From positions 4,092,001-4,156,000 of the forward strand of contig JAYWIR010000015.1 of the NCBI GenBank assembly GCA_036172245.1: a stretch of DNA of 64,000 bases, in the 5' to 3' direction. This DNA comes from Raillietiella orientalis (Eukaryota). Both the position numbers and the translations under genes were made by a program. This document shows positions 1-64,000 of the stretch, one piece after another. The notes below the pieces were generated by a model that saw nothing but the letters and a program-made list of their open reading frames with translations, made no database searches and had not been told where the DNA came from. Every line of letters begins with the position of its first letter. Positions within the stretch are counted from its first letter, which is position 1.

Positions 1-61
1 TTAGATGATTGATGAACTTGCAGCATCCCCATGTCATTTCACTGTCGACCGTTTCATCACG

Positions 62-320
62 GGGGCGGCCGTGTGGCTGTGGTCTCCACTCGTGGCACCA
101 AGCGATGCGGTTTCGAATCCACACTTGGAGGGTCGACGCCGAGAATGGGAGTACGTCGTGGGTTTCGAGTCGCTCCCCCGCAGGACGACGCTGGTCTGTC
201 TGTAGACTTGGGGGGCAGCACTAGTGGAATGAGAAAACCTTCGTATGACCCTGTTGACTGTCCGGGACTGTCCTTCCGAAAATCAGGAAGCCGGTTTTCC
301 TCGAGGGTCCCCTCCGGTTG
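62..320 (+). mobile_element. tRNA-headed SINE-like element, diverged 3'-truncated copy (subfamily B)
   Basis: ggcggccgtgtggct...cgtggcaccaagcg...gtttcgaatcc aligns with 59753-59950 (box A/box B-like head). Ends after one hairpin unit (gaagccggttttcctcgagggtcccctccgg). Confidence 0.7.
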
Positions 321-1499
321 CATGAACAAATTTTCTTTCGAAGAATATTTTCTGTAGATGAAGCTCGGAAATACCCTGAAGAGTTTTCTCCTGAGTGGGC
401 GCAGGCTTCATTAATCTTAAACTTAGCACTTAATGAGAATCACCAGAAGAGAAAGAAAATAACTACGTGGAAAACATATGGCAAGACATTCATTGGTGAT
501 GGATCTAGGTTGTCGACAGTGGTAGCGGAAGCTCGAAGAACTTTTATTAGTTCTTATCGCAAAGTGCTATGCTAAGAGCTCGTGATGAAACTGGGTTCTC
601 GATAGCAGATGAGAATTCTAGGAAGACTTTCATTAGTTCTTATCTCACATTCCTATGCCTGAAGAGCAAAACACATAGTCATTAGATATGGATAGAGGAA
701 ATGAAACCTCTGATTCGGAATGCTTTAGAAGTGAACGGATCTTTGATCACGGGCTAGTATTAAGTCTGCATAGTGTACATCCAATCCCGTCTGTATAGCT
801 CCGATGTGGGGTCATATGGCAGGAATTTCGGTGCCCCTTCCTATCAGTAACCTTGCAATTGTGTTTTCACCTCTAGGATTATTGGGTCGGAATTTGTTTT
901 CCCTCATAACGAATGAATTTCTTCATAAAAGGATGCACCGAATCTTTTGCTTCTCAAGGAAAATGGAATGCACGCATCAGCAGTACTTGCTCAGATGAGC
1001 GGACTTGAAATTTTGTTCGAAACACGATTTCGTGTAGTCCTCTTTCAAAATAATTTGCAGTGCAAATAGTTTAGCAAGGAATCAATTCGAGAGGGAATCC
1101 ATTAGATCGGCTTCTCCGTATTTGCATCCCTGGACAGAGGTTGCAACGAATCACACCTTCGGCTTTATTGATGATTTCGATACGAATGAGAAAAGTGACG
1201 ATCCATAGTATTTGAAATTCCAGTTCCAAAAATTAAGTTTCGATTGCAAAGGTTCGGTACTAGTGTCGCATTCCCTTCTGTTCTGTTTTCTTTCTTGCTT
1301 TCATTCCGATTTTATCTTCTATTTCCACTTTTTATTCCATTCTTATGTTTAAAAATTCAGGTTCTGACTACACTCTTACTGCCCATTCAAAGCTGGAGCA
1401 CTGAGCAAGAGGATCATGACAGGTTCAGCAAAAGCGCTGACCTAAAACTGACATGCAAATTTTGAAATTCAAAGATAATGTATCTTAATTCGTGCCAAC

Positions 1500-1930
1500 A
1501 GTGTATGAGTTCTCTAAAATCGTCTATCAAATAGATTCGGTGAAGAGTTCTCGAAATTGTGTTTTCCAATCTCATGGCACTTAAAAGCAAAGGGAATAGG
1601 AGGAACGCACGAGGTTTGTGTTCTTTGGATAGGAGGAACACGAATCCACTGCATCCGTGTAAATACCATCCGCGAAGATTCTTGGACAAAGATGTATGGG
1701 CTAAACGAAGGAATATTCAGGTATTTCAACCTGACTGATTCGAAACTTCCAGTTCCACTGCTTGCTAGCGAAGAGATACTGAGGGCAGTTTCCGTTTCGC
1801 AGACGTCGAAAGCAACTATTGCCTCAAGGACATCCCACACTTATCGAAGAAGTTTCTTCGAGATACCGCTGTTGAAGTCTTGCCCTTTCCTTAAAATAGG
1901 TATGGGTTCGAAAGACACATTCGGTTGAAT
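1500..1930 (-). pseudogene. Decayed LINE ORF1 (gag-like) remnant with frameshifted zinc knuckle
   Basis: Minus-strand translation near 1560-1590 reads (C)FKCHEIG across a 1-nt frameshift, resembling a CCHC knuckle. No intact ORF. Confidence 0.3.
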
Positions 1931-2699
1931 CAAAGAGCCAAGAAGAATGCTTTTGATAACTCCATGTTTCTAAAAGTGGATTTTCGAGGGAAACTGAAAC
2001 TTGACTGATTATGTTTGCAGGTAGCAGCTCTGCAGATAAACTGCTCTACAGGCGAATGGCTAGATTTACAGGCAAGCTTTGAAGGACTCCCTTCAGTATG
2101 TGGAAACGCATTCAGTATGCAACATTTCGGTGCTCAAAGTTGATCACGAATCACGTGGTTAGATAGGAACCTTCTTCGAAAAAAAATCATCAGCAGGAAA
2201 AGGCGACATATGAATTTATTCATTTGCACATACGTGACAGCACTAAGATTGATACTGCCATATGAGTGCTGGCGTCACGCACGTGACACCTCGAGTTTGC
2301 CAGTTCCTCTTTGACCAATTGCATTCGTGTCCGCGTGTACGTTTAGGTCAACAGAACCTGGAATCACATTTCACAGTTTTGGCTTCTGTTTAAGAGGCAG
2401 CCCAACTGAAACAGAAAATGAAACCAATATGGAAGCCATGGACAATGAAAATTCCAGAATTGCATCTACTGAATTTTTGGAGCTTTCAACACATAGCACG
2501 CAAACGCTCCTATGTTCGGTTTCCGTGGCAGTTTTGGTACATCGGAACTTCGATCTGCTTCGAATGAAAGCCGTAAAATCCTTCTTTACACCCGTCGTCT
2601 GCAGCAGAAGACGCTCACAAGTCTTCGATGCAGACTGTCCATTGCTTTTTTTTCTCCCTTTTGACGCAACCATCATTTCATAACATTTCCTTCCATGTA

Positions 2700-3500
2700 T
2701 CTCCAGTGGCACCACTAATGTCTTTAAAGTCTGTCCTGCTTGTGACTCTTAGATTGCTCCAGCATTTTTTTCCGTGAAAAAGTGCTTGCCATTTTAGACC
2801 TCCGCTTTTATAAGTGATGGGGGAAATTGACCGAATTGATGGAACATCAACCGAACCAACTGCTTTTTTCACCGTGTATACCCTCTGCTGTGACACCGAA
2901 GATGGCTCATATCGCAAATGCCAACGAAAACTTGAAGAACGGTCAGTTGGGACTCTCTGGACCTCCTCAAGAACGAGAATTGGCTTGAAAAATCCGACAT
3001 CTTCGCGCCAGAAACCCAAGTTCAGGTAACTTCTCAATTTCTTCCTGTTGGGATGAATGGAAAGCAACATCAAGCTACGGAGCCTGTTCTTGATGACCAG
3101 ATGCTGCAGTCTTAACGGTTTCTTGAAGCATCTGGTGAAGAGTTCAATGGACTGTTGATTCTTCTTCCTCAACAGAAGGAGATCGACTCCCTTTGGTCTC
3201 CCTCCTCTGCTGAACAGTTTCTTTGGATCTTGGGCTTTCCTATAGACTTGGTTGCTTGGCTGGACATAAAGTTGTTGATCCATGGATCCACTTTGAAGAG
3301 CCCTTTCCGGGAGACAATATTGGTATTATTGAAACTCTTCCTCCCTTTTCGTGACCGTGGGCAATGCAAGACATGTGGAGTCTGCGTGCAACCACCGCCA
3401 ACTTCCTGAAGCTGATGATCACCTCTCCGAAACACAAGAACAGAATCATAGAAAAACGGAATCTCATGTGTTGGTAGATCGCAGAACAGTTAGTGGAAGA
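2700..3500 (+). mobile_element. Decayed LINE ORF2 C-terminal remnant
   Basis: ORF 3155-3409 ...FRETILVLLKLFLPFRDRGQCKTCG, followed in another frame by ADDHL, resembles the C-x2-C...H zinc-binding tail of L1/Tx1 ORF2. Confidence 0.3.
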
Positions 3501-3989
3501 GCTTGCGCTTGGGATCGTCTTTGTAAAATCTCAGCGCTATGGAGGACTCGTAACCCTTCCCAGGGGCACTTTGAGACCCTAGTTCCTCCAGAAGCAATGC
3601 AGTCCTTTCCGAGGGACCACCAGCATACACGGCCGTTTTGTTGATGTACACGAGACCCTTCCTCAGTGAAGCAGTCCTCGAGACCTTGAACCCGTTCCTG
3701 AATCAACTAATCAGTGGAGTAGCGTCAGCGAGAAGGCCATGTTGGAGGTGAAGGATTCTCCAGTGTAAATCACTTTCTGCCCTCCTTGGTCTTTGATGTT
3801 GGTTGACCTTCTCCTCCACAGAGCTCCACACACCCCGCCACACCAGCAGGCGTGCGTGCCATACTGTGTACGAGGGGCACTGTGGTAGCTTGTCTGGAGG
3901 GCGCCTATGAATAAGGGGTTTGTTTGTCCTACTCAGAGCCATTAGGACAATGCGCATGACTCTGCCGAAACGCAAAGACAATTCATAAG

Positions 3990-5591
3990 CAGTTGGTGAT
4001 GACTGTAAAACCCACGCAGCTTTCTAAGGAGGTACAAGGAGTGCGAACTCGGACTGAAGGTGAATCCGGACAAATCCTGCCTACGGGCCGTCGGAATCCC
4101 GAACGTCATCGTCCTCTGTTCCCACGGATTCCGCATCGTCCACCGTACTTGAGGGCGATCATCGGCGAGGAACACACAGCAGAGGACACTTAATGGAGAA
4201 ACATCCTCGCCAAACTGAGGGAGGAAACCCACCTGTACGGGGAAGGGGGCAACCTCTCCTTCAAAGACAAAGCCAACCTCTGGAACGGAGCGATGACGCC
4301 GAAGTTTCCCTTCGCCACGTCCTTTGCCAAGATCCCAGAGAGGGTGGCCGAGGAGTTGGGGCACATTCAACTCCTTGGATGGGACTTGATCTGGAGCGAG
4401 AGAAGACCAAAGGTGAAGCGGAAGAGAGCCCGTGTCTCCCGAGGACGGAAGGGGACACCGGCATGTGGGAAATCGCCCATGTCGTGAAGCTCCAGGACCT
4501 GAAGCTCCCGGTCCGCTACGTCAGCGAGTGCAACGAGTGGCCGTTCGCGTTCCACAAGGCGCAGGCGAGGATGCTGCTGGGAACCGACGGCCTCATGTCC
4601 GCCATGTCGCGCGAATCCGGGCAGTGGAAAGTCGTCGTGATGGCGCTGAAGCTGAAGATCGCCCCGAGAAGCAGGGAACTCTGGGACAGGGAGCTCGCCA
4701 AGGTGATCCCGCAGTTCATCGGCGTCCCTTGGGAAACGCAAGTTTGGCTCCGTCAACATGGCAGAGTGATCCTAGGAGAGTGCGAGAGACTAGCCATCAG
4801 CATCCACACGGTGCGAGTCCTCGCGTACAAGCATTCGACGCAAGGGTGGGTAACCCGAAGGACCCGAGAGCTCTGGCAAACCCAGGGAGCGCAGTGGTCC
4901 AGGGTGAGCCCGAGCCGACAATGTGCAGAAAGCCGGTTGCAGCCACCTCAGAGGAAGCTCTGAGCAGGACAAGCGCTGGGCAGGTTCGGCGAACCGGCAG
5001 TCTGCCCGCAGACCATCGCGGCGGTCCTCTGGAGCTCCTCGCTACTGCTGCACGTTCAGGATTGCCTCCTGATTTTTTATCACGGAGGCATCCTGTGCGG
5101 GATGAGACTCCGACGCTGGACCGGGAATTCCGAAGGGGACCAGCGTCCGGCCTGTGGATCGACTGAAAATGACCTCCACGTTTACACTTGCCGCATCCTT
5201 ATCCGGACTGGAGTGGTGCGGCGAGCCATCGAATTCGACAACACCTCGAATCTGGACATCCTCCGAGGACTGTTAGAGGGCGAAGACGACGTGCCCCGAT
5301 ACAACCCCACCGTTCTGGTGATGGTCGCCTTCTTCCTGAGGAGCATCCTCATCAGGGGGACGTAGCTGGCGAGGTCCCGGGATGTCCTGCATCAGGACTC
5401 TTGATGAAGGAAATCGGCATTCGTGCGTGTGGGGGGAGGGATTCCATCTTGGACCCTCCAGCACTGCCTGTGGATACTGTAGTGAGCGACCAGACACGGT
5501 CCAGTGACTTGCCCGCGAGGGCCGCAGTAACACGAGGAAGAACGACCGACGAATCGTCAGAGCGACAGTGCTTGTTTGTTTCTTTTTGTTT
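3990..5591 (+). mobile_element. 5'-truncated L1/Tx1-like LINE, ORF2 C-terminal region with zf-RVT-like motif and T-rich tail
   Basis: GC-rich block. ORFs 4193-4963 and 5102-5365 are in the same frame, split by one TGA. Read-through gives LWSSSLLLHVQDCLLIFYHGGILCGMRLRRW...RPACGSTENDLHVYTC. Ends in ttgtttgtttctttttgttt at 5572-5591. Confidence 0.7.
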
Positions 5592-7269
5592 AATGAATTC
5601 ACTCCACCGCTTGTCAGACTGAGGAAAAAAGACATGAGCACCAGGAGCTCCAGGCATTCCATATTTCATAATTATTCATCCATTTGTTCACCCTTCCCAG
5701 AGTTTATTGCTTGTAAGTGCATGGTTGAGAACACTGGAAGAAGCACAGCTCATCGGTTCGAGCTAGGGAAGAAATCTAGAACGGTCCACGGCTGCAAAGG
5801 AGCACTCTGGTAGGCTTCTTGTGTCATTTTCGTTAAGCTCTCAGCGACCTCATCGCTGGTTTGTGCAACCCCTGCTCTTCCTTTTCCGAGTTGTAGAATT
5901 TGCAAACGCCTCCGGGTGGTTTGGAGAGCATCTTGAGAGATGAGGTCGTTCGTGTGGAAGAGCAAAAGAAATGCCCAGTCTTCTGAATTTGAGGATTTCT
6001 CCAAAAACGGAATCGAAAAATCTCCCATAACACCAGACTCGACTTCCTGCAATTCACAGAAGCTGCCAAGGATCAGATTTAAAGGAATGAGCCTTAATCT
6101 CCGTAGATGCATGTATTAACATACGTAGTTATGTACAGTTGTCTTAATACATACGGTGAAAGAGCTTGAGAAACAATCTGAAGAGCTATCGGCACTTTGG
6201 AATCTGATCGATTTGCCTGCTTTTCAAACTCAACATTAACAGGTCATCAGGGTCAAGAGTCAGGGTCAAGGTCATCAAGAGTTTCTGAGGCTGAAGAGGG
6301 GAGGGAGGGAAATAGACAAAAAATTGAAAGGAAAGAAAATGAAAATTTGAGAAGTGCACTTGTGTTTTTGAAGAATCTTAACACTATACAAGATCATTTT
6401 TTTAAGCTAACCTTCTAGGTGCTCAGAAGCATAGTGATGAAAAAGAGTTAGATTATGGTTCGGCATTTGATTCACTTTTTTTAATCTCTTGGACGCAAGT
6501 TTAATTTCTCGTATGGAAAGTGTGACGTAGAGTACATTTCCCAGACATCAGGTTTAGTTCATTACATAGCGATGATGATCAGTTTAAAAAATAGGACGGT
6601 AGCATGTGAGGATTTAAAGATACTTGGAATCGGAGTGAGTAGGAATGAAGAAAAACAGTGATAGCGGTCTAATGGGTTCCAAAATGACTCCTTTGCATGC
6701 CAAGTGCAAACGAAGCAGTAAATTATGGAATTCTCTTGTAATCAAGATTGGAACAAAAAAACAAAAAACAAAAATGAATTCCCTGATCAAGTTCGAAACG
6801 AAGCAAGATAATTCCTTTTTAATTTGACATGATGTTCACTTAATGAATGCTTCCGTAAATTTCACATACACACAGATCTGCACATGAGGGGATGAGAAAA
6901 CGAGAAAAGTTAATCTTTATTGCACATCATTCATAAAGGGATGCCTGGGAAGCATGAGGCAGAGGGTGCGCAATGGACCATCCACGTTTATTTTCACAGT
7001 CGTTCGTAATGTTTCTAGTTACGCTCTCCTTCGGGGGGTATCGCCTTTATGCAGAAGAGACTTAAAATCAAACTCCGCATTCTGATCATGAAGAAGCAAC
7101 TCCATGCCCAGTTCCCGAAAATGCATAGAGGAAACTCAATCTGCCTCATAAAAGCTGGATTCTAATACGTTTCTACTTATAGGTTCCTTAGAATCCGCTA
7201 CAAAGAAATTTCCTTGGAAGAGTGAGTCATCGCGATACCACAGATGTGTAAACCAACGTAAGAACACAT

Positions 7270-9400
7270 CGCTTTGGATGAAAGAACTAAGATGCACGTT
7301 ATCATCGCATTCAACCTTGGAAATGTGAAGAATACAAGGAATAAGGGCGATCTGAATAGCTCCATGGGAAACTGGAAAACGGGAAAATTCAAAATGATTG
7401 ACTCCAGCGCTCATTCACACTCTTCGTTTGTCCCTTTGCGGATCCGAATGCTTCAATTTGCGATTCAACCATTTTTCACTCGACACTACGAAGCTATTTC
7501 CCCCCCCCCGATGTCAGGAGCCTAGTTCCTCACAGATTCATTCCTGCTCCCTTTTTAAGTCCTTCTCGAAACTCTCTAGATTTACAGGTGAACACCAACT
7601 AGTACCTAGCAACCACCACAGACATATGATTGCCCTAAGCACTTTTAAAAGCGGCGTAATTTTATGCAAAACATACCGAAATGAAGCCTTTCTTTACGTG
7701 CACATCATAGCCCTGAAGTAGCATCCTCTCAAGGTCCTCGTTGCATGGGAACCAACTTCAAACACGTTACACGAGAAAACCCAGTGTATTACAGGTACAG
7801 CCTGCAAGCGTCAGGCAATCTCAAACGAGCTTTTGAAATCAAAGAATGAGTGGAGATGAATGAACGCAGATGACCGCTTCGTATGTACTTCTGAAATAAA
7901 GACCATCGGAAGAGTACTGGGTTAACATTTCAGTGAGTGAAAGATTCCTCATACCTCCCCATGTAACCCAGCTCCCAACAGCCCATGAAATTCCCGAGTT
8001 TCCCTCTCGAGCATTAGAAATGGGGAAAAGGCACGAAAATCGTACTGACGTACAAGCACAGGGCTTTTCCATGCAGTGAATGGGGGAAACTGGAGGTTCA
8101 AGAAATCAGAATGATTACCAGCGATAAACTAGCTACAACAGCGTCACTGATTCATCGGGAAAGCATTTGTTCACCGAAGCAGGCAGAAGCAATAAAAGAA
8201 TGCTTTTCGGATGTTATGATGTAAAAATTGCATGAACAGAGACTGTGGACAAATGTGAAACAGATGGAATACCCCAACGACGGAAGGGAGTGTAAGTCCA
8301 GTTTGCAAGACAAAAAGTTCCTTGTTGAAGAAACAAGCACAAGATTATGTTGCCTTTTCTAGCAGATGGGGAAACTCACCGAACTTGGGATTGCTCGCTT
8401 CATTATCATCCCTTTAGTTTTATTGCACTTTCTGGAGAGTTTCTTTCCTTTTCTACGCTTCCGAACGCCTTTAGGGACCCGAGCATTCCTGGGAACAAAA
8501 AATTTCTGCAGTCTGCAACCGATTTATTGTGGCAACCAAAAAGTTCTTGACTGAATTAAGAAGGCCAGCCTTGAACGCATTTTTCAGTTTTTGGACGAAG
8601 AGAGAGATCCCAAGCTGAAAAGAGGGCAAACGAGATGTCGCAGGCGCCAAAATTCATTTTCTCAAGGATGGCTTGTGAAAGTTAGCAATGCGCCCTAGCA
8701 TGCTGCTGGTGTACAAGTTTCTTGTTGCCTTGAGTAGTTCGGGGTGCCATCCACGTGGGAAAGGGAGAGCTCCCTGCATACCGCTTTCAATCCTCTCCAT
8801 TCAGCTCAATGTCCCGTAGCACGTAATAAGCGATAAGGATGCCTCAGCTATGCCAAAGCGTCGTGCCATTTGACTGCCACGATCCCGGAAGCAACCAGAT
8901 GCACCCTCGCGTATCCCGATCTTTTAAGGAAATGAATCATTGACGGCGTGCGGCCCCAACTCCTGTTCTTCGAGCCTTTTTCCGGAATTTTCTACCTCCC
9001 TATTTTCTCTGGGTTTTAAAATTGAGAAATGCGTCCAGAGGAATGCATGTGATTACGGAGACAAAACTCCGACCAGCTTCTTGCTAAAAATGGTACAGCA
9101 GAGGATCCAGATCGCGAAAGATGGAAGGCGGCAAAGAGCTCAGATGTGTTCAAAACACAGTGGTTCATCCGTGGAACAACAAACCACTTTCTGGATATGT
9201 TCCTGAGGGACATTTTCACCGTGCAGGACGTGTTTTGTGGTATGTTCTTGTTCACCAAGCCAAAAATACGGAAGCTGAAGACAGTAAAGAATGGAGATCT
9301 CAGGAGCACTCACTAAATGTACGTACAAACTGCATACAAGTTTCCTTCTTAGAATGATAGATCTTCGGCATTTGAAATGTTCTGTACGGTCACAATAATT
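7270..9400 (+). mobile_element. Highly decayed LINE ORF2 (APE/RT) remnant
   Basis: Scattered motif-like pieces: GDLN near 7345, and a RAFLG segment near 8480 resembling the RT Q-x-F motif. Many stops and frameshifts. Confidence 0.25.
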
Positions 9401-9661
9401 CCTTGTGGAAGGCACAGAAAATCACATCACGGTTCCCTGATGTCTCCCTCATTTCTGGATCTTTTAATTTCTCTCTAGGACCGGAAACGTCATATTGATA
9501 GGCGACATAGGAGGAAGCAAATGTACAGTTAACACTGCATAGAAATTGCACGCTGCGAACACGCACGGTATTCACTTTTTGGCGCTCGCATCTCCTCATT
9601 GGTTCGAGAAATAGGGTCACAAATATGCATTTCCCTTTGTTACCTAACTGTGCCTAGGTAA

Positions 9662-10480
9662 CTTTTATTGCTGTTAACGTGTACAATTACATAACTGGTT
9701 GCAGGGGGGCTCTGGACATTCTTTCGCAGTTACTCCTCTGCTCACTTGGGGCGCTCCTCGCCCCCCCTTCATGGTGCTTCCTCCGCTTGCCCGCTTTCGT
9801 ACGGTGGGAGAGGATTGTCTGGATTCTGCGGCTGGCTGCCGCAGAATCCAGACGTGGGCTGCATGGATGTCACTTGGGTACCGGATACACGTTGCCCACC
9901 ATCCGATGTCTCCGTTCCACCAGCTTCTTCTTTGGTATTCGTAGATCTTCACACACTTCTTAACTCCTTCTTCACTACTATCCCATGCTTCCAGAGAGCC
10001 AACGATGAACGCACGTACTTTGCTTTGCTTTCCACCTTTTCCCAGCTGTAGTGCTACGTCCTTGCATTTTCCTTCCTTGTTCTTCCTGGCTGTGCTCAAC
10101 GCCTCTTTTTGATTTCCGTATGGGCAGCAGATGCCTAGCACACATATCTGATGTGTGCTAGGCGAGCACTACGGCTTTCGCATGACCGGATCCGATTTTA
10201 GGGTGGAAGTTGTTCTTGGTAATCTCTGGTTTCCTGACACAAGATTCCACTTTGCTTCGTCCACTGCTGCCTTTCTGATTATTTTCTGTATCGGGTCGTG
10301 GCGTACCATGGGCACAGGAACGTGTTTCTTGCATCTACTTAGTGTGTGGTACAACGTTTCATCCTCTGTCCCGCAACGCCGACATATGCGTTTTGTTGTT
10401 TTTTTTTGTTGGCCCAGCGTTGAGTAGGCAGTACGTTGAGTCTTGATTGTTCTTACAAGCTATATAGTCATCCCCTAGAC
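9662..10480 (-). mobile_element. 5'-truncated NeSL/Utopia-like (R2 group) non-LTR retrotransposon: CCHC finger plus restriction-like endonuclease, degenerate
   Basis: Minus strand reads RLNVLP...CRRCGTEDETLYHTLSRC...RHD...KSD, then CPYGNQKEALSTARKNKEGK...AFIVGSLEAWD...SDIHAAHV. AATAAA at 9669-9664 marks the 3' end. Confidence 0.8.
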
Positions 10481-11799
10481 ATTGCTCTTTTCACCGTTAG
10501 ACTTCGCTTTTGTGTGAATAGATCAGAACACCAATAATTTAAAATGCTCAAACAGAGCTACTGATACAGTCCGAGTCCCATGTTCAGTACAAGAGAATAG
10601 CAGGGATGGTCTTGAAAGGATCGTAAAAGTGGTCTGAGCTGAAGTCCACGCACAGAGTTGAGGAAGAAGCACAAGGACAGTGAGTTTTCTGTAAAGGTAG
10701 CTTCCTTTGCACATAAAAATAGTCTAAAATTCACCTCCTAATCCTCCAGTTTCTAGAGATTCCTTCTCATTTTGATGATTATTGTTATGTGTTCATTTCC
10801 TCCATCTTTTCGTGTTTGGATGCTATCCATGCTCTTTGCTAGTCTGAGTTGATGCGGTGAGAATGCTTGCTCCTTGGATACGATAGCGTTTCATCAATCG
10901 TGCTGAAAGCAGGCATCAACGTCATTAGCATCAGCATTATCAACAAACCATCCTATCACTGCCATGGGGACTTTGTATGTTCCTTGGGATGGTTATTTAC
11001 AAATAACAAGGGTAGGGGTGGCAGTGTGATCTAAAAACTTCGTCAATCACTTCAAGAAACTGAAGTTCTCCTCGCCTACCAACAGCTTTATCGGTGTATG
11101 AAGGCGCGTCAATTGATTCCTTCGCTCTTCTACCGCTGTCCCTTTGTTATTTTTGGGAACGCGCTGGAGTCAGCAAAGACATTTCTTTAGTGCTAGATGG
11201 AACCAACCTGCTTCCCGTATCTATCTGGGATTAGAGCATCTATTCCTATTGGATCAAAGTTGCAGAGGTGAATGAGAAGCAGTGGGACACGGTTACCGTA
11301 ACGGATCAACGTTATCGAGGAGGAGGTTGCGACTTTGCATTACTCTTTGAAGTGATTTCGAAAGGAAAAAGGCAAAGGGTCGAAATTCACTTTTAGCTCC
11401 AACAGGCATTTGGGCCCATCTGTTAGGATCCTTTCAAGATGGAGCTTCACAGCTCACCATCTGCAAATCATCAACATACAGTTCTTGTTGAAGTTCCAGC
11501 AGCTGAAACTACTGAGTCAGCTCCGGAACTTGGAAATAGCACCGAATTCCATCAAATTCTGTTGCTTTCTCTTGTTCTAAAAAGTCCTCTACAGAAAACC
11601 GGACTGCTTTCAGGTCTTGGAATTTTCCAGCACGGCTTCCGATCCTTGACCCGGAGGTGAAAGTCTTCTTTCATTCCACTACGACCGATTTAGGATTCTC
11701 ATCCGGAACAGTTAGCCAGGATCCATCTGGGGCTCCTCCTCGGTTCTTTTTGTTCCTCCATTACGATTCACCTTCCCTTTTCTACATCCACTGTTTTCG

Positions 11800-12900
11800 G
11801 AACAGCCTCACTAGCCGGCTCGATGCCAGTGCCCGTGCACAGCTACCCAGAGTTTCCTGGAGAACAATACCACTGTTCCCAATTTCATGATGATCATTGC
11901 CACTTTTTTCATGACTGTTGATACTTTCCTCTTAGCAAAAATGCTGCAGCTTCTCTCACTCTCACTATTGCTACCCCTCTTAAGCACCATCCAAACTTCA
12001 CTTTCACCTTTATCCACTCCATCCATTATTATTATATTTGCTTTTGCTGCTTATCGATTCTCCTTACTCTTGTTAGTATCTGTGATCATTTTCCGTATGT
12101 CTCATGGTGTCCATTGTTACCATCATGATCTTGTTGTGGACCTAAAACTGTTCAAGACCTGGATCTTTCATCAAACAGCAGGGTTTGCGTGCCGATTGCA
12201 GCATCGGGTTATAGGTAATGCATTGGCACCTATAATCTTTCCTTTTGTTTTTCTCACAGTGCTCTGTCTTGATGAGCAGAAAAATGGGGTGAGAAACACG
12301 AACTGGGTACCTTGTGTGAGGAAGATGCCAGTAAAACCTGGTAAAGTAGACGGTAGTGGACGTCTCCTTCAGAATATCGCTGGATCTCCTGAACTTGAAA
12401 AAGATGTACATGTAAGAGGAGTGTACAGTAATGTCCTGGGAAAGGTTCAAAATAAAGTGCGGAATATGAGTGTGGGGTGAACAACATCTCATTCTCCGTT
12501 CCTTTTCAAAGTCGATAGCCTTCCTTTTTCCAGCTGTCACTTGTTGCACCAAAGTTTGCTCTTTAACCAAAACATACTTTGAGAAGCATTTGAGCACAGT
12601 GGCTTGGAAGAACTGTCATCTTCCTTAAGTGAATCACCAAACGGTCTCCTGTAGTTCAGTTTGCCCATTTCCTGAGTGGGTCTGTTCCCCTGGCTCGACA
12701 AGCTGTAATTTCATGAAGGCTTTCCTCCCGGCTTTCTGGAGTCTCAGAAGGAATCTCCTTCGTATTGACCTGGAATGATTGGAAGCAGCTTGCGTGTTCT
12801 CCTACTTGTTCCTGATCTTGCGTCAGTCTTTCAGTTCTCTTTGAGTTTCCGCAAAGATCGAGATCTCTGAAAGGATTTATTGAAAAAACGAAAGTTTCAG
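11800..12900 (-). mobile_element. Possible decayed LINE ORF1 remnant
   Basis: ORF 12142-12597 is followed by a degenerate Cys/His knuckle-like stretch. Composition matches the surrounding retroelement debris. Confidence 0.2.
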
Positions 12901-13249
12901 GAACCTATGTTTAGCACCAAGAAGGCAGGTCATCGGAGGATGAACGAAGCTGTCTTTTCGACAGCTTCGTTCGAAAAGACCAATCCGTGCAGCAGAGTCC
13001 TCTACATTCCCTTTGTATTCACTAGAGGAAATTGGATCTCTAGCATAATATCGCCTTGCTAAAGCTGCAGAGTTCCGGGAGATGAATGCGGAAAAGCTTC
13101 AAAAGACTAGAGAAAGCACAGAAGCAAGATCCTAAAAGTCGGATGGAATTCAAAAGAGGCAAGTGCAGCTACCTATCATCTTACTCTGTAATTCATCTCT
13201 ATCACCGGCGCTCACCTGGCAGAAAGAGCAAGAGAAACACAGAAGGCTA

Positions 13250-16070
13250 GTTATTGGTTCTTTCGCACAGCTAATAAGTCGCCTTTAGACAAGAAGCATT
13301 GTTCTGGAAGTTGTGCTTGTCGACAAGCAAATTTCCTTTACTGTTGACACGGGTATCAAGCGGGGACGAAAAATTTTCTCAGAAAAAGGTTCTGTAAGGG
13401 TTGGTAAAGGAGCTACCATTTATACTGCATGCTCAGAGAGAGACATTCAATTGGCTTTCCATGGAATTTCAAGTCTTCCACAACCGAATGAACCAGTTAG
13501 GGATACTGATGATCTTGTTTCTTTGGGACCATTCTTGTACTCTCGCATGTCTTGCATCCTCATACTTCGTGTGCCTTCTCATAATCTTCTTATTCTTATT
13601 CTTGCACAGATCTCTCACAAGAATTTTTCCCACGGACCGTTTTAAAACCGTTCCATAACTCTTCCTGAATAATTTTTTCTGCAAAAAAAAAACGAACAAA
13701 GGTGACCATCTATGTTGGACGAATTTCTGTCTTATATGGCACTCCAGAAAGAAAGAGTATCCGAACAGCGGCGGCGACGAGTAGCGCTATGCTGCATGGA
13801 GCTTGAAAATAAAAGACAAAGCTCGCCCTCGAATCCTTCCGAGGTTTTTCAGACCTCTGAGCAGATTCTTAAAGTGTGCAAACGAAACCCGAAAGGCATG
13901 CAGCATTATCATAATGTGTTTTTGGAAGTTAAAGGTGTTTTGTTGGAAGCTCCTCACTGCCATTTTAGTTGTTGACATTGCAAAATGTTCCCACAATGAA
14001 CAAACAAAGCTTTCAGTTCCTTCAGACAGGCAATGGATGGATATCTTTGCAGCGATTTGCCTGTTTCCTGTTTCCCTCTTTTTCATCGACTCCAGAGAAC
14101 ATTTACTCCGTGGTGTTTAGGATATTCACAACGATCGATGCAGAGGGAATGTCCAAAGAAAAGAAAATTTCCCATTTAGGGTCAGGTTTGTGCTAATGAT
14201 GGTGTTATTTAGATGTCAGTAGTGGAAAAGGAGCATTCTGTTCATTATTCACTAAAACACCAAATTTGTAGCTCCAGAGCGCCCACTTTCTGAATATCAC
14301 AAGACCTGAAGATGAAAATCATCCCATTGGGAAACAAATGAATGCTGCTTCAAGTGCTTCATAATTCCTGGTACATGAGGTATCTTTAAGTATTTCACGT
14401 CATGACCAGTTCTCAATTATTACATTATGCCCAGAGATAGCTGGCTGGAAAAGACTGGTAAACAAAGACGATAGTTGGTACCATTCAAGACAAACAGCTC
14501 TTCTATAAATGAAGGCACGAACTGAAGAGAAATTTGGCAGATGTACTCCCGTGAGCGACGTCCTCCCTTTCAGAGATCAGGTGGCAAAAAAGATAAAGGT
14601 TTCCGTTGCACTGGTTCTTGAGACAGCCAGTTTCCTTTATCAATACAGAATCCTTTGCTGTCTCGTGCCCCAAGCGTGTTTCGAGATTTCCTAGAAAAGC
14701 ACTCTACTGAGCTTCCCGCAGCCATTCCCGAGAGTCCAAGCTTTTTGTGGTCTGAAAAAAAAAAGGGTTCTTTGAGCAGCCAAGTTCTTTGATTAATCTC
14801 CCGCTGCTCCGAAGGAATGTTTGCACCAGGGGTCATCGCTACACCTCAGCAAGGCCCTCTTTGTTGTGCAAACTATATGAAAGTTTGAAACTTAAGAAAA
14901 CAAGACACGGGCCTCCCAGTTCGTGTACCCACGAGAGATGGCTCTCTGGAAAGCGCATCTTGAGACCCTATAGGCCGAACCCTTTTACGCCTTGCGAACA
15001 CATTAGCCATTCAGGGAAAGAGTGAGCTTCCTTCCTTGCTAGCAAAACTTTTTAGCCATCCAGAATCCAGTCATAGTTAACCACAATAGCTAACCTAAGA
15101 GTAGGAACCACGATAAATTGGGAGTAGAAGTTGTCTTTTCGGAGACGAATAATGAAGTTTTCCTTTGAAGGAAAGGTGATGCTTCCTCCCTCAAATTCCG
15201 TGATGTCACGTTTGGAGATGCATCATCTCTGAAAACATCCTAAGCTCTCACTTCTCTTCAAACGAACTTTTGTCTGTAAGCGAATCAGCTCTCTGATGGG
15301 AACGCTGTCGTTTTCTATCTATCGTATCCTATGGATCTCGTCCTTCGAATGCATCCTCGCGGAGTTTGACAGGTTTGACTCGATAAAAAAGAATGAGGAC
15401 ACAAGATTTCGAAGAGGATAGATTTTAGCCTCCCAACTGACTTTCTTCTCTCTCCTTTTCAAGGCGTAACACCTTTCGACTTTCTCAGTAACAAAGCAGT
15501 TAATCCATCGATAATCACGCCACGAATAACACATCAATGAAGTAGGAAAAATGAGGCAATTCATAACTCCGCTTCCCTCGACAATTTTCAATTACCTTCC
15601 AGAACCTCCATCTGCACTGTGTTCGACTTTACCCAAGCTCCAAACACACGGGCACACTCCCATTTCAAAGAGGCAGCTCTTGGTGCCCTTTCGTTGACTA
15701 CCTCCCAGTAATGAGACTACCATTCTGAATGTTACCGAAATCCCTACGTCAGTGTGTCTCTCTGCTAGCTGCATTGTCATAGGACCATGCTGAACTTTTC
15801 GACGAGATGAGAGAATCTGCCAGGGAGTCACCGATAACCACTCTTTGCAGTTAGGACAACTTCTCCGCGTTTTAGAACTCCCCGTGCTCGAAAGTTCTCC
15901 TTTTTTGCGCACCCATGTTTCCAAATCTGTCTTCCGGAGAGCGACTGTGATTGTTGCTATGGAACTGACTTCCTCCAGAATCAGACAATGAACGGTTCTT
16001 ATGCAGCCCTTATCGAAGGAAGCCATACTTTTCCTGATTTGATGGGCACTTTTACCAACATTCAATCTCT
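13250..16070 (-). mobile_element. Decayed L1-like ORF2 (APE endonuclease to RT)
   Basis: Ordered motif remnants on minus strand: CLILEEV (QE motif region, ~15980), KIYP (IYAP-like, ~15420), and WK..SL plus F.P.R-like pieces near 13450-13350. Confidence 0.3.
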
Positions 16071-17399
16071 GTTCGGTTCCTTACAGAAAGTCGGAAGCTT
16101 TAGGCAAGCGTCAAGAAAATGCTACAGGAGCTGTGGATTACGGGCAGAAGACCGAATTGATAAGTACATGAGGTGGGCATCAACTTCAAGAGTGCGAGGG
16201 AAAAGCAAAATGCTCCAGACAAATGATGGCGGAATCATTAGAAAATCCGGAGCGACTAATGCAATGTTTGTGACCGGCGTCCTTAATAATTCATCCCTTC
16301 CTCATCTAGATGAAGGGATGTTCATGATCCAAGTGTGTAATGGAGCTATTAAGAAAGATATTATTTGAGTTCTTGGAAAACATTTCTAAGAAAGAGCTCA
16401 AAATTAAACTCAAGACGAGTGCTTTGGATATGTGTGTTGACATTAGCTTCTCGTCTAACTATTCATGCCAGGTACTTAATGATGACGTCGGGAATCGAAC
16501 GCACTTTATGCATGTATCGAAAATCGGTCATTTGTTTTTCGGTAAAATTTTAATCATTAAGAATGAATGAAAAGGGTTCTCTTGTTTGAATTCTTATTCA
16601 TATTTTGCGATAGCAGTTGATACAGATGCAACAGTTCACAGAAATCCAAGTGCACTCAACCTCAGAATCTCCACGAAACTACTCCGAGTGGAAAGACGAG
16701 CAGAATGACGCGTTAGCAGCTTCTGACAACGAGCGTTCGACATATGGACCAAAGCACGACGCCTTTTAGAAGTGAAGAAAATACTCGTATGAATCAGAGA
16801 CATACATTGAAACAGACTCTTCTTAATACGCGTTGTGATCCGTTCTTTTAAAGAGTTCATAGAGTACATACGTTTCTGCTTATGGGTAGCAAAGTGACGA
16901 ATATCGGTATGCAATGCTCAGGCCAGCTGCATGGATAAAATTAAATAAGAATTATCTGCTGCTGCTTCACTATAGATAGTGACATTTTCGCGAAATCCAT
17001 TTGGCAGAAGGATGTGTGTGCTTTATTTCGCAAATTCATTCTCTATACAATTGTGATTATTAATCTTCGGACCGGGTGGCAACACTGCAGCTAAAAATAG
17101 ATGAAATGGAAAGTCATAAAACCAGAAACTCTTCAGGACCGTTATAGAAAGGAGTCTGATAAAAATTCGAGTTGGGTGCCTCGGGAAAATCAAAATTCGA
17201 ATCGCAATTTTTGAGAAGGGTTCCAAGTTTTCCAAGGAATCGAGAAAATAAACCACGATCTGATTAAATTTCTTCTGCTGTCAGTTCGCGACTCTTGGAT
17301 GAAGCTCGAAAGGGAAAGAAAAAAAAGTATGACTGGGAACTTCAAAAATGGAAGCAAAATCAAAGGATGGATGCTCCTGACATTCGTTTTCTGATACCG

Positions 17400-19300
17400 G
17401 AAAGCCTAACCGAGATTGATGTTCGTAATAGAAGAAGGGGATTTAATTCGGACTCACCAAAACGTGCGCGTTTGTAGCTATTTCGGAAGCACCGTAATTC
17501 TTATGCTGCTTAAGATGGGGGACTTCAATAGCAAATTACGATCAGGAAAGCACCATCAATTTCAGAATGGGCTTCCCCGAATATTCTGGACGCGGGAAGT
17601 GGCCAGGATTCGAAAGTTTCAGTTGTCCGCGGAAAGCAACGTATGGCACTCTCAATTGTCTACAAATCATCAACGAAATGGTTCATTCAACGGAAGCTTT
17701 CAAACTATAAGGAAGATTTGCGACAAGAAATTTTCTGGATGCCACGTACTTGGAGTTTCTTTGGAGATAATTCAGAGCCTTCCATGCATTGAGGATAAAA
17801 CCATCACAGAATCTCCTATTGCTTGACTACTTTTTGTATAACTGGTTGAGGATTTTCTTCCATGTACTGATTTAGTGCTTCCTCACTCAATGATATCGAG
17901 GGAGATATTTTTCCGGTGCCCATTCGAATTCAGGTTACTCAAAAATTCATTCTTTCCAGCAGCCCAATCACATGGGCTGAAGAGTTTGCCTCCGTTTCCT
18001 AAGTACACTTTTGCAAAGTGCATGCTGATGATCACTTGAACGGAGTGCCATAGGAGAGAGGCAGAAAATGAGGAAATGGTGTATCTCTCGTAATCATTGA
18101 AAGGCACTCCATTTGAGCTGACTGAAATGGTGGAAACCTCACTTTAAATTTTTTTTTGGATGAAACAGCAGGGAAGAATTTTCACAAAAGTCATCCTGAG
18201 GATTATTGAGTTTAGGGAATCCATTTATCTGACCTGCTGAGAGCTTGTCTGGATTCTCGGCTACTGTGCTTCACAGTTGCATTTATGGGTACACAATGAA
18301 TAGTCGCTTGTCTCCTTAGCCGCTAACATTTCATTAGTTAAGTTATGCGTTGGTCGCAATAGATAATCAATGATCCCCAGGCTATATGTAACCTCATTTG
18401 GTGTCATTTGAAAATTCACACTCCTCCAAACCATCCCTAATGATGCATGCTATTTTCCGTGCACTTGGTCATCTGCTGCAAATGCAAGAATACAGGTAAC
18501 AGAGCCCATCTCCAGCTTCGATTGGTCCTTTTTCGATTTAATGACGCTTTATTTGATGTCAGGAACGTTCATTGAGAAGAGAGAGAAACGTACATGCAAC
18601 TTCATGGTGCTTCTTCATATTCTCTAGGGAGATTGGTGAATGAAGGGATATTCAGCTCCTGTTTCCGAGATTTTTAAATTGCTTTTCTGAAATCAGATGT
18701 TACGTTGGGCATCCTTAATTAAAGTCATCAGAGACTATATTGTATAATTACAAACTTTCTTGCTGTTGAGTTACTGAATAGGCATTTTAGATGAAGCAGC
18801 GAAATCATAAAGTAGGTTCTTAATCAAGGAAACATAATAAAGGCGATCGTTGCATCTATTGCTTTCTTGGGCATGTCGTCAGATGCTCTAAGAAGTCAGT
18901 CCCCCTATTCCTCTGTGTTTACTACCTGCACACATACCTCCACGATCGATTAAGATGATCTTGCATGTCTGAAAATGCTTAACATGTGTTTTGCTAGAGA
19001 CTGTATTTGTGTGCTGCATTCTATACTTTCCCTTATCAGCTGACCGGACTTACATGGGCCCCAAATGCAGGTAACAGTGAATGCTCAGCTCGTAATTTCT
19101 CGGTTTCTCAGGTAGGTGAGCGTGCACACAGAGTCACCTCATTTGAGAATCTTATTACTTCTCCCTCATCTTATGGGTTATTGTAAATTCATCTCTTTGC
19201 TCCTAGTTGTGACTTCTGTTAGGTCTCCTGCTGATTGGGTATAGCAGTCGGTGAAACATCTTGTGAGTTTGGGCAAGGCGGTGCATGCCTACATCCCTTT
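17400..19300 (+). mobile_element. Decayed LINE ORF2 with APE endonuclease GDFN motif
   Basis: ORF 17416-17826 contains VILMLLKMGDFNSK. Downstream sequence is broken by stops. Confidence 0.35.
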
Positions 19301-22300
19301 TCTCATCTTGGCCACAATGTTAGTGGTATGCATGACGTATGCATACCGCGAATATCGTGACCACATGTATAAAAGTATTTTTAAAGTGAAGAAAGTTATT
19401 GCTTGAATCAGAATTTTGATTTACGGATGTAGAGAAAGAAGAACATGTTTCACTAAGAACCTGTGAGTTCGTGCTCTGTCCTTCAATTCTCTCTGCACTC
19501 TTCATTATCTGAACAGCCCCAGTTTTTTTTTTTTATACTAATTTATCTCGGCATGAATCCTTCAGTGCATCCGCAATCAAGATGCACTTCACAAAAGGGA
19601 CGCACTGAACTACTCTGAGATTGCATTCGAGTATATGGATGCAACTCTGCATAGAAATAGGATTCGAACGCAAGAAAATCTTGGGACGATGGATTGGTTT
19701 AATTAGAGTATCCAGCAAAGATCAACCATCCTTCTTGCAGGACTTTTGACAGCTCGTTATAAAATTCATGTATCCGAAGATGCATGTAGTGTAGGGAAGG
19801 GTATCTGCTATACGATAGGACCCTTCCTGATGTGAAGCATTTCAAGGGATTGCGTCTTGCTATTAAATAGAGTTATTAATGAAGATTTATCCTCTGAGAA
19901 GCACATTGCGAAAGTTAAAATAATCACTCTATTCGCATATGCAGGTCTTATCAAATTAAACTTAGTTAACGTATCTGCATAATTTTCTGAGATGCTGCTG
20001 TGTGCCCAATTCATTTAAGAAGTTCTGTGGAAATACTCCTGTCGCCATTCCTTGAGCATTAGCAAAAATTGCCACATTCTTTCTTGGATTTATTATTCAA
20101 TAGGTTGAAGTTGCTGAAAGGTTAACTGATTAAGATAGCCTATCTCTTTAGTTTTAACAACGGTAGTTTTCAAGCTTTCAAGAGTGCTGAAGTTTTTTCT
20201 CTGGAGTCCACAGGCTTCCTCTTCTATGTCAACTGTTTACGTGCAAGAAGTGTTCTTTACATGGGGTAATGGAGCTGGTTAATGAGATGACACTTATCGA
20301 CTTGGATGCACCTTAGTCAACATGAGATTAGATTAAGTATTTGAATCAAACGGATCCTAAAATTCTCGGTAGCATTTTTCCAAAGAACAGCACATCCAGA
20401 ACCGCCAAAGTTCTGCTCACGAAACGTTTCCTTCTCAAATTGGTAGAGGTTCCAGATGCGTAAACACAAATTCCCTTTCTGGTAGCCAAGGTTTCGATCA
20501 GATCAGAGGTTAGTTAGATGCGTAGCAATGGGGAAACTGATTTGTTGCATTACCATGTACCCCCATCGCAAATCTCTAGCCATCTTCTGGATCTCTGATT
20601 GAAAGAAACCGCACAATATCCCCGTCAAAAATGGAAAGAAAAAAAAACATACTTAGACAGACATAGGCAATAGACATCTATGAGTGATTCGAGATCTATA
20701 GATGTCATTCCGTGACTTTCAAATTTCAAGTCTGAGAAGTTATGAGCTCAATGGATCCTCAAGCTGTTCCTTATGTAGGATTACTATCATTTAGTCGACA
20801 GTTGAAGAAGTCACAATGATTCTTAAGTTGTGCGCCCTCTAAAGCTACAACCTTTGAAGCAGGAATTAATTAAGATATTATTCGATTTCAGTGGTAAAGG
20901 TGCCGTATTTAAAATATGCTGAGAAGATTTTACGTTATTATGCGAGCTCGGGAAAGTGTCGCCCCTCAGATTTCACAACGACACGAAAGATGATCGAAGC
21001 GAAGGAAACCAAAGATCTCACGAAGATATCCACTGAGCGCCCATTTTTCATGTCGGTGCTGTTTTCTAAAATAAAACGTGTAATGGTAGAAGAGGTACAA
21101 AGAGGCAGAGATGAAATCAGTGGAAACCACGGTCATGGGTTTGAAGTTTCCTGCTACGCAGCCATGGTCATCTGATGAATATACCAACATGAACGAAGAT
21201 TAAACTACTTCTGCTGTGTAAACAACATTTCTTTAATGACATCATCGTTTGGAGAGGAATCTAATGGCATTTTAATGAAAAGAGGGAGTGTGCTCTTCTT
21301 TTCTTCAATGAGCAAAGAACACAGTATGGTGGACAACACAAAGGACTTCCAAATGTCCAGGGGATGATGTCACCACCAGAGTTACCAATGATCCCTATGC
21401 AAAGTTCGCTGCACTTTCATCTACATCCCTACTTCTAACAAAGTCGATTTGTAATCTATACCGAAAGAAGGCGCAAAACACATCCTCTGGATGTATCTTT
21501 TTCTATGGAATTAATCCGTTGCTTTGTCTTTATTACTCTGTAACTCTATTCTTAGATCCTATTTTCTGCTCTATAAGATATCAATTTGAAATAATGTGAT
21601 TACATTGTCATGATAGGTTCATGAACAAGTCAGCCCTGCAGCTTGATTGTCCTCAAAACTCAGCAACGGAAACTCTCAGACGACATGGAAACACCGTAAG
21701 GCGGAAAATGAGGCACAAGCAAGGTTTACAAAGCAAGGTGAACATCAGTCGACGAGCTCACTTGTTTTCTGAATTGCAAATTCCATTGGTTTCCGGTAAA
21801 AAGGATTTTCATTAATCCGGAGGAAGCAAGATGGCTAGAACTCTTGTCTGCCGATTATACTCCATCTCTTTGGTCATTTGAAGCTCACCTACCTGAAGAA
21901 CATCCTGCATATCACAACTGTGGATGCCTCTCAGATCTTATGCTCACCACTGTGTAAGCCTTAACCATCTCGGAAGAATCGCTGATTTCAAAAACCAACT
22001 CCTTTCATAAATTCATAACGATCTATCCGATCGTCTCGCTTCCGCTTAATTAAAAGTTGCTGGAAACATCAAGATGATTCTCCCATAGAAACTGAAATAT
22101 CTCTAATTGAAAAGGAAATGATTTGTTCCGCAGATTTTCAGTCAAGCTGCAGAACTAGAAGTCAATGGTTCGCTTCTTCTCCCTCCCAGAGAGTTTATCA
22201 AAACTTCCTGAAGAGAACGTGAAAACAGAAAGCGATTTCCCACTTTCTGTTGCATTTACCCTCAGATTACTTCCTATTTCATGATTGCCTTGTTGAATTT

Positions 22301-25242
22301 ATCGTTTCAGCAAAATCAGTATCTGATCCACTGCATCTATTGATTTTTTAAGAGCGCATATATCCAGCCTCACATCTCAAGGGAAAAACTGTGCGAATAA
22401 TACGAAAATCCATTTTTTCAGCTCTAAGTACGGTACACTTCCGCATATAAAAAAGTGCTTATACGAAATGCACATTTCTTACTGAGAAAACCCACGTTAA
22501 AATACGATTGATTTAATTTTGAATTCTTTGAGTAACTCGTCACAAGGGAAAAAAAAACTGAAAGTTCTCTTTCCAAACATTCGGATTTTAAAAAAAAACA
22601 AAACGCACATCAGTCGTGCATCGGTTGCCAAGTCGATCAAAAAATTGCTTTTTTTATTAGTTGAGTATTTTGAGCTTCAAAGAATTTTTTAAGTCTGAGC
22701 CACAGAACAATGAGATTTCAAAGCAAGCATCAAAATAAATTCTCCAAAGGATTATTTTCAAAGGAAATAATTTTGCCATGAAGCATCCGAATCAGCTATA
22801 TTTTTCTTTCAAATCTTTCAATACGAAATTTACTCATTGAGAAAACATACATTCAGGAATATTGAATGCCACTGTGCTCTCCAACGGTTGTTTCCAACTG
22901 TAGAATTTGATTATACTCCACAAATTATTCTTTTCATTGAGCCATTCTCTGCAACGCTCACCATTCTTCTGTCGATTTCTTTAGCTTGAGTAAAGTTGGA
23001 CTTCATGTGCTATGAAGATCGCAAAATATCACTTCCAATTTTTTTAATTCGAAGTCGTGATCGATAGCAGGATTTTGCAGCAGTTCCTTGGAGTGGATGG
23101 GAAAACATTCATTCCCTCAAACTGGAATGAAACACTGATATTATTGCAAACATTTTTGGAAGGCGAGCACTTCCACGATGCAATCCTTTTTCTTGGAAAG
23201 ATGTGTTTCTCTTATTCGTCACTTCTTCCTACAAAGGGGATCAATATGAAATGTGGTAATTGAACATTTTTTTTCAAGGCGAGAAATAGCAGACAATATG
23301 GACAACCTTGATTTCTTCATTTGCTACATCACCACATTAGAGATAAAAGCGAGTTCCTTTGCAAAGGCTAATTAAGAGATTGATCAGTTTTTATTTTAAA
23401 AAAATTCCATTGATAACCATGATTAATCTAAAAATCTGTTAATCATTGAGGATTTGTATTTATATTTTGTTGATGAGGCCACTATTTCTTCAGTTAATTA
23501 ACTATTACCAGGTGTTCGATTAGTTAGTTTAGATTGCAGTTAAGATTGCCAGGTTTCCCGTTGGTTTTAGAGGTTGACACTTCAGTCTGAACTTATGTAT
23601 CGTTACATATATGCCTGTGCTGCTGTCTGTCGTGATATTCATTACTTTTCATGTTTCGTACGAATGTCTAATTATTTGAAAAAATGTCCCAGGGGAATAG
23701 ACAAGACAACTGTTTCCTCGAACAAAAACACCAACAGGGCAAGATGTGATTACATTTGAGCAACACTTTGATTTCGAGGGGAAAGCTGTGATAGAAGAAT
23801 AAATATGGGATAAGCACTAGGAATTCATGAATTAGAAAATGCAAGATATTCGGGAACTGCCCGATTCACATCCGGACTATGACCATCAGTGAGCATTAGA
23901 AAAAAACGGCAATAGGGCAAAGGAATCGAATGATGTGCAAGAGAAGGAGTCCACTCTCAAGGGGTACGAGGACATTTTCCAAGGCGGTGGAATTTGTGAA
24001 AGGAAAACTTTTGCATGGGGATCGTAATTCTCGTCGAAGCATGCAAGTTGGCTGTCCTACGTCTGAATGAAAATCTGAAGGAAAGTGAAAAAGTTCAGTC
24101 TACTCTGTTCAAATATTTCGAAAAGCAATGAAGATACGTTTTCAGGTGTAAGATTGCCTTCACACGCAATATTCAGAATTTTCACTCTTGTTTTCACTCT
24201 CTGTTTATTGTGTTAACAATAAATTTAGATTTTGCAAATTTTTCCCTGTTTTTATTGTAATATTCCCTCGGCAAGTATGGATGAACATCGCTGAAACTTT
24301 TAATAGCCTACTATCTGTCAAGCCGGGATCAATTTCGTATTGTGCATATAATTATATGTGCGAATAGTGCGACTATTCCATGAAACGAAATATTCCCCGG
24401 TACAACCCGATAATCCATGAATCTGTTTTGTTCAGTATTTTATGACTCTTAGAAAGGCTAGGTTTAGGATTTAGGTTTAGATTTAGGATCACAAAGGTCC
24501 ACAAATATAAACAACCTCAAAGAAAAGAAATGATTGAATTCACTCAAATACCATTAAAAGTGGAAGAAACGTAAACTGCAATTCATAAAAAAACGATTCA
24601 AATAAAAAATTCCTATATACTGAAACTTCACTGTATATTAGTTTAAAAACAAACAGTTAATTTGCACACTGCCATTCATAATGAAGTTCAGCAATTCTTC
24701 TATACCAATAACGAAAATAAAGACGAAACTTGACAAGCTCTTAATTCCTAAAAGGTAACAAAAATGACTTGTTGGTTACATGGCAACCTAATTGAAACTG
24801 AATATGATAGAACAAAACTAATTTCTAGAAAAAACTGAAGATTTTCTTCATTTCAATCCTCATTCTAAACTCTTAAAATACCCATGTACAATTTGAATTT
24901 GAAATTTTGGAAAATTTACAATCTTCAAAGTTCATAACAGTGACCTGAAAAAAAGAACAGAAAATAAGGTATATGAATAACTGATATTTAAAATTTTTTA
25001 TTCCCATTCCCCTTGCATCACTTTCTCACTTGACACCGGTTCTTATAAAATTTCCAGACAATATCAAGGAATGAAATACAAGTGTTCTAACCATTGGAAT
25101 TTCTGGATGAAATATGCACTTTGACATACAACTTGGAATCACTGAGGTTTCATGATCATTAACATTTCAAAGTATCACATTTAAAATGATTCCCAAATAT
25201 TTGAATATGCTATTAAATAGTGAAGGAGAATTATTTGGATGA

Positions 25243-27746
25243 TCATTTGCAATCAATATCACAGTGATGCTGCAGTTTACTTATTTTTTCTTTCAATTCT
25301 TTCTTTTGGAATAAGCAGTCATAAAGTTCTTTTTCTAAAAACTGCTTTTGGTCTCGAAGTGCAGCTAGTTTTTCCCGGGTATTCTGCATTATAACAGTTA
25401 GGTTTTCAATATTGGTAGTGTCCAATGACCTTGAAAATGCTAATAAGTATGCATTGCTGACACTAAACTTACTTAAGAGATGTTAGAAACACTGGATCAC
25501 TGTTCTGATCAGCAGTCTGTCTAGCTATTATAAAAAAAAATTACATACTCAATTTTTCATACATAACATACCAGCATTTTCGTTTGTTGTAGACGTATCT
25601 GAATTCATCACCATATTCTGACTTTTCGATTCTGTACATAGAGCACATCCCACACCATGAAGTGACACTCTAGGAGGAACCACAGGCAAAACACAGGTTC
25701 TATCTTGAACAGGCATAAGGATTCGCTAATATTTACTCAATTTGTTTTACCTAATTTGCTAAGATCTAATGAAGAGCTGCGTGCATGACCCCGTGAAGCC
25801 AACACTGATGTGTAGATTTCTGCATTTTGTTCAGATGTCACAGTGGCACTGATATTTGACACCACACTTGGAAGAAACTAAGCAATGAATTTGTAAATCG
25901 TTGTTTAAAAAACACATATAACCTATATAATCCTGTCACAAATTATACATTTATAAGTTATCCTAATCCCCAACAAAAAATTTTCCACCATAAGGAATGA
26001 ACATCGAATTGCATGCCTTTATGACCATGCAATAATATTGTTGTAACTATTATTTGAAAACAATTTTTAAGCTTACTGCTGCTCTTCATCAGAAAGTGCG
26101 AAGTAGCCAGGTGGGGGAGGTAACAGGCCTCCAACACATGTTGCTGTGGATGGGGAGCAAATGCATTAAAATACTTTGCTGACTTCATTACCTGGACTCT
26201 TTTTTGGAGTGGGTCTTTGAATAGATTTAATTTGATCAAAAGGATCATCCTTTTTTGCTGAAAGAGAATTTCCTAATTCAAATTTGAAATTCTCTGATAG
26301 TCTGTTGCTATATGATTCAGAAATATTTTCTGATGAAGGCTGGAGAGCAGGAAAATGCTGTACACTGCAACTGTCCTGGAAGATACATTTAAAAATTAGC
26401 CTGTGAAAAATGAATTAGCTCACACTAATATCTAAATTGACCTTTATTTCAACAAATGTAAGAAGTCTGGCTACCTGATTGATTGTGTCATTTTCAGTTT
26501 CTAAATTTGGACACAATTCTTCTGATGTTATGGAGTCTTTAGGAGAATCCAAAAATCTGGTCCACTGAAAGCGAAACATTCAATATGAAGACAATAGAAC
26601 TTCAGAATGTACAGAGAAAAAAATCCCCCACTCAAAATTCACGTGTTTAAAATAACTTGTTTTGTCAGCATAATCATCAACTAAATCCGAAAAATCTCAC
26701 AAATAATGTACGCAAAATGGAAATATTTTAAAAACACTATGCCAATTCAGAAATTACAAATGAAACAAAGTCTTTTTTAATATTATCAGTATTCTATTTT
26801 TACTCTCCCAGATGCTATTAATTTACAGAATATGTGCACTAAAAAAATTTCCAAAGTTAACAAAGAAATACTGATACTCATAAATTGCGTACTCCTTTAT
26901 TTTTCACTTTATTTTCATCATTTTCAAGGGATTGTTTTTTCTGCATTTTCAAAGGATTGCTCTCTGACAATTTAACAGATTTAGGTTGTAAAGACAATGG
27001 CAAAGAATCTGGAATCTCCACTTCATTTTTCCTCAATACAATAAGATGCATGGCAATTAAAAACTCATCCAAAGACAATGCTCCATCCATTGTAATATCA
27101 GAAAGTTTCCTACATTACATGAAAGCAGACAAGGTTAGAATTCTCAATAGCACACAACACTTAGCAGCTTTCCTAATAGTATACTTACCAAATTTTGGAT
27201 AATTCATGTGCAGGAAGCTTTGATTTTTCAAAAAAATGCTTGGCTACAGCACCTGCTATTGATTTTGTTACATCCGGCTGCATTTTAATGAAGTATTTCA
27301 TATAGTACTCTCGCTGTTCTTCCTGAATTATCCACACATCAAAATCTTCATCACTGGAATGCTTATCTGAAGATTCTTCTTCAGTACCAAGCAATTGTCT
27401 TTGTTCATCACCAGCTACAAACTAATTAACAAAAATTCTTCCTGAAAGCATTGAAGCAAACCATTTTGTTGATTCCACTGAGTCATCCATATCTTATTTC
27501 CTTTTGTGCATCTCGAAGAATTTGTTGGTGTAGCTGACTCACTATCTGAACTACTAAAGTTGGATGATTCATCAAACTGAGAATTACTTTCTGATTCCTG
27601 GCATGTACAAAACAACTGTATATATGAATTTAAAAATCAGTGAGAAATTTATGATATAAAAGAAACAGTCAAGCAATCCACAAAACTGTGGAAGAAATTC
27701 ATACAATTACTCTGCATGAGTCACTTGATAGTAAAAAAGGTGCCAT
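25243..27746 (-). CDS. REPS1: RalBP1-associated Eps15-homology (EH) domain protein (REPS1/2 family), spliced
   Basis: Phase-consistent GT-AG model: 27746-27711, 27597-27462, 27414-27189, 27109-~26893, 26564-26475, 26375-26192, 26143-26077, 25866-25751, 25703-25572, 25524-25473, 25429-25243. EH domain WIIQEEQREYY...[47 protein letters not shown]. Also IQRP..KK, LLPPPP, HARSSSLDL, PVVPPR and a C-terminal coiled coil. 5' start uncertain (accATGg at 27746). Confidence 0.88.
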
Positions 27747-29719
27747 GGTACTCTAAAATAATTTTACTATTCTAATGATTTCTAGAAGAATTTTACAAAT
27801 TTGTAGCTGTTAGTCAACTGCTACATGAAGCACATTCTACCAAATTATGGATTCCAATCTCTCTACTAATCTACCTATCATGTGAAGCTCGCAAATTTTT
27901 AGAACTCTTACCAAAACCTGAACTGTACATAAATGGCTGAATTCACTGGTGAAGTATAAACTTTGATTTCTAATTGTTTTATAAAATATTTGTAATGTTC
28001 CAGCACGTTAAAAATGTTGAAGCAATGGTGCAAAATACTTTTGTAAGCCTAGGCCCTGTTTCTCAACAGTGTAAACAATATTTACTCAGAAATGTACCAA
28101 AGTGATTCAAGGATGGAAAGGACTCTGTTTATTATGAGAATTTAAGTACTTTGTAATTAATTCTTCTTTCCTTTCGGTATACGCAGATGTAGTGATAATT
28201 CTTCGCCAAAAAACATAATCTCTTAGAAAAACTTTTTTATCTTTTGTATTCACCACACAGTTCAGTGAAAGTTAAGAACTGAAACGAGAATTTTACTCAA
28301 TCCATGGCATGAACTATTCAGATACCATTGTCAGCAGATAAATGATCCTGGGGCCCAATTTTCACTACACTGCTGTATTTGACGGCAATTACAGCAAAAA
28401 TTAATGAACATAAACTCTGTGTCTTGTTTTAACTATGTATGAAGGAATTTTAACACTCAAGTATAAATAAAATAATAGGACATTACGAAATTCCTAACAT
28501 ATTCTAATGTTCTAATATGTTCCAATCTACTTTGCCAATGTTTCAATACATCCACTTATGATAATTACAATCCACACCTAAGTTTTTTTCATGTAGTGCA
28601 TGCCAGCCATGATACTATGAACATCCACAGTTCTACGTTTACGTACATAACGTTGCGTATTTGAACCGAACCATTGCCTTAAAATTTTCTGGTTTGTAAA
28701 AGTTTCATTGCACTTAAAAAGGAAGATTTCGTTGCTGTTTCTCATCTACTGATTCCAAACAACATTTCGTTAAAACAATGGACTAATCGGATTATGCATT
28801 TCATCTATTCGAAACTTATTAACGTTTTTGCAACTACCAATGAACTGCGTCTATGTTTTTTTGGTTTTATTCAAGTTCAAATTCTAGTTTTCATAGCTTA
28901 ATTTTTGCCAGTTTTGCTTTTACTAGAAATGTTTTCCTTAAAAGTATAAACTCATGTTTCAATAATGCAAATAATTACTTATTAACCTTGTAATTCACAT
29001 TACAAAAGGTATTCAGTTCGCTATAATCCTTCCATGATGGCTTCAAGGAAATGTCAAATGCCCCTCAGATTAATTGCATTCCATTGGAACAATAACACTA
29101 AATAGAATTATTGAATATATTATAATAATTGCCATAGCATAATGCGCAGTAAAATTCTTCATCAACATATAACAGATCAATCATGAACATAATCTGAAAT
29201 TCTTTCTATTCTTGATTTATTTTTATTTATACGTTTTATTCTTAATTTATTTTTTTGCAGTCAGAAAATTGGACTATCTATTCGTCAACTAGGTGTTTTT
29301 TAAAAATGGATTAGTTGTTTGCAAATTGTCTTTTAAAATTGGAAAGCTGATGAAGCATGATGACTTCAGTTTCGAAATGAGTAATAATAAAAACTTCATT
29401 TAAAAGTTTCAAAGGGATTCCTGTGATTCCGTCTGTTTGTTTTTGTCTTCCTTTTTTGAGATCTCGTTTGTTCTTAGTGTGCCCTAATCATTTTTGCATG
29501 TAGCAGTTTGCTGATTTTGATATAGTGTCAAGTAATTACGGAATTTTTAGAAACAATATTTTTCGTGTTCATCATTAATTTTCTTCAATCTCGTATTTGC
29601 AGAACGTCTCCAAATAGTCCCTGTGTTGACATTCTTAAAACCAGGCACTCATTTGAAAATCTAGAAACTAGATAATCGTTCTAAGGTTAGGGCACCTCTT
29701 CTTCAGAACATCCACTATG

Positions 29720-29771
29720 AAAAGTTTACTTTAATTTTTGGCATCATTGCCAAAAATTAAAGTAAACTTTT
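29720..29771. repeat. Perfect 24-bp inverted repeat with 4-nt loop
   Basis: aaaagtttactttaatttttggca-tcat-tgccaaaaattaaagtaaactttt. Confidence 0.95.
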
Positions 29772-29849
29772 TGAGGTAAAATAACTGCTTCAAACAGAGA
29801 GTAAGTAGGCATTTAGAGAAAGCATCGTTAGTGGGACAGCATGACCAGA

Positions 29850-32700
29850 CCTGCTCAAGGGAATCCGTGAGTAGTGCTTTCGAATACATCGGAATACCCA
29901 CTAGAGTGACTTATGCACGACCGAAATATGGTTCGACTGCCTCCGGAAAGCTTTTCATCCAGTCACACTGATATTTTTATTATTAAAGTGAAAACACAAG
30001 AGTAGAGCAGTGTTCCCTCATACAGGGAAAAGTTCACCAGGAAGGGATCCCCGATACTGAGATCAGAGACATGCAGGCGTGTGTAACGATGGCCGAGAGG
30101 AGATAATGAATGAATGGAAAAAAGTTAATCGAGAGACAAGGGAACGGACTCACCAGTTAGCTGCTCCACACCTACAGCCTTCGCAAGATGTGGGTATTCT
30201 TATAGACTTTTTCATGTACTCTTCATTAATAAAACACTAATGAGGATAGCTTCTTATCTCTTCTGATGCAGTGCTAGTGAGTAGCGGGCCCTCACGATTC
30301 TGAGAATGCAGCACAATGTTGCGATCATGACGGCAGGCGAAAGTTCACTCCTTACGAAAAACCTACACATAAAATCATCAGGGTTGTTTTTATGCCTGAA
30401 AGGGCACCGAGCGAGGCAAGATGCCGCATCAGGAAACTTTCGTTTCTGAGCAAGAAGCAATTCGAAGTGATAGGTTGCGAGCACAGAAACATGTTGAGCG
30501 TCATTAATCTCCAGAGATTCCTCTGTAGCTTGCGACTTTGGGATTGGGTCCGAGACTTCCCTTATACAAACGGATACCAGAAAAATTATTCGAGTTTTAT
30601 TGCCAATGTAAGAAACGAGAGGAGACGAGTTAAATGAACATGCAGGTCCATGTGCGAAAATCGTGAACAGGCCTCTGGACTCCGTGAAAGAAAGCAGAGA
30701 TGCAAATGGAGGCAAAGGAGCTAAACGGTCTTGCGCCCCCATCTTGACTAACGCAAACAGGAAGTGCCCTCCACAGGCAAAAAATTCCAAACCTCCATCC
30801 GATCCGCTTTATGGAATCTCGCGCTGATTCCCCTTCATCCTTTACAACTATGGTAGCTGAAACTGGAAAGATAAGTCGCCAATGCGAGACCGTTGCGATC
30901 AGCTGAGGTGGGGTGACTCGTCTAAAGTATATGAGTCAGAAAGAGAAACCTGTTTATCCAATTCTAGTAAAAGTTCTTTATCCACGAGAACAAATTGTTG
31001 GAATCATTTATTCAGACTCTAGAACTGTCACTTATCCAAGTGGCGTCGTACGATCTAAAGTAACATGACGCCCTGAATGAGCCATTTAGTTGTTTCGTCT
31101 TTTTCTCCATGTATTTGCACTGAATAAAGGAATTGTATCTTTTAGATTTTGCTGCCTCTGCATGATGGGAAACGAAATCTAGAGCTACAAAGTATGTGTG
31201 CAGCAACAAACAGCAACAAGGTACTTAGAAAATTTCCTTAGTACTCCGTTGGTGGACTATTAGTAGAGAGCTTGGATTAGACAAAGAGTCTTTGTCAAAT
31301 GAAGCTACCTCATCATTTGCATCTTTGCCTTTCAGTTCACTGAATCCCGAGAAGGAAAATTACTGTGATTTCGGACTTCAGTTCTATCTCTCGCTTCCGT
31401 TCCTTCCTTACCTTGAGACTCGCTGAGTTGAACTGCAATATCACTATTCCAATGGCATTCGAATGCACCTTCAACCCGTGGCAGCGGCTGCATTTTCACA
31501 TGACCATGAGAGAAGCATTGACTGCGACCTCAATTTTCAGTGCGGTGGATTTTGAACTTGAGTCCATTCAAAATGTCCCGGGCAGGTCCCTGCACTCTTC
31601 ATTGCCACGTTGACACTCATTGTTACATGCAGTAACCTACGCGAACTCACCTAGTCACATGCTCACGGGTCTGCTCAATGACCTTTAGTTCACTCAAATA
31701 ACATCAGAAGAAACACCAAGGAGACACCAACAACTAGACCACTGAACGGGTTGCATCTTAGTACGGCTTTAGCAATCCACAACCTGACTTGGTATGCCCT
31801 CTTCCCGATTAACTCTGCCTTTACTAGGTTTTTTTGTTTCTTCCTTCCGTAAAATCCGACAGTTGCCCTATGACGTCGGTGGAACACGAAAGACTACAAT
31901 CCTCAGGATTGCAGAGGACTCCACGGTGTCATTAGGTCCTCCCTTAACTCTCAGTCAATACATTTTGCAGTTGTCCTATTCACTTTCCGATCAATTCCCG
32001 GCGTGATGCCACCTGTTTCCTGCAAACACACATTCCACGAATACTACCGATAGCGTTTCCTCCAAACAAACCCAGAAATTTTTTTTGTTCTTCTGCTGGT
32101 TTCCGTCTGGATATAGGGCTTTTCAATTGATCGACTGCACGGATGGAAGCTCTTCCCGCTACTGTCGCAGCACATTGACAGAAGGCGCTTCTATGTCTGC
32201 CTGGGAGTGCTTGTATCCAGTACATCCTACCGAAGTTGCGGATGTCGTCCCTTCGGTTTGCTACTGCAGTGCAACCTTCCTCTACTAGACAGGATACCCC
32301 CACTGTCCATCCTAGCGCTACTATTGCACACAGTCAGGGCTCATAACAACTGTCCGCTTACGACTTTCTGCTTCATTCCTAGGAAGCTTTCCTGGCACCT
32401 ACCGCCAAAACAGCCGTCCGGATGATCCAGCACAACACCATCCAACTAGCATCCTTCTAAGGATTCGGGGAGAGACAGCGTAACATCGGTAACCTTAATA
32501 CTCCATCCCAACTCATAGGAGAGCATATCGCATGAAAAGGGTGCCCAAGTATAGCAAAATTAAGTGGAATTGTTGGATAAATCCTTGTAGTGAGTGAACC
32601 AGAGGACAGTATACCTCGCACATAATAAATAGGCGTAAGCCCAGGGCGCACAGTTTGTGTTCTCAAGGAATGTGGAATCTGAGGCCGAGAGCATAACAGA
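29850..32700 (-). mobile_element. Decayed L1-like ORF2 (APE to RT)
   Basis: FAILGHPFHAI (GGDFN-like position) near 32540, and a GDP motif (ggggatccc) near 30050, in the expected order on minus strand. Confidence 0.3.
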
Positions 32701-35700
32701 GAAGGAGCAAGGATTACATTCGATTTAAAAAAGAGGGATACATTAGCAATTTAGAATGTGCAGAAATCGAAAGCGTACACTGCCTCGACACTCGTGACAG
32801 GATTTTTGTGACAACAGCCAGCTTTCTTCACGTTCTTCCACAATGCTTTTCTCGACGCTTTCCGAGTGCATTCGCTCACTTGCCAGTCGACTTCCCATGC
32901 AAGGATCACAGAAGAATAGTTAGCGACTGGTCAGTCCTGTGAGCACGGGGTAGTAGTTCCGAAGACAGTTTGTGCAATCCTGCACTACCTAGGCAACATT
33001 CAGGCAAAAAACCAAAGGGACCAGGAAACCTTTCGCATATTGCTGAAGCACTTGATTTTTCCAGAGCTCTTGCATTACTATTTGTTATTCTGTTTATATT
33101 TGTTTAGGAGTGTACCACAAATATTTGAGTCTGTTGGGTCAACTAGATCAACTGTATCTTTCATCGTGAATTTTCGAAGATCTTAAGTAGCATTAACTTC
33201 ATAACAGAGAAAACAGTGTATATTTTCTCAAATTTCCTTGATTTTCTGTGATTCCATACATTTCTTTTAATAACTGGAATATGAACACAGATTGATTGTA
33301 CCACCTATATGTTTCCTACGCTTCATCTGTAAAATTAAAAAAATTCAAGGCAAGAAATTAAATACTATCCTAATGAACTAAGCTCTCCATCTTTTTATTT
33401 ATTAATACGTCTGAAAAGATCTCTGCTTCATGGGAAGTTTCACATTCTTTTCCTTAATCAAGTTGGAAACTATGCTGTCATTTCTTATTGTTTCTGTCTT
33501 ATAATTTTCGTCTAGTTTTGAAAATTTAAGAATCCTTATGAAATCTCCATTCATGAAACGAAGCAATGATAGATAGAACTCCCAATCATGCATTCGGATC
33601 AAGGAATGTTCCGATCGGCTTCATTTTTGAGCGTGATCCCAGACGAACTTGTGGTTGGACCCTTCTGTGCTCCCTCTCAAGTAGAAGCACTATGTGATAC
33701 TATTTTTGCACTGGTATCTTTTGTACAAAAAGCATGTACTCCATGTAGCAGGGGTCTTTCACTAGAATCTTCCAGGAGAAGTACGATTGAATCTCCCCCC
33801 CCCCCCTCTACCTCCCAGTTGCTGACGGACTAGGCGCTCTCTTCTTCACGTGAAAATTTCTTGTCCTTTGTGGTCCTCTGATTTTTTTCCTTCTTGACGA
33901 GGAGCTTTAAAATATGAAACCGAATTCACTACATTTTTTAATAAGTGCTTGTTTTCTTTTTCCTTTATTTGGTTCCCAAAGGACTTGCATTAGAATGACA
34001 TTAGGCTCTTATCAAACTAAGCAAACTCATTACATTCACCAAGAATTTAGCATGATAATAAATTTACTTTGCAATCGAAATGTCAAAATCTTGACAAAAT
34101 CTTTCAAGAAAAAATATTACGGATTTCTATCTAATTGTGTATTTTTCCCAAGAGATCAGTAAGAAGGCCACATGTTTGTCTGCATTGTGTACCATGTGCT
34201 TGTTCACATTGAGGGAGGATGATATATGAAGGTGATCTATAAAAAGGGCCTAAAGCAAGATCTCTTTAGAAACGAATTACAAATAAATTCTACTTTTTAA
34301 ACTAATGAATGATATTCAACTCCTAAGACAATGAAGGCTACATAAGATCATAAATGCAAAATTTAATTTCTAGATTTAAAGATTCAGTAATAACTAGAAT
34401 CAGGAACTGGAAAAAGTAAAACAAAAGTTCAGACTAGAAGCGATGTTCACTCTCGATCGTCTATCCATTCATATTTCTTGTTTTTCAAATTTTTAAAAAA
34501 TCATATCTAGGATAATTTCGTCTGATTACTGAGTAAACTTATGAGCAGAAATGGATAGAACTAAACTTAAAAGAATTAAGGTGCCGACACAGGCATAGTA
34601 ATGCTGATGTTAATAACTTTGATACCGTTTATCTAGTTTGGATTAAAATTTCAATGTCACAAAAGTTACATAATAAACTAAATTGAATCAAGACGTGGGT
34701 GAAAAAAAAGCTACGAAACTAAAGTATTTTCACTGATACCGAGATGCTGCTACTTATTCCTCTTGGACTGATACATCTTTTTGTTATGAATAACATAATG
34801 AGCTCATCTACTATATGTTCTGGTAACACTTTTGCTTATGGAGGATATCCTGTCAGTGTGTATGGAAAGTGTTGCGGTGTGCATAAGGTGAAGGAATACT
34901 AAATCGTAATTTATCATGCAGTTGTATGTATGCGATTATTTCTTATGTCAAGTGAAAGCAGTAGTCCATTTCGAAAGTATCACAATGATTTGTGGTTAAT
35001 ATAAGATATATATTTTATAATTTGTATTGAGAACTAAAGATATAGAACAGCTAAAACGTCCAGACTCCTGAGGTTTTGTTGAGCAGAACCTCATTCGAAT
35101 CGAATCATTTTAGCTATGCCATTTGAGTGAAGTTTTAATTGTAATGTTTCAAGTGATATGCATTGCTTTCACAACCATTTGTGTTTAAGGATAAATCTTT
35201 TGTTTCAGTAATCCGTCGTGTTTCGTTCGACTGAAGTTATTTGATTGACATCGTAGTGATGGAAACTACAGAGAAGGTATAGCAGCTTTATGGTACATGT
35301 GTTGATATAGATTGTGAAAGTGAGGATACGGGCTAAGAATTTTATCGATTGCATAGTTTTAAAGTAGGAAGAATGTCAACTGGAAGTCTGTTTTGTAAAT
35401 GGTTCTGTTGAAAACGGTGTTGTAGTTGGGAATGTTTATCATTTGTTTTTAATTCAATGCTTTCACCATTTTCCTCAGGCATAGTAATGCTGAGGAAAAT
35501 GGAATTTCTTCTTGCTTTCATCTCAGCTGAAAAGTAGTTGAACATAAATATTAGTAGCAAGAAAACATAAACGGATTCAACATTTCCTTGCCAATATAAT
35601 TCTTTATCAAAGTAAATACCTGGAATGATGGTAACTTTTTACGATTTGGGGTTCAAAAGTCGTTTCCTTTCACTGAAGTTGGTTACTAATTTATCGGTAA

Positions 35701-36481
35701 ACAAAAATAGAAGTTATTCCATGAAAGTGATGTCATTTTTAGAGATCTCATTTCTGAAAGTGTTATGAGATTGTCCGTATTACCAAACAAAACTGTTGAA
35801 ATTTCTATACTTTCCGTGGTGTTTATTTCATTTGATTTATGTTTCTGAGCTCATACAAAATTGTGATGGTGGACCCTGGCCAGTAATTGGATGGTGGTGA
35901 TTGTTGCCTCTAGTAATATTCATTTGCAAAATGTATTTAGTTTAAAACTTAAAAGCTTATTTTAACTAATGATATTAATTGTAATGTATGTGCAAGTTCG
36001 TTGTTTTCAAGCACTGCTGCAGTATTCTTTCGTGAATATTTGTTTGTGTACTCTTCGTTGTATCCTTTTTTTTTTTATTACTTTTATTTTACTCAGATCA
36101 GTTTTAGTAGTTACAAACATTGATTAGAAATCACTTCATTTATTTTTGGAGTTTGACGTGGTTTTTTTGTAAATTTTCAATTACAGCAATCCAATCATTT
36201 TTCTATTAGCAATTGCAAATATAGATGTTACGTTTTCAAATTGTTTACATATTTATGTGAGAGTTTAGAATTGATACAGCAACCTATCCTGGTACTTGCA
36301 TAGATGCAATCACTGATTTATGAAGAAAATGGTTTTTTAAAATTGTCTATTGTAATGAAAGTTAATGTTTTCATAATTTTGCATAATTCCATGAGAAATT
36401 TGTAAATAAGTGTCAAAAAGATATTTGAAATTACATGATTGATAAGAAACTGTTTACCCTTGCATTTTATGTCCATTTTAG

Positions 36482-37241
<760 letters not shown>

Positions 37242-37247
37242 AATAAA
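37242..37247 (+). promoter_or_regulatory. Polyadenylation signal directly after the RPS16 stop codon
   Basis: cga TAA AATAAA. Confidence 0.7.
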
Positions 37248-38319
37248 GCATCCTGTTTATAATTGCGTTTTCTTTCGAGAGTGCAAAATTCTTGATTTAA
37301 GGTGATTACGTGGGTCTTATTTTAGCAAGGTGTTAGAAATTTGTGACTCATTTGGAGCTCAGTATTTGTAGCATTGAAATTTAATCTTAACTATAAACCA
37401 GTTGTATCGGTGAATGCAGAACATTGGAGATACGGCAAGTATGGTACAGATATGAACACCTTATTGAAGTGTCTTCTTCGAAGAGATTTAACTTCCATGA
37501 TTTTTAATTTGCGAGTGAACTGATTTCAAGGATTATGAGGCTAATGGCATCAAAATGCAACCGCGCTCCACACCATTTAGTCTGTCAGCAAAGTTATTTA
37601 TGAGGTTAGTTTATTGTTATAACTCGTAGGTAATGTATGCCTCTGTGTGGACCTGTTTTCCCGCGTTTTGTGCACATCTTTGGAAATAGCGAACAAAAGC
37701 CAGGTGGAAAATTGCAGGAAGTAATAAAATTAAATCTTAGTAAATGAATGCGGTGGCGACCATTTGTCCATATTATTCCGTTAAGGAGGTGCGAAATTTA
37801 GGAGCATTGCAAAACAAAGGCGGAAGTAATTAATTAAATGCCAATCAGGCAGACTGCCTGAGTCTCTTGCTCTTCAGCACCTACTTCGAGTTGGTACCGA
37901 GATCATGCAGGGCGACTCTAGCCACCTTGCTGAGCTCGTTCTCGAGCACTCTTGCCGTGTTGGCCTACGACGACGACCTTCTGCAGTTGTTGCCTATGCC
38001 CACCCTGGAGGATTCGCCCGATGCCTTCGAATTGATCCTTTGAGGAGTCGCACGTGCGTCAACGGGATGAAGTTATGCGTGTCTTGTTATTTGGCTGGTG
38101 CTGGGCAGCTGGCCTGGATCTGCTTAGGGATCCCATTGTCACGGTGGAGTTTTCTTCTAAAAACATATTTACAGATAAACAGTCAAGAAATATCCCAAAA
38201 GTTATTTCTTTGTAATGTGATTGCAAATCCCATTACGTTGATAGAAGTCCAGGGGACTCTACTGCTAGCAAGCAGATCGTTCAGCGAGGTCCACACAGAA
38301 GAAAACAAAGGGGGAGAGA

Positions 38320-39100
38320 GTAAGCAAAACGAAAACAACAACGTTTTCAGAAAGACTGCGGGAGTTACAGTCTCCTTCCTGGCGTCCTCAGCATCCTACG
38401 CAGGATGCATGCAAGTCTCTCCTTTTGACGCGAGAAGTGCGTCTATTTTGTGATGATAAGGAAGGATAACATGATGCGGATGGCGTTCCTGTTTTCTGGT
38501 CGCTTACGGCAGAAATTTTCGCGGCTGCGGATCCGCGGAGGCTGCGATCGCCGTCGCAGGGCGAATGAAGAGGCGTGTGATCACGTCTTCCAGGTTGTCC
38601 CTTAGGGATTGCAGGGACGTAGCAAGACAGCTCCCACATACTCCACAGGGCAATACGCTCGAGTGATGAGTGCGGGACTGTTCCCCTTTCATCGCACCTG
38701 GAACAGTCTGAGGCCCAGCTCCCCCTTGGTTCAGTGGTGACGATGTGAGTTGCAAGGGATGCAACTGCAACATCGAGTGCTGCCACTTCAGCGGAAGCGT
38801 GGAGTTGTCCAAAAGCATCGCAGGAATATCAAGGTTTTCTGGGGAATTCCAAGAGTCTCAGATGGGATGGGGAGGATGGGGATAGAAGCGTTGCGACGCT
38901 TCTATCCAGTGACTTCCGTATTCCTGCGAGCTCTTACCTTGCGGGTTGGTCGCTGTCTTCGTTCTCCCCTAGGGAGTCAGAGTAGCTGCATGTGGAATAC
39001 CTGCATCGGGCAAGCCTCAGTGGAAGTACGCAAGCAAAAGATGTCGGTCCTTGGGAACCGAGTATCCAGCTTCGAGGGTTTGGAGAGAGAGAGACGTGCA
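38320..39100 (-). mobile_element. 5'-truncated L1/Tx1-like LINE 3' end, related to the tail of the 56665-58204 element
   Basis: MLLDNSTLPLKWQ, ASDCSRCDERGTVPH and LACILRRML match VLKDTSILPLKWQ, TPD*LRCEERESFPH and LAGILERMQ at 57.2-56.7 kb. T-rich end on minus strand near 38325-38342. Confidence 0.7.
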
Positions 39101-41963
39101 GGGATGCCCCGATGAGTCCACAAATATTTGTTCCTAGGACCGGTCTCGAAAAGAGCTGCGGTTCCATCACTTTCAGCGTCAGTAGGCTAAATTCCTACGT
39201 CCCGACGCGGTACTCACGCGGGGGGGGGGCAGATCGCAGAGAGAGTCCAACGGCCCGAGAGAGCGCAACGCCTCTGAATCGGTCAACTCAAGCCCTGACA
39301 GAAGGACGACGCTCCGAAAGGAGTGATCGACTTCGCCGAAAATTTCACGTGACCACAGAACTCAGGAGCGACGAGGAAATACGTTCGCGCAGTCGGTGTT
39401 GGCGGGGGGAAGAACTGGGATGTCAACGGAGGCGCTGCACATCAGATCGGGGGAGGAAGAGAACTCCCAGTGGCGCAAAATGGAAGCGATGAATCAGGAT
39501 GGGAGTTACGCGACTGAGTGGATGGGAAAGGACTGCTGTGAGGATTGCGGATCTTCGAAAGTCTTGGGGACAGAGAACGCGAGGGTTGTTTCCGGATGGG
39601 GGGAGGGGAGGGGAGGGGAAGCGGAACAATAGAATACATTCTTTGAGAGGAAAGAGCGTTACGGTGTGAAGATGGATAATTACAAGATGGTAGAGGAGAA
39701 TGGGATGAGAAAGGTGCCGAAAATAAGGCAGAAAATGAGAGGACAGGAAAAGGAGGAACATGATCAAGTGTAGGTGGCAAAACAGAGTGTCCGTTAGGAA
39801 ACTTAGTGAGGAGGACATGGGCAAGGTTGCTAAGGGAAATCTCATCAGATCGGGATTCTTGGCTGGCGGCTCATACAATTTACATCGATGCTCTGTTGTA
39901 GATCTCTTGTCCAAGCACTCAAAAAACCGTTTCCCTTCTAGCCACACGAGCTCCTCAAAACTCCCTCGCAAATTCATTTTGCTATCTGTCTCAAACGGAT
40001 CACCTGGTGACTTTTCCAACAGCCTCCTCAGCTGTTCAGGTAAACCAGAATGCATGCTCCTACTTCCCTGCTGGATAATAAAAATGAATACTTGAATGTG
40101 CAAAAGACGGAACAGAATCCACAAGGAACTGTCTGTCAATCCCTGTGCCTCCCGAATAGTCACAGGAAGACTGCGGTACTTTGAACATTCATAATGTTCC
40201 CGAAATTAAATGCAGGAGTATACGAAAAGGTGGCTCGGAACTGTTGACATAACCCGGAGCACCTTGTGGGAAGTCTGTAGCTGAGTCCTTCCCGGTAATG
40301 CTGTGGGCACCGCTTAAGTGCAAAGTGACAAAGAAGCAGTAAGTGCTGCCACACATTTCGAGGGAAGGGGATCCATAGCTTCCTGCGAGGAGTGCTCAAA
40401 TTCCAAGTGTTACCTCTGTTGCATGCAACTAGAGATAAATTGTATCGTCAAAGCAAACAGAAACATCTTTGTAGGGATGTTCGGCATATCAGCTACTGTA
40501 CCACTCCTAGAGTTCCAGTGCGGTACCTAGAGGCAATCTGCAACTGCATTTGTACTTCTTCGGCCATGGCCAGCTGGTAACCTGGATTTTTTAGAGAGCT
40601 CAGAAGGTTTGAAAGGACCTTGAAAATAAGCAACACGATGACCCCTTAATGTATCCCCCTGCTCTTAGTCACTCTTCCTCAGAAGTTGGGGATGCCGGTG
40701 TGAAACTGTAACTGCTACTTTTAGAATACGAGTAAACGAAAGATGCTATCGCGCACTCTCCGCGCTCGGCTCCCCACTTCATCAGCTTACGAATTGAAGG
40801 GAGCCAGGCTCAAGGCCTGATGCTTCCAGAAAAGATGCGAAGCAATCTTGGCGTTCTCATGAATTTGCAGCGACCAGAAGAGGAACAGAAACTCTTATAG
40901 TGAGGACCCACTGTCCAAACAGGAACTCTGTTGGCTAATTCCTCTTCGCGAATAGGAGAACGGAAGCATAAGGTGATTCATTGAGGATATTTGCAGCAAA
41001 TATTCTACTTTCCGGGCCATCCTCGGGAAACGAGCGTTTCCAGGAATCGTTGTTCCTGCAAAAGCCACAGAGCAGAGCAGAGCAGATAAATGCTCCCATT
41101 TTGGGGGGAGAAGGCAAGATTGAATAAAAAGGTGGCAGCAACCGATGCAGGAGCCTGCACCGATTACAGTTCTAAGAGAATTCTTTCGTGCATGTCATAT
41201 GGAGGGCTCAGGGCTGAAATATTTTACGTAGAGCTATTAAACCTTATTGTTCCAGATACCACCATCGAACCTACCCTTGCTGTAGCAAACCCTCGCCTCA
41301 AAAACTACACGCAAGGAACATCACTCTTTCTCTAAGGGGTGTAGTAGTCTCATCACTCTGTTAGCTGAGTAATTACTCGTGCTAACAGAGTATTCTAGAT
41401 CTCCAAGTCTGAACTGAACCAACTGAGAGAATGCTAATGCTTGCTATCAACTGGTTCCCAGGATGAAAGCAATTCATTACCAGAGTAGCAAACTCTCCTT
41501 TTGAGGAAAATGATCTCATGTAGGACGTGCTCCACAGGACTCACTAGTTTCGTACAGATGCACCCCTGTGGGAAAAAGAGGTAGTACTTCAGCACGACAA
41601 ATTGGCTCCTCACCTTCTACTCTCAGGTATGATGGCTAGAACGCTGTGTACAACTGACTAATGGACACGAAAGGTAGCAAAGGTTCACTACTCTTTTCCA
41701 CCTCTTCTACTAGAGGGATTTCATATCCCAAATGCACAATTTGAAGAGTGCGCTAATCGCAAGCAGTATTTCGGTATTTTATTTGCTCTCTTTGTTGTTC
41801 AATCTTGTGCAAACGTGCTTTCAAGAAAGCAGAGTTGTCTCATTGTAGATGTAGACTTTTCTCTGCTCCATGTGGAATATGGTGCGATACCAAGCCAGGA
41901 AGAGGCCTCCCAAGCTTATCGTTCCTTCCCCAGCGTCAGTGACTGTGATTAGAGATTCGCAGC

Positions 41964-41991
41964 GGATTAGTTGACGTTCGTCAACTAATCC
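41964..41991. repeat. Perfect 13-bp inverted repeat, 2-nt loop
   Basis: ggattagttgacg-tt-cgtcaactaatcc. Confidence 0.9.
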
Positions 41992-42803
41992 ACTGAAATC
42001 GTAATCCGCAATCTGAAACTTTCCTCAATTCTTTCGAAACTGGCTATTCGCAGTTACCTTAAGGAAGTATTGTTCAGGAGTGAATTCGAAGATTCCCTGA
42101 TCTGTGGTCAACGTGAATGTAGGGGCGCTTTCCTCACGTGAACAAGGCGTCTATTTCGCATGAATTAAAATAAAGTTCATGGGCAAATCACTCACCCAAA
42201 ATAGAGTACTTGGAGGAGTGGGATTTTGCAAGTTCAGCAGCTCATGGTAAACCGCATAATCCATTAGGGAAAGACCAATCCCTATTCTGCTGAAATCAAA
42301 AATCGCTTCACATCTTCCTTTGCAGATTTCTTTGGCACCCAACTGCACCCTAGGAAACGGAATATCAAGTCGGAAAAAGCTGCATTCAGTACGCTCACGT
42401 AACATGGTACCTCTTCACTGGAAATGACCATGAGGATTGACTGGGCATTAGACTGAATATCCAGGGTTTGGGACTCATCTTAATGGGTTTCCCAATGACG
42501 AAATGTCCAGCATTGTTATACTCTCGAGGCATACTGGAAAGTGTTATGAAGTGTCGTCAACTCTGACAATGACACAATGACAATGCAGTTTTGACTTATT
42601 TTTTGTCCTACACTTTTTTAAAACAGAGAATGGGAACCCTGAGAAAACAAAACTTCTGAGGTTCTTCCGTAAAAATGTTGTGTGAAGTGTGTGTATTCGT
42701 CCTCCATGATAGGACATCTGATCAGTGTCAATCAGAGTGTCTGACGCTAGCACCAACACTTTCTCCCTCCTTTCACATTAAAGAGACACAACTTCCGTTA
42801 TGT

Positions 42804-42838
42804 ACTCATCCATTCCAGTGCATGTGGAATGGATGAGT
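42804..42838. repeat. Perfect 14-bp inverted repeat, 7-nt loop
   Basis: actcatccattcca-gtgcatg-tggaatggatgagt. Confidence 0.9.
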
Positions 42839-45800
42839 GCGGAACTTTTTCATCTGATCCTTGAGTGACTTGCATGCTTTATCGAAGTAGGCACTATTGT
42901 GCACTTCAGAAACCCTGAAAGTACTTGTTTTGCTCACCAGAGAGTCTCGTGGCAACTGGAGTCTTCGCATAGACACAATCAGCATTCATCAGGTGAACAG
43001 ATAGCTTGATGTACACCCAACACCTTCAAAAGTAAGAAACACGTGGGCATTCGGACACTTCAGTCTTTCATCTGTCTCTTATCGAGATGCAACTTCGATA
43101 AGGGACAGATTCGTCAATGGCCAGGCCTCGCTCCGGAGGAATTGCCGTCATGATCACAATTGAACACCTGGAAGCCAGGTAAGTATCCAATTAGTACACA
43201 TGAAGAACTGAAATACTTTTTGATTGTTTGAGAACTTTCTCATCACTCTGCAGCCCAATCGTTCGTCTCCTATGTTTTGTCTGTGTGTACCAATTCTGTG
43301 AATCTCAACTAACCTCGTCGTCGTATTATTCGTCGTTGCCACAGATTGCAACTTTCGAGAATGGCAACCTTTCTTGTGCATGCTTTCTTATGCTGATTAC
43401 ATAATGATGATTTGTAAAGACTGAATCCGAATATCAGAGAATATCGGCAACTCCGTTTCTGAGCTTTCCTCCACAAGTCCAGCAGAACTCAACGCCTGTC
43501 TTCAGTTCTTCGGATGCCTTCTTGTTTCAGAAATGATGCAAACTCCGAGGAAAAAGCGATTCGATAGCAGTTGCATTTGAATTTAAATTTAATTTTAATT
43601 CATTACAGTCTGCAATTGCCGTCTTTTAGGCATTTAGAAGCTCCATGTATTACATTCTTTCTAATGAGGATGTTCTCACAGAATGGTTCTTGACAAACGC
43701 ACATGAGGCGTTCCTCATTCTGATCATGGACCTTTGACCTCTAAGTATTAAGTCAGGGGATCGTTGCAATAGAACGTTCTGGAATTTGCCTCATATAGAA
43801 GCAACATAGGAAAGCAGGTTCTGGAATGATGATAAAACAAAGCATTCATAAGTTCCGTTTTATTCCATATATGCACGTGAGTGCTGTCATCTTGATCCCT
43901 TGAAGTTTTGCAAACGCAGTTTCTATGGATTCATTGCAGAGGAGAGAAATGCGGAATTTGTTTTTCCATAAAATGTACTCGAGACAGCGGTTCACCGAAA
44001 CGAGCAGAGCAGACTCTTCCCCTATCTTAAGTGTCGCCTGCAGGTCAGTCTAGTGAGCATGGAAGCAGGGAGAATCTCACTAATCTCGCAAAGACAGTAA
44101 ATTTTCGATTCTCTCACGGACTGAATTTCCTCCAAATATCCAGATAGAGCCCCTTGTTTTTTGTATGAGGAACGGCTGTCGCATTAGTTTTGAAAAGGAC
44201 ACAATCCATCGCGTGTCACCACGAATTCGACAGAGGATTTCTATACCTTCCTAGCGATGAGATTTTCTCTTGTAGGAGTGCCTGAAACTGTGTTTGCCCG
44301 TTCTACTGATCAACAGGGAAAGATATTGTGATGATTGCAAAAATGTTCTCCAAAAACATGTGAATGTAGAATGGAGGTTTCATTCGCAAATGAAATAAAC
44401 AAATAAAAGTTCTGCTGAAGAGCAAAGAAATCAAACATGAAGGTGATGTTTCTGTTTACAAGAGCAATAGTTGCATGCTTTTGCATCAAGAAAATGTCTT
44501 TTACTAAGCACACTCACCTGTCAAATTCGAAGGTAAACGTCGGAGGCATTTTTGGATAAATGGATGGAATTTTAGAAAACCAAGAGAGTTCTTTGCTAGA
44601 AGCGCTGATGAAAGCAGGAGACAGTCCAAGGAATCCATTGCCGTGAAGAGAGTTCCAATATGCCGGAGGATGACCCGGTATTAAATAAAATCTTTGATTG
44701 ATTATAACCGTATCACTCATCTGGAAGTAAATGATGTGTGCATCATTGAACTAAGAGCTGAAATCATTAGATATCACTAATCCAATTTCAGAAGTCGCGA
44801 AATCTCAATAACCCAATGGAATAGATTGCTAACACTCATACAGTGGCAAAATGCCATGCTTCCTAAAACATCGGTAGCCGCATTCTTCCGGTAATACATG
44901 TGCGAAATCTGAGTAAAGTTATTAGATTATTGTCTTAGAGGTCTCGCTGCTCTATGGAACACTCGGAATCGAAGCAGCTTTCGTTTAGCTGCATGATGCA
45001 AGGTAAATTTCTTGAGAAACTGCAAACCCGCGAAAGACATCTTACTGTCACTTCTAGGCATGGTGCTTCATACAAATCCAAGGTTGACCAAGCTACATTT
45101 CCCGCAACGTGTTGCTTATTGCATGAAGACTCACACGAAAGTCATCTTCTCTCAGTTGGGCAAAGTAACGGATCCCATCCAGCTCGATGTTTGTGACATT
45201 GCTTAAGTACCTAAGACTGTAAGAATTTCTCAGCTCTGAGAAAATAAATAAGGAGAATGGAAATATAAGGAGTACAGTATATGGCCCTGGAATCCAACTT
45301 ACCATCTTGCCAATTTATTGTGATGAAGGCATTTCTTCCGTGAGGTATAACATGCAGGCTTTGCTCTGGCATTCCCAAGCTCAGTTTCAACAAAAGGTAC
45401 TGAAACAAAAGAAAATCCGAAAATGCTTTCCAATTTGGCACCCGCAGTTGTGAGATTCCAAAATTCCTCCTATCATTTCGCAAACGGAAAGACGAAATGC
45501 CATTACCAGACTAATCAATCGCTCGTGAAGCAGATGGAAACAACCGTGCTCGCTAGGCATGCATCTGTATAAAACTCGAACCCCATTGAACCCCAAGAAT
45601 GAATTCAACAGCTTTCTACTATTAGCAGGCGAGGGAAGAGAAGTTCGACGCGTAAACAGCACACATCTCTCGGCTCATTTACAGACTCGATTCAGATCGC
45701 AGGTTAAGGCTTGGCACTGCTTCATCTCAATTTACGCTTTCTTCCCAATTTAGCATCCAAATTACACTAATGCATTTTCTTCAGTGACAGCATATTCAGT

Positions 45801-47299
45801 TACTCTATTGGTCACGAACACCTTCTCATTTATCATGTTGGATGAAGCAGTCAACTAGGTTGACCAAGTCTTCTTGTGCCAATGCGATGAAGTTTGAAGA
45901 ACTGTCATCGGCTTCCCCAGGAACCACGCCGACGTACACATTTGCCATTCATTTGTTCAACAGGACGAGTACAAGTGTCGGTGTCCCCAGAAGTTACCCT
46001 GACGTGAATTTCAATCCTATGTAAGATAAAAAAATTATCTGATGGTTTGCAAGAAGCATGCAATGGAGCATAAAACTGAAGAGTTTTCTCTCCCTTACTA
46101 TTACTTCCTCCAGGGTTAGTGAACAGGAAACACTAGTCTGATAAGAAATGGAGGTGACCGTGAGTGTGAGCGTGAGTTTGGGTGCTAAAGCAATTTCGTA
46201 CATCCATAATTCGAAATCACAGACTAGTTGACATGGTGACTCGGTTACTTACTTCTGAAAACCAAGTTACCACCCCGATTTTGAAGTCTTTCTTTTTGAT
46301 GGATTCTCTCTCGCTGTTATTTACTTGTCCTAACAAACTCGGGAGCTCCAGATGGTCATCAACTGTCGCTTGTTCAGCACTCTGAGCGAAATGTGATGGC
46401 GTGTCAACGTTCCCTGTACGATGATGACAACCACTAAAAGAAATCTGATCAATTTTCATCAATCAACATCACGAATGAAATTTCATCCCTTTTCTATGAC
46501 TGATATTTGAGGCAACAGGTCATTAACAGTTTTGTACTTTATTTCGTTTGCAACTCTTCATGCATGCAACGAAACGAAAGACTGTGTTTCCTGAAATACA
46601 CTTGGAAACTCTTGAGAGAACTCCCTAGGAAACATCACTCGAAGCAAACACAGGAATAGACCCAAAAGCAGCAATAAATTATCATGAGGTCAACGTGAGA
46701 CTGATGTACCACGAGACAAACCGTCAAGGGACAGGAGTAGCTGTTTCGACTTTTCTAGTGCCCCAGGATGCTTGCATTTGACTGACAAGGAAGTCAAAAA
46801 AGAACAGAAATAACATAAATCAGGGTTGGTTGATGCTGAAAGCCCAAAGACGAGATTAATGGTGACGGATGGGAGATCAGAGTTGACGCACAAGTTGTCA
46901 AAGTAGCGCACTGATTGCCGACATGATAAAAAGGGTGCAGCCTCCCACATCGACTCAGGAAAAAGAATGCATGCGAATTAAGAAAAATGAAACAACCGCA
47001 TCAGTACTGAAAGATCGATCTTTTTCCGTGGCCAAGAGAAAGGCAAGGGTGATGCTTTCTAGGTATATCCTCACGCTCCGCTCTTGTTATCAACAAAAAC
47101 TTCATTCGTCCAGAATTTTCGTTTGAAATGAAGGCAGAAGATGAATACGGCACGTCTGCGTTTGGCTCTTCGATGCATAAAAATTTTGCTCCAGCAGATG
47201 AGTGGAGGAAAACTGCTGGTCTCTTGCTGAGCATCGCATATGCTAGTAATTAGGACGAACAAGTGTACTCTCTAAACTCAGAGCGTACAAGATTCCAGA

Positions 47300-48300
47300 A
47301 TATTTTCGTGGGAAACCTTAGTTCTCAGAGATTACCTGTTCATTTCCTCGTGGAGTGAAGGGCTCCATAAAAACAGGCATCCGAATATCAGCAATCTCAT
47401 TCTTACTCTGGTGCAGTTCTTTATGAAAAGACTCAAAAGAAGTTGCTGAAAATGTAAAAGGAAAAACTGAATTATTGGGTGCCACTTGCAAAGTCCCAAA
47501 GAAACATTTGATCCCTGAGAGATATCGTTTTACTGTCAGCAAAATTTGACTCTTTTCCGCAATGGGTAAGGGTCCTTAAGATCGCGACTGAGTATTAGAT
47601 AGCCTCACTGGTGGAGAAATGTAACGAGTCCAAATGATCCCCGCCGAATACGGCATTATGACCGCAATCTGGACATTGATTTTACTGATGCATTGGCACT
47701 ACTGACAGCTGGTAACTCGTCACTGCAGTTCATCATCATTCTGCAACTTTGGCGACGCTCTCTAACTCTCTCCGATACGGAGCGCAGCTTACTGCGTTCA
47801 GGCACCTCCACAATGAGAGATTGACCATGAACAACATTGCTTTTGCCTTCGGAGCTGCAAAGCATTCCAGTATATCTACACTTCCTTACAGACCAAGAGG
47901 TTAACAACAAATACACCATACCATTGGAGAAGATCTGGTTTCGCGCTTGTGATTTCTTGACGCCTAATCCTAATTGAGCAACGTCGCCAAATGAAGAAAG
48001 CAAAGTATCTTGTAGTGGTCAGAGTAATAGGGCTACCTGAGGCGAGCTGGAGATATAAGAAACTGGTGGTTTTATTGTTTAGAAGATCCTCTTCTGAAAT
48101 CTAGGTGCAAGCTCGGAGATGTTCGATTACAAGGAAGAAAGAAAGATTACAAATGTCCAGAATACACGAGAAAACGGACTCGAGAAATCAGAAAACTCCT
48201 TTTGCAGCATTTCCTCTCATCAATACGGTGATTCTTCATCCAGGTGGTCTTATTTCAAAGTATGTATCCCACCATTTGTTCCCGCATTGTAGTTGTGTAA
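47300..48300 (-). mobile_element. Decayed RT C-terminal/thumb remnant of an L1-like element
   Basis: ORF 47656-48003 FGDVAQLGLGVKKSQ...RYTGM resembles the GL-x-N..K / KYLG region. Confidence 0.25.
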
Positions 48301-48790
48301 GTAGGCAAATCAGTTGCAATCAATGATCCAGAGATGCCATCCATTTGGAAAGTACACTGACTTCCGCCTACAATAAAAGATCGACTGAGCTCTGTGTAGT
48401 GTGTTGCCGCTCTGATTCGAAAACTACATCTTTTCCCAGCGTCTCAGAAACCGGGAACTCTTTCTGCCCTGCATTCCCGCTTGAGACCCTCTGCCTCCAA
48501 TCTCCCATCTTCTTCACCTTATATCAGTGTTCAACAGTGGATCCACAAAATCCTGCATCAAGGAATCTAACCCGTTACTTCGAATGGGAGTTTTTCGAAT
48601 GTTGGTCTCTATGCAGGGTCTTTATGAATAGGTAAAGAACATAAGGAAGTGATGACATGAAGATGGTGGTGAAATTTTTCCGAAAAAGTCGCTCTCTCAG
48701 AAAAGCTCCATCGCCATCTTCCACCTGTAACTGACAAACTTGCTTATGCGAACTACAAATGTTTTCCACATATTCTTGGTATCACGTATT

Positions 48791-48827
48791 CTACACTTTG
48801 ATCTTAGCCAAAAGGCCGAGAAGCGAT
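48791..48827 (-). pseudogene. U2: 3'-truncated U2 snRNA retrocopy (nt 1-37) with target-site duplication
   Basis: Reverse complement ATCGCTTCTCGGCCTTTTGGCTAAGATCAAAGTGTAG is the U2 5' end. Flanked by the direct repeat attcttggtatc at 48772-48783 and 48826-48837. Confidence 0.92.
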
Positions 48828-48839
48828 TCTTGGTATCGA

Positions 48840-49700
48840 GAAGACGAAAGTGCTCGTAGCCTTATTTTCGAAACTCAATTGGACAAACCGTTTAATGTTT
48901 ACACGCCTGTATCCCAATCGCATTTTGCTTTTGTCATATCTGAAGGTTCGGGAAGGAATCCCTACTGAGAATATATGCTTCATGCATCTTTTATTGTGGC
49001 GCTCTGTTGACTTCTTCAGGTTTCACAAAATCAACAAGACACCCAGTGGTCGTTTCCTATTTATATTGCTCATATGGAAAAAGAAACCAAAGTTCAAATT
49101 CATACCTACTTCATGCCAGCTCACCAACAGGGAACTGCTGCGGCAACTGGGATGAGATCGGAACACTGCGGAGTAGCCCTAGCCTGTGTTAGCCGAACAC
49201 TGCACTCTGAAGGAAAACTTACACCAAACACACTTGACGTGGCTTTCGATGGTGGGGAGAGTGCAAGATTGCCGATGTTTGAGTCGCTGCCTCAAAGCGT
49301 CAATTTTTGTCCCACGGTAGTCAATTAGAATGAAAAAACGAAGGTTGCTCTCTATCATCTTAAGCAGTTGTCTGCATCTCATCTTCAAAATTTATTTTCC
49401 GTGTTGCCTCTGAATAAGAGTTTTGTTAATAGTTGAAAACCTCATTTTGATTTTATGTGAGAACTTTACTTTTCAAGTATTTGGTGTCCAATTCTGGAGC
49501 AATCGTTGTAAATTTCACCAGTACGATGTGCAATAAAGCCTTGAAAACCAGATGGTGTTTCCCTTTGAAGGTTGAAATACTTGTAGAAGCAGGTGGAATA
49601 CAGAAGAGTAAGTTGTTATGCCATTTAATCTTCAGCAGGTGTCTTTCATTTGTGCTGAGAACTGTGCCTGTTCTCCTATGGGATGTGTAGTTGCTTTCCA
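48840..49700 (+). mobile_element. Decayed APE endonuclease remnant of an L1-like element
   Basis: LIFETQLD (QET-like), PSGRFLFILL (GR motif), TYFMP (IYxP-like) and AFDGGE (GGDFN-like) occur in order, in shifting frames. Confidence 0.35.
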
Positions 49701-50464
49701 AGGTGAAGTCTCATGTTGTGTTCGTAAAAGAATACCAAACAACATATTCCTGAGCATTGCCAATTGGATTGTTCAATGAAGGAAGATTTGGTGATGGTTT
49801 CCTGGAACAGTAACTTCATCCTATATTCCGCACAGTGGCAGCACTGAAAACGAAAGACAATTTCTCTTTGAGAATAATTGCAGAATGGGGAATGAGAAAT
49901 AGAAAACCGTGTCTTTCGCAGTTATCTTTAACAGACGTTGAAAACTTTGTTCACTTTTTCTTGAGATGTATGCCTTTTCATGTAGAGAGCCGCATGTTGT
50001 GTCCGCGCCCAGAGTCCCACACTACATGGCGCTAAACGTTGACGATAGAAGTGGTCGGTGTAAAGCCACTGCGTGTTCGGTTTTTGTAAAGTCAGCACTT
50101 TTATCCGATATTGATCAAGGTAAGAGCACCAAAACCGAGTGGAAGTTCCTCTTAGGAAGGAAACGTGGGAAAAAGATGAAATATTGTATCACATTTCTTC
50201 CCGACTAGGAATCCCTGTCTAATTGCTGTGCATTTTTCCTTGACAAAAGGATGGATACACAGCAGACATCAGTTGGTTCCCGTCAAGAGAAGTCACTCTC
50301 AATGCTTGACGAATCGGTCAAAGCAGTACTGCTCCTATTCCAAAGAAGATTTGGGAAATTAGTCTGCCTATTAGATGTACCCGAGCTGCCTGCTGCCGAT
50401 CGCTCGGTTTACAAACAGGGCATCAAGCCATCACTTGCTTGAATTTCAAAGAATTATCCTCTTT

Positions 50465-51130
50465 TTCATCTGCTGTTGCCCTCAGAGCAATCGGCACTGT
50501 TGATGCTGTCCGTCATTTCTGCCCCTTCCGGTAGGAGCTGGCCCGGTGCGCCGTTTGCGGGAAAGATGAAACGGTGGACGTGCTTTAAGGAGCTCCTTGG
50601 ATGACGCGCGAGTTTGCGCACCGCAGAGGAAGCACACGGTCTTCCCAATCGCTCTCCGTTTGACGTGCTCTCTGGATGATTCTCCTTCCTGAATACCCTT
50701 TTCCGTTTTCAATTTCCTCCGGACAGTCCACCACCGGCTGCCGATCCACTGAGAGAAATCGCTCGTGTTTATTCCTCCCCTTCTCAACGGAGCAGTTTGC
50801 TTCTTCCTCTACACCTGCTGTTCCACGTGCTCCCGATTTCTCCGTTGTGCTCGCCATCAGCAGACTCGCAACATCCGCGGAGACCCGGAAGAACGTGATT
50901 GTGCCATCTTGGCGATTCCCATCCGGGTTCTACACTAGCGTGTCCACCGTTGTTGCGATGCCAGCGGCGAAATATAATTCAAGAAAGCTGCATGGGTCAA
51001 TAACGGGATGACGGGGATCTCGTACGGAGTCCATGAGCTCCTCCGAGATAGCCAAGAGGCACGAACCGTGAGGGATGCGCTTTTGTGTGAGAGTTCGAAC
51101 ACATCACTGCACATATGGAGACGCATGATT
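50465..51130 (-). mobile_element. GC-rich retroelement ORF1/gag remnant
   Basis: GKTVCFLCGAQTRASSKE resembles a degenerate C-x2-C-x4-H-x4-C knuckle. Confidence 0.35.
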
Positions 51131-53060
51131 GACGAGATGCTATGAGGGATTTCTCTCTTGGCTGTTCGTCCTTGCCACTCCTTCAGATGTTCGAGTGATG
51201 CAATCCACTGATCTCTCTCGGAGAGAGGGAGAGATTATATCAGTTGCGCTGAAAATTGTTTGTTATCTCTTCAGTTGCAGAAGATGATCGGGTAAACCTA
51301 GCTAGCAATTTCGGATCTTGCTGCTGGACCAGTCGTTAGTATGTGCTTGGAGATAAGAGAGACACGTATTCGAACTCTCGGTCCAAAATGAGTCACTGGT
51401 GCTTGAGATGCGAAGCGCCTCTGGAATTAGGCGTTCCTCAGGTTTGATTTGCTGATCAATCGCCAAAGAAATTCCGAAAAAACGTCTCAACACTCCGATA
51501 CTGTTACCAAGAGAGCATCTTGAGATTCCCAATGCTTGGAAATCCTCAAGTGGACAGCTAGAAGTAAAGCACCAATCATGCGATGAGAATCCAAGAAATC
51601 GAATCGTACGAAGATTTATCACATGATACGTGATTTGACTCCGCAGGCAACAAACCCAATGAGAATCTTCAGGAAGGATGCTAACAGCCTGTTCCGTGTA
51701 ATCATTCTGTGTGATGGATTCAGCAGTGCAAAGACCTGCTCTCACACCGGCTCGAGGGCATCCCACTTTTGTTGAGTTTCTGGGGATGCTTATAACGAAA
51801 AGCAAGGCTTACCAGGAATCTCGCGTACCTCTTTGGAGATACTTTGATGTCTGAATCTATCGCCAAGAATGAAGATGGATTCCTAAAATAATCATTTCTC
51901 CGTGCGTTTTGAATGATTTGGGGTGCCGGACCAATAAATTAGAAAATCTTAGTAAATGTGACTGATATGGCACATCGTTTTACCAATGACACTGTCCTTC
52001 CAGAGCCGAATTCCAAGCCATCATGTTCTGCATCATGGCGTGGAATTCGGATTCAGTGTCGTATCACGGGACCATCTACTCTTCCGGGCAGTTGGTTCTG
52101 TGACTTTTTGCTTAGAGAACGATCGAGAATGTATCCTGCATTTTGAATTGTTTCTTATTTATCAGATTCGCTCCATTATTTTGTAAATTGTGCAGACTCT
52201 TCACCGTGGCGAAGCCAGCATTTCGATGAACCCTCATCTCATTCTACTGCCTCTTAGTGTGCTGATAGCAGTCGTTCTTCGAAAATCTGGGTAAAAAATA
52301 TTAAGAATGAAAACCACGGAAACAGAAAATTCCTGGTGAATATGTGTTTCGCGTGCCGTGCGTTCAGCAATTTCTATAAGTATGACATGCGGGGACGATA
52401 CTTTACGCAATGGTGCTGCTTAAAAAAAGCGAGTATGCAGGCTGGAAAATAGAAGTTCGATTCTCTAAACGCCTCCAAGAACATGACTATGCAGACACAC
52501 CTATCAGTTTCCCTCCAGAACTGTTCGATTAGATTAGAGATCTGTTAGTATGAGTTCAAATTATTACACGTTGCTCTACATCCAAGCTTTCGATTCCCCA
52601 TCCGTAGAATGCCTCGAGGGTCCACTATTCATTCCCTGAAATGTTGTAAATTCACTGTTCAGCCCTGACTGCAATCTCACTGGGGACACTTCTTTTCAAC
52701 TTCACTTTGCCGATGAGAGATGGCGGCATGGCTCAGTGAGGTGCATGAGCAATGACTCCAACACTTTGAGGTGCTCGAGTTATTAAGCATTGCTCGAAAA
52801 AAAGGATGTTAAGCCCAAGAAGCCCGTTCTGAAGGAACTTAGCAGCAGTGACCCAAATAGAAATTCACTACCATCCGAAGAACTTCATATCGACTTGGCT
52901 AGTCTAATTTGATTTAGGAGTTAATTAGTTTGTCATCAAGGCAAAAGAAAACACACCTGGATATTATTTCAAGATCTCTCCTACTAGAATGGAAATCAGT
53001 CATTTTCGGAGGAAACATGCACTCGAGTTGAGCGTTGCGACAATGACGTCATGAGGTCAT

Positions 53061-53356
53061 AGGTGCCTGTGAAGGCTCCTGCTCCATCTTGAAACAGGAC
53101 GGGTCCCCCCGTTGTGGGATGTCCGCTCTCCGTTGTACGACCGGAGGGGGAACTCCCCACTCCTTGATTCCTGGAAGGACCCGGAGGTCGACTCCCATTG
53201 TTCCGGCCTTCATCGGGGGCCTCCGGCTTTATCCACCGCCGGTGCCACGCCCGAATGATTAGGCCAACGAGCGCCGTTGCAGGAGAAACTCGGAACCCAA
53301 CGACGCCGTGGCGTCAGTTTCTGCCGAAGTATTCGAACCCGCGACGCATGGTACCA
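53061..53356 (-). mobile_element. tRNA-headed SINE-like element, internal fragment (subfamily A, diverged)
   Basis: Aligns with 57886-58178, including GGTTCGAATAC on minus strand. ORF 53198-53482 shares translated text with ORF 57933-58412. Confidence 0.85.
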
Positions 53357-54979
53357 AAGCAAATGCTTGCTGGGTTTTATATGACCTCAAAACTCCCTGC
53401 ATTTGAAGATCTTCATACTGTTGAAAAATTCCATGCATTGAGTTTCAGTGTCATACAAATTGCAAGCAAGTTTGGTAAATGAAAAGCGTTTACAGTGTCA
53501 ATAATGTTGCTTCTAGGTACCTAGTGTATGCAGAAATCACATTCGGCATTCCTCATCTCTGTTGCAGTCTATGTTCTTTTGACCTTTGCTGCAAATCGAC
53601 ATTAAGTAACTCATAAACGGCTCACTGTATTCATAATACAGATTCTTCAGCTATCGACCACGATCGAAATTGGACATCACGATCACCAAAATAATTGTGT
53701 GCAGAGTACGTGCACGTCAGCTCAGATGTACATGCTGCTGTGAAACTTCCTAACTGTTACATTCTCAATATCCAACTTGGGGATGACGAACAGTCTTTGG
53801 TGCTTGAGAGTTTCACAACTGAAAAATCAGTCAGACAACTCATGCTGCACTCGAAAGAGCTGATGGCTTATTGTTCATTCTGTATCGAACAAAGTAGTGT
53901 CTACTAATCAAGGAATCAAGATAGAAGCATCCTGAAAACAACTATTGGTTAATCAGTCTGGCTAACATCCTCCAATTAGAGTAGATGCAACATGCTCCGA
54001 TTTCCAATGATGGTAGTCTTTTCTCATGAGATGAGGAGCGAGAAATTCGATCTTCTCTTTGCTGAAGCTATCAAAACGGAAATCAATCTTCGGATCTGAA
54101 GAGCTTAATGCCAGAGGAATGGCCAGAATGAAATGTGCCCTGTTATTTCGTTTCGGATATGCAACGTGGAAAGAAAAATCTTTTCTCAGACCATACATTA
54201 TCACTGAGTCGACAACTGCGGCAGACTCTTCCTCGGAGGGACCAGCGAAGAGCTGCGCGAAGTATTAGGAATGGGAGGTCCCGCCGTTGATTTTACGAAG
54301 AACAGTAGCGCAAGAAGCATGATAGGACCATGGAGGAAAAGCAAAAAAGATGAGAACTGAAGAGTCCAGAAAACCAATAGACCATCGTGCGAGCAGGATG
54401 GTAGATCCACTTCCAGTAGGAAGCTCTTCCTGCATCTCTTGCAAAAAGTTAGTGACCGCTTGCGGAAAACACAACACATATTTCACCTCAAAAATACACT
54501 ATTAAAATAAGAATTTAGAACAGAACTCCAATGAAAGAGACCCTGCACACGGAGACAAGCGTTTCGCAAGGAGATGCATACCATTCTATGAAAGGAGAAG
54601 AGGGAAAATAGCTGCAAGCGTCAGCTAAGTCGAACGAATAGAAAGTGAAACAACGAAAAGAAAGAAACTGAGCATCTTGATGGAATCAAGATCGTCATGG
54701 AGAGCACGGACGATTTCAGCGCCTTCAGATAACTGGATTTTAGTTTCCCATTATTCTTCAAAGCCTCACTCTCCTTGACAAACTGAGTCATAGAAAGAGG
54801 AAAGTGAAATGGAAGCAGAAAGAGTCCATCAAGAAGGTTGCCTAGCTTGCACAAGTTCTCTTTCAAAATTTTAAAAGTTCTGTGTACTGAGTGACCGGAA
54901 GGATTGCATAAAATACAGGAGCCAGAATCCTTACCATCTTCATCTACATGTCCTATGCATTTTGTTCTCTTCGGATAAG

Positions 54980-55060
54980 GAACAATACCCCTTAGTTGTA
55001 AAATTATGGCAGAATAATTGGGAAAATTTTTCCGGTTATTTCAGATATTCCTGCCCGGTA
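54980..55060 (+). pseudogene. Fragment resembling a bacterial IS256-family transposase C-terminal region (Wolbachia/Rickettsiales-like)
   Basis: EQYPLVVKLWQNNWENFSGYFRYSCPV matches the IS256 pattern KYP-x(3)-SW-x-NNWENL-x(2)-YF-x-Y that precedes IYTTN (pattern recalled, not searched). Short AT-rich patch inside LINE debris. Confidence 0.65.
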
Positions 55061-56650
55061 TGGAATCGTTTCCAAAAAAAGCCTTCGTACACATCTTCTG
55101 TTGGTACCAGTTTTTCTTGTGCGTTGATGCTCCGGGAGATTCCTTCATCAGGAGACTGTCCCAATCTGTGGATCCAATTGCTATCGCGAGCCAAAATGTA
55201 TGTTAGAGGCAAACATGGGGCACGTAATTTTTCGAGGTACAGCCGCGGGGTCTTCAGCCCTCGCATCATCTGTTCATTTTGGAGCCTCAGGACGTCGACA
55301 GTGGGAATAATTAGGCCTCTAACGGTCACTTGAACATCCACGTCGACAAAGAGGCAGAGATGAATTTGCCTGTGGTTTCCTTGCTTCTTAGAGCACTTCT
55401 GAACGCTTGAGGGGTGCTCTCGAAGGCAGCAACATCCATAGTGAGGACGATTCCCCCAAAACACTTTCTTCTCCTTGCTCAGTACCAGATGGTTCGGAGA
55501 CGAGAATCCATTCCAAAGATGTACTTGTCCCAGGAAACCTCCTTGCAGATCAACCACATCGAAAGGTTGGCCTCGAAAGAATATATGGAAACTTCCGTCT
55601 ACCTCCTTCTCGGGAGCAGCAGAGACGCGTTTATTGCAACGTGCACTAAAAGAAGGGTGGCTGTGACATGACATCAACACTGTTTGCATTTCCTCCCAGT
55701 GTTCTGGGATGGAACTCAGCAGAAACTCTGCTTCTTGCTCATCTGCCTTTCCTAACCACTGACGGATTCTGAGGTGCTGACTCTGGCTTCAAGGTTGCAG
55801 GACATCTCTCTCCTCGTTTGTGAAAAACCCTTCGAAACGAAACTTCTTTCCTCGATATTTCCTGTTTGCTTTCCTTGGTCTGTTCCCCGACCTTCTCATC
55901 CCGACATGCCGGAACACTCGCTCAGAGCAGATAAAGGAAATGGAAACGCTACCAGTGGAGGTGGGGTGTCTTCTGTTCCAAGAAGAAGGGTCAGAACCCT
56001 TATCGGAGAGAGGACTGGTGCAAAATTAAAGGATGAGGTGGGATGGCCGGTAAATGGTCGAGTGAAAGAGAGGCACGGTCCGGAACCCATATGGTGGTGA
56101 ACAAGATCCCTGAGGGCCTGGGTCTCCCACGTGCTCAAGAGTAGGGGTCGCCGCATATGGAAGATCAACACTTGTGTTTCAGCCACACTTGAAAACGGGA
56201 GTGTTCCATCGCGCATGCGGTCCAGGAACAGAGAGTTGAATCCCGGAGTCGCGGAATGAAAAACCACAGGACAAATAATGGGGAAGAAGAGATCATCGAA
56301 CTCCCGTACTTCCGTTCCCCGGATGCTGCACGTCACGCCCGACGGCCTATCTCGCTGCTCCATCCTGCTCCGCTCCTCTCCGCGGCTCGGAGATGAACTG
56401 GAGGAGGATGGCAGAGCCCTATCTCAATGTGACCACATGTGCCTCAGATGTTGCGCGGGACCATGACCACAGCCTCCAGAGAAAGTGCATCTCGGAGTTG
56501 TCACCAGGTCGCTCTGGGGCGTTCATTGCTGCAAATAAACTTGCAACTTTCGTGGTAGCAGGCCCCACTACGACAAACTCATCAATGGACCTGCCGGGTC
56601 GCCGGTACACAGACCGACGGGCTCACCGCGGCAGCAAAGGGAAGATGGGC
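55061..56650 (-). mobile_element. Decayed L1/Tx1-like ORF2 (end of APE domain and linker)
   Basis: GRSIDEFVV (RID motif), an SD-like motif in a shifted frame, and LWRLW (WR/KLN-like) near 56600-56470. Confidence 0.4.
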
Positions 56651-56664
56651 GAAAACAAATATGG

Positions 56665-58204
56665 AAAAAAATAAATAAATAAAAATAAACAAAAACACTT
56701 GGGAGGAGCGGGAAGGGATCACTGCCCTCTGGAGTCTGCATCCGTTCCAGGATGCCAGCAAGGTCCGTCCGGATAATTCCCAGGTGGGACCATCTGGCCA
56801 TCATACACAGGAAGAGAACTGAGAACTGGATGATATTCTTTTCGCTGCTTCCTCTATTGGCTTCGCTCCATGTCGCCACAGTCCCGCAGATTCAGCAAAG
56901 TGCTGCTAGGGCTGCAGCTGACTGCAGAATGTCCCTCAAGAAGAGGAGTTGTAAGACATCCCTGGGGGGGGGGGGGAGGGGGACTGTCAACCGGGATTCG
57001 GAGGGTCGCTGCAAAACATTCCCATAGGGGTCAGAGGGCAACAGCAGATGAAGTCCACTAGCAGAGAAATGCGGAAAGGATTCGCGTTCCTCGCATCTGA
57101 GTCAGTCCGGGGTCGCCCCTACCCTCTGGATCCAGTGGTATCGGCGCGCGTCGCAGGGGAAGCCCCAGTGCAACAACAGCAGGGCCAACTGCCACTTCAG
57201 GGGGAGGATGCTCGTGTCCTTCAGCACTTGGGGCCACTCCAGCTCTTCTGGTAGAATGCCGAGCAGCTCGCCCCAGTGCTGAATTCCCCGTGGAGGAACA
57301 CTCGGGGTCGCTAAGTACCTCAGAGCCGGTCGCATGCCTCGCGGCGTACGTGGCTCTTTTAAACACACTGTTTTGTTTCCACGCTTCTCACCTGCGTGCA
57401 ACCCCGCAGGGGGCGTGTAATTCTTCAGGATAGGGGGCACCCCGGGATGGGGGTCCGCCTTATGAATCCAGGAAGGGTTCGCAGTCCTTTCCTCTCACGC
57501 TTGGGGAGGGATCCCCCCGGACGGAGGGGATCGCACCTCCCACCCTGGTTGTCTCCGAAGGGGAATCCCGAAGGGAATCTTCTTCCTCATTCTCTCCGGA
57601 GGTACACCCCCTGATGGGAGTGGTCCTGTCCATTTCAGCTTCTCCAAAGGGAACCCGGAAAGGATCCGCTAGTAGGAATTTCTTCTCCGGAGGGAACCCG
57701 CAAGGGAACCGCTCCTGTTCACTCCTCTGAAGAGAACCCCAAAGGGACGCTTCCGAAACTAAGAAGGGGCGCTGCAGCTTCCCTCAGGAAATCGCTCTCG
57801 CTTGCTTCCTTGTGCACTCTGTGAAGAGGCGACGACTCGGAGGGACCCCCGCAACAGGGGGGTCCGCTCCTTTGAACAACTGGAGAGGTGCCCGTGAGGG
57901 CTGCTCCATCTTGAAACCGGAGGGGTCCCTCGGTGGGGGGGTCCGCTCTCCGTTGCACGACCGGAGGGGAAACTCCCCACTTCTTTATTCCTGGGAAGAC
58001 CCGAAGGTCAATTTCCCATTGTTCCGGCCTTCATCGGGAGGCCGCCGGTTTTATCCACCGCCGGTGCCACGCCCGAATGTCTCGGCCAACCAGCGCCGTT
58101 GCAGGAGAAACTCGGAACCCAACGACGCAGTGGCGTCAGTTTCTGCCGAAGTATTCGAACCCGCGACGTACGGTACCACGCGCTGAAGCCTTAAAACTTC
58201 CGAC
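56665..58204 (-). mobile_element. Composite non-autonomous retroelement: tRNA-like head + hairpin array + L1/Tx1-like ORF2 3' end + T-rich tail
   Basis: Head ttaaggcttcagcgcgtggtacc...GGTTCGAATAC (58194-58151). Hairpin array ~57950-57400. Then WGELLG...LPLKWQLALLLLHWG...PD*LRCEERESFPHF, and a T-rich end at 56695-56665. Confidence 0.75.
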
Positions 58205-58209
58205 GTGGG

Positions 58210-59658
58210 GCTTGGGGTCGCTGCACCCGCCGTGGTCCAGTCCCGTGGTCCAGTCACTCATTAGCTTCTTCCTGCCTACCACCTCACAGGAGACTTCCCG
58301 CAGCGACCTTGACTGCTGCCTAGTGCCCTCCTCTAAAAGAACAGCATTGCAGCGGGGGGGTCGTCTCCGCCCACGTGCTCCTGTCAGGACACTCCAGGAC
58401 CTTCCGGAGTGAGCAACGGGCGTGGTTGCCATTTCGCAGGAGGTTCCGCCTCTTGGGAGAAGAAACGCGGGTGGGATGGGGTTCTTGCAGGCGCATCCTC
58501 AATCCAAACGAACGACACCGCAGTGATGCAGAGGGAGACGAGGTGTGCAACCCCTACGCCCATTTAGGGGGATGTCCTGCTTCTCCTTTCCTCCTGACCT
58601 CGTCAAGTGATCGTGGCGTCCGTTGCATATGAGCCGCCCGTGCAGGAACGAGGTCTTCGTCTGTTGGATGCGAGGGAGTGGGGGAAGGAAGCGCCGAACT
58701 TACCGTACATCAGGAGCTGGAGGGACCGTCAACGGATCCCGGAGAATGCGGCAGGTTCTCCTGGTGCCAAGTCCTTGCACCCACGTCGCCCTAGCAGACA
58801 TATGCCGCCGTTCATCCGCCTCTGGCTTTGGATGCCATTTATCGTGGAGCGTCGTCGCAGGGGGGGATTGGGTGGAAGGAGCTTGAGCGTGGGCTGGTTC
58901 GTCCACAGCTCCCCTAAGGTTCCTTTTTATCCCATCTTTCAGCGTGAGTCGTCTCCTTGCGCGGAACACGAGGGCGGCGGAGGTCGCGGATGACTTCCCT
59001 GGATGGAAGCGGCCTCACTCTCCTTCCACTCCCTGGCAACCGCCTCGATCTCACGCGGCAGGAGGCAGTCGGTTCTCAAGGAGTGCAGCTGCTGGTCAGC
59101 CTAAAGGGACGGACATCCTCCTGATCGTGTCCTAAAAGGCATTCTCGGGGAGTCGGAGTGCCCCTGCAGTGCGGACTTAACCCAACGGCGCGTTTCTGTA
59201 GCCTGCGCGCCGAAGAATCCTCAGCGCGTGCGTCCCTCGAGGATACTGCCAGCGCTGTCCTGGAGGATCTTTCGGAACTCGGATCGCTCGGTGTTTCGAC
59301 ACTTGGAATTCCGGTGTTTCGAAATCAGGGACCGCTCCTCCCCGAACGAGCAGCCGCCAGCGAGTCGCCGGCGGGCAACCGGGGAATCTTCTTCCCCAAC
59401 GGCCATTGCGGGAATGAAAGAAAAGTTCTGCGTGCAGAGCGCGCGGGCCGTGGGTCCGTTGCAGGGGAACGATGCTAGAGGTCCACGCACGAATTGCCTG
59501 GAAGGGAACGATTGATGGTTCTGGAGGAAGGCGGGAATTATCCTGACATTTCCGTTCTCTCTCCTGCACATACATTGGCTGCTACTCCACCATGCCGCCG
59601 CGTTTACTCTACTGAAAAGCGTGCAATAAAATACGACGTTTTTGTTTTTCGTTTTTTT
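58210..59658 (+). mobile_element. 5'-truncated L1/Tx1-like LINE 3' end
   Basis: VAYEPPVQERGLRLLD (P..GGLGL.D-like) and GESECPCSADLTQRRVSVAC (zinc-binding-like). AATAAA at 59625-59630, T-rich tail at 59639-59658. Confidence 0.55.
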
Positions 59659-59744
59659 AGCAAAGCAGGACGCTAGATGTCACTTAGGACTGAGGAGGGT
59701 TTCCGACTCGCAGGTCGGTCGCCCTAGAGACCTACAATGGGGTC

Positions 59745-60420
59745 GCCCGCACTGGCGGCCGTGTGGCTACCGTCTCCCCGCGTGGCACCAAGCGTTGATG
59801 GTTCGAATCCCACTCGGGGAGGGTCGACGCCAGAGAAATGAGTGCGCCGTGGGTGTCGAGACTCGCAGTATGACACTGGTTGGCCTGGAGGCTTCGGGTG
59901 CTGCACTGGTGGAAACTGGAAATCGGATGACCTAGTTGACCGGCCGGGATTAGATGTTGATCCTCCGGGGTCAACTTCCGGTACCGTGGTCCTTCCAGGA
60001 ATTAAGGAGCCCTTCGGGGTTTTCCTACAGCTGTGAAAGTGAAGCCGCCTCCCACCCTCTGGGAGGAAACCCTCTATCGCGTAGAATGGAGCTGGTTGAT
60101 ACCGCCTCGGGAGGGTTGCCTCTCCAGAGTGCAAGAAGCGAGTTTTTCCCTTCGTGGAGCACCCTTCAGACGAAACGGGAAGCTGATCCTTTGGAGTTCA
60201 CTTCAGAGGAAGAAACAGGGAGCGGTTCCCTCGCGGGTTCCCTCTGGGGAAGAAATTCCAGGAGCGTAGATCCTTCCCCGGATTCCCTTTGGAGAAGAAA
60301 TGAGGAGCAGTTCCCTTCCGGGGAGAAGAGGGAAGAGGCTCCCTTCGGGGTTTTCCCTACCGGACGTCATAGGATCTCTTTCCTCCGGAGTCTTCCTGGA
60401 TTCATAGGGCGGTTCCCTTA
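59745..60420 (+). mobile_element. tRNA-headed SINE-like element, 3'-truncated (subfamily B)
   Basis: TGGCggccgtgTGG box A-like at 59753 and a perfect box B GGTTCGAATCC at 59800-59810. 60200-60420 aligns with the hairpin array at 63180-63460. Confidence 0.8.
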
Positions 60421-61399
60421 ACTCAAACACTCACCTTCGAATGAGTTTACGAATGCGGCACAATAGACAGGAATGCAAAAATATGGAGTGTCACGAGGGG
60501 TGGGGAGACCGTGTTTCTTCGGGGGTCCTAACGCATCATTGCTATCCCTGCGCTGACGTGGAGAGGAACGTACAAGGGTTCGAATGATGACAACCTAATT
60601 GGAGCACTGAGATGAAGGCTGCTGTCCCTTTGGATGCTCTACAGGATTAACTCGTGGTTAAGTAGCTGGAGATTAATTGTGATTTTTTTTTCCTTTTTTG
60701 CTGCGGTCGCTGTGCATGTCTATGTGGTGGCACAACTCGTTGTTTACCTTTTTGCAGCAATATTACTAATGGTGGGGACAACAAGAGTACTTTTTTAGTA
60801 GCGGATGGCTTAGAAGGAAAACCGGCCAGATTTGACAACCCCTTTTACAAGCTGAAGTGACACTCTACCGTGAGACTAGACAACGGGAGCATCTGGAAAC
60901 TAGAGTTGTGTTGCCCGACTTACCTCTGAGAAGAATCCGTCTCTCAAATGAAAGGGATCAATGCCCCGAAGTGTCACACACATACACACATCTGCACGAT
61001 GGAAAGTCCTTTTGGTTTTTCTTTTTTGAAATAAAAACGTTTATAATTTTATGAAAACAACAGTCAGGAGATTTATAATAATGAGTGTAAAAAACATCGT
61101 ACATAATTCTTGCTAGACACTTACGTCAACATAATAATACGTCCTTGAACAAACAAGACAGTAGCAGGTTCCAGTGAAAATGTCTCTTATTTTCAAAGTA
61201 GGTCTATATATGACATTAGCCGACAATCGATGATATGAGTGAACGAATGTTCAACTTATTTGTCACCTGATTAACACCCTTCCGACACTGATTTCCAGCA
61301 TAATGTATCACAAGAGTCTCATATAGAATCATGCGTTAGAATGGGGACCAGAGAGACCTCAAATAGAAGAATGAGCACAGAGCTGCAATTCAGCAGCAA

Positions 61400-62550
61400 C
61401 TCTATGACTAGAGCATCGTTGGGGAATAACTTGTTTTCAGAGAAATATTAGAGCAGTTAGTCACGAAAGAAGCAAATGGGCCGGGAACTGACAAACGAAG
61501 TGATTTCTCGTCCAGCTGACTTCTGTTGTTGTTGTTCATAGCCAGCAGATCCAGCAGCCTGCAGACTCCATGTGAAGCCTCAACTGCTCGTCCAAATGAG
61601 AAAGTCTGTCGCATTCAAGAGGGACGGGGCTGGAAACCAAGGCAGCATGGAGGATGCCTCCCTGTGGCTGTCGCGAAACTGCAATTCTGGAACTTCGTGC
61701 TTCTCCGTTACATTGTCGTCCCTGCTATACCTGAAATTTATCTGGAGATTCATCGCCTTTACAGCCTCCATCACGGAAGCATAACCACTTCCTTTTCCTT
61801 AGAGCTTTTTACTTCTCATTGTCTTTATTCTCGGATTGCTGGTGGTATCTCTGCAAGCACGATCACTGCAATGCTCCGCACGCTCATGTGTTATTTTCTC
61901 AGCAACAAGAGGCACTCTGTTCGGGGTTTTGCAGCACAGATTGAAAGTCTATGTTGCAAAACTGCTTTGCCAGTGGACTTTGTATTTTTGCATGCACACG
62001 AGTTCACCTAGACAAAAGGCTACTTTTCCTCTTTAGAAGCGCGACCGCAGTATCACATGCAGCAACTTGAAAGTTAAACCCACCGTGATTCTCATGCTAG
62101 ATGGAATCACTTTTTCAGCAGGAGGGTGCATTGCAGAGGCTTCTAGTTCAGAGTAAGGACTGTTCTCGCTTTCTCTGAAACCGTCGCTCCGGGTGATACA
62201 AGCTTGCCAAGCACGCAAATGTCGAAATGCATCCTCATCTACTTGCTTGGCGAAATGACTACCGAAAAGATTTTCGGCTGCAGAATCAAGCTGCAGAAAC
62301 ATAATGCAAATCGTCCTAGTGCCATTACGAAGGTCACAGTTGACACGTCCCTGGTGTGTGGGAAGACACAGCAGGGATGCGTCAGTTGAGAACGTGGTGT
62401 TTGCCATTAACCGAATTCTGAACGGAAAACTTCCAAGAGTCTACTCATCAACAAAACCTGCCTTTGCAAGTTTTTCTAGTTGAGCACCCAACAAATGCTG
62501 TCTGATTTGGCACAAAAATTCTCAAAACTGAAAATCTACGATGGATAAAG
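61400..62550 (-). mobile_element. Decayed RT remnant of an L1-like element
   Basis: ORF 62033-62407 ICIMFLQLDSAAENLFG resembles the hydrophobic-D..KAFD motif. Otherwise degenerate. Confidence 0.25.
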
Positions 62551-62700
62551 TGGCAGTTTACGTGACAGCGTAGCCAGCTCTTTAATAACTCAGCTCTCCT
62601 CTTTTATAAAAGACCTTTTCTCTATTCCTACATAATTTGCGCTCTGTTGCACCTATGCAATCTGCGTTTTGAATTGCACTTTTGGCAATGCTAATCCCGT

Positions 62701-63589
62701 GTCGGAGGCCTTGTGGTTAAGGCTTCCGCGCGTGGTACCGTACGTCGCGGGTTCGAATACTTCGGCAGAAACTGACGCCACTGCGTCGTTGGGTTCCGAG
62801 TTTCTCCTGCAACGGCGCTGGTTGGCCGAGACATTCGGGCGTGGCACCGGCGGTGGATAAAACCGGCGGTCTCCCGATGAAGGCCGGAACAATGGGAAAT
62901 TGACCTTCGGGTCTTCCCAGGAATAAAGAAGTGGGGAGTTTCCCCTCCGGTCGTGCAACGGAGAGCGGACCCCCCCACCGAGGGACCCCTCCGGTTTCAA
63001 GATGGAGCAGCCCTCACGGGCACCTCTCCAGTTGTTCAAAGGAGCGGACCCCCCTGTTGCGGGGGTCCCTCCGAGTCGTCGCCTCTTCACAGAGTGCACA
63101 AGGAAGCAAGCGAGAGCGATTTCCTGAGGGAAGCTGCAGCACCCCTTCTTAGTTTCGGAAGCGTCCCTTTGGGGTTCTCTTCAGAGGAGTGAACAGGAGC
63201 GGTTCCCTTGCGGGTTCCCTCCGGAGAAGAAATTCCTACTAGCGGATCCTTTCCGGGTTCCCTTTGGAGAAGCTGAAATGGACAGGACCACTCCCATCAG
63301 GGGGTGTACCTCCGGAGAGAATGAGGAAGAAGATTCCCTTCGGGATTCCCCTTCGGAGACAACCAGGGTGGGAGGTGCGATCCCCTCCGTCCGGGGGGAT
63401 CCCTCCCCAAGCGTGAGAGGAAAGGACTGCGAACCCTTCCTGGATTCATAAGGCGGACCCCCATCCCGGGGTGCCCCCTATCCTGAAGAATTACACGCCC
63501 CCTGCGGGGTTGCACGCAGGTGAGAAGCGTGGAAACAAAACAGTGTGTTTAAAAGAGCCACGTACGCCGCGAGGCATGCGACCGGCTCT
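62701..63589 (+). mobile_element. tRNA-headed SINE-like element, 3'-truncated, near-identical inverted copy of 57322-58194 (subfamily A)
   Basis: Best-preserved head gtcggaggccttgTGGTTAAGGCttccgcgcGTGgtaccgtacgtcgcgGGTTCGAATAC. 62717-63589 is the reverse complement of 57322-58194 with no indels and about three substitutions seen. Confidence 0.9.
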
Positions 63590-64000
63590 TTTGTTATGGA
63601 ATTTTTTGATGGATTTTTTAGGTGATACTTTCTGAAAATGATTTTTAGAAAACTTACTGAATATTTGGCCTGTATAGCAGGAGAAACGTGGAGCATGTGC
63701 ATTAACGTAAAGTCATTCTTTCGTTATTACTGTCTACTAGTGAACTAGACACCTTGATAATCAGCTTGATGGAAGCATTTGCAAATGTCATTTCACGGCA
63801 AAATTATGCATTCTAAGGATGACTCCAAAATCATTCTTAATGAAATTTTATTGTGAAAAAATATGCATTATAAGAATCTACTCTTGTTGCCTGTCTTCAA
63901 TGCACGTTATAGACTCGCTGCAGATTATTCTCGGTTCCTCAGTTCTCGGATGATGTATGTAACCGTCTAGAGATACTTAAGATGCTTTGCATAAGCAAAA

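Follow-up and report, generated by a model that had tools for sequence, protein, structure and literature searches.

The repeat lying near positions 56665 to 58204 of the window, the 64-kb stretch of DNA analysed here, raises the question of whether it is one element or two. A first-pass annotation had described it as the longest copy of a tripartite retroelement, in which a tRNA-like polymerase III head would be followed by an array of hairpins and by a coding tail derived from LINE ORF2. Our analysis points to a repeat of ordinary kind and gives no support to a new three-part element. With a probability of roughly 60%, it is a dispersed, non-coding, GC-rich family of ~0.9-kb units, most like a SINE or another non-autonomous non-LTR retroposon, and the copy in question, called C below, is nested in an older repeat.

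The five related GC-rich copies in two subfamilies reported earlier were recovered, at or near the same places, by repeat finding, blastn, alignment and nhmmer:

43-418, plus strand: copy A of subfamily 2; its box B is degenerate, GTTTCGAAT (repeat finding, alignment, nhmmer)
53053-53357, minus strand: copy B, a subfamily 1 fragment that lacks both ends and shares 89% identity with C (blastn, nhmmer)
57313-58210, minus strand: copy C of the ~0.9-kb unit, 898 nt (blastn, alignment, nhmmer; edges from the flanking direct repeat and a contig of sequencing run X1 ending at 57308)
59735-60439, plus strand: copy D, subfamily 2 (repeat finding, alignment, nhmmer)
62696-63589, plus strand: copy E, the best-preserved unit (repeat finding, blastn, alignment)

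A family profile run over the 64-kb window with nhmmer returned these five copies and nothing else (spans 62682-63482 for E, 58223-57429 for C, 59735-60439 for D, 53357-53053 for B and 43-418 for A). The unit is ~0.9 kb long (894-898 nt), has 60% GC and is non-coding, since the ORFs within it have no Pfam match; the Pfam scan, which covered 115 of the 127 window ORFs of at least 90 aa and three ORFs of 69-77 aa from the same block, gave nothing above cut-off. Copies E and C are identical at 870 of 873 positions (99.66%, blastn), and the two subfamilies are ~75% identical to each other. Four of the five copies have a common 5' end, and the 3' ends differ among all five (alignment, nhmmer). The 3' end of the unit is reached by two window copies, C and E, and the tail is present on C only; within the window, blastn found no similarity between the unit 3' end and the tail. 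The unit carries no poly(A) or simple-repeat tail, and neither terminal inverted repeats nor a Helitron-type CTRR end were seen by eye. A text search of the literature, which is not a sequence comparison, found no description of the family, and GGTTCGAATAC matched unrelated papers only. Bacterial and archaeal genome contigs searched with a 25-mer of the array gave no match.

Further copies were found in X1, the only sequencing run matched, which consists of DNA contigs from a related organism and shares 0.05 of the sampled words; RNA runs were not among the matches. The family is present on many X1 contigs at 80-99% likeness, and 136 contigs map on 56400-60500. At the listed variant places cover reaches 5-14 contigs at most places in the array (57460-57761), 1-3 elsewhere in the unit and 1-3 in the tail, and is none at 58455-59687 and 56400-56536.

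The head of the unit carries two promoter-box motifs. Box B, GGTTCGAAT, is exact in copies B, C, D and E, which fit the consensus GGTTCGANNCC at 10-11 of 11 positions, and copy D carries a perfect GGTTCGAATCC at 59800-59810; the box B said to be shared by all five copies is thus present, but in degenerate form in copy A. Upstream of it, a motif in E and D fits the box A consensus TRGCNNAGTGG at 7 of 9 specified positions. In copy E this box A-like motif lies at 62706-62716 and box B at 62750-62760; in copy C the former has been lost by a 6-nt deletion, and box B lies at 58151-58161. The two motifs are 44 nt apart start to start, with 33 nt between them, equivalent to tRNA positions 8 and 52, and the copies begin ~3 nt ahead of the inferred tRNA position +1. 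In the alignment, the box blocks are the parts conserved between the two subfamilies. Judged from sequence, a box A-like motif and a box B at canonical spacing near the 5' end, kept in two subfamilies, support the look of a polymerase III-driven SINE. A sixth exact GGTTCGAAT 9-mer, at 60577, was considered as a family member and rejected as unrelated (56 of 200 shuffles score as well).

Descent of the head from tRNA-His, which had been proposed from a D-loop-like TGGTTAAGGC and a GTG in the anticodon position, is not supported. The D-loop-like sequence is present in copy E alone (62712-62721), the 6-nt deletion of copy C falling at that place. GTG does occupy tRNA positions 34-36 in the register set by box B, but the ancestry amounts to this register argument: the anticodon stem is absent, and neither tRNA detector supports it. 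ARAGORN found no tRNA in the heads at default, -ps or -ps80 settings, and its calls at -ps60 were inconsistent (His for A; Ala and Ser for D; Thr for E; undetermined and Arg for C; none for B). The Rfam tRNA covariance model gave no match at the gathering score, at E<=10 on 1.1 kb, or at E<=10 on two 101-nt heads. By both methods, therefore, the check for tRNA similarity past the two promoter-box motifs came out negative. The consensus fold of the first 45 nt is a single, conserved long hairpin, not a D arm and an anticodon arm, with no cloverleaf; in copy E this 5' hairpin spans 62703-62728, and at four pairs of the head changes on both sides preserve the pairing. A 22-mer of the head also matched the metagenome contigs L001 and L002. 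The two contigs, which have only that stretch in common with the head, represent a single unrelated locus in two copies and carry no tRNA; the matches were therefore discarded as chance.

The hairpin array, in contrast to the tRNA claim, held up. The body of the unit is rich in short GC hairpins and includes 2-4 degenerate units of ~43 nt, found in copy E at 63196-63365, and copy E ends in a 3' hairpin (63551-63589) followed by TTTT. The minimum free energy of the unit fold has a z score of -3.2, equalled by none of 20 shuffles. The antisense strand folds equally well (z = -3.3), which counts against the full unit being a polymerase III transcript. Internal TTTT runs on the sense strand number 0 in the 896 nt of copy E, 0 in B, 3 in D and 1 in A. 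In subfamily 2 one of them lies at roughly one shared place (234 in A, 276 in D), D having two further T runs, and polymerase III would probably stop at these. No hammerhead, HDV-like or other ribozyme was matched in Rfam.

These features can be compared with those of tRNA-derived SINEs (SINE2/tRNA). The unit resembles them in its dispersal and lack of coding sequence, in its common 5' end and several subfamilies, in having a box A-like motif and a box B at tRNA spacing, and, in one copy (C), in having a 12-bp flanking repeat. It differs in its length (~0.9 kb against the usual about 100-700 bp), in a head that forms one long hairpin and receives no tRNA call from ARAGORN or Rfam, and in the internal T runs of subfamily 2. 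Some SINE/LINE pairs, known as 'stringent', share a 3' hairpin without poly(A), and the unit, with its 3' hairpin and no poly(A), resembles these too. What stands of the earlier SINE reading is the dispersed, non-coding family with a polymerase III-like start; the long, LINE-tailed tripartite form does not. In the mechanism that we favour, transcription from the internal promoter would give a structured RNA, the reverse transcriptase of a partner LINE would recognise this RNA through its 3' hairpin, and target-primed reverse transcription would insert the unit, leaving a short target duplication. Copy C would have been inserted in this way into an older, unrelated repeat with a decayed ORF, the 'tail' being the downstream half of its target.

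Several observations bear on this last step. A direct repeat flanks copy C:

57301-57312, minus strand: downstream direct repeat, AGCGACCCCGAG
58211-58222, minus strand: upstream direct repeat, AGCGACCCCAAG, a candidate target-site duplication of copy C (11/12 match)

This repeat, AGCGACCCC[A/G]AG, flanks the 898-nt unit of C alone; when the 40-nt flanks are shuffled, as good a score arises once in 1000 trials. For the whole composite of unit and tail the best flanking match is a 7-mer ~100 nt away, equalled by 96 of 1000 shuffles. One X1 contig, aligned to 57308-57457 at ~83% likeness, departs at 57308 and continues for 133 letters unlike the tail, and among the 8 of 155 contig pieces listed none crosses 57322. 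Observed and expected CpG counts are 68 and 80.2 for the unit, 28 and 52.6 for the tail, and 14 and 22.4 for the upstream flank of C; tail and flank are CpG-depleted and the unit is not.

Set against these results, a true tripartite family of ~1.5 kb, with a ~0.6-kb LINE-derived coding tail, C complete and E, D, A and B truncated at their 3' ends, is improbable. Its tail would be present on one of five copies, copy E would stop at the junction while otherwise nearly identical to C, and the direct repeat and the departing contig would both mark an end of the element in its middle. The CpG depletion of the tail, its two stop codons and the second tail copy described below, with neither head nor array alongside, also speak against it. 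The differing 3' ends of all five copies would suit it; in retroposed copies, though, it is normally the 5' end and not the 3' end that is lost, so that the truncation it calls for runs against the usual direction. In its favour, too, head and tail ORF are co-oriented and one frame is open across the junction (58 codons upstream), and there is precedent for the architecture: Kojima 2018 (PMC5786205) describes SINEs, such as Bov-tA and WALLSI, that join a small-RNA head to the 5' and 3' parts of a LINE. The element as first proposed would have resembled these; here, however, the LINE-like part occurs on one copy, where it lies outside the direct repeat; it predates the unit, and we could find no LINE homology in it. 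Within the data covered the junction occurs at a single locus, as expected of chance nesting. A nested insertion into an older repeat is the most likely origin of the junction in C, and the 'LINE tail' looks like neighbouring older DNA in which copy C landed.

Some observations qualify the case for nesting. The motif GCGACCCC occurs five times between 56144 and 59746, always on the minus strand, where 0.68 occurrences are expected; the repeat bracketing C could consequently be a recurring motif, not a duplication. Its one mismatch, in a unit that is 99.66% identical to E, weakens the case further, and the CpG contrast would be uninformative on co-insertion should gene conversion have overwritten C. 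A simple retroposon history, for its part, is countered by the lack of a flanking direct repeat at E, D and B (280, 349 and 101 of 1000 shuffles, respectively, score as well), by the absent poly(A) or simple-repeat tail and by a length that is great for a SINE. The upstream flank of C showed no similarity to the DNA upstream of the second tail copy near 38.8 kb (64 of 200 shuffles score as well; tblastn in three frames, none at E<=1). An empty-site form of the older repeat, without the unit, would read AGCGACCCCRAG / GCAGCGACCCCRAGTGTTCC.

The tail itself is best described as belonging to a different repeat, with the following parts:

56665-56700, no strand assigned: simple sequence, A-rich on the plus and T-rich on the minus strand, just past the end of the tail ORF stretch matching metagenome protein P0001
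56700-57300, minus strand: the 'tail', the degraded ORF of another, older repeat (translation, P0001 match, second copy, CpG)
38380-38842, minus strand: a second, diverged copy of the tail ORF (tblastn: three collinear protein blocks in three frames, including DCSRCDERGTVPH)

The DNA alignment of this second copy is matched by none of 200 shuffles, and no SINE-like unit adjoins it. The tail piece is thus repeated in the genome and also occurs in a metagenome protein. In C the tail holds one frame of 309 codons with only two stops, both TGA (57102-57104 and 56892-56894), and includes a G19 run at 56964-56982. A CX2CX7H-like motif at 57069-57104, whose first Cys codon reads TGA in C, is intact in the copy at 38.7 kb. 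Its position after a P-x-K-W/hydrophobic stretch is what we take to be the pattern of the L1/Tx1 ORF2 C-terminus, and in this the tail resembles that domain, but the fourth Cys that a CCHC zinc knuckle would have, at H+5, is absent from both copies. Although the long frame and the motif exist, the claim of an L1/Tx1-like ORF2 tail found no support in any search made for a LINE or RT match. At E<=10 the tail had no match in Pfam, zf-RVT and RVT_1 included, nor in PDB; phmmer against 1.84 billion proteins gave one match, P0001, an unnamed metagenome ORF of 87 aa, and no LINE; word-indexed searches at near, shorter and longer lengths gave no LINE/RT match. A protein-pattern scan of metagenome contigs for the tail found none, and a search of bacterial, archaeal and viral contigs found nothing. 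The Pfam scan of window ORFs given above (115 of 127 of at least 90 aa, and three of 69-77 aa) likewise found no RT or EN domain near it. Structure prediction was uninformative: the single-sequence AlphaFold2 model of the tail has a mean pLDDT of 46.3, too poor for fold comparison, and the ESM Atlas scores of P0001 are at most 0.80.

Copy C might also be a one-off chimeric retrocopy, formed when the reverse transcriptase of a LINE, having copied the last ~0.6 kb of the LINE RNA, jumped to the 3' end of a unit RNA. Template-switch chimeras of the U6/L1 type are known for L1 (PMC4476161, PMC13174262), and copy C is similar in that a small structured RNA unit lies co-oriented with a 5'-truncated coding piece, the junction being within 9 nt of the unit 3' end and the unit 5' end being present. 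Such an event is nevertheless unlikely here. It should have left its target duplication around the composite, which has none (96/1000), and not around the unit, which has one (1/1000); in-frame stops and low CpG would not be expected in a fresh copy made from active LINE RNA, and the decayed coding piece of C has both; and the tail ORF is followed on its sense strand by T-rich sequence where an A-rich tail is expected. We hold similarly doubtful a reading in which the ~0.9-kb unit would be a polymerase III retroposon of unusual length, with a conserved 5' hairpin in place of a tRNA head and only the A and B boxes retained, and in which copy C would record the birth of a composite with the coding 3' part of an autonomous element.

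Spread at the DNA level, by segmental or inverted duplication or as another class of transposon, with coincidental boxes, would account for the inverted position of C and E, 4.5 kb apart and 99.66% identical, for the confinement of all five copies to 43-418 and to 53-63.6 kb, for the lack of a target duplication at E, D and B, and for the missing poly(A) tail. We regard it as very unlikely, given the presence of the family on many contigs of a separate run, X1, at 80-99% likeness, the long-term amplification implied by two subfamilies only ~75% identical, the lack of terminal inverted repeats or a Helitron-type CTRR end by eye, and the repeat that brackets copy C. Under the retroposon reading, the near-identity of the inverted pair C and E would best fit local gene conversion, not two fresh insertions. 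There is very little room for a reading in which head and array, as promoter and monomers, would form a LINE 5' UTR, with C an internally deleted LINE of the bipartite ingi/RIME type. The short degenerate tandem units resemble 5' UTR monomers, the T runs of subfamily 2 speak against polymerase III, and bipartite non-autonomous LINEs are described in the RTE, Ingi, Vingi and R2 clades (PMC5786205), but X1 cover is higher at most listed places of the array (5-14 contigs) than in the tail (1-3), the opposite of what is expected if LINE 5' UTRs are rarer than LINE 3' ends, no RT or EN domain was found among the window ORFs scanned, no search connects the tail to a LINE, and a direct repeat flanks the unit.

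For annotation, the preferred reading, a SINE-like family with copy C nested in an older repeat, means that the ~0.9-kb unit should be masked and named, and that a 1.5-kb 'tripartite' consensus should not be built. The inverted, near-identical pair C and E offers, on a small scale, a possible example of local gene conversion between repeats. If the unit is truly transcribed by polymerase III over 0.9 kb, from a head to which neither tRNA detector responds, it would be an example of a SINE head that has drifted while keeping its promoter boxes; and if the composite reading of copy C were true, it would be the kind of step that creates new SINE tails or bipartite SINE/LINE hybrids.

The repeat family is real: all five related copies of the first-pass annotation (A-E) were recovered by repeat search and blastn, and an nhmmer profile built from the five-copy alignment gave exactly five matches in the 64 kb:

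43-418, plus strand, copy A
53357-53053, minus strand, copy B
58223-57429, minus strand, copy C
59735-60439, plus strand, copy D
62682-63482, plus strand, copy E

Copies C, E and B make up subfamily 1 (B and C are 89% identical), and subfamily 2 consists of A and D, which share about 75% identity; across the subfamilies, D is 80% identical to C over the array, the hairpin-rich body of the unit. The sequence GGTTCGAAT is exact in four of the five copies (B, C, D and E), with the variant GTTTCGAAT in copy A. A sixth exact 9-mer, at 60577, was rejected, having no further family similarity and being equalled or bettered by 56 of 200 shuffles. Just downstream of copy A lie two 77-nt direct repeats (496-572 and 582-658; 71% identical, 86 nt apart). 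We read the family as a SINE-like non-autonomous retroposon, with a probability of about 0.6.

A tripartite family of tRNA-like head, hairpin array and LINE ORF2 tail had been proposed. The tail, a decayed minus-strand ORF (56700-57300), is found on copy C only, one of the five, and comparison of the sequences says that the unit-tail junction (57313/57312) is not part of the family and that copy C would have landed in an older repeat. Copies E and C are identical at 870 of 873 positions over 57322-58194, and E stops there, in AT-rich unique DNA. The unit in C is bracketed by a direct repeat with one mismatch, matched in quality by 1 of 1000 shuffles (40-nt flanks):

58222-58211, minus strand, upstream direct repeat, AGCGACCCCAAG
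58210-57313, minus strand, copy C unit, 898 nt
57312-57301, minus strand, downstream direct repeat, AGCGACCCCGAG

SINEs on bipartite non-autonomous LINEs, the architecture first proposed here, exist elsewhere according to Kojima 2018 (PMC5786205); unlike those, the defining junction does not recur here, and a true tripartite family is unlikely. Equally improbable is a one-off template-switch chimera: chimeras that join L1 to small RNAs have precedents (PMC4476161, PMC13174262), but copy C lacks a duplication around the unit-tail composite, where the best repeat was equalled by 96 of 1000 shuffles.

Further evidence comes from X1, the only related public sequencing run, analyzed as contigs and evidently from a relative or of low coverage. 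One X1 contig, the only one that bears on the junction, has 295 letters, aligns to 57308-57457, including 9 nt of C absent from E, and continues with 133 letters unlike the window, departing at most 5 nt from the direct-repeat boundary. No junction-bridging contig was present among the 8 of 155 contig pieces listed. Contig cover at the listed variant places was 5-14 at most places in the array (57460-57761), 1-3 elsewhere in the unit and 1-3 in the tail. The unit has 68 CpG where 80.2 are expected, the tail 28 against 52.6, and the 238-nt flank upstream of C 14 against 22.4. TpG+CpA is in excess in both flanks, which resemble each other and look older. That the upstream flank is itself part of the tail's older element was not borne out by comparison.

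Copies C and E (tracts 57322-58194 and 62717-63589) lie 4.5 kb from each other in opposite orientations. At the 5' end their identity falls abruptly: only about two thirds of the first ~33 columns agree, and within these a 6-nt deletion removes the box A-like motif from C. This pattern suggests two older copies in which local gene conversion has homogenised an 873-nt tract, not two fresh insertions; if so, the case that the CpG contrast makes for late insertion is weakened, and the other four points for nesting stand.

The motif GCGACCCC occurs five times, always on the minus strand, between 56144 and 59746 (0.68 expected; 0 of 100 shuffles reach five). Two of these flank copy C on either side, and a third adjoins copy D at its 5' end, oriented opposite to it. 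The repeat around C could consequently reflect a motif that recurs in the older sequence instead of a duplication, and GCGACCCC itself might represent an older-repeat relic, a target motif or a repeated A-T-P peptide. A repeat that is not a retroposon at all seems slightly less likely still than the tripartite and chimeric readings.

The tail frame runs from 57494 down to 56568, 309 codons with only two stops, both TGA and both at positions that are Cys in relatives. A phmmer search of 1.84 billion representatives gave one protein, P0001, an unnamed 87-aa ORF on a 2870-nt JGI metagenome contig, 54% identical to tail residues 119-197 (E = 1e-17). A second, diverged copy is present in the window, without an adjoining unit:

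38380-38842, minus strand, second tail-ORF copy, three protein blocks, collinear but each in a different frame

In it DCSRCDERGTVPH stands opposite the tail's X-LRCEERESFPH, and 0 of 200 shuffles reach the DNA alignment of the two. The long near-open frame, P0001 and the second copy together indicate that the tail is a decayed fragment of an element that is repeated and once had coding capacity. The second copy carries a CX2CX7H motif and lies within 38-40.2 kb, a GC-rich block without a Pfam domain. A 19-base G-rich run within the tail ORF (56964-56982, plus strand, 88% G) encodes in frame a proline run and has almost no X1 cover.

The LINE ORF2 identity assigned to the tail found no support: it matched nothing in Pfam or PDB at E<=10, nor in word-indexed searches at near, shorter and longer lengths. 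Its likeness to the L1/Tx1 C-terminal pattern is no more than a lead; both copies miss the fourth Cys of a CCHC knuckle, the sense strand after the ORF is T-rich, not A-rich, and the AlphaFold2 model (pLDDT 46) was too poor for use. Neither an RT nor an EN domain turned up in any part of the window, and an internally deleted LINE with the head as its 5' UTR is the least probable of the alternatives. The Pfam scan covered 115 of the 127 stop-to-stop ORFs of at least 90 aa and, from the same block, three shorter ones (69-77 aa). All stayed below the curated cut-offs; the sole match listed was DUF6973 (62036-62440, E 0.036), which scored 14.1 bits where 27 were required.

The window, eukaryotic DNA, has 43% GC and a CpG observed/expected of 0.77. 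Its 4-kb blocks range from 0.64 to 0.85 in this ratio, except for 24001-28000, which is AT-rich (33% GC) and reaches only 0.39. The stretch 58455-59687 (1.2 kb, 59% GC), located between copies C and D, is CpG-rich (0.92 over 58205-59745), is without X1 cover, has ORFs without a Pfam domain, and is conceivably a CpG island or a unique gene part.

The unit is best preserved in copy E:

62696-63589, plus strand, copy E unit

It has 60% GC and a CpG ratio of 0.84, and its ORFs on both strands gave no Pfam match. Its RNA folds at -393 kcal/mol; 20 shuffles gave -362 +/- 9.8, none folding equally well (z = -3.2), and the antisense strand folds equally well (z = -3.3). Of the hairpin array described earlier, the many short GC hairpins, numerous around the repeat units, were confirmed, and the tandem content proved modest, E and D each having a pair of 41-nt units (61-63% identical to the reference unit), with a 13-nt doublet in addition. 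Copy E ends in a hairpin (63551-63589) directly followed by TTTT, which is absent from its sense strand over 896 nt.

In the head, a box A-like motif in E and D matches 7 of 9 specified positions of the consensus TRGCNNAGTGG, and box B matches GGTTCGANNCC at 10-11 of 11. The boxes start 44 nt apart, with 33 nt between (compare tRNA positions 8 and 52), the copies start about 3 nt ahead of the corresponding position +1, and the GTG reported at the anticodon does fall at positions 34-36 in this register; these blocks are the best conserved between subfamilies. ARAGORN found no tRNA at default, -ps or -ps80, and its -ps60 calls were mutually inconsistent (A His; D Ala and Ser; E Thr; C Arg and one without assigned type; B none). 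Rfam gave no tRNA at the gathering score, at E<=10 over 1.1 kb, or with two 101-nt heads, though ~10-bit matches were being listed. The consensus fold of four heads places the first ~45 nt in one long hairpin, not a cloverleaf, with four pairs changed on both sides yet kept; by alignment, T-arm pairs are kept in subfamily 2 (3-4 of 5) and lost in subfamily 1. Given the box match and spacing, a promoter-box reading is reasonable, but failed tRNA detection and the hairpin fold leave the suggested tRNA-His ancestry unsupported. A literature search with the box B 11-mer gave only unrelated matches. Two near-identical metagenome contigs (L001 255-276; L002 345-366), otherwise unrelated to the window, have an exact 22-mer in common with the head, including GGTTCGAATAC, and were rejected; box B-like strings this long do arise by chance.

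A SINE-like retroposon of this kind would be transcribed from an internal promoter at the unit's 5' end, and its structured RNA would end at the 3' hairpin or just past. For subfamily 1 a type 2 polymerase III promoter is plausible; it is doubtful in the case of subfamily 2, both copies of which carry TTTT at a roughly equal place (A 234, D 276; D has two further T runs), a point against polymerase III transcribing the whole unit. A partner LINE may recognise the 3' hairpin and reverse-transcribe and insert the RNA, in copy C into the older repeat. Among known elements, tRNA-derived SINEs whose 3' end is recognised by a LINE come closest. Literature searches by word gave nothing specific to the unit, and the family would be new, at most, as a further case of this known SINE-like kind.
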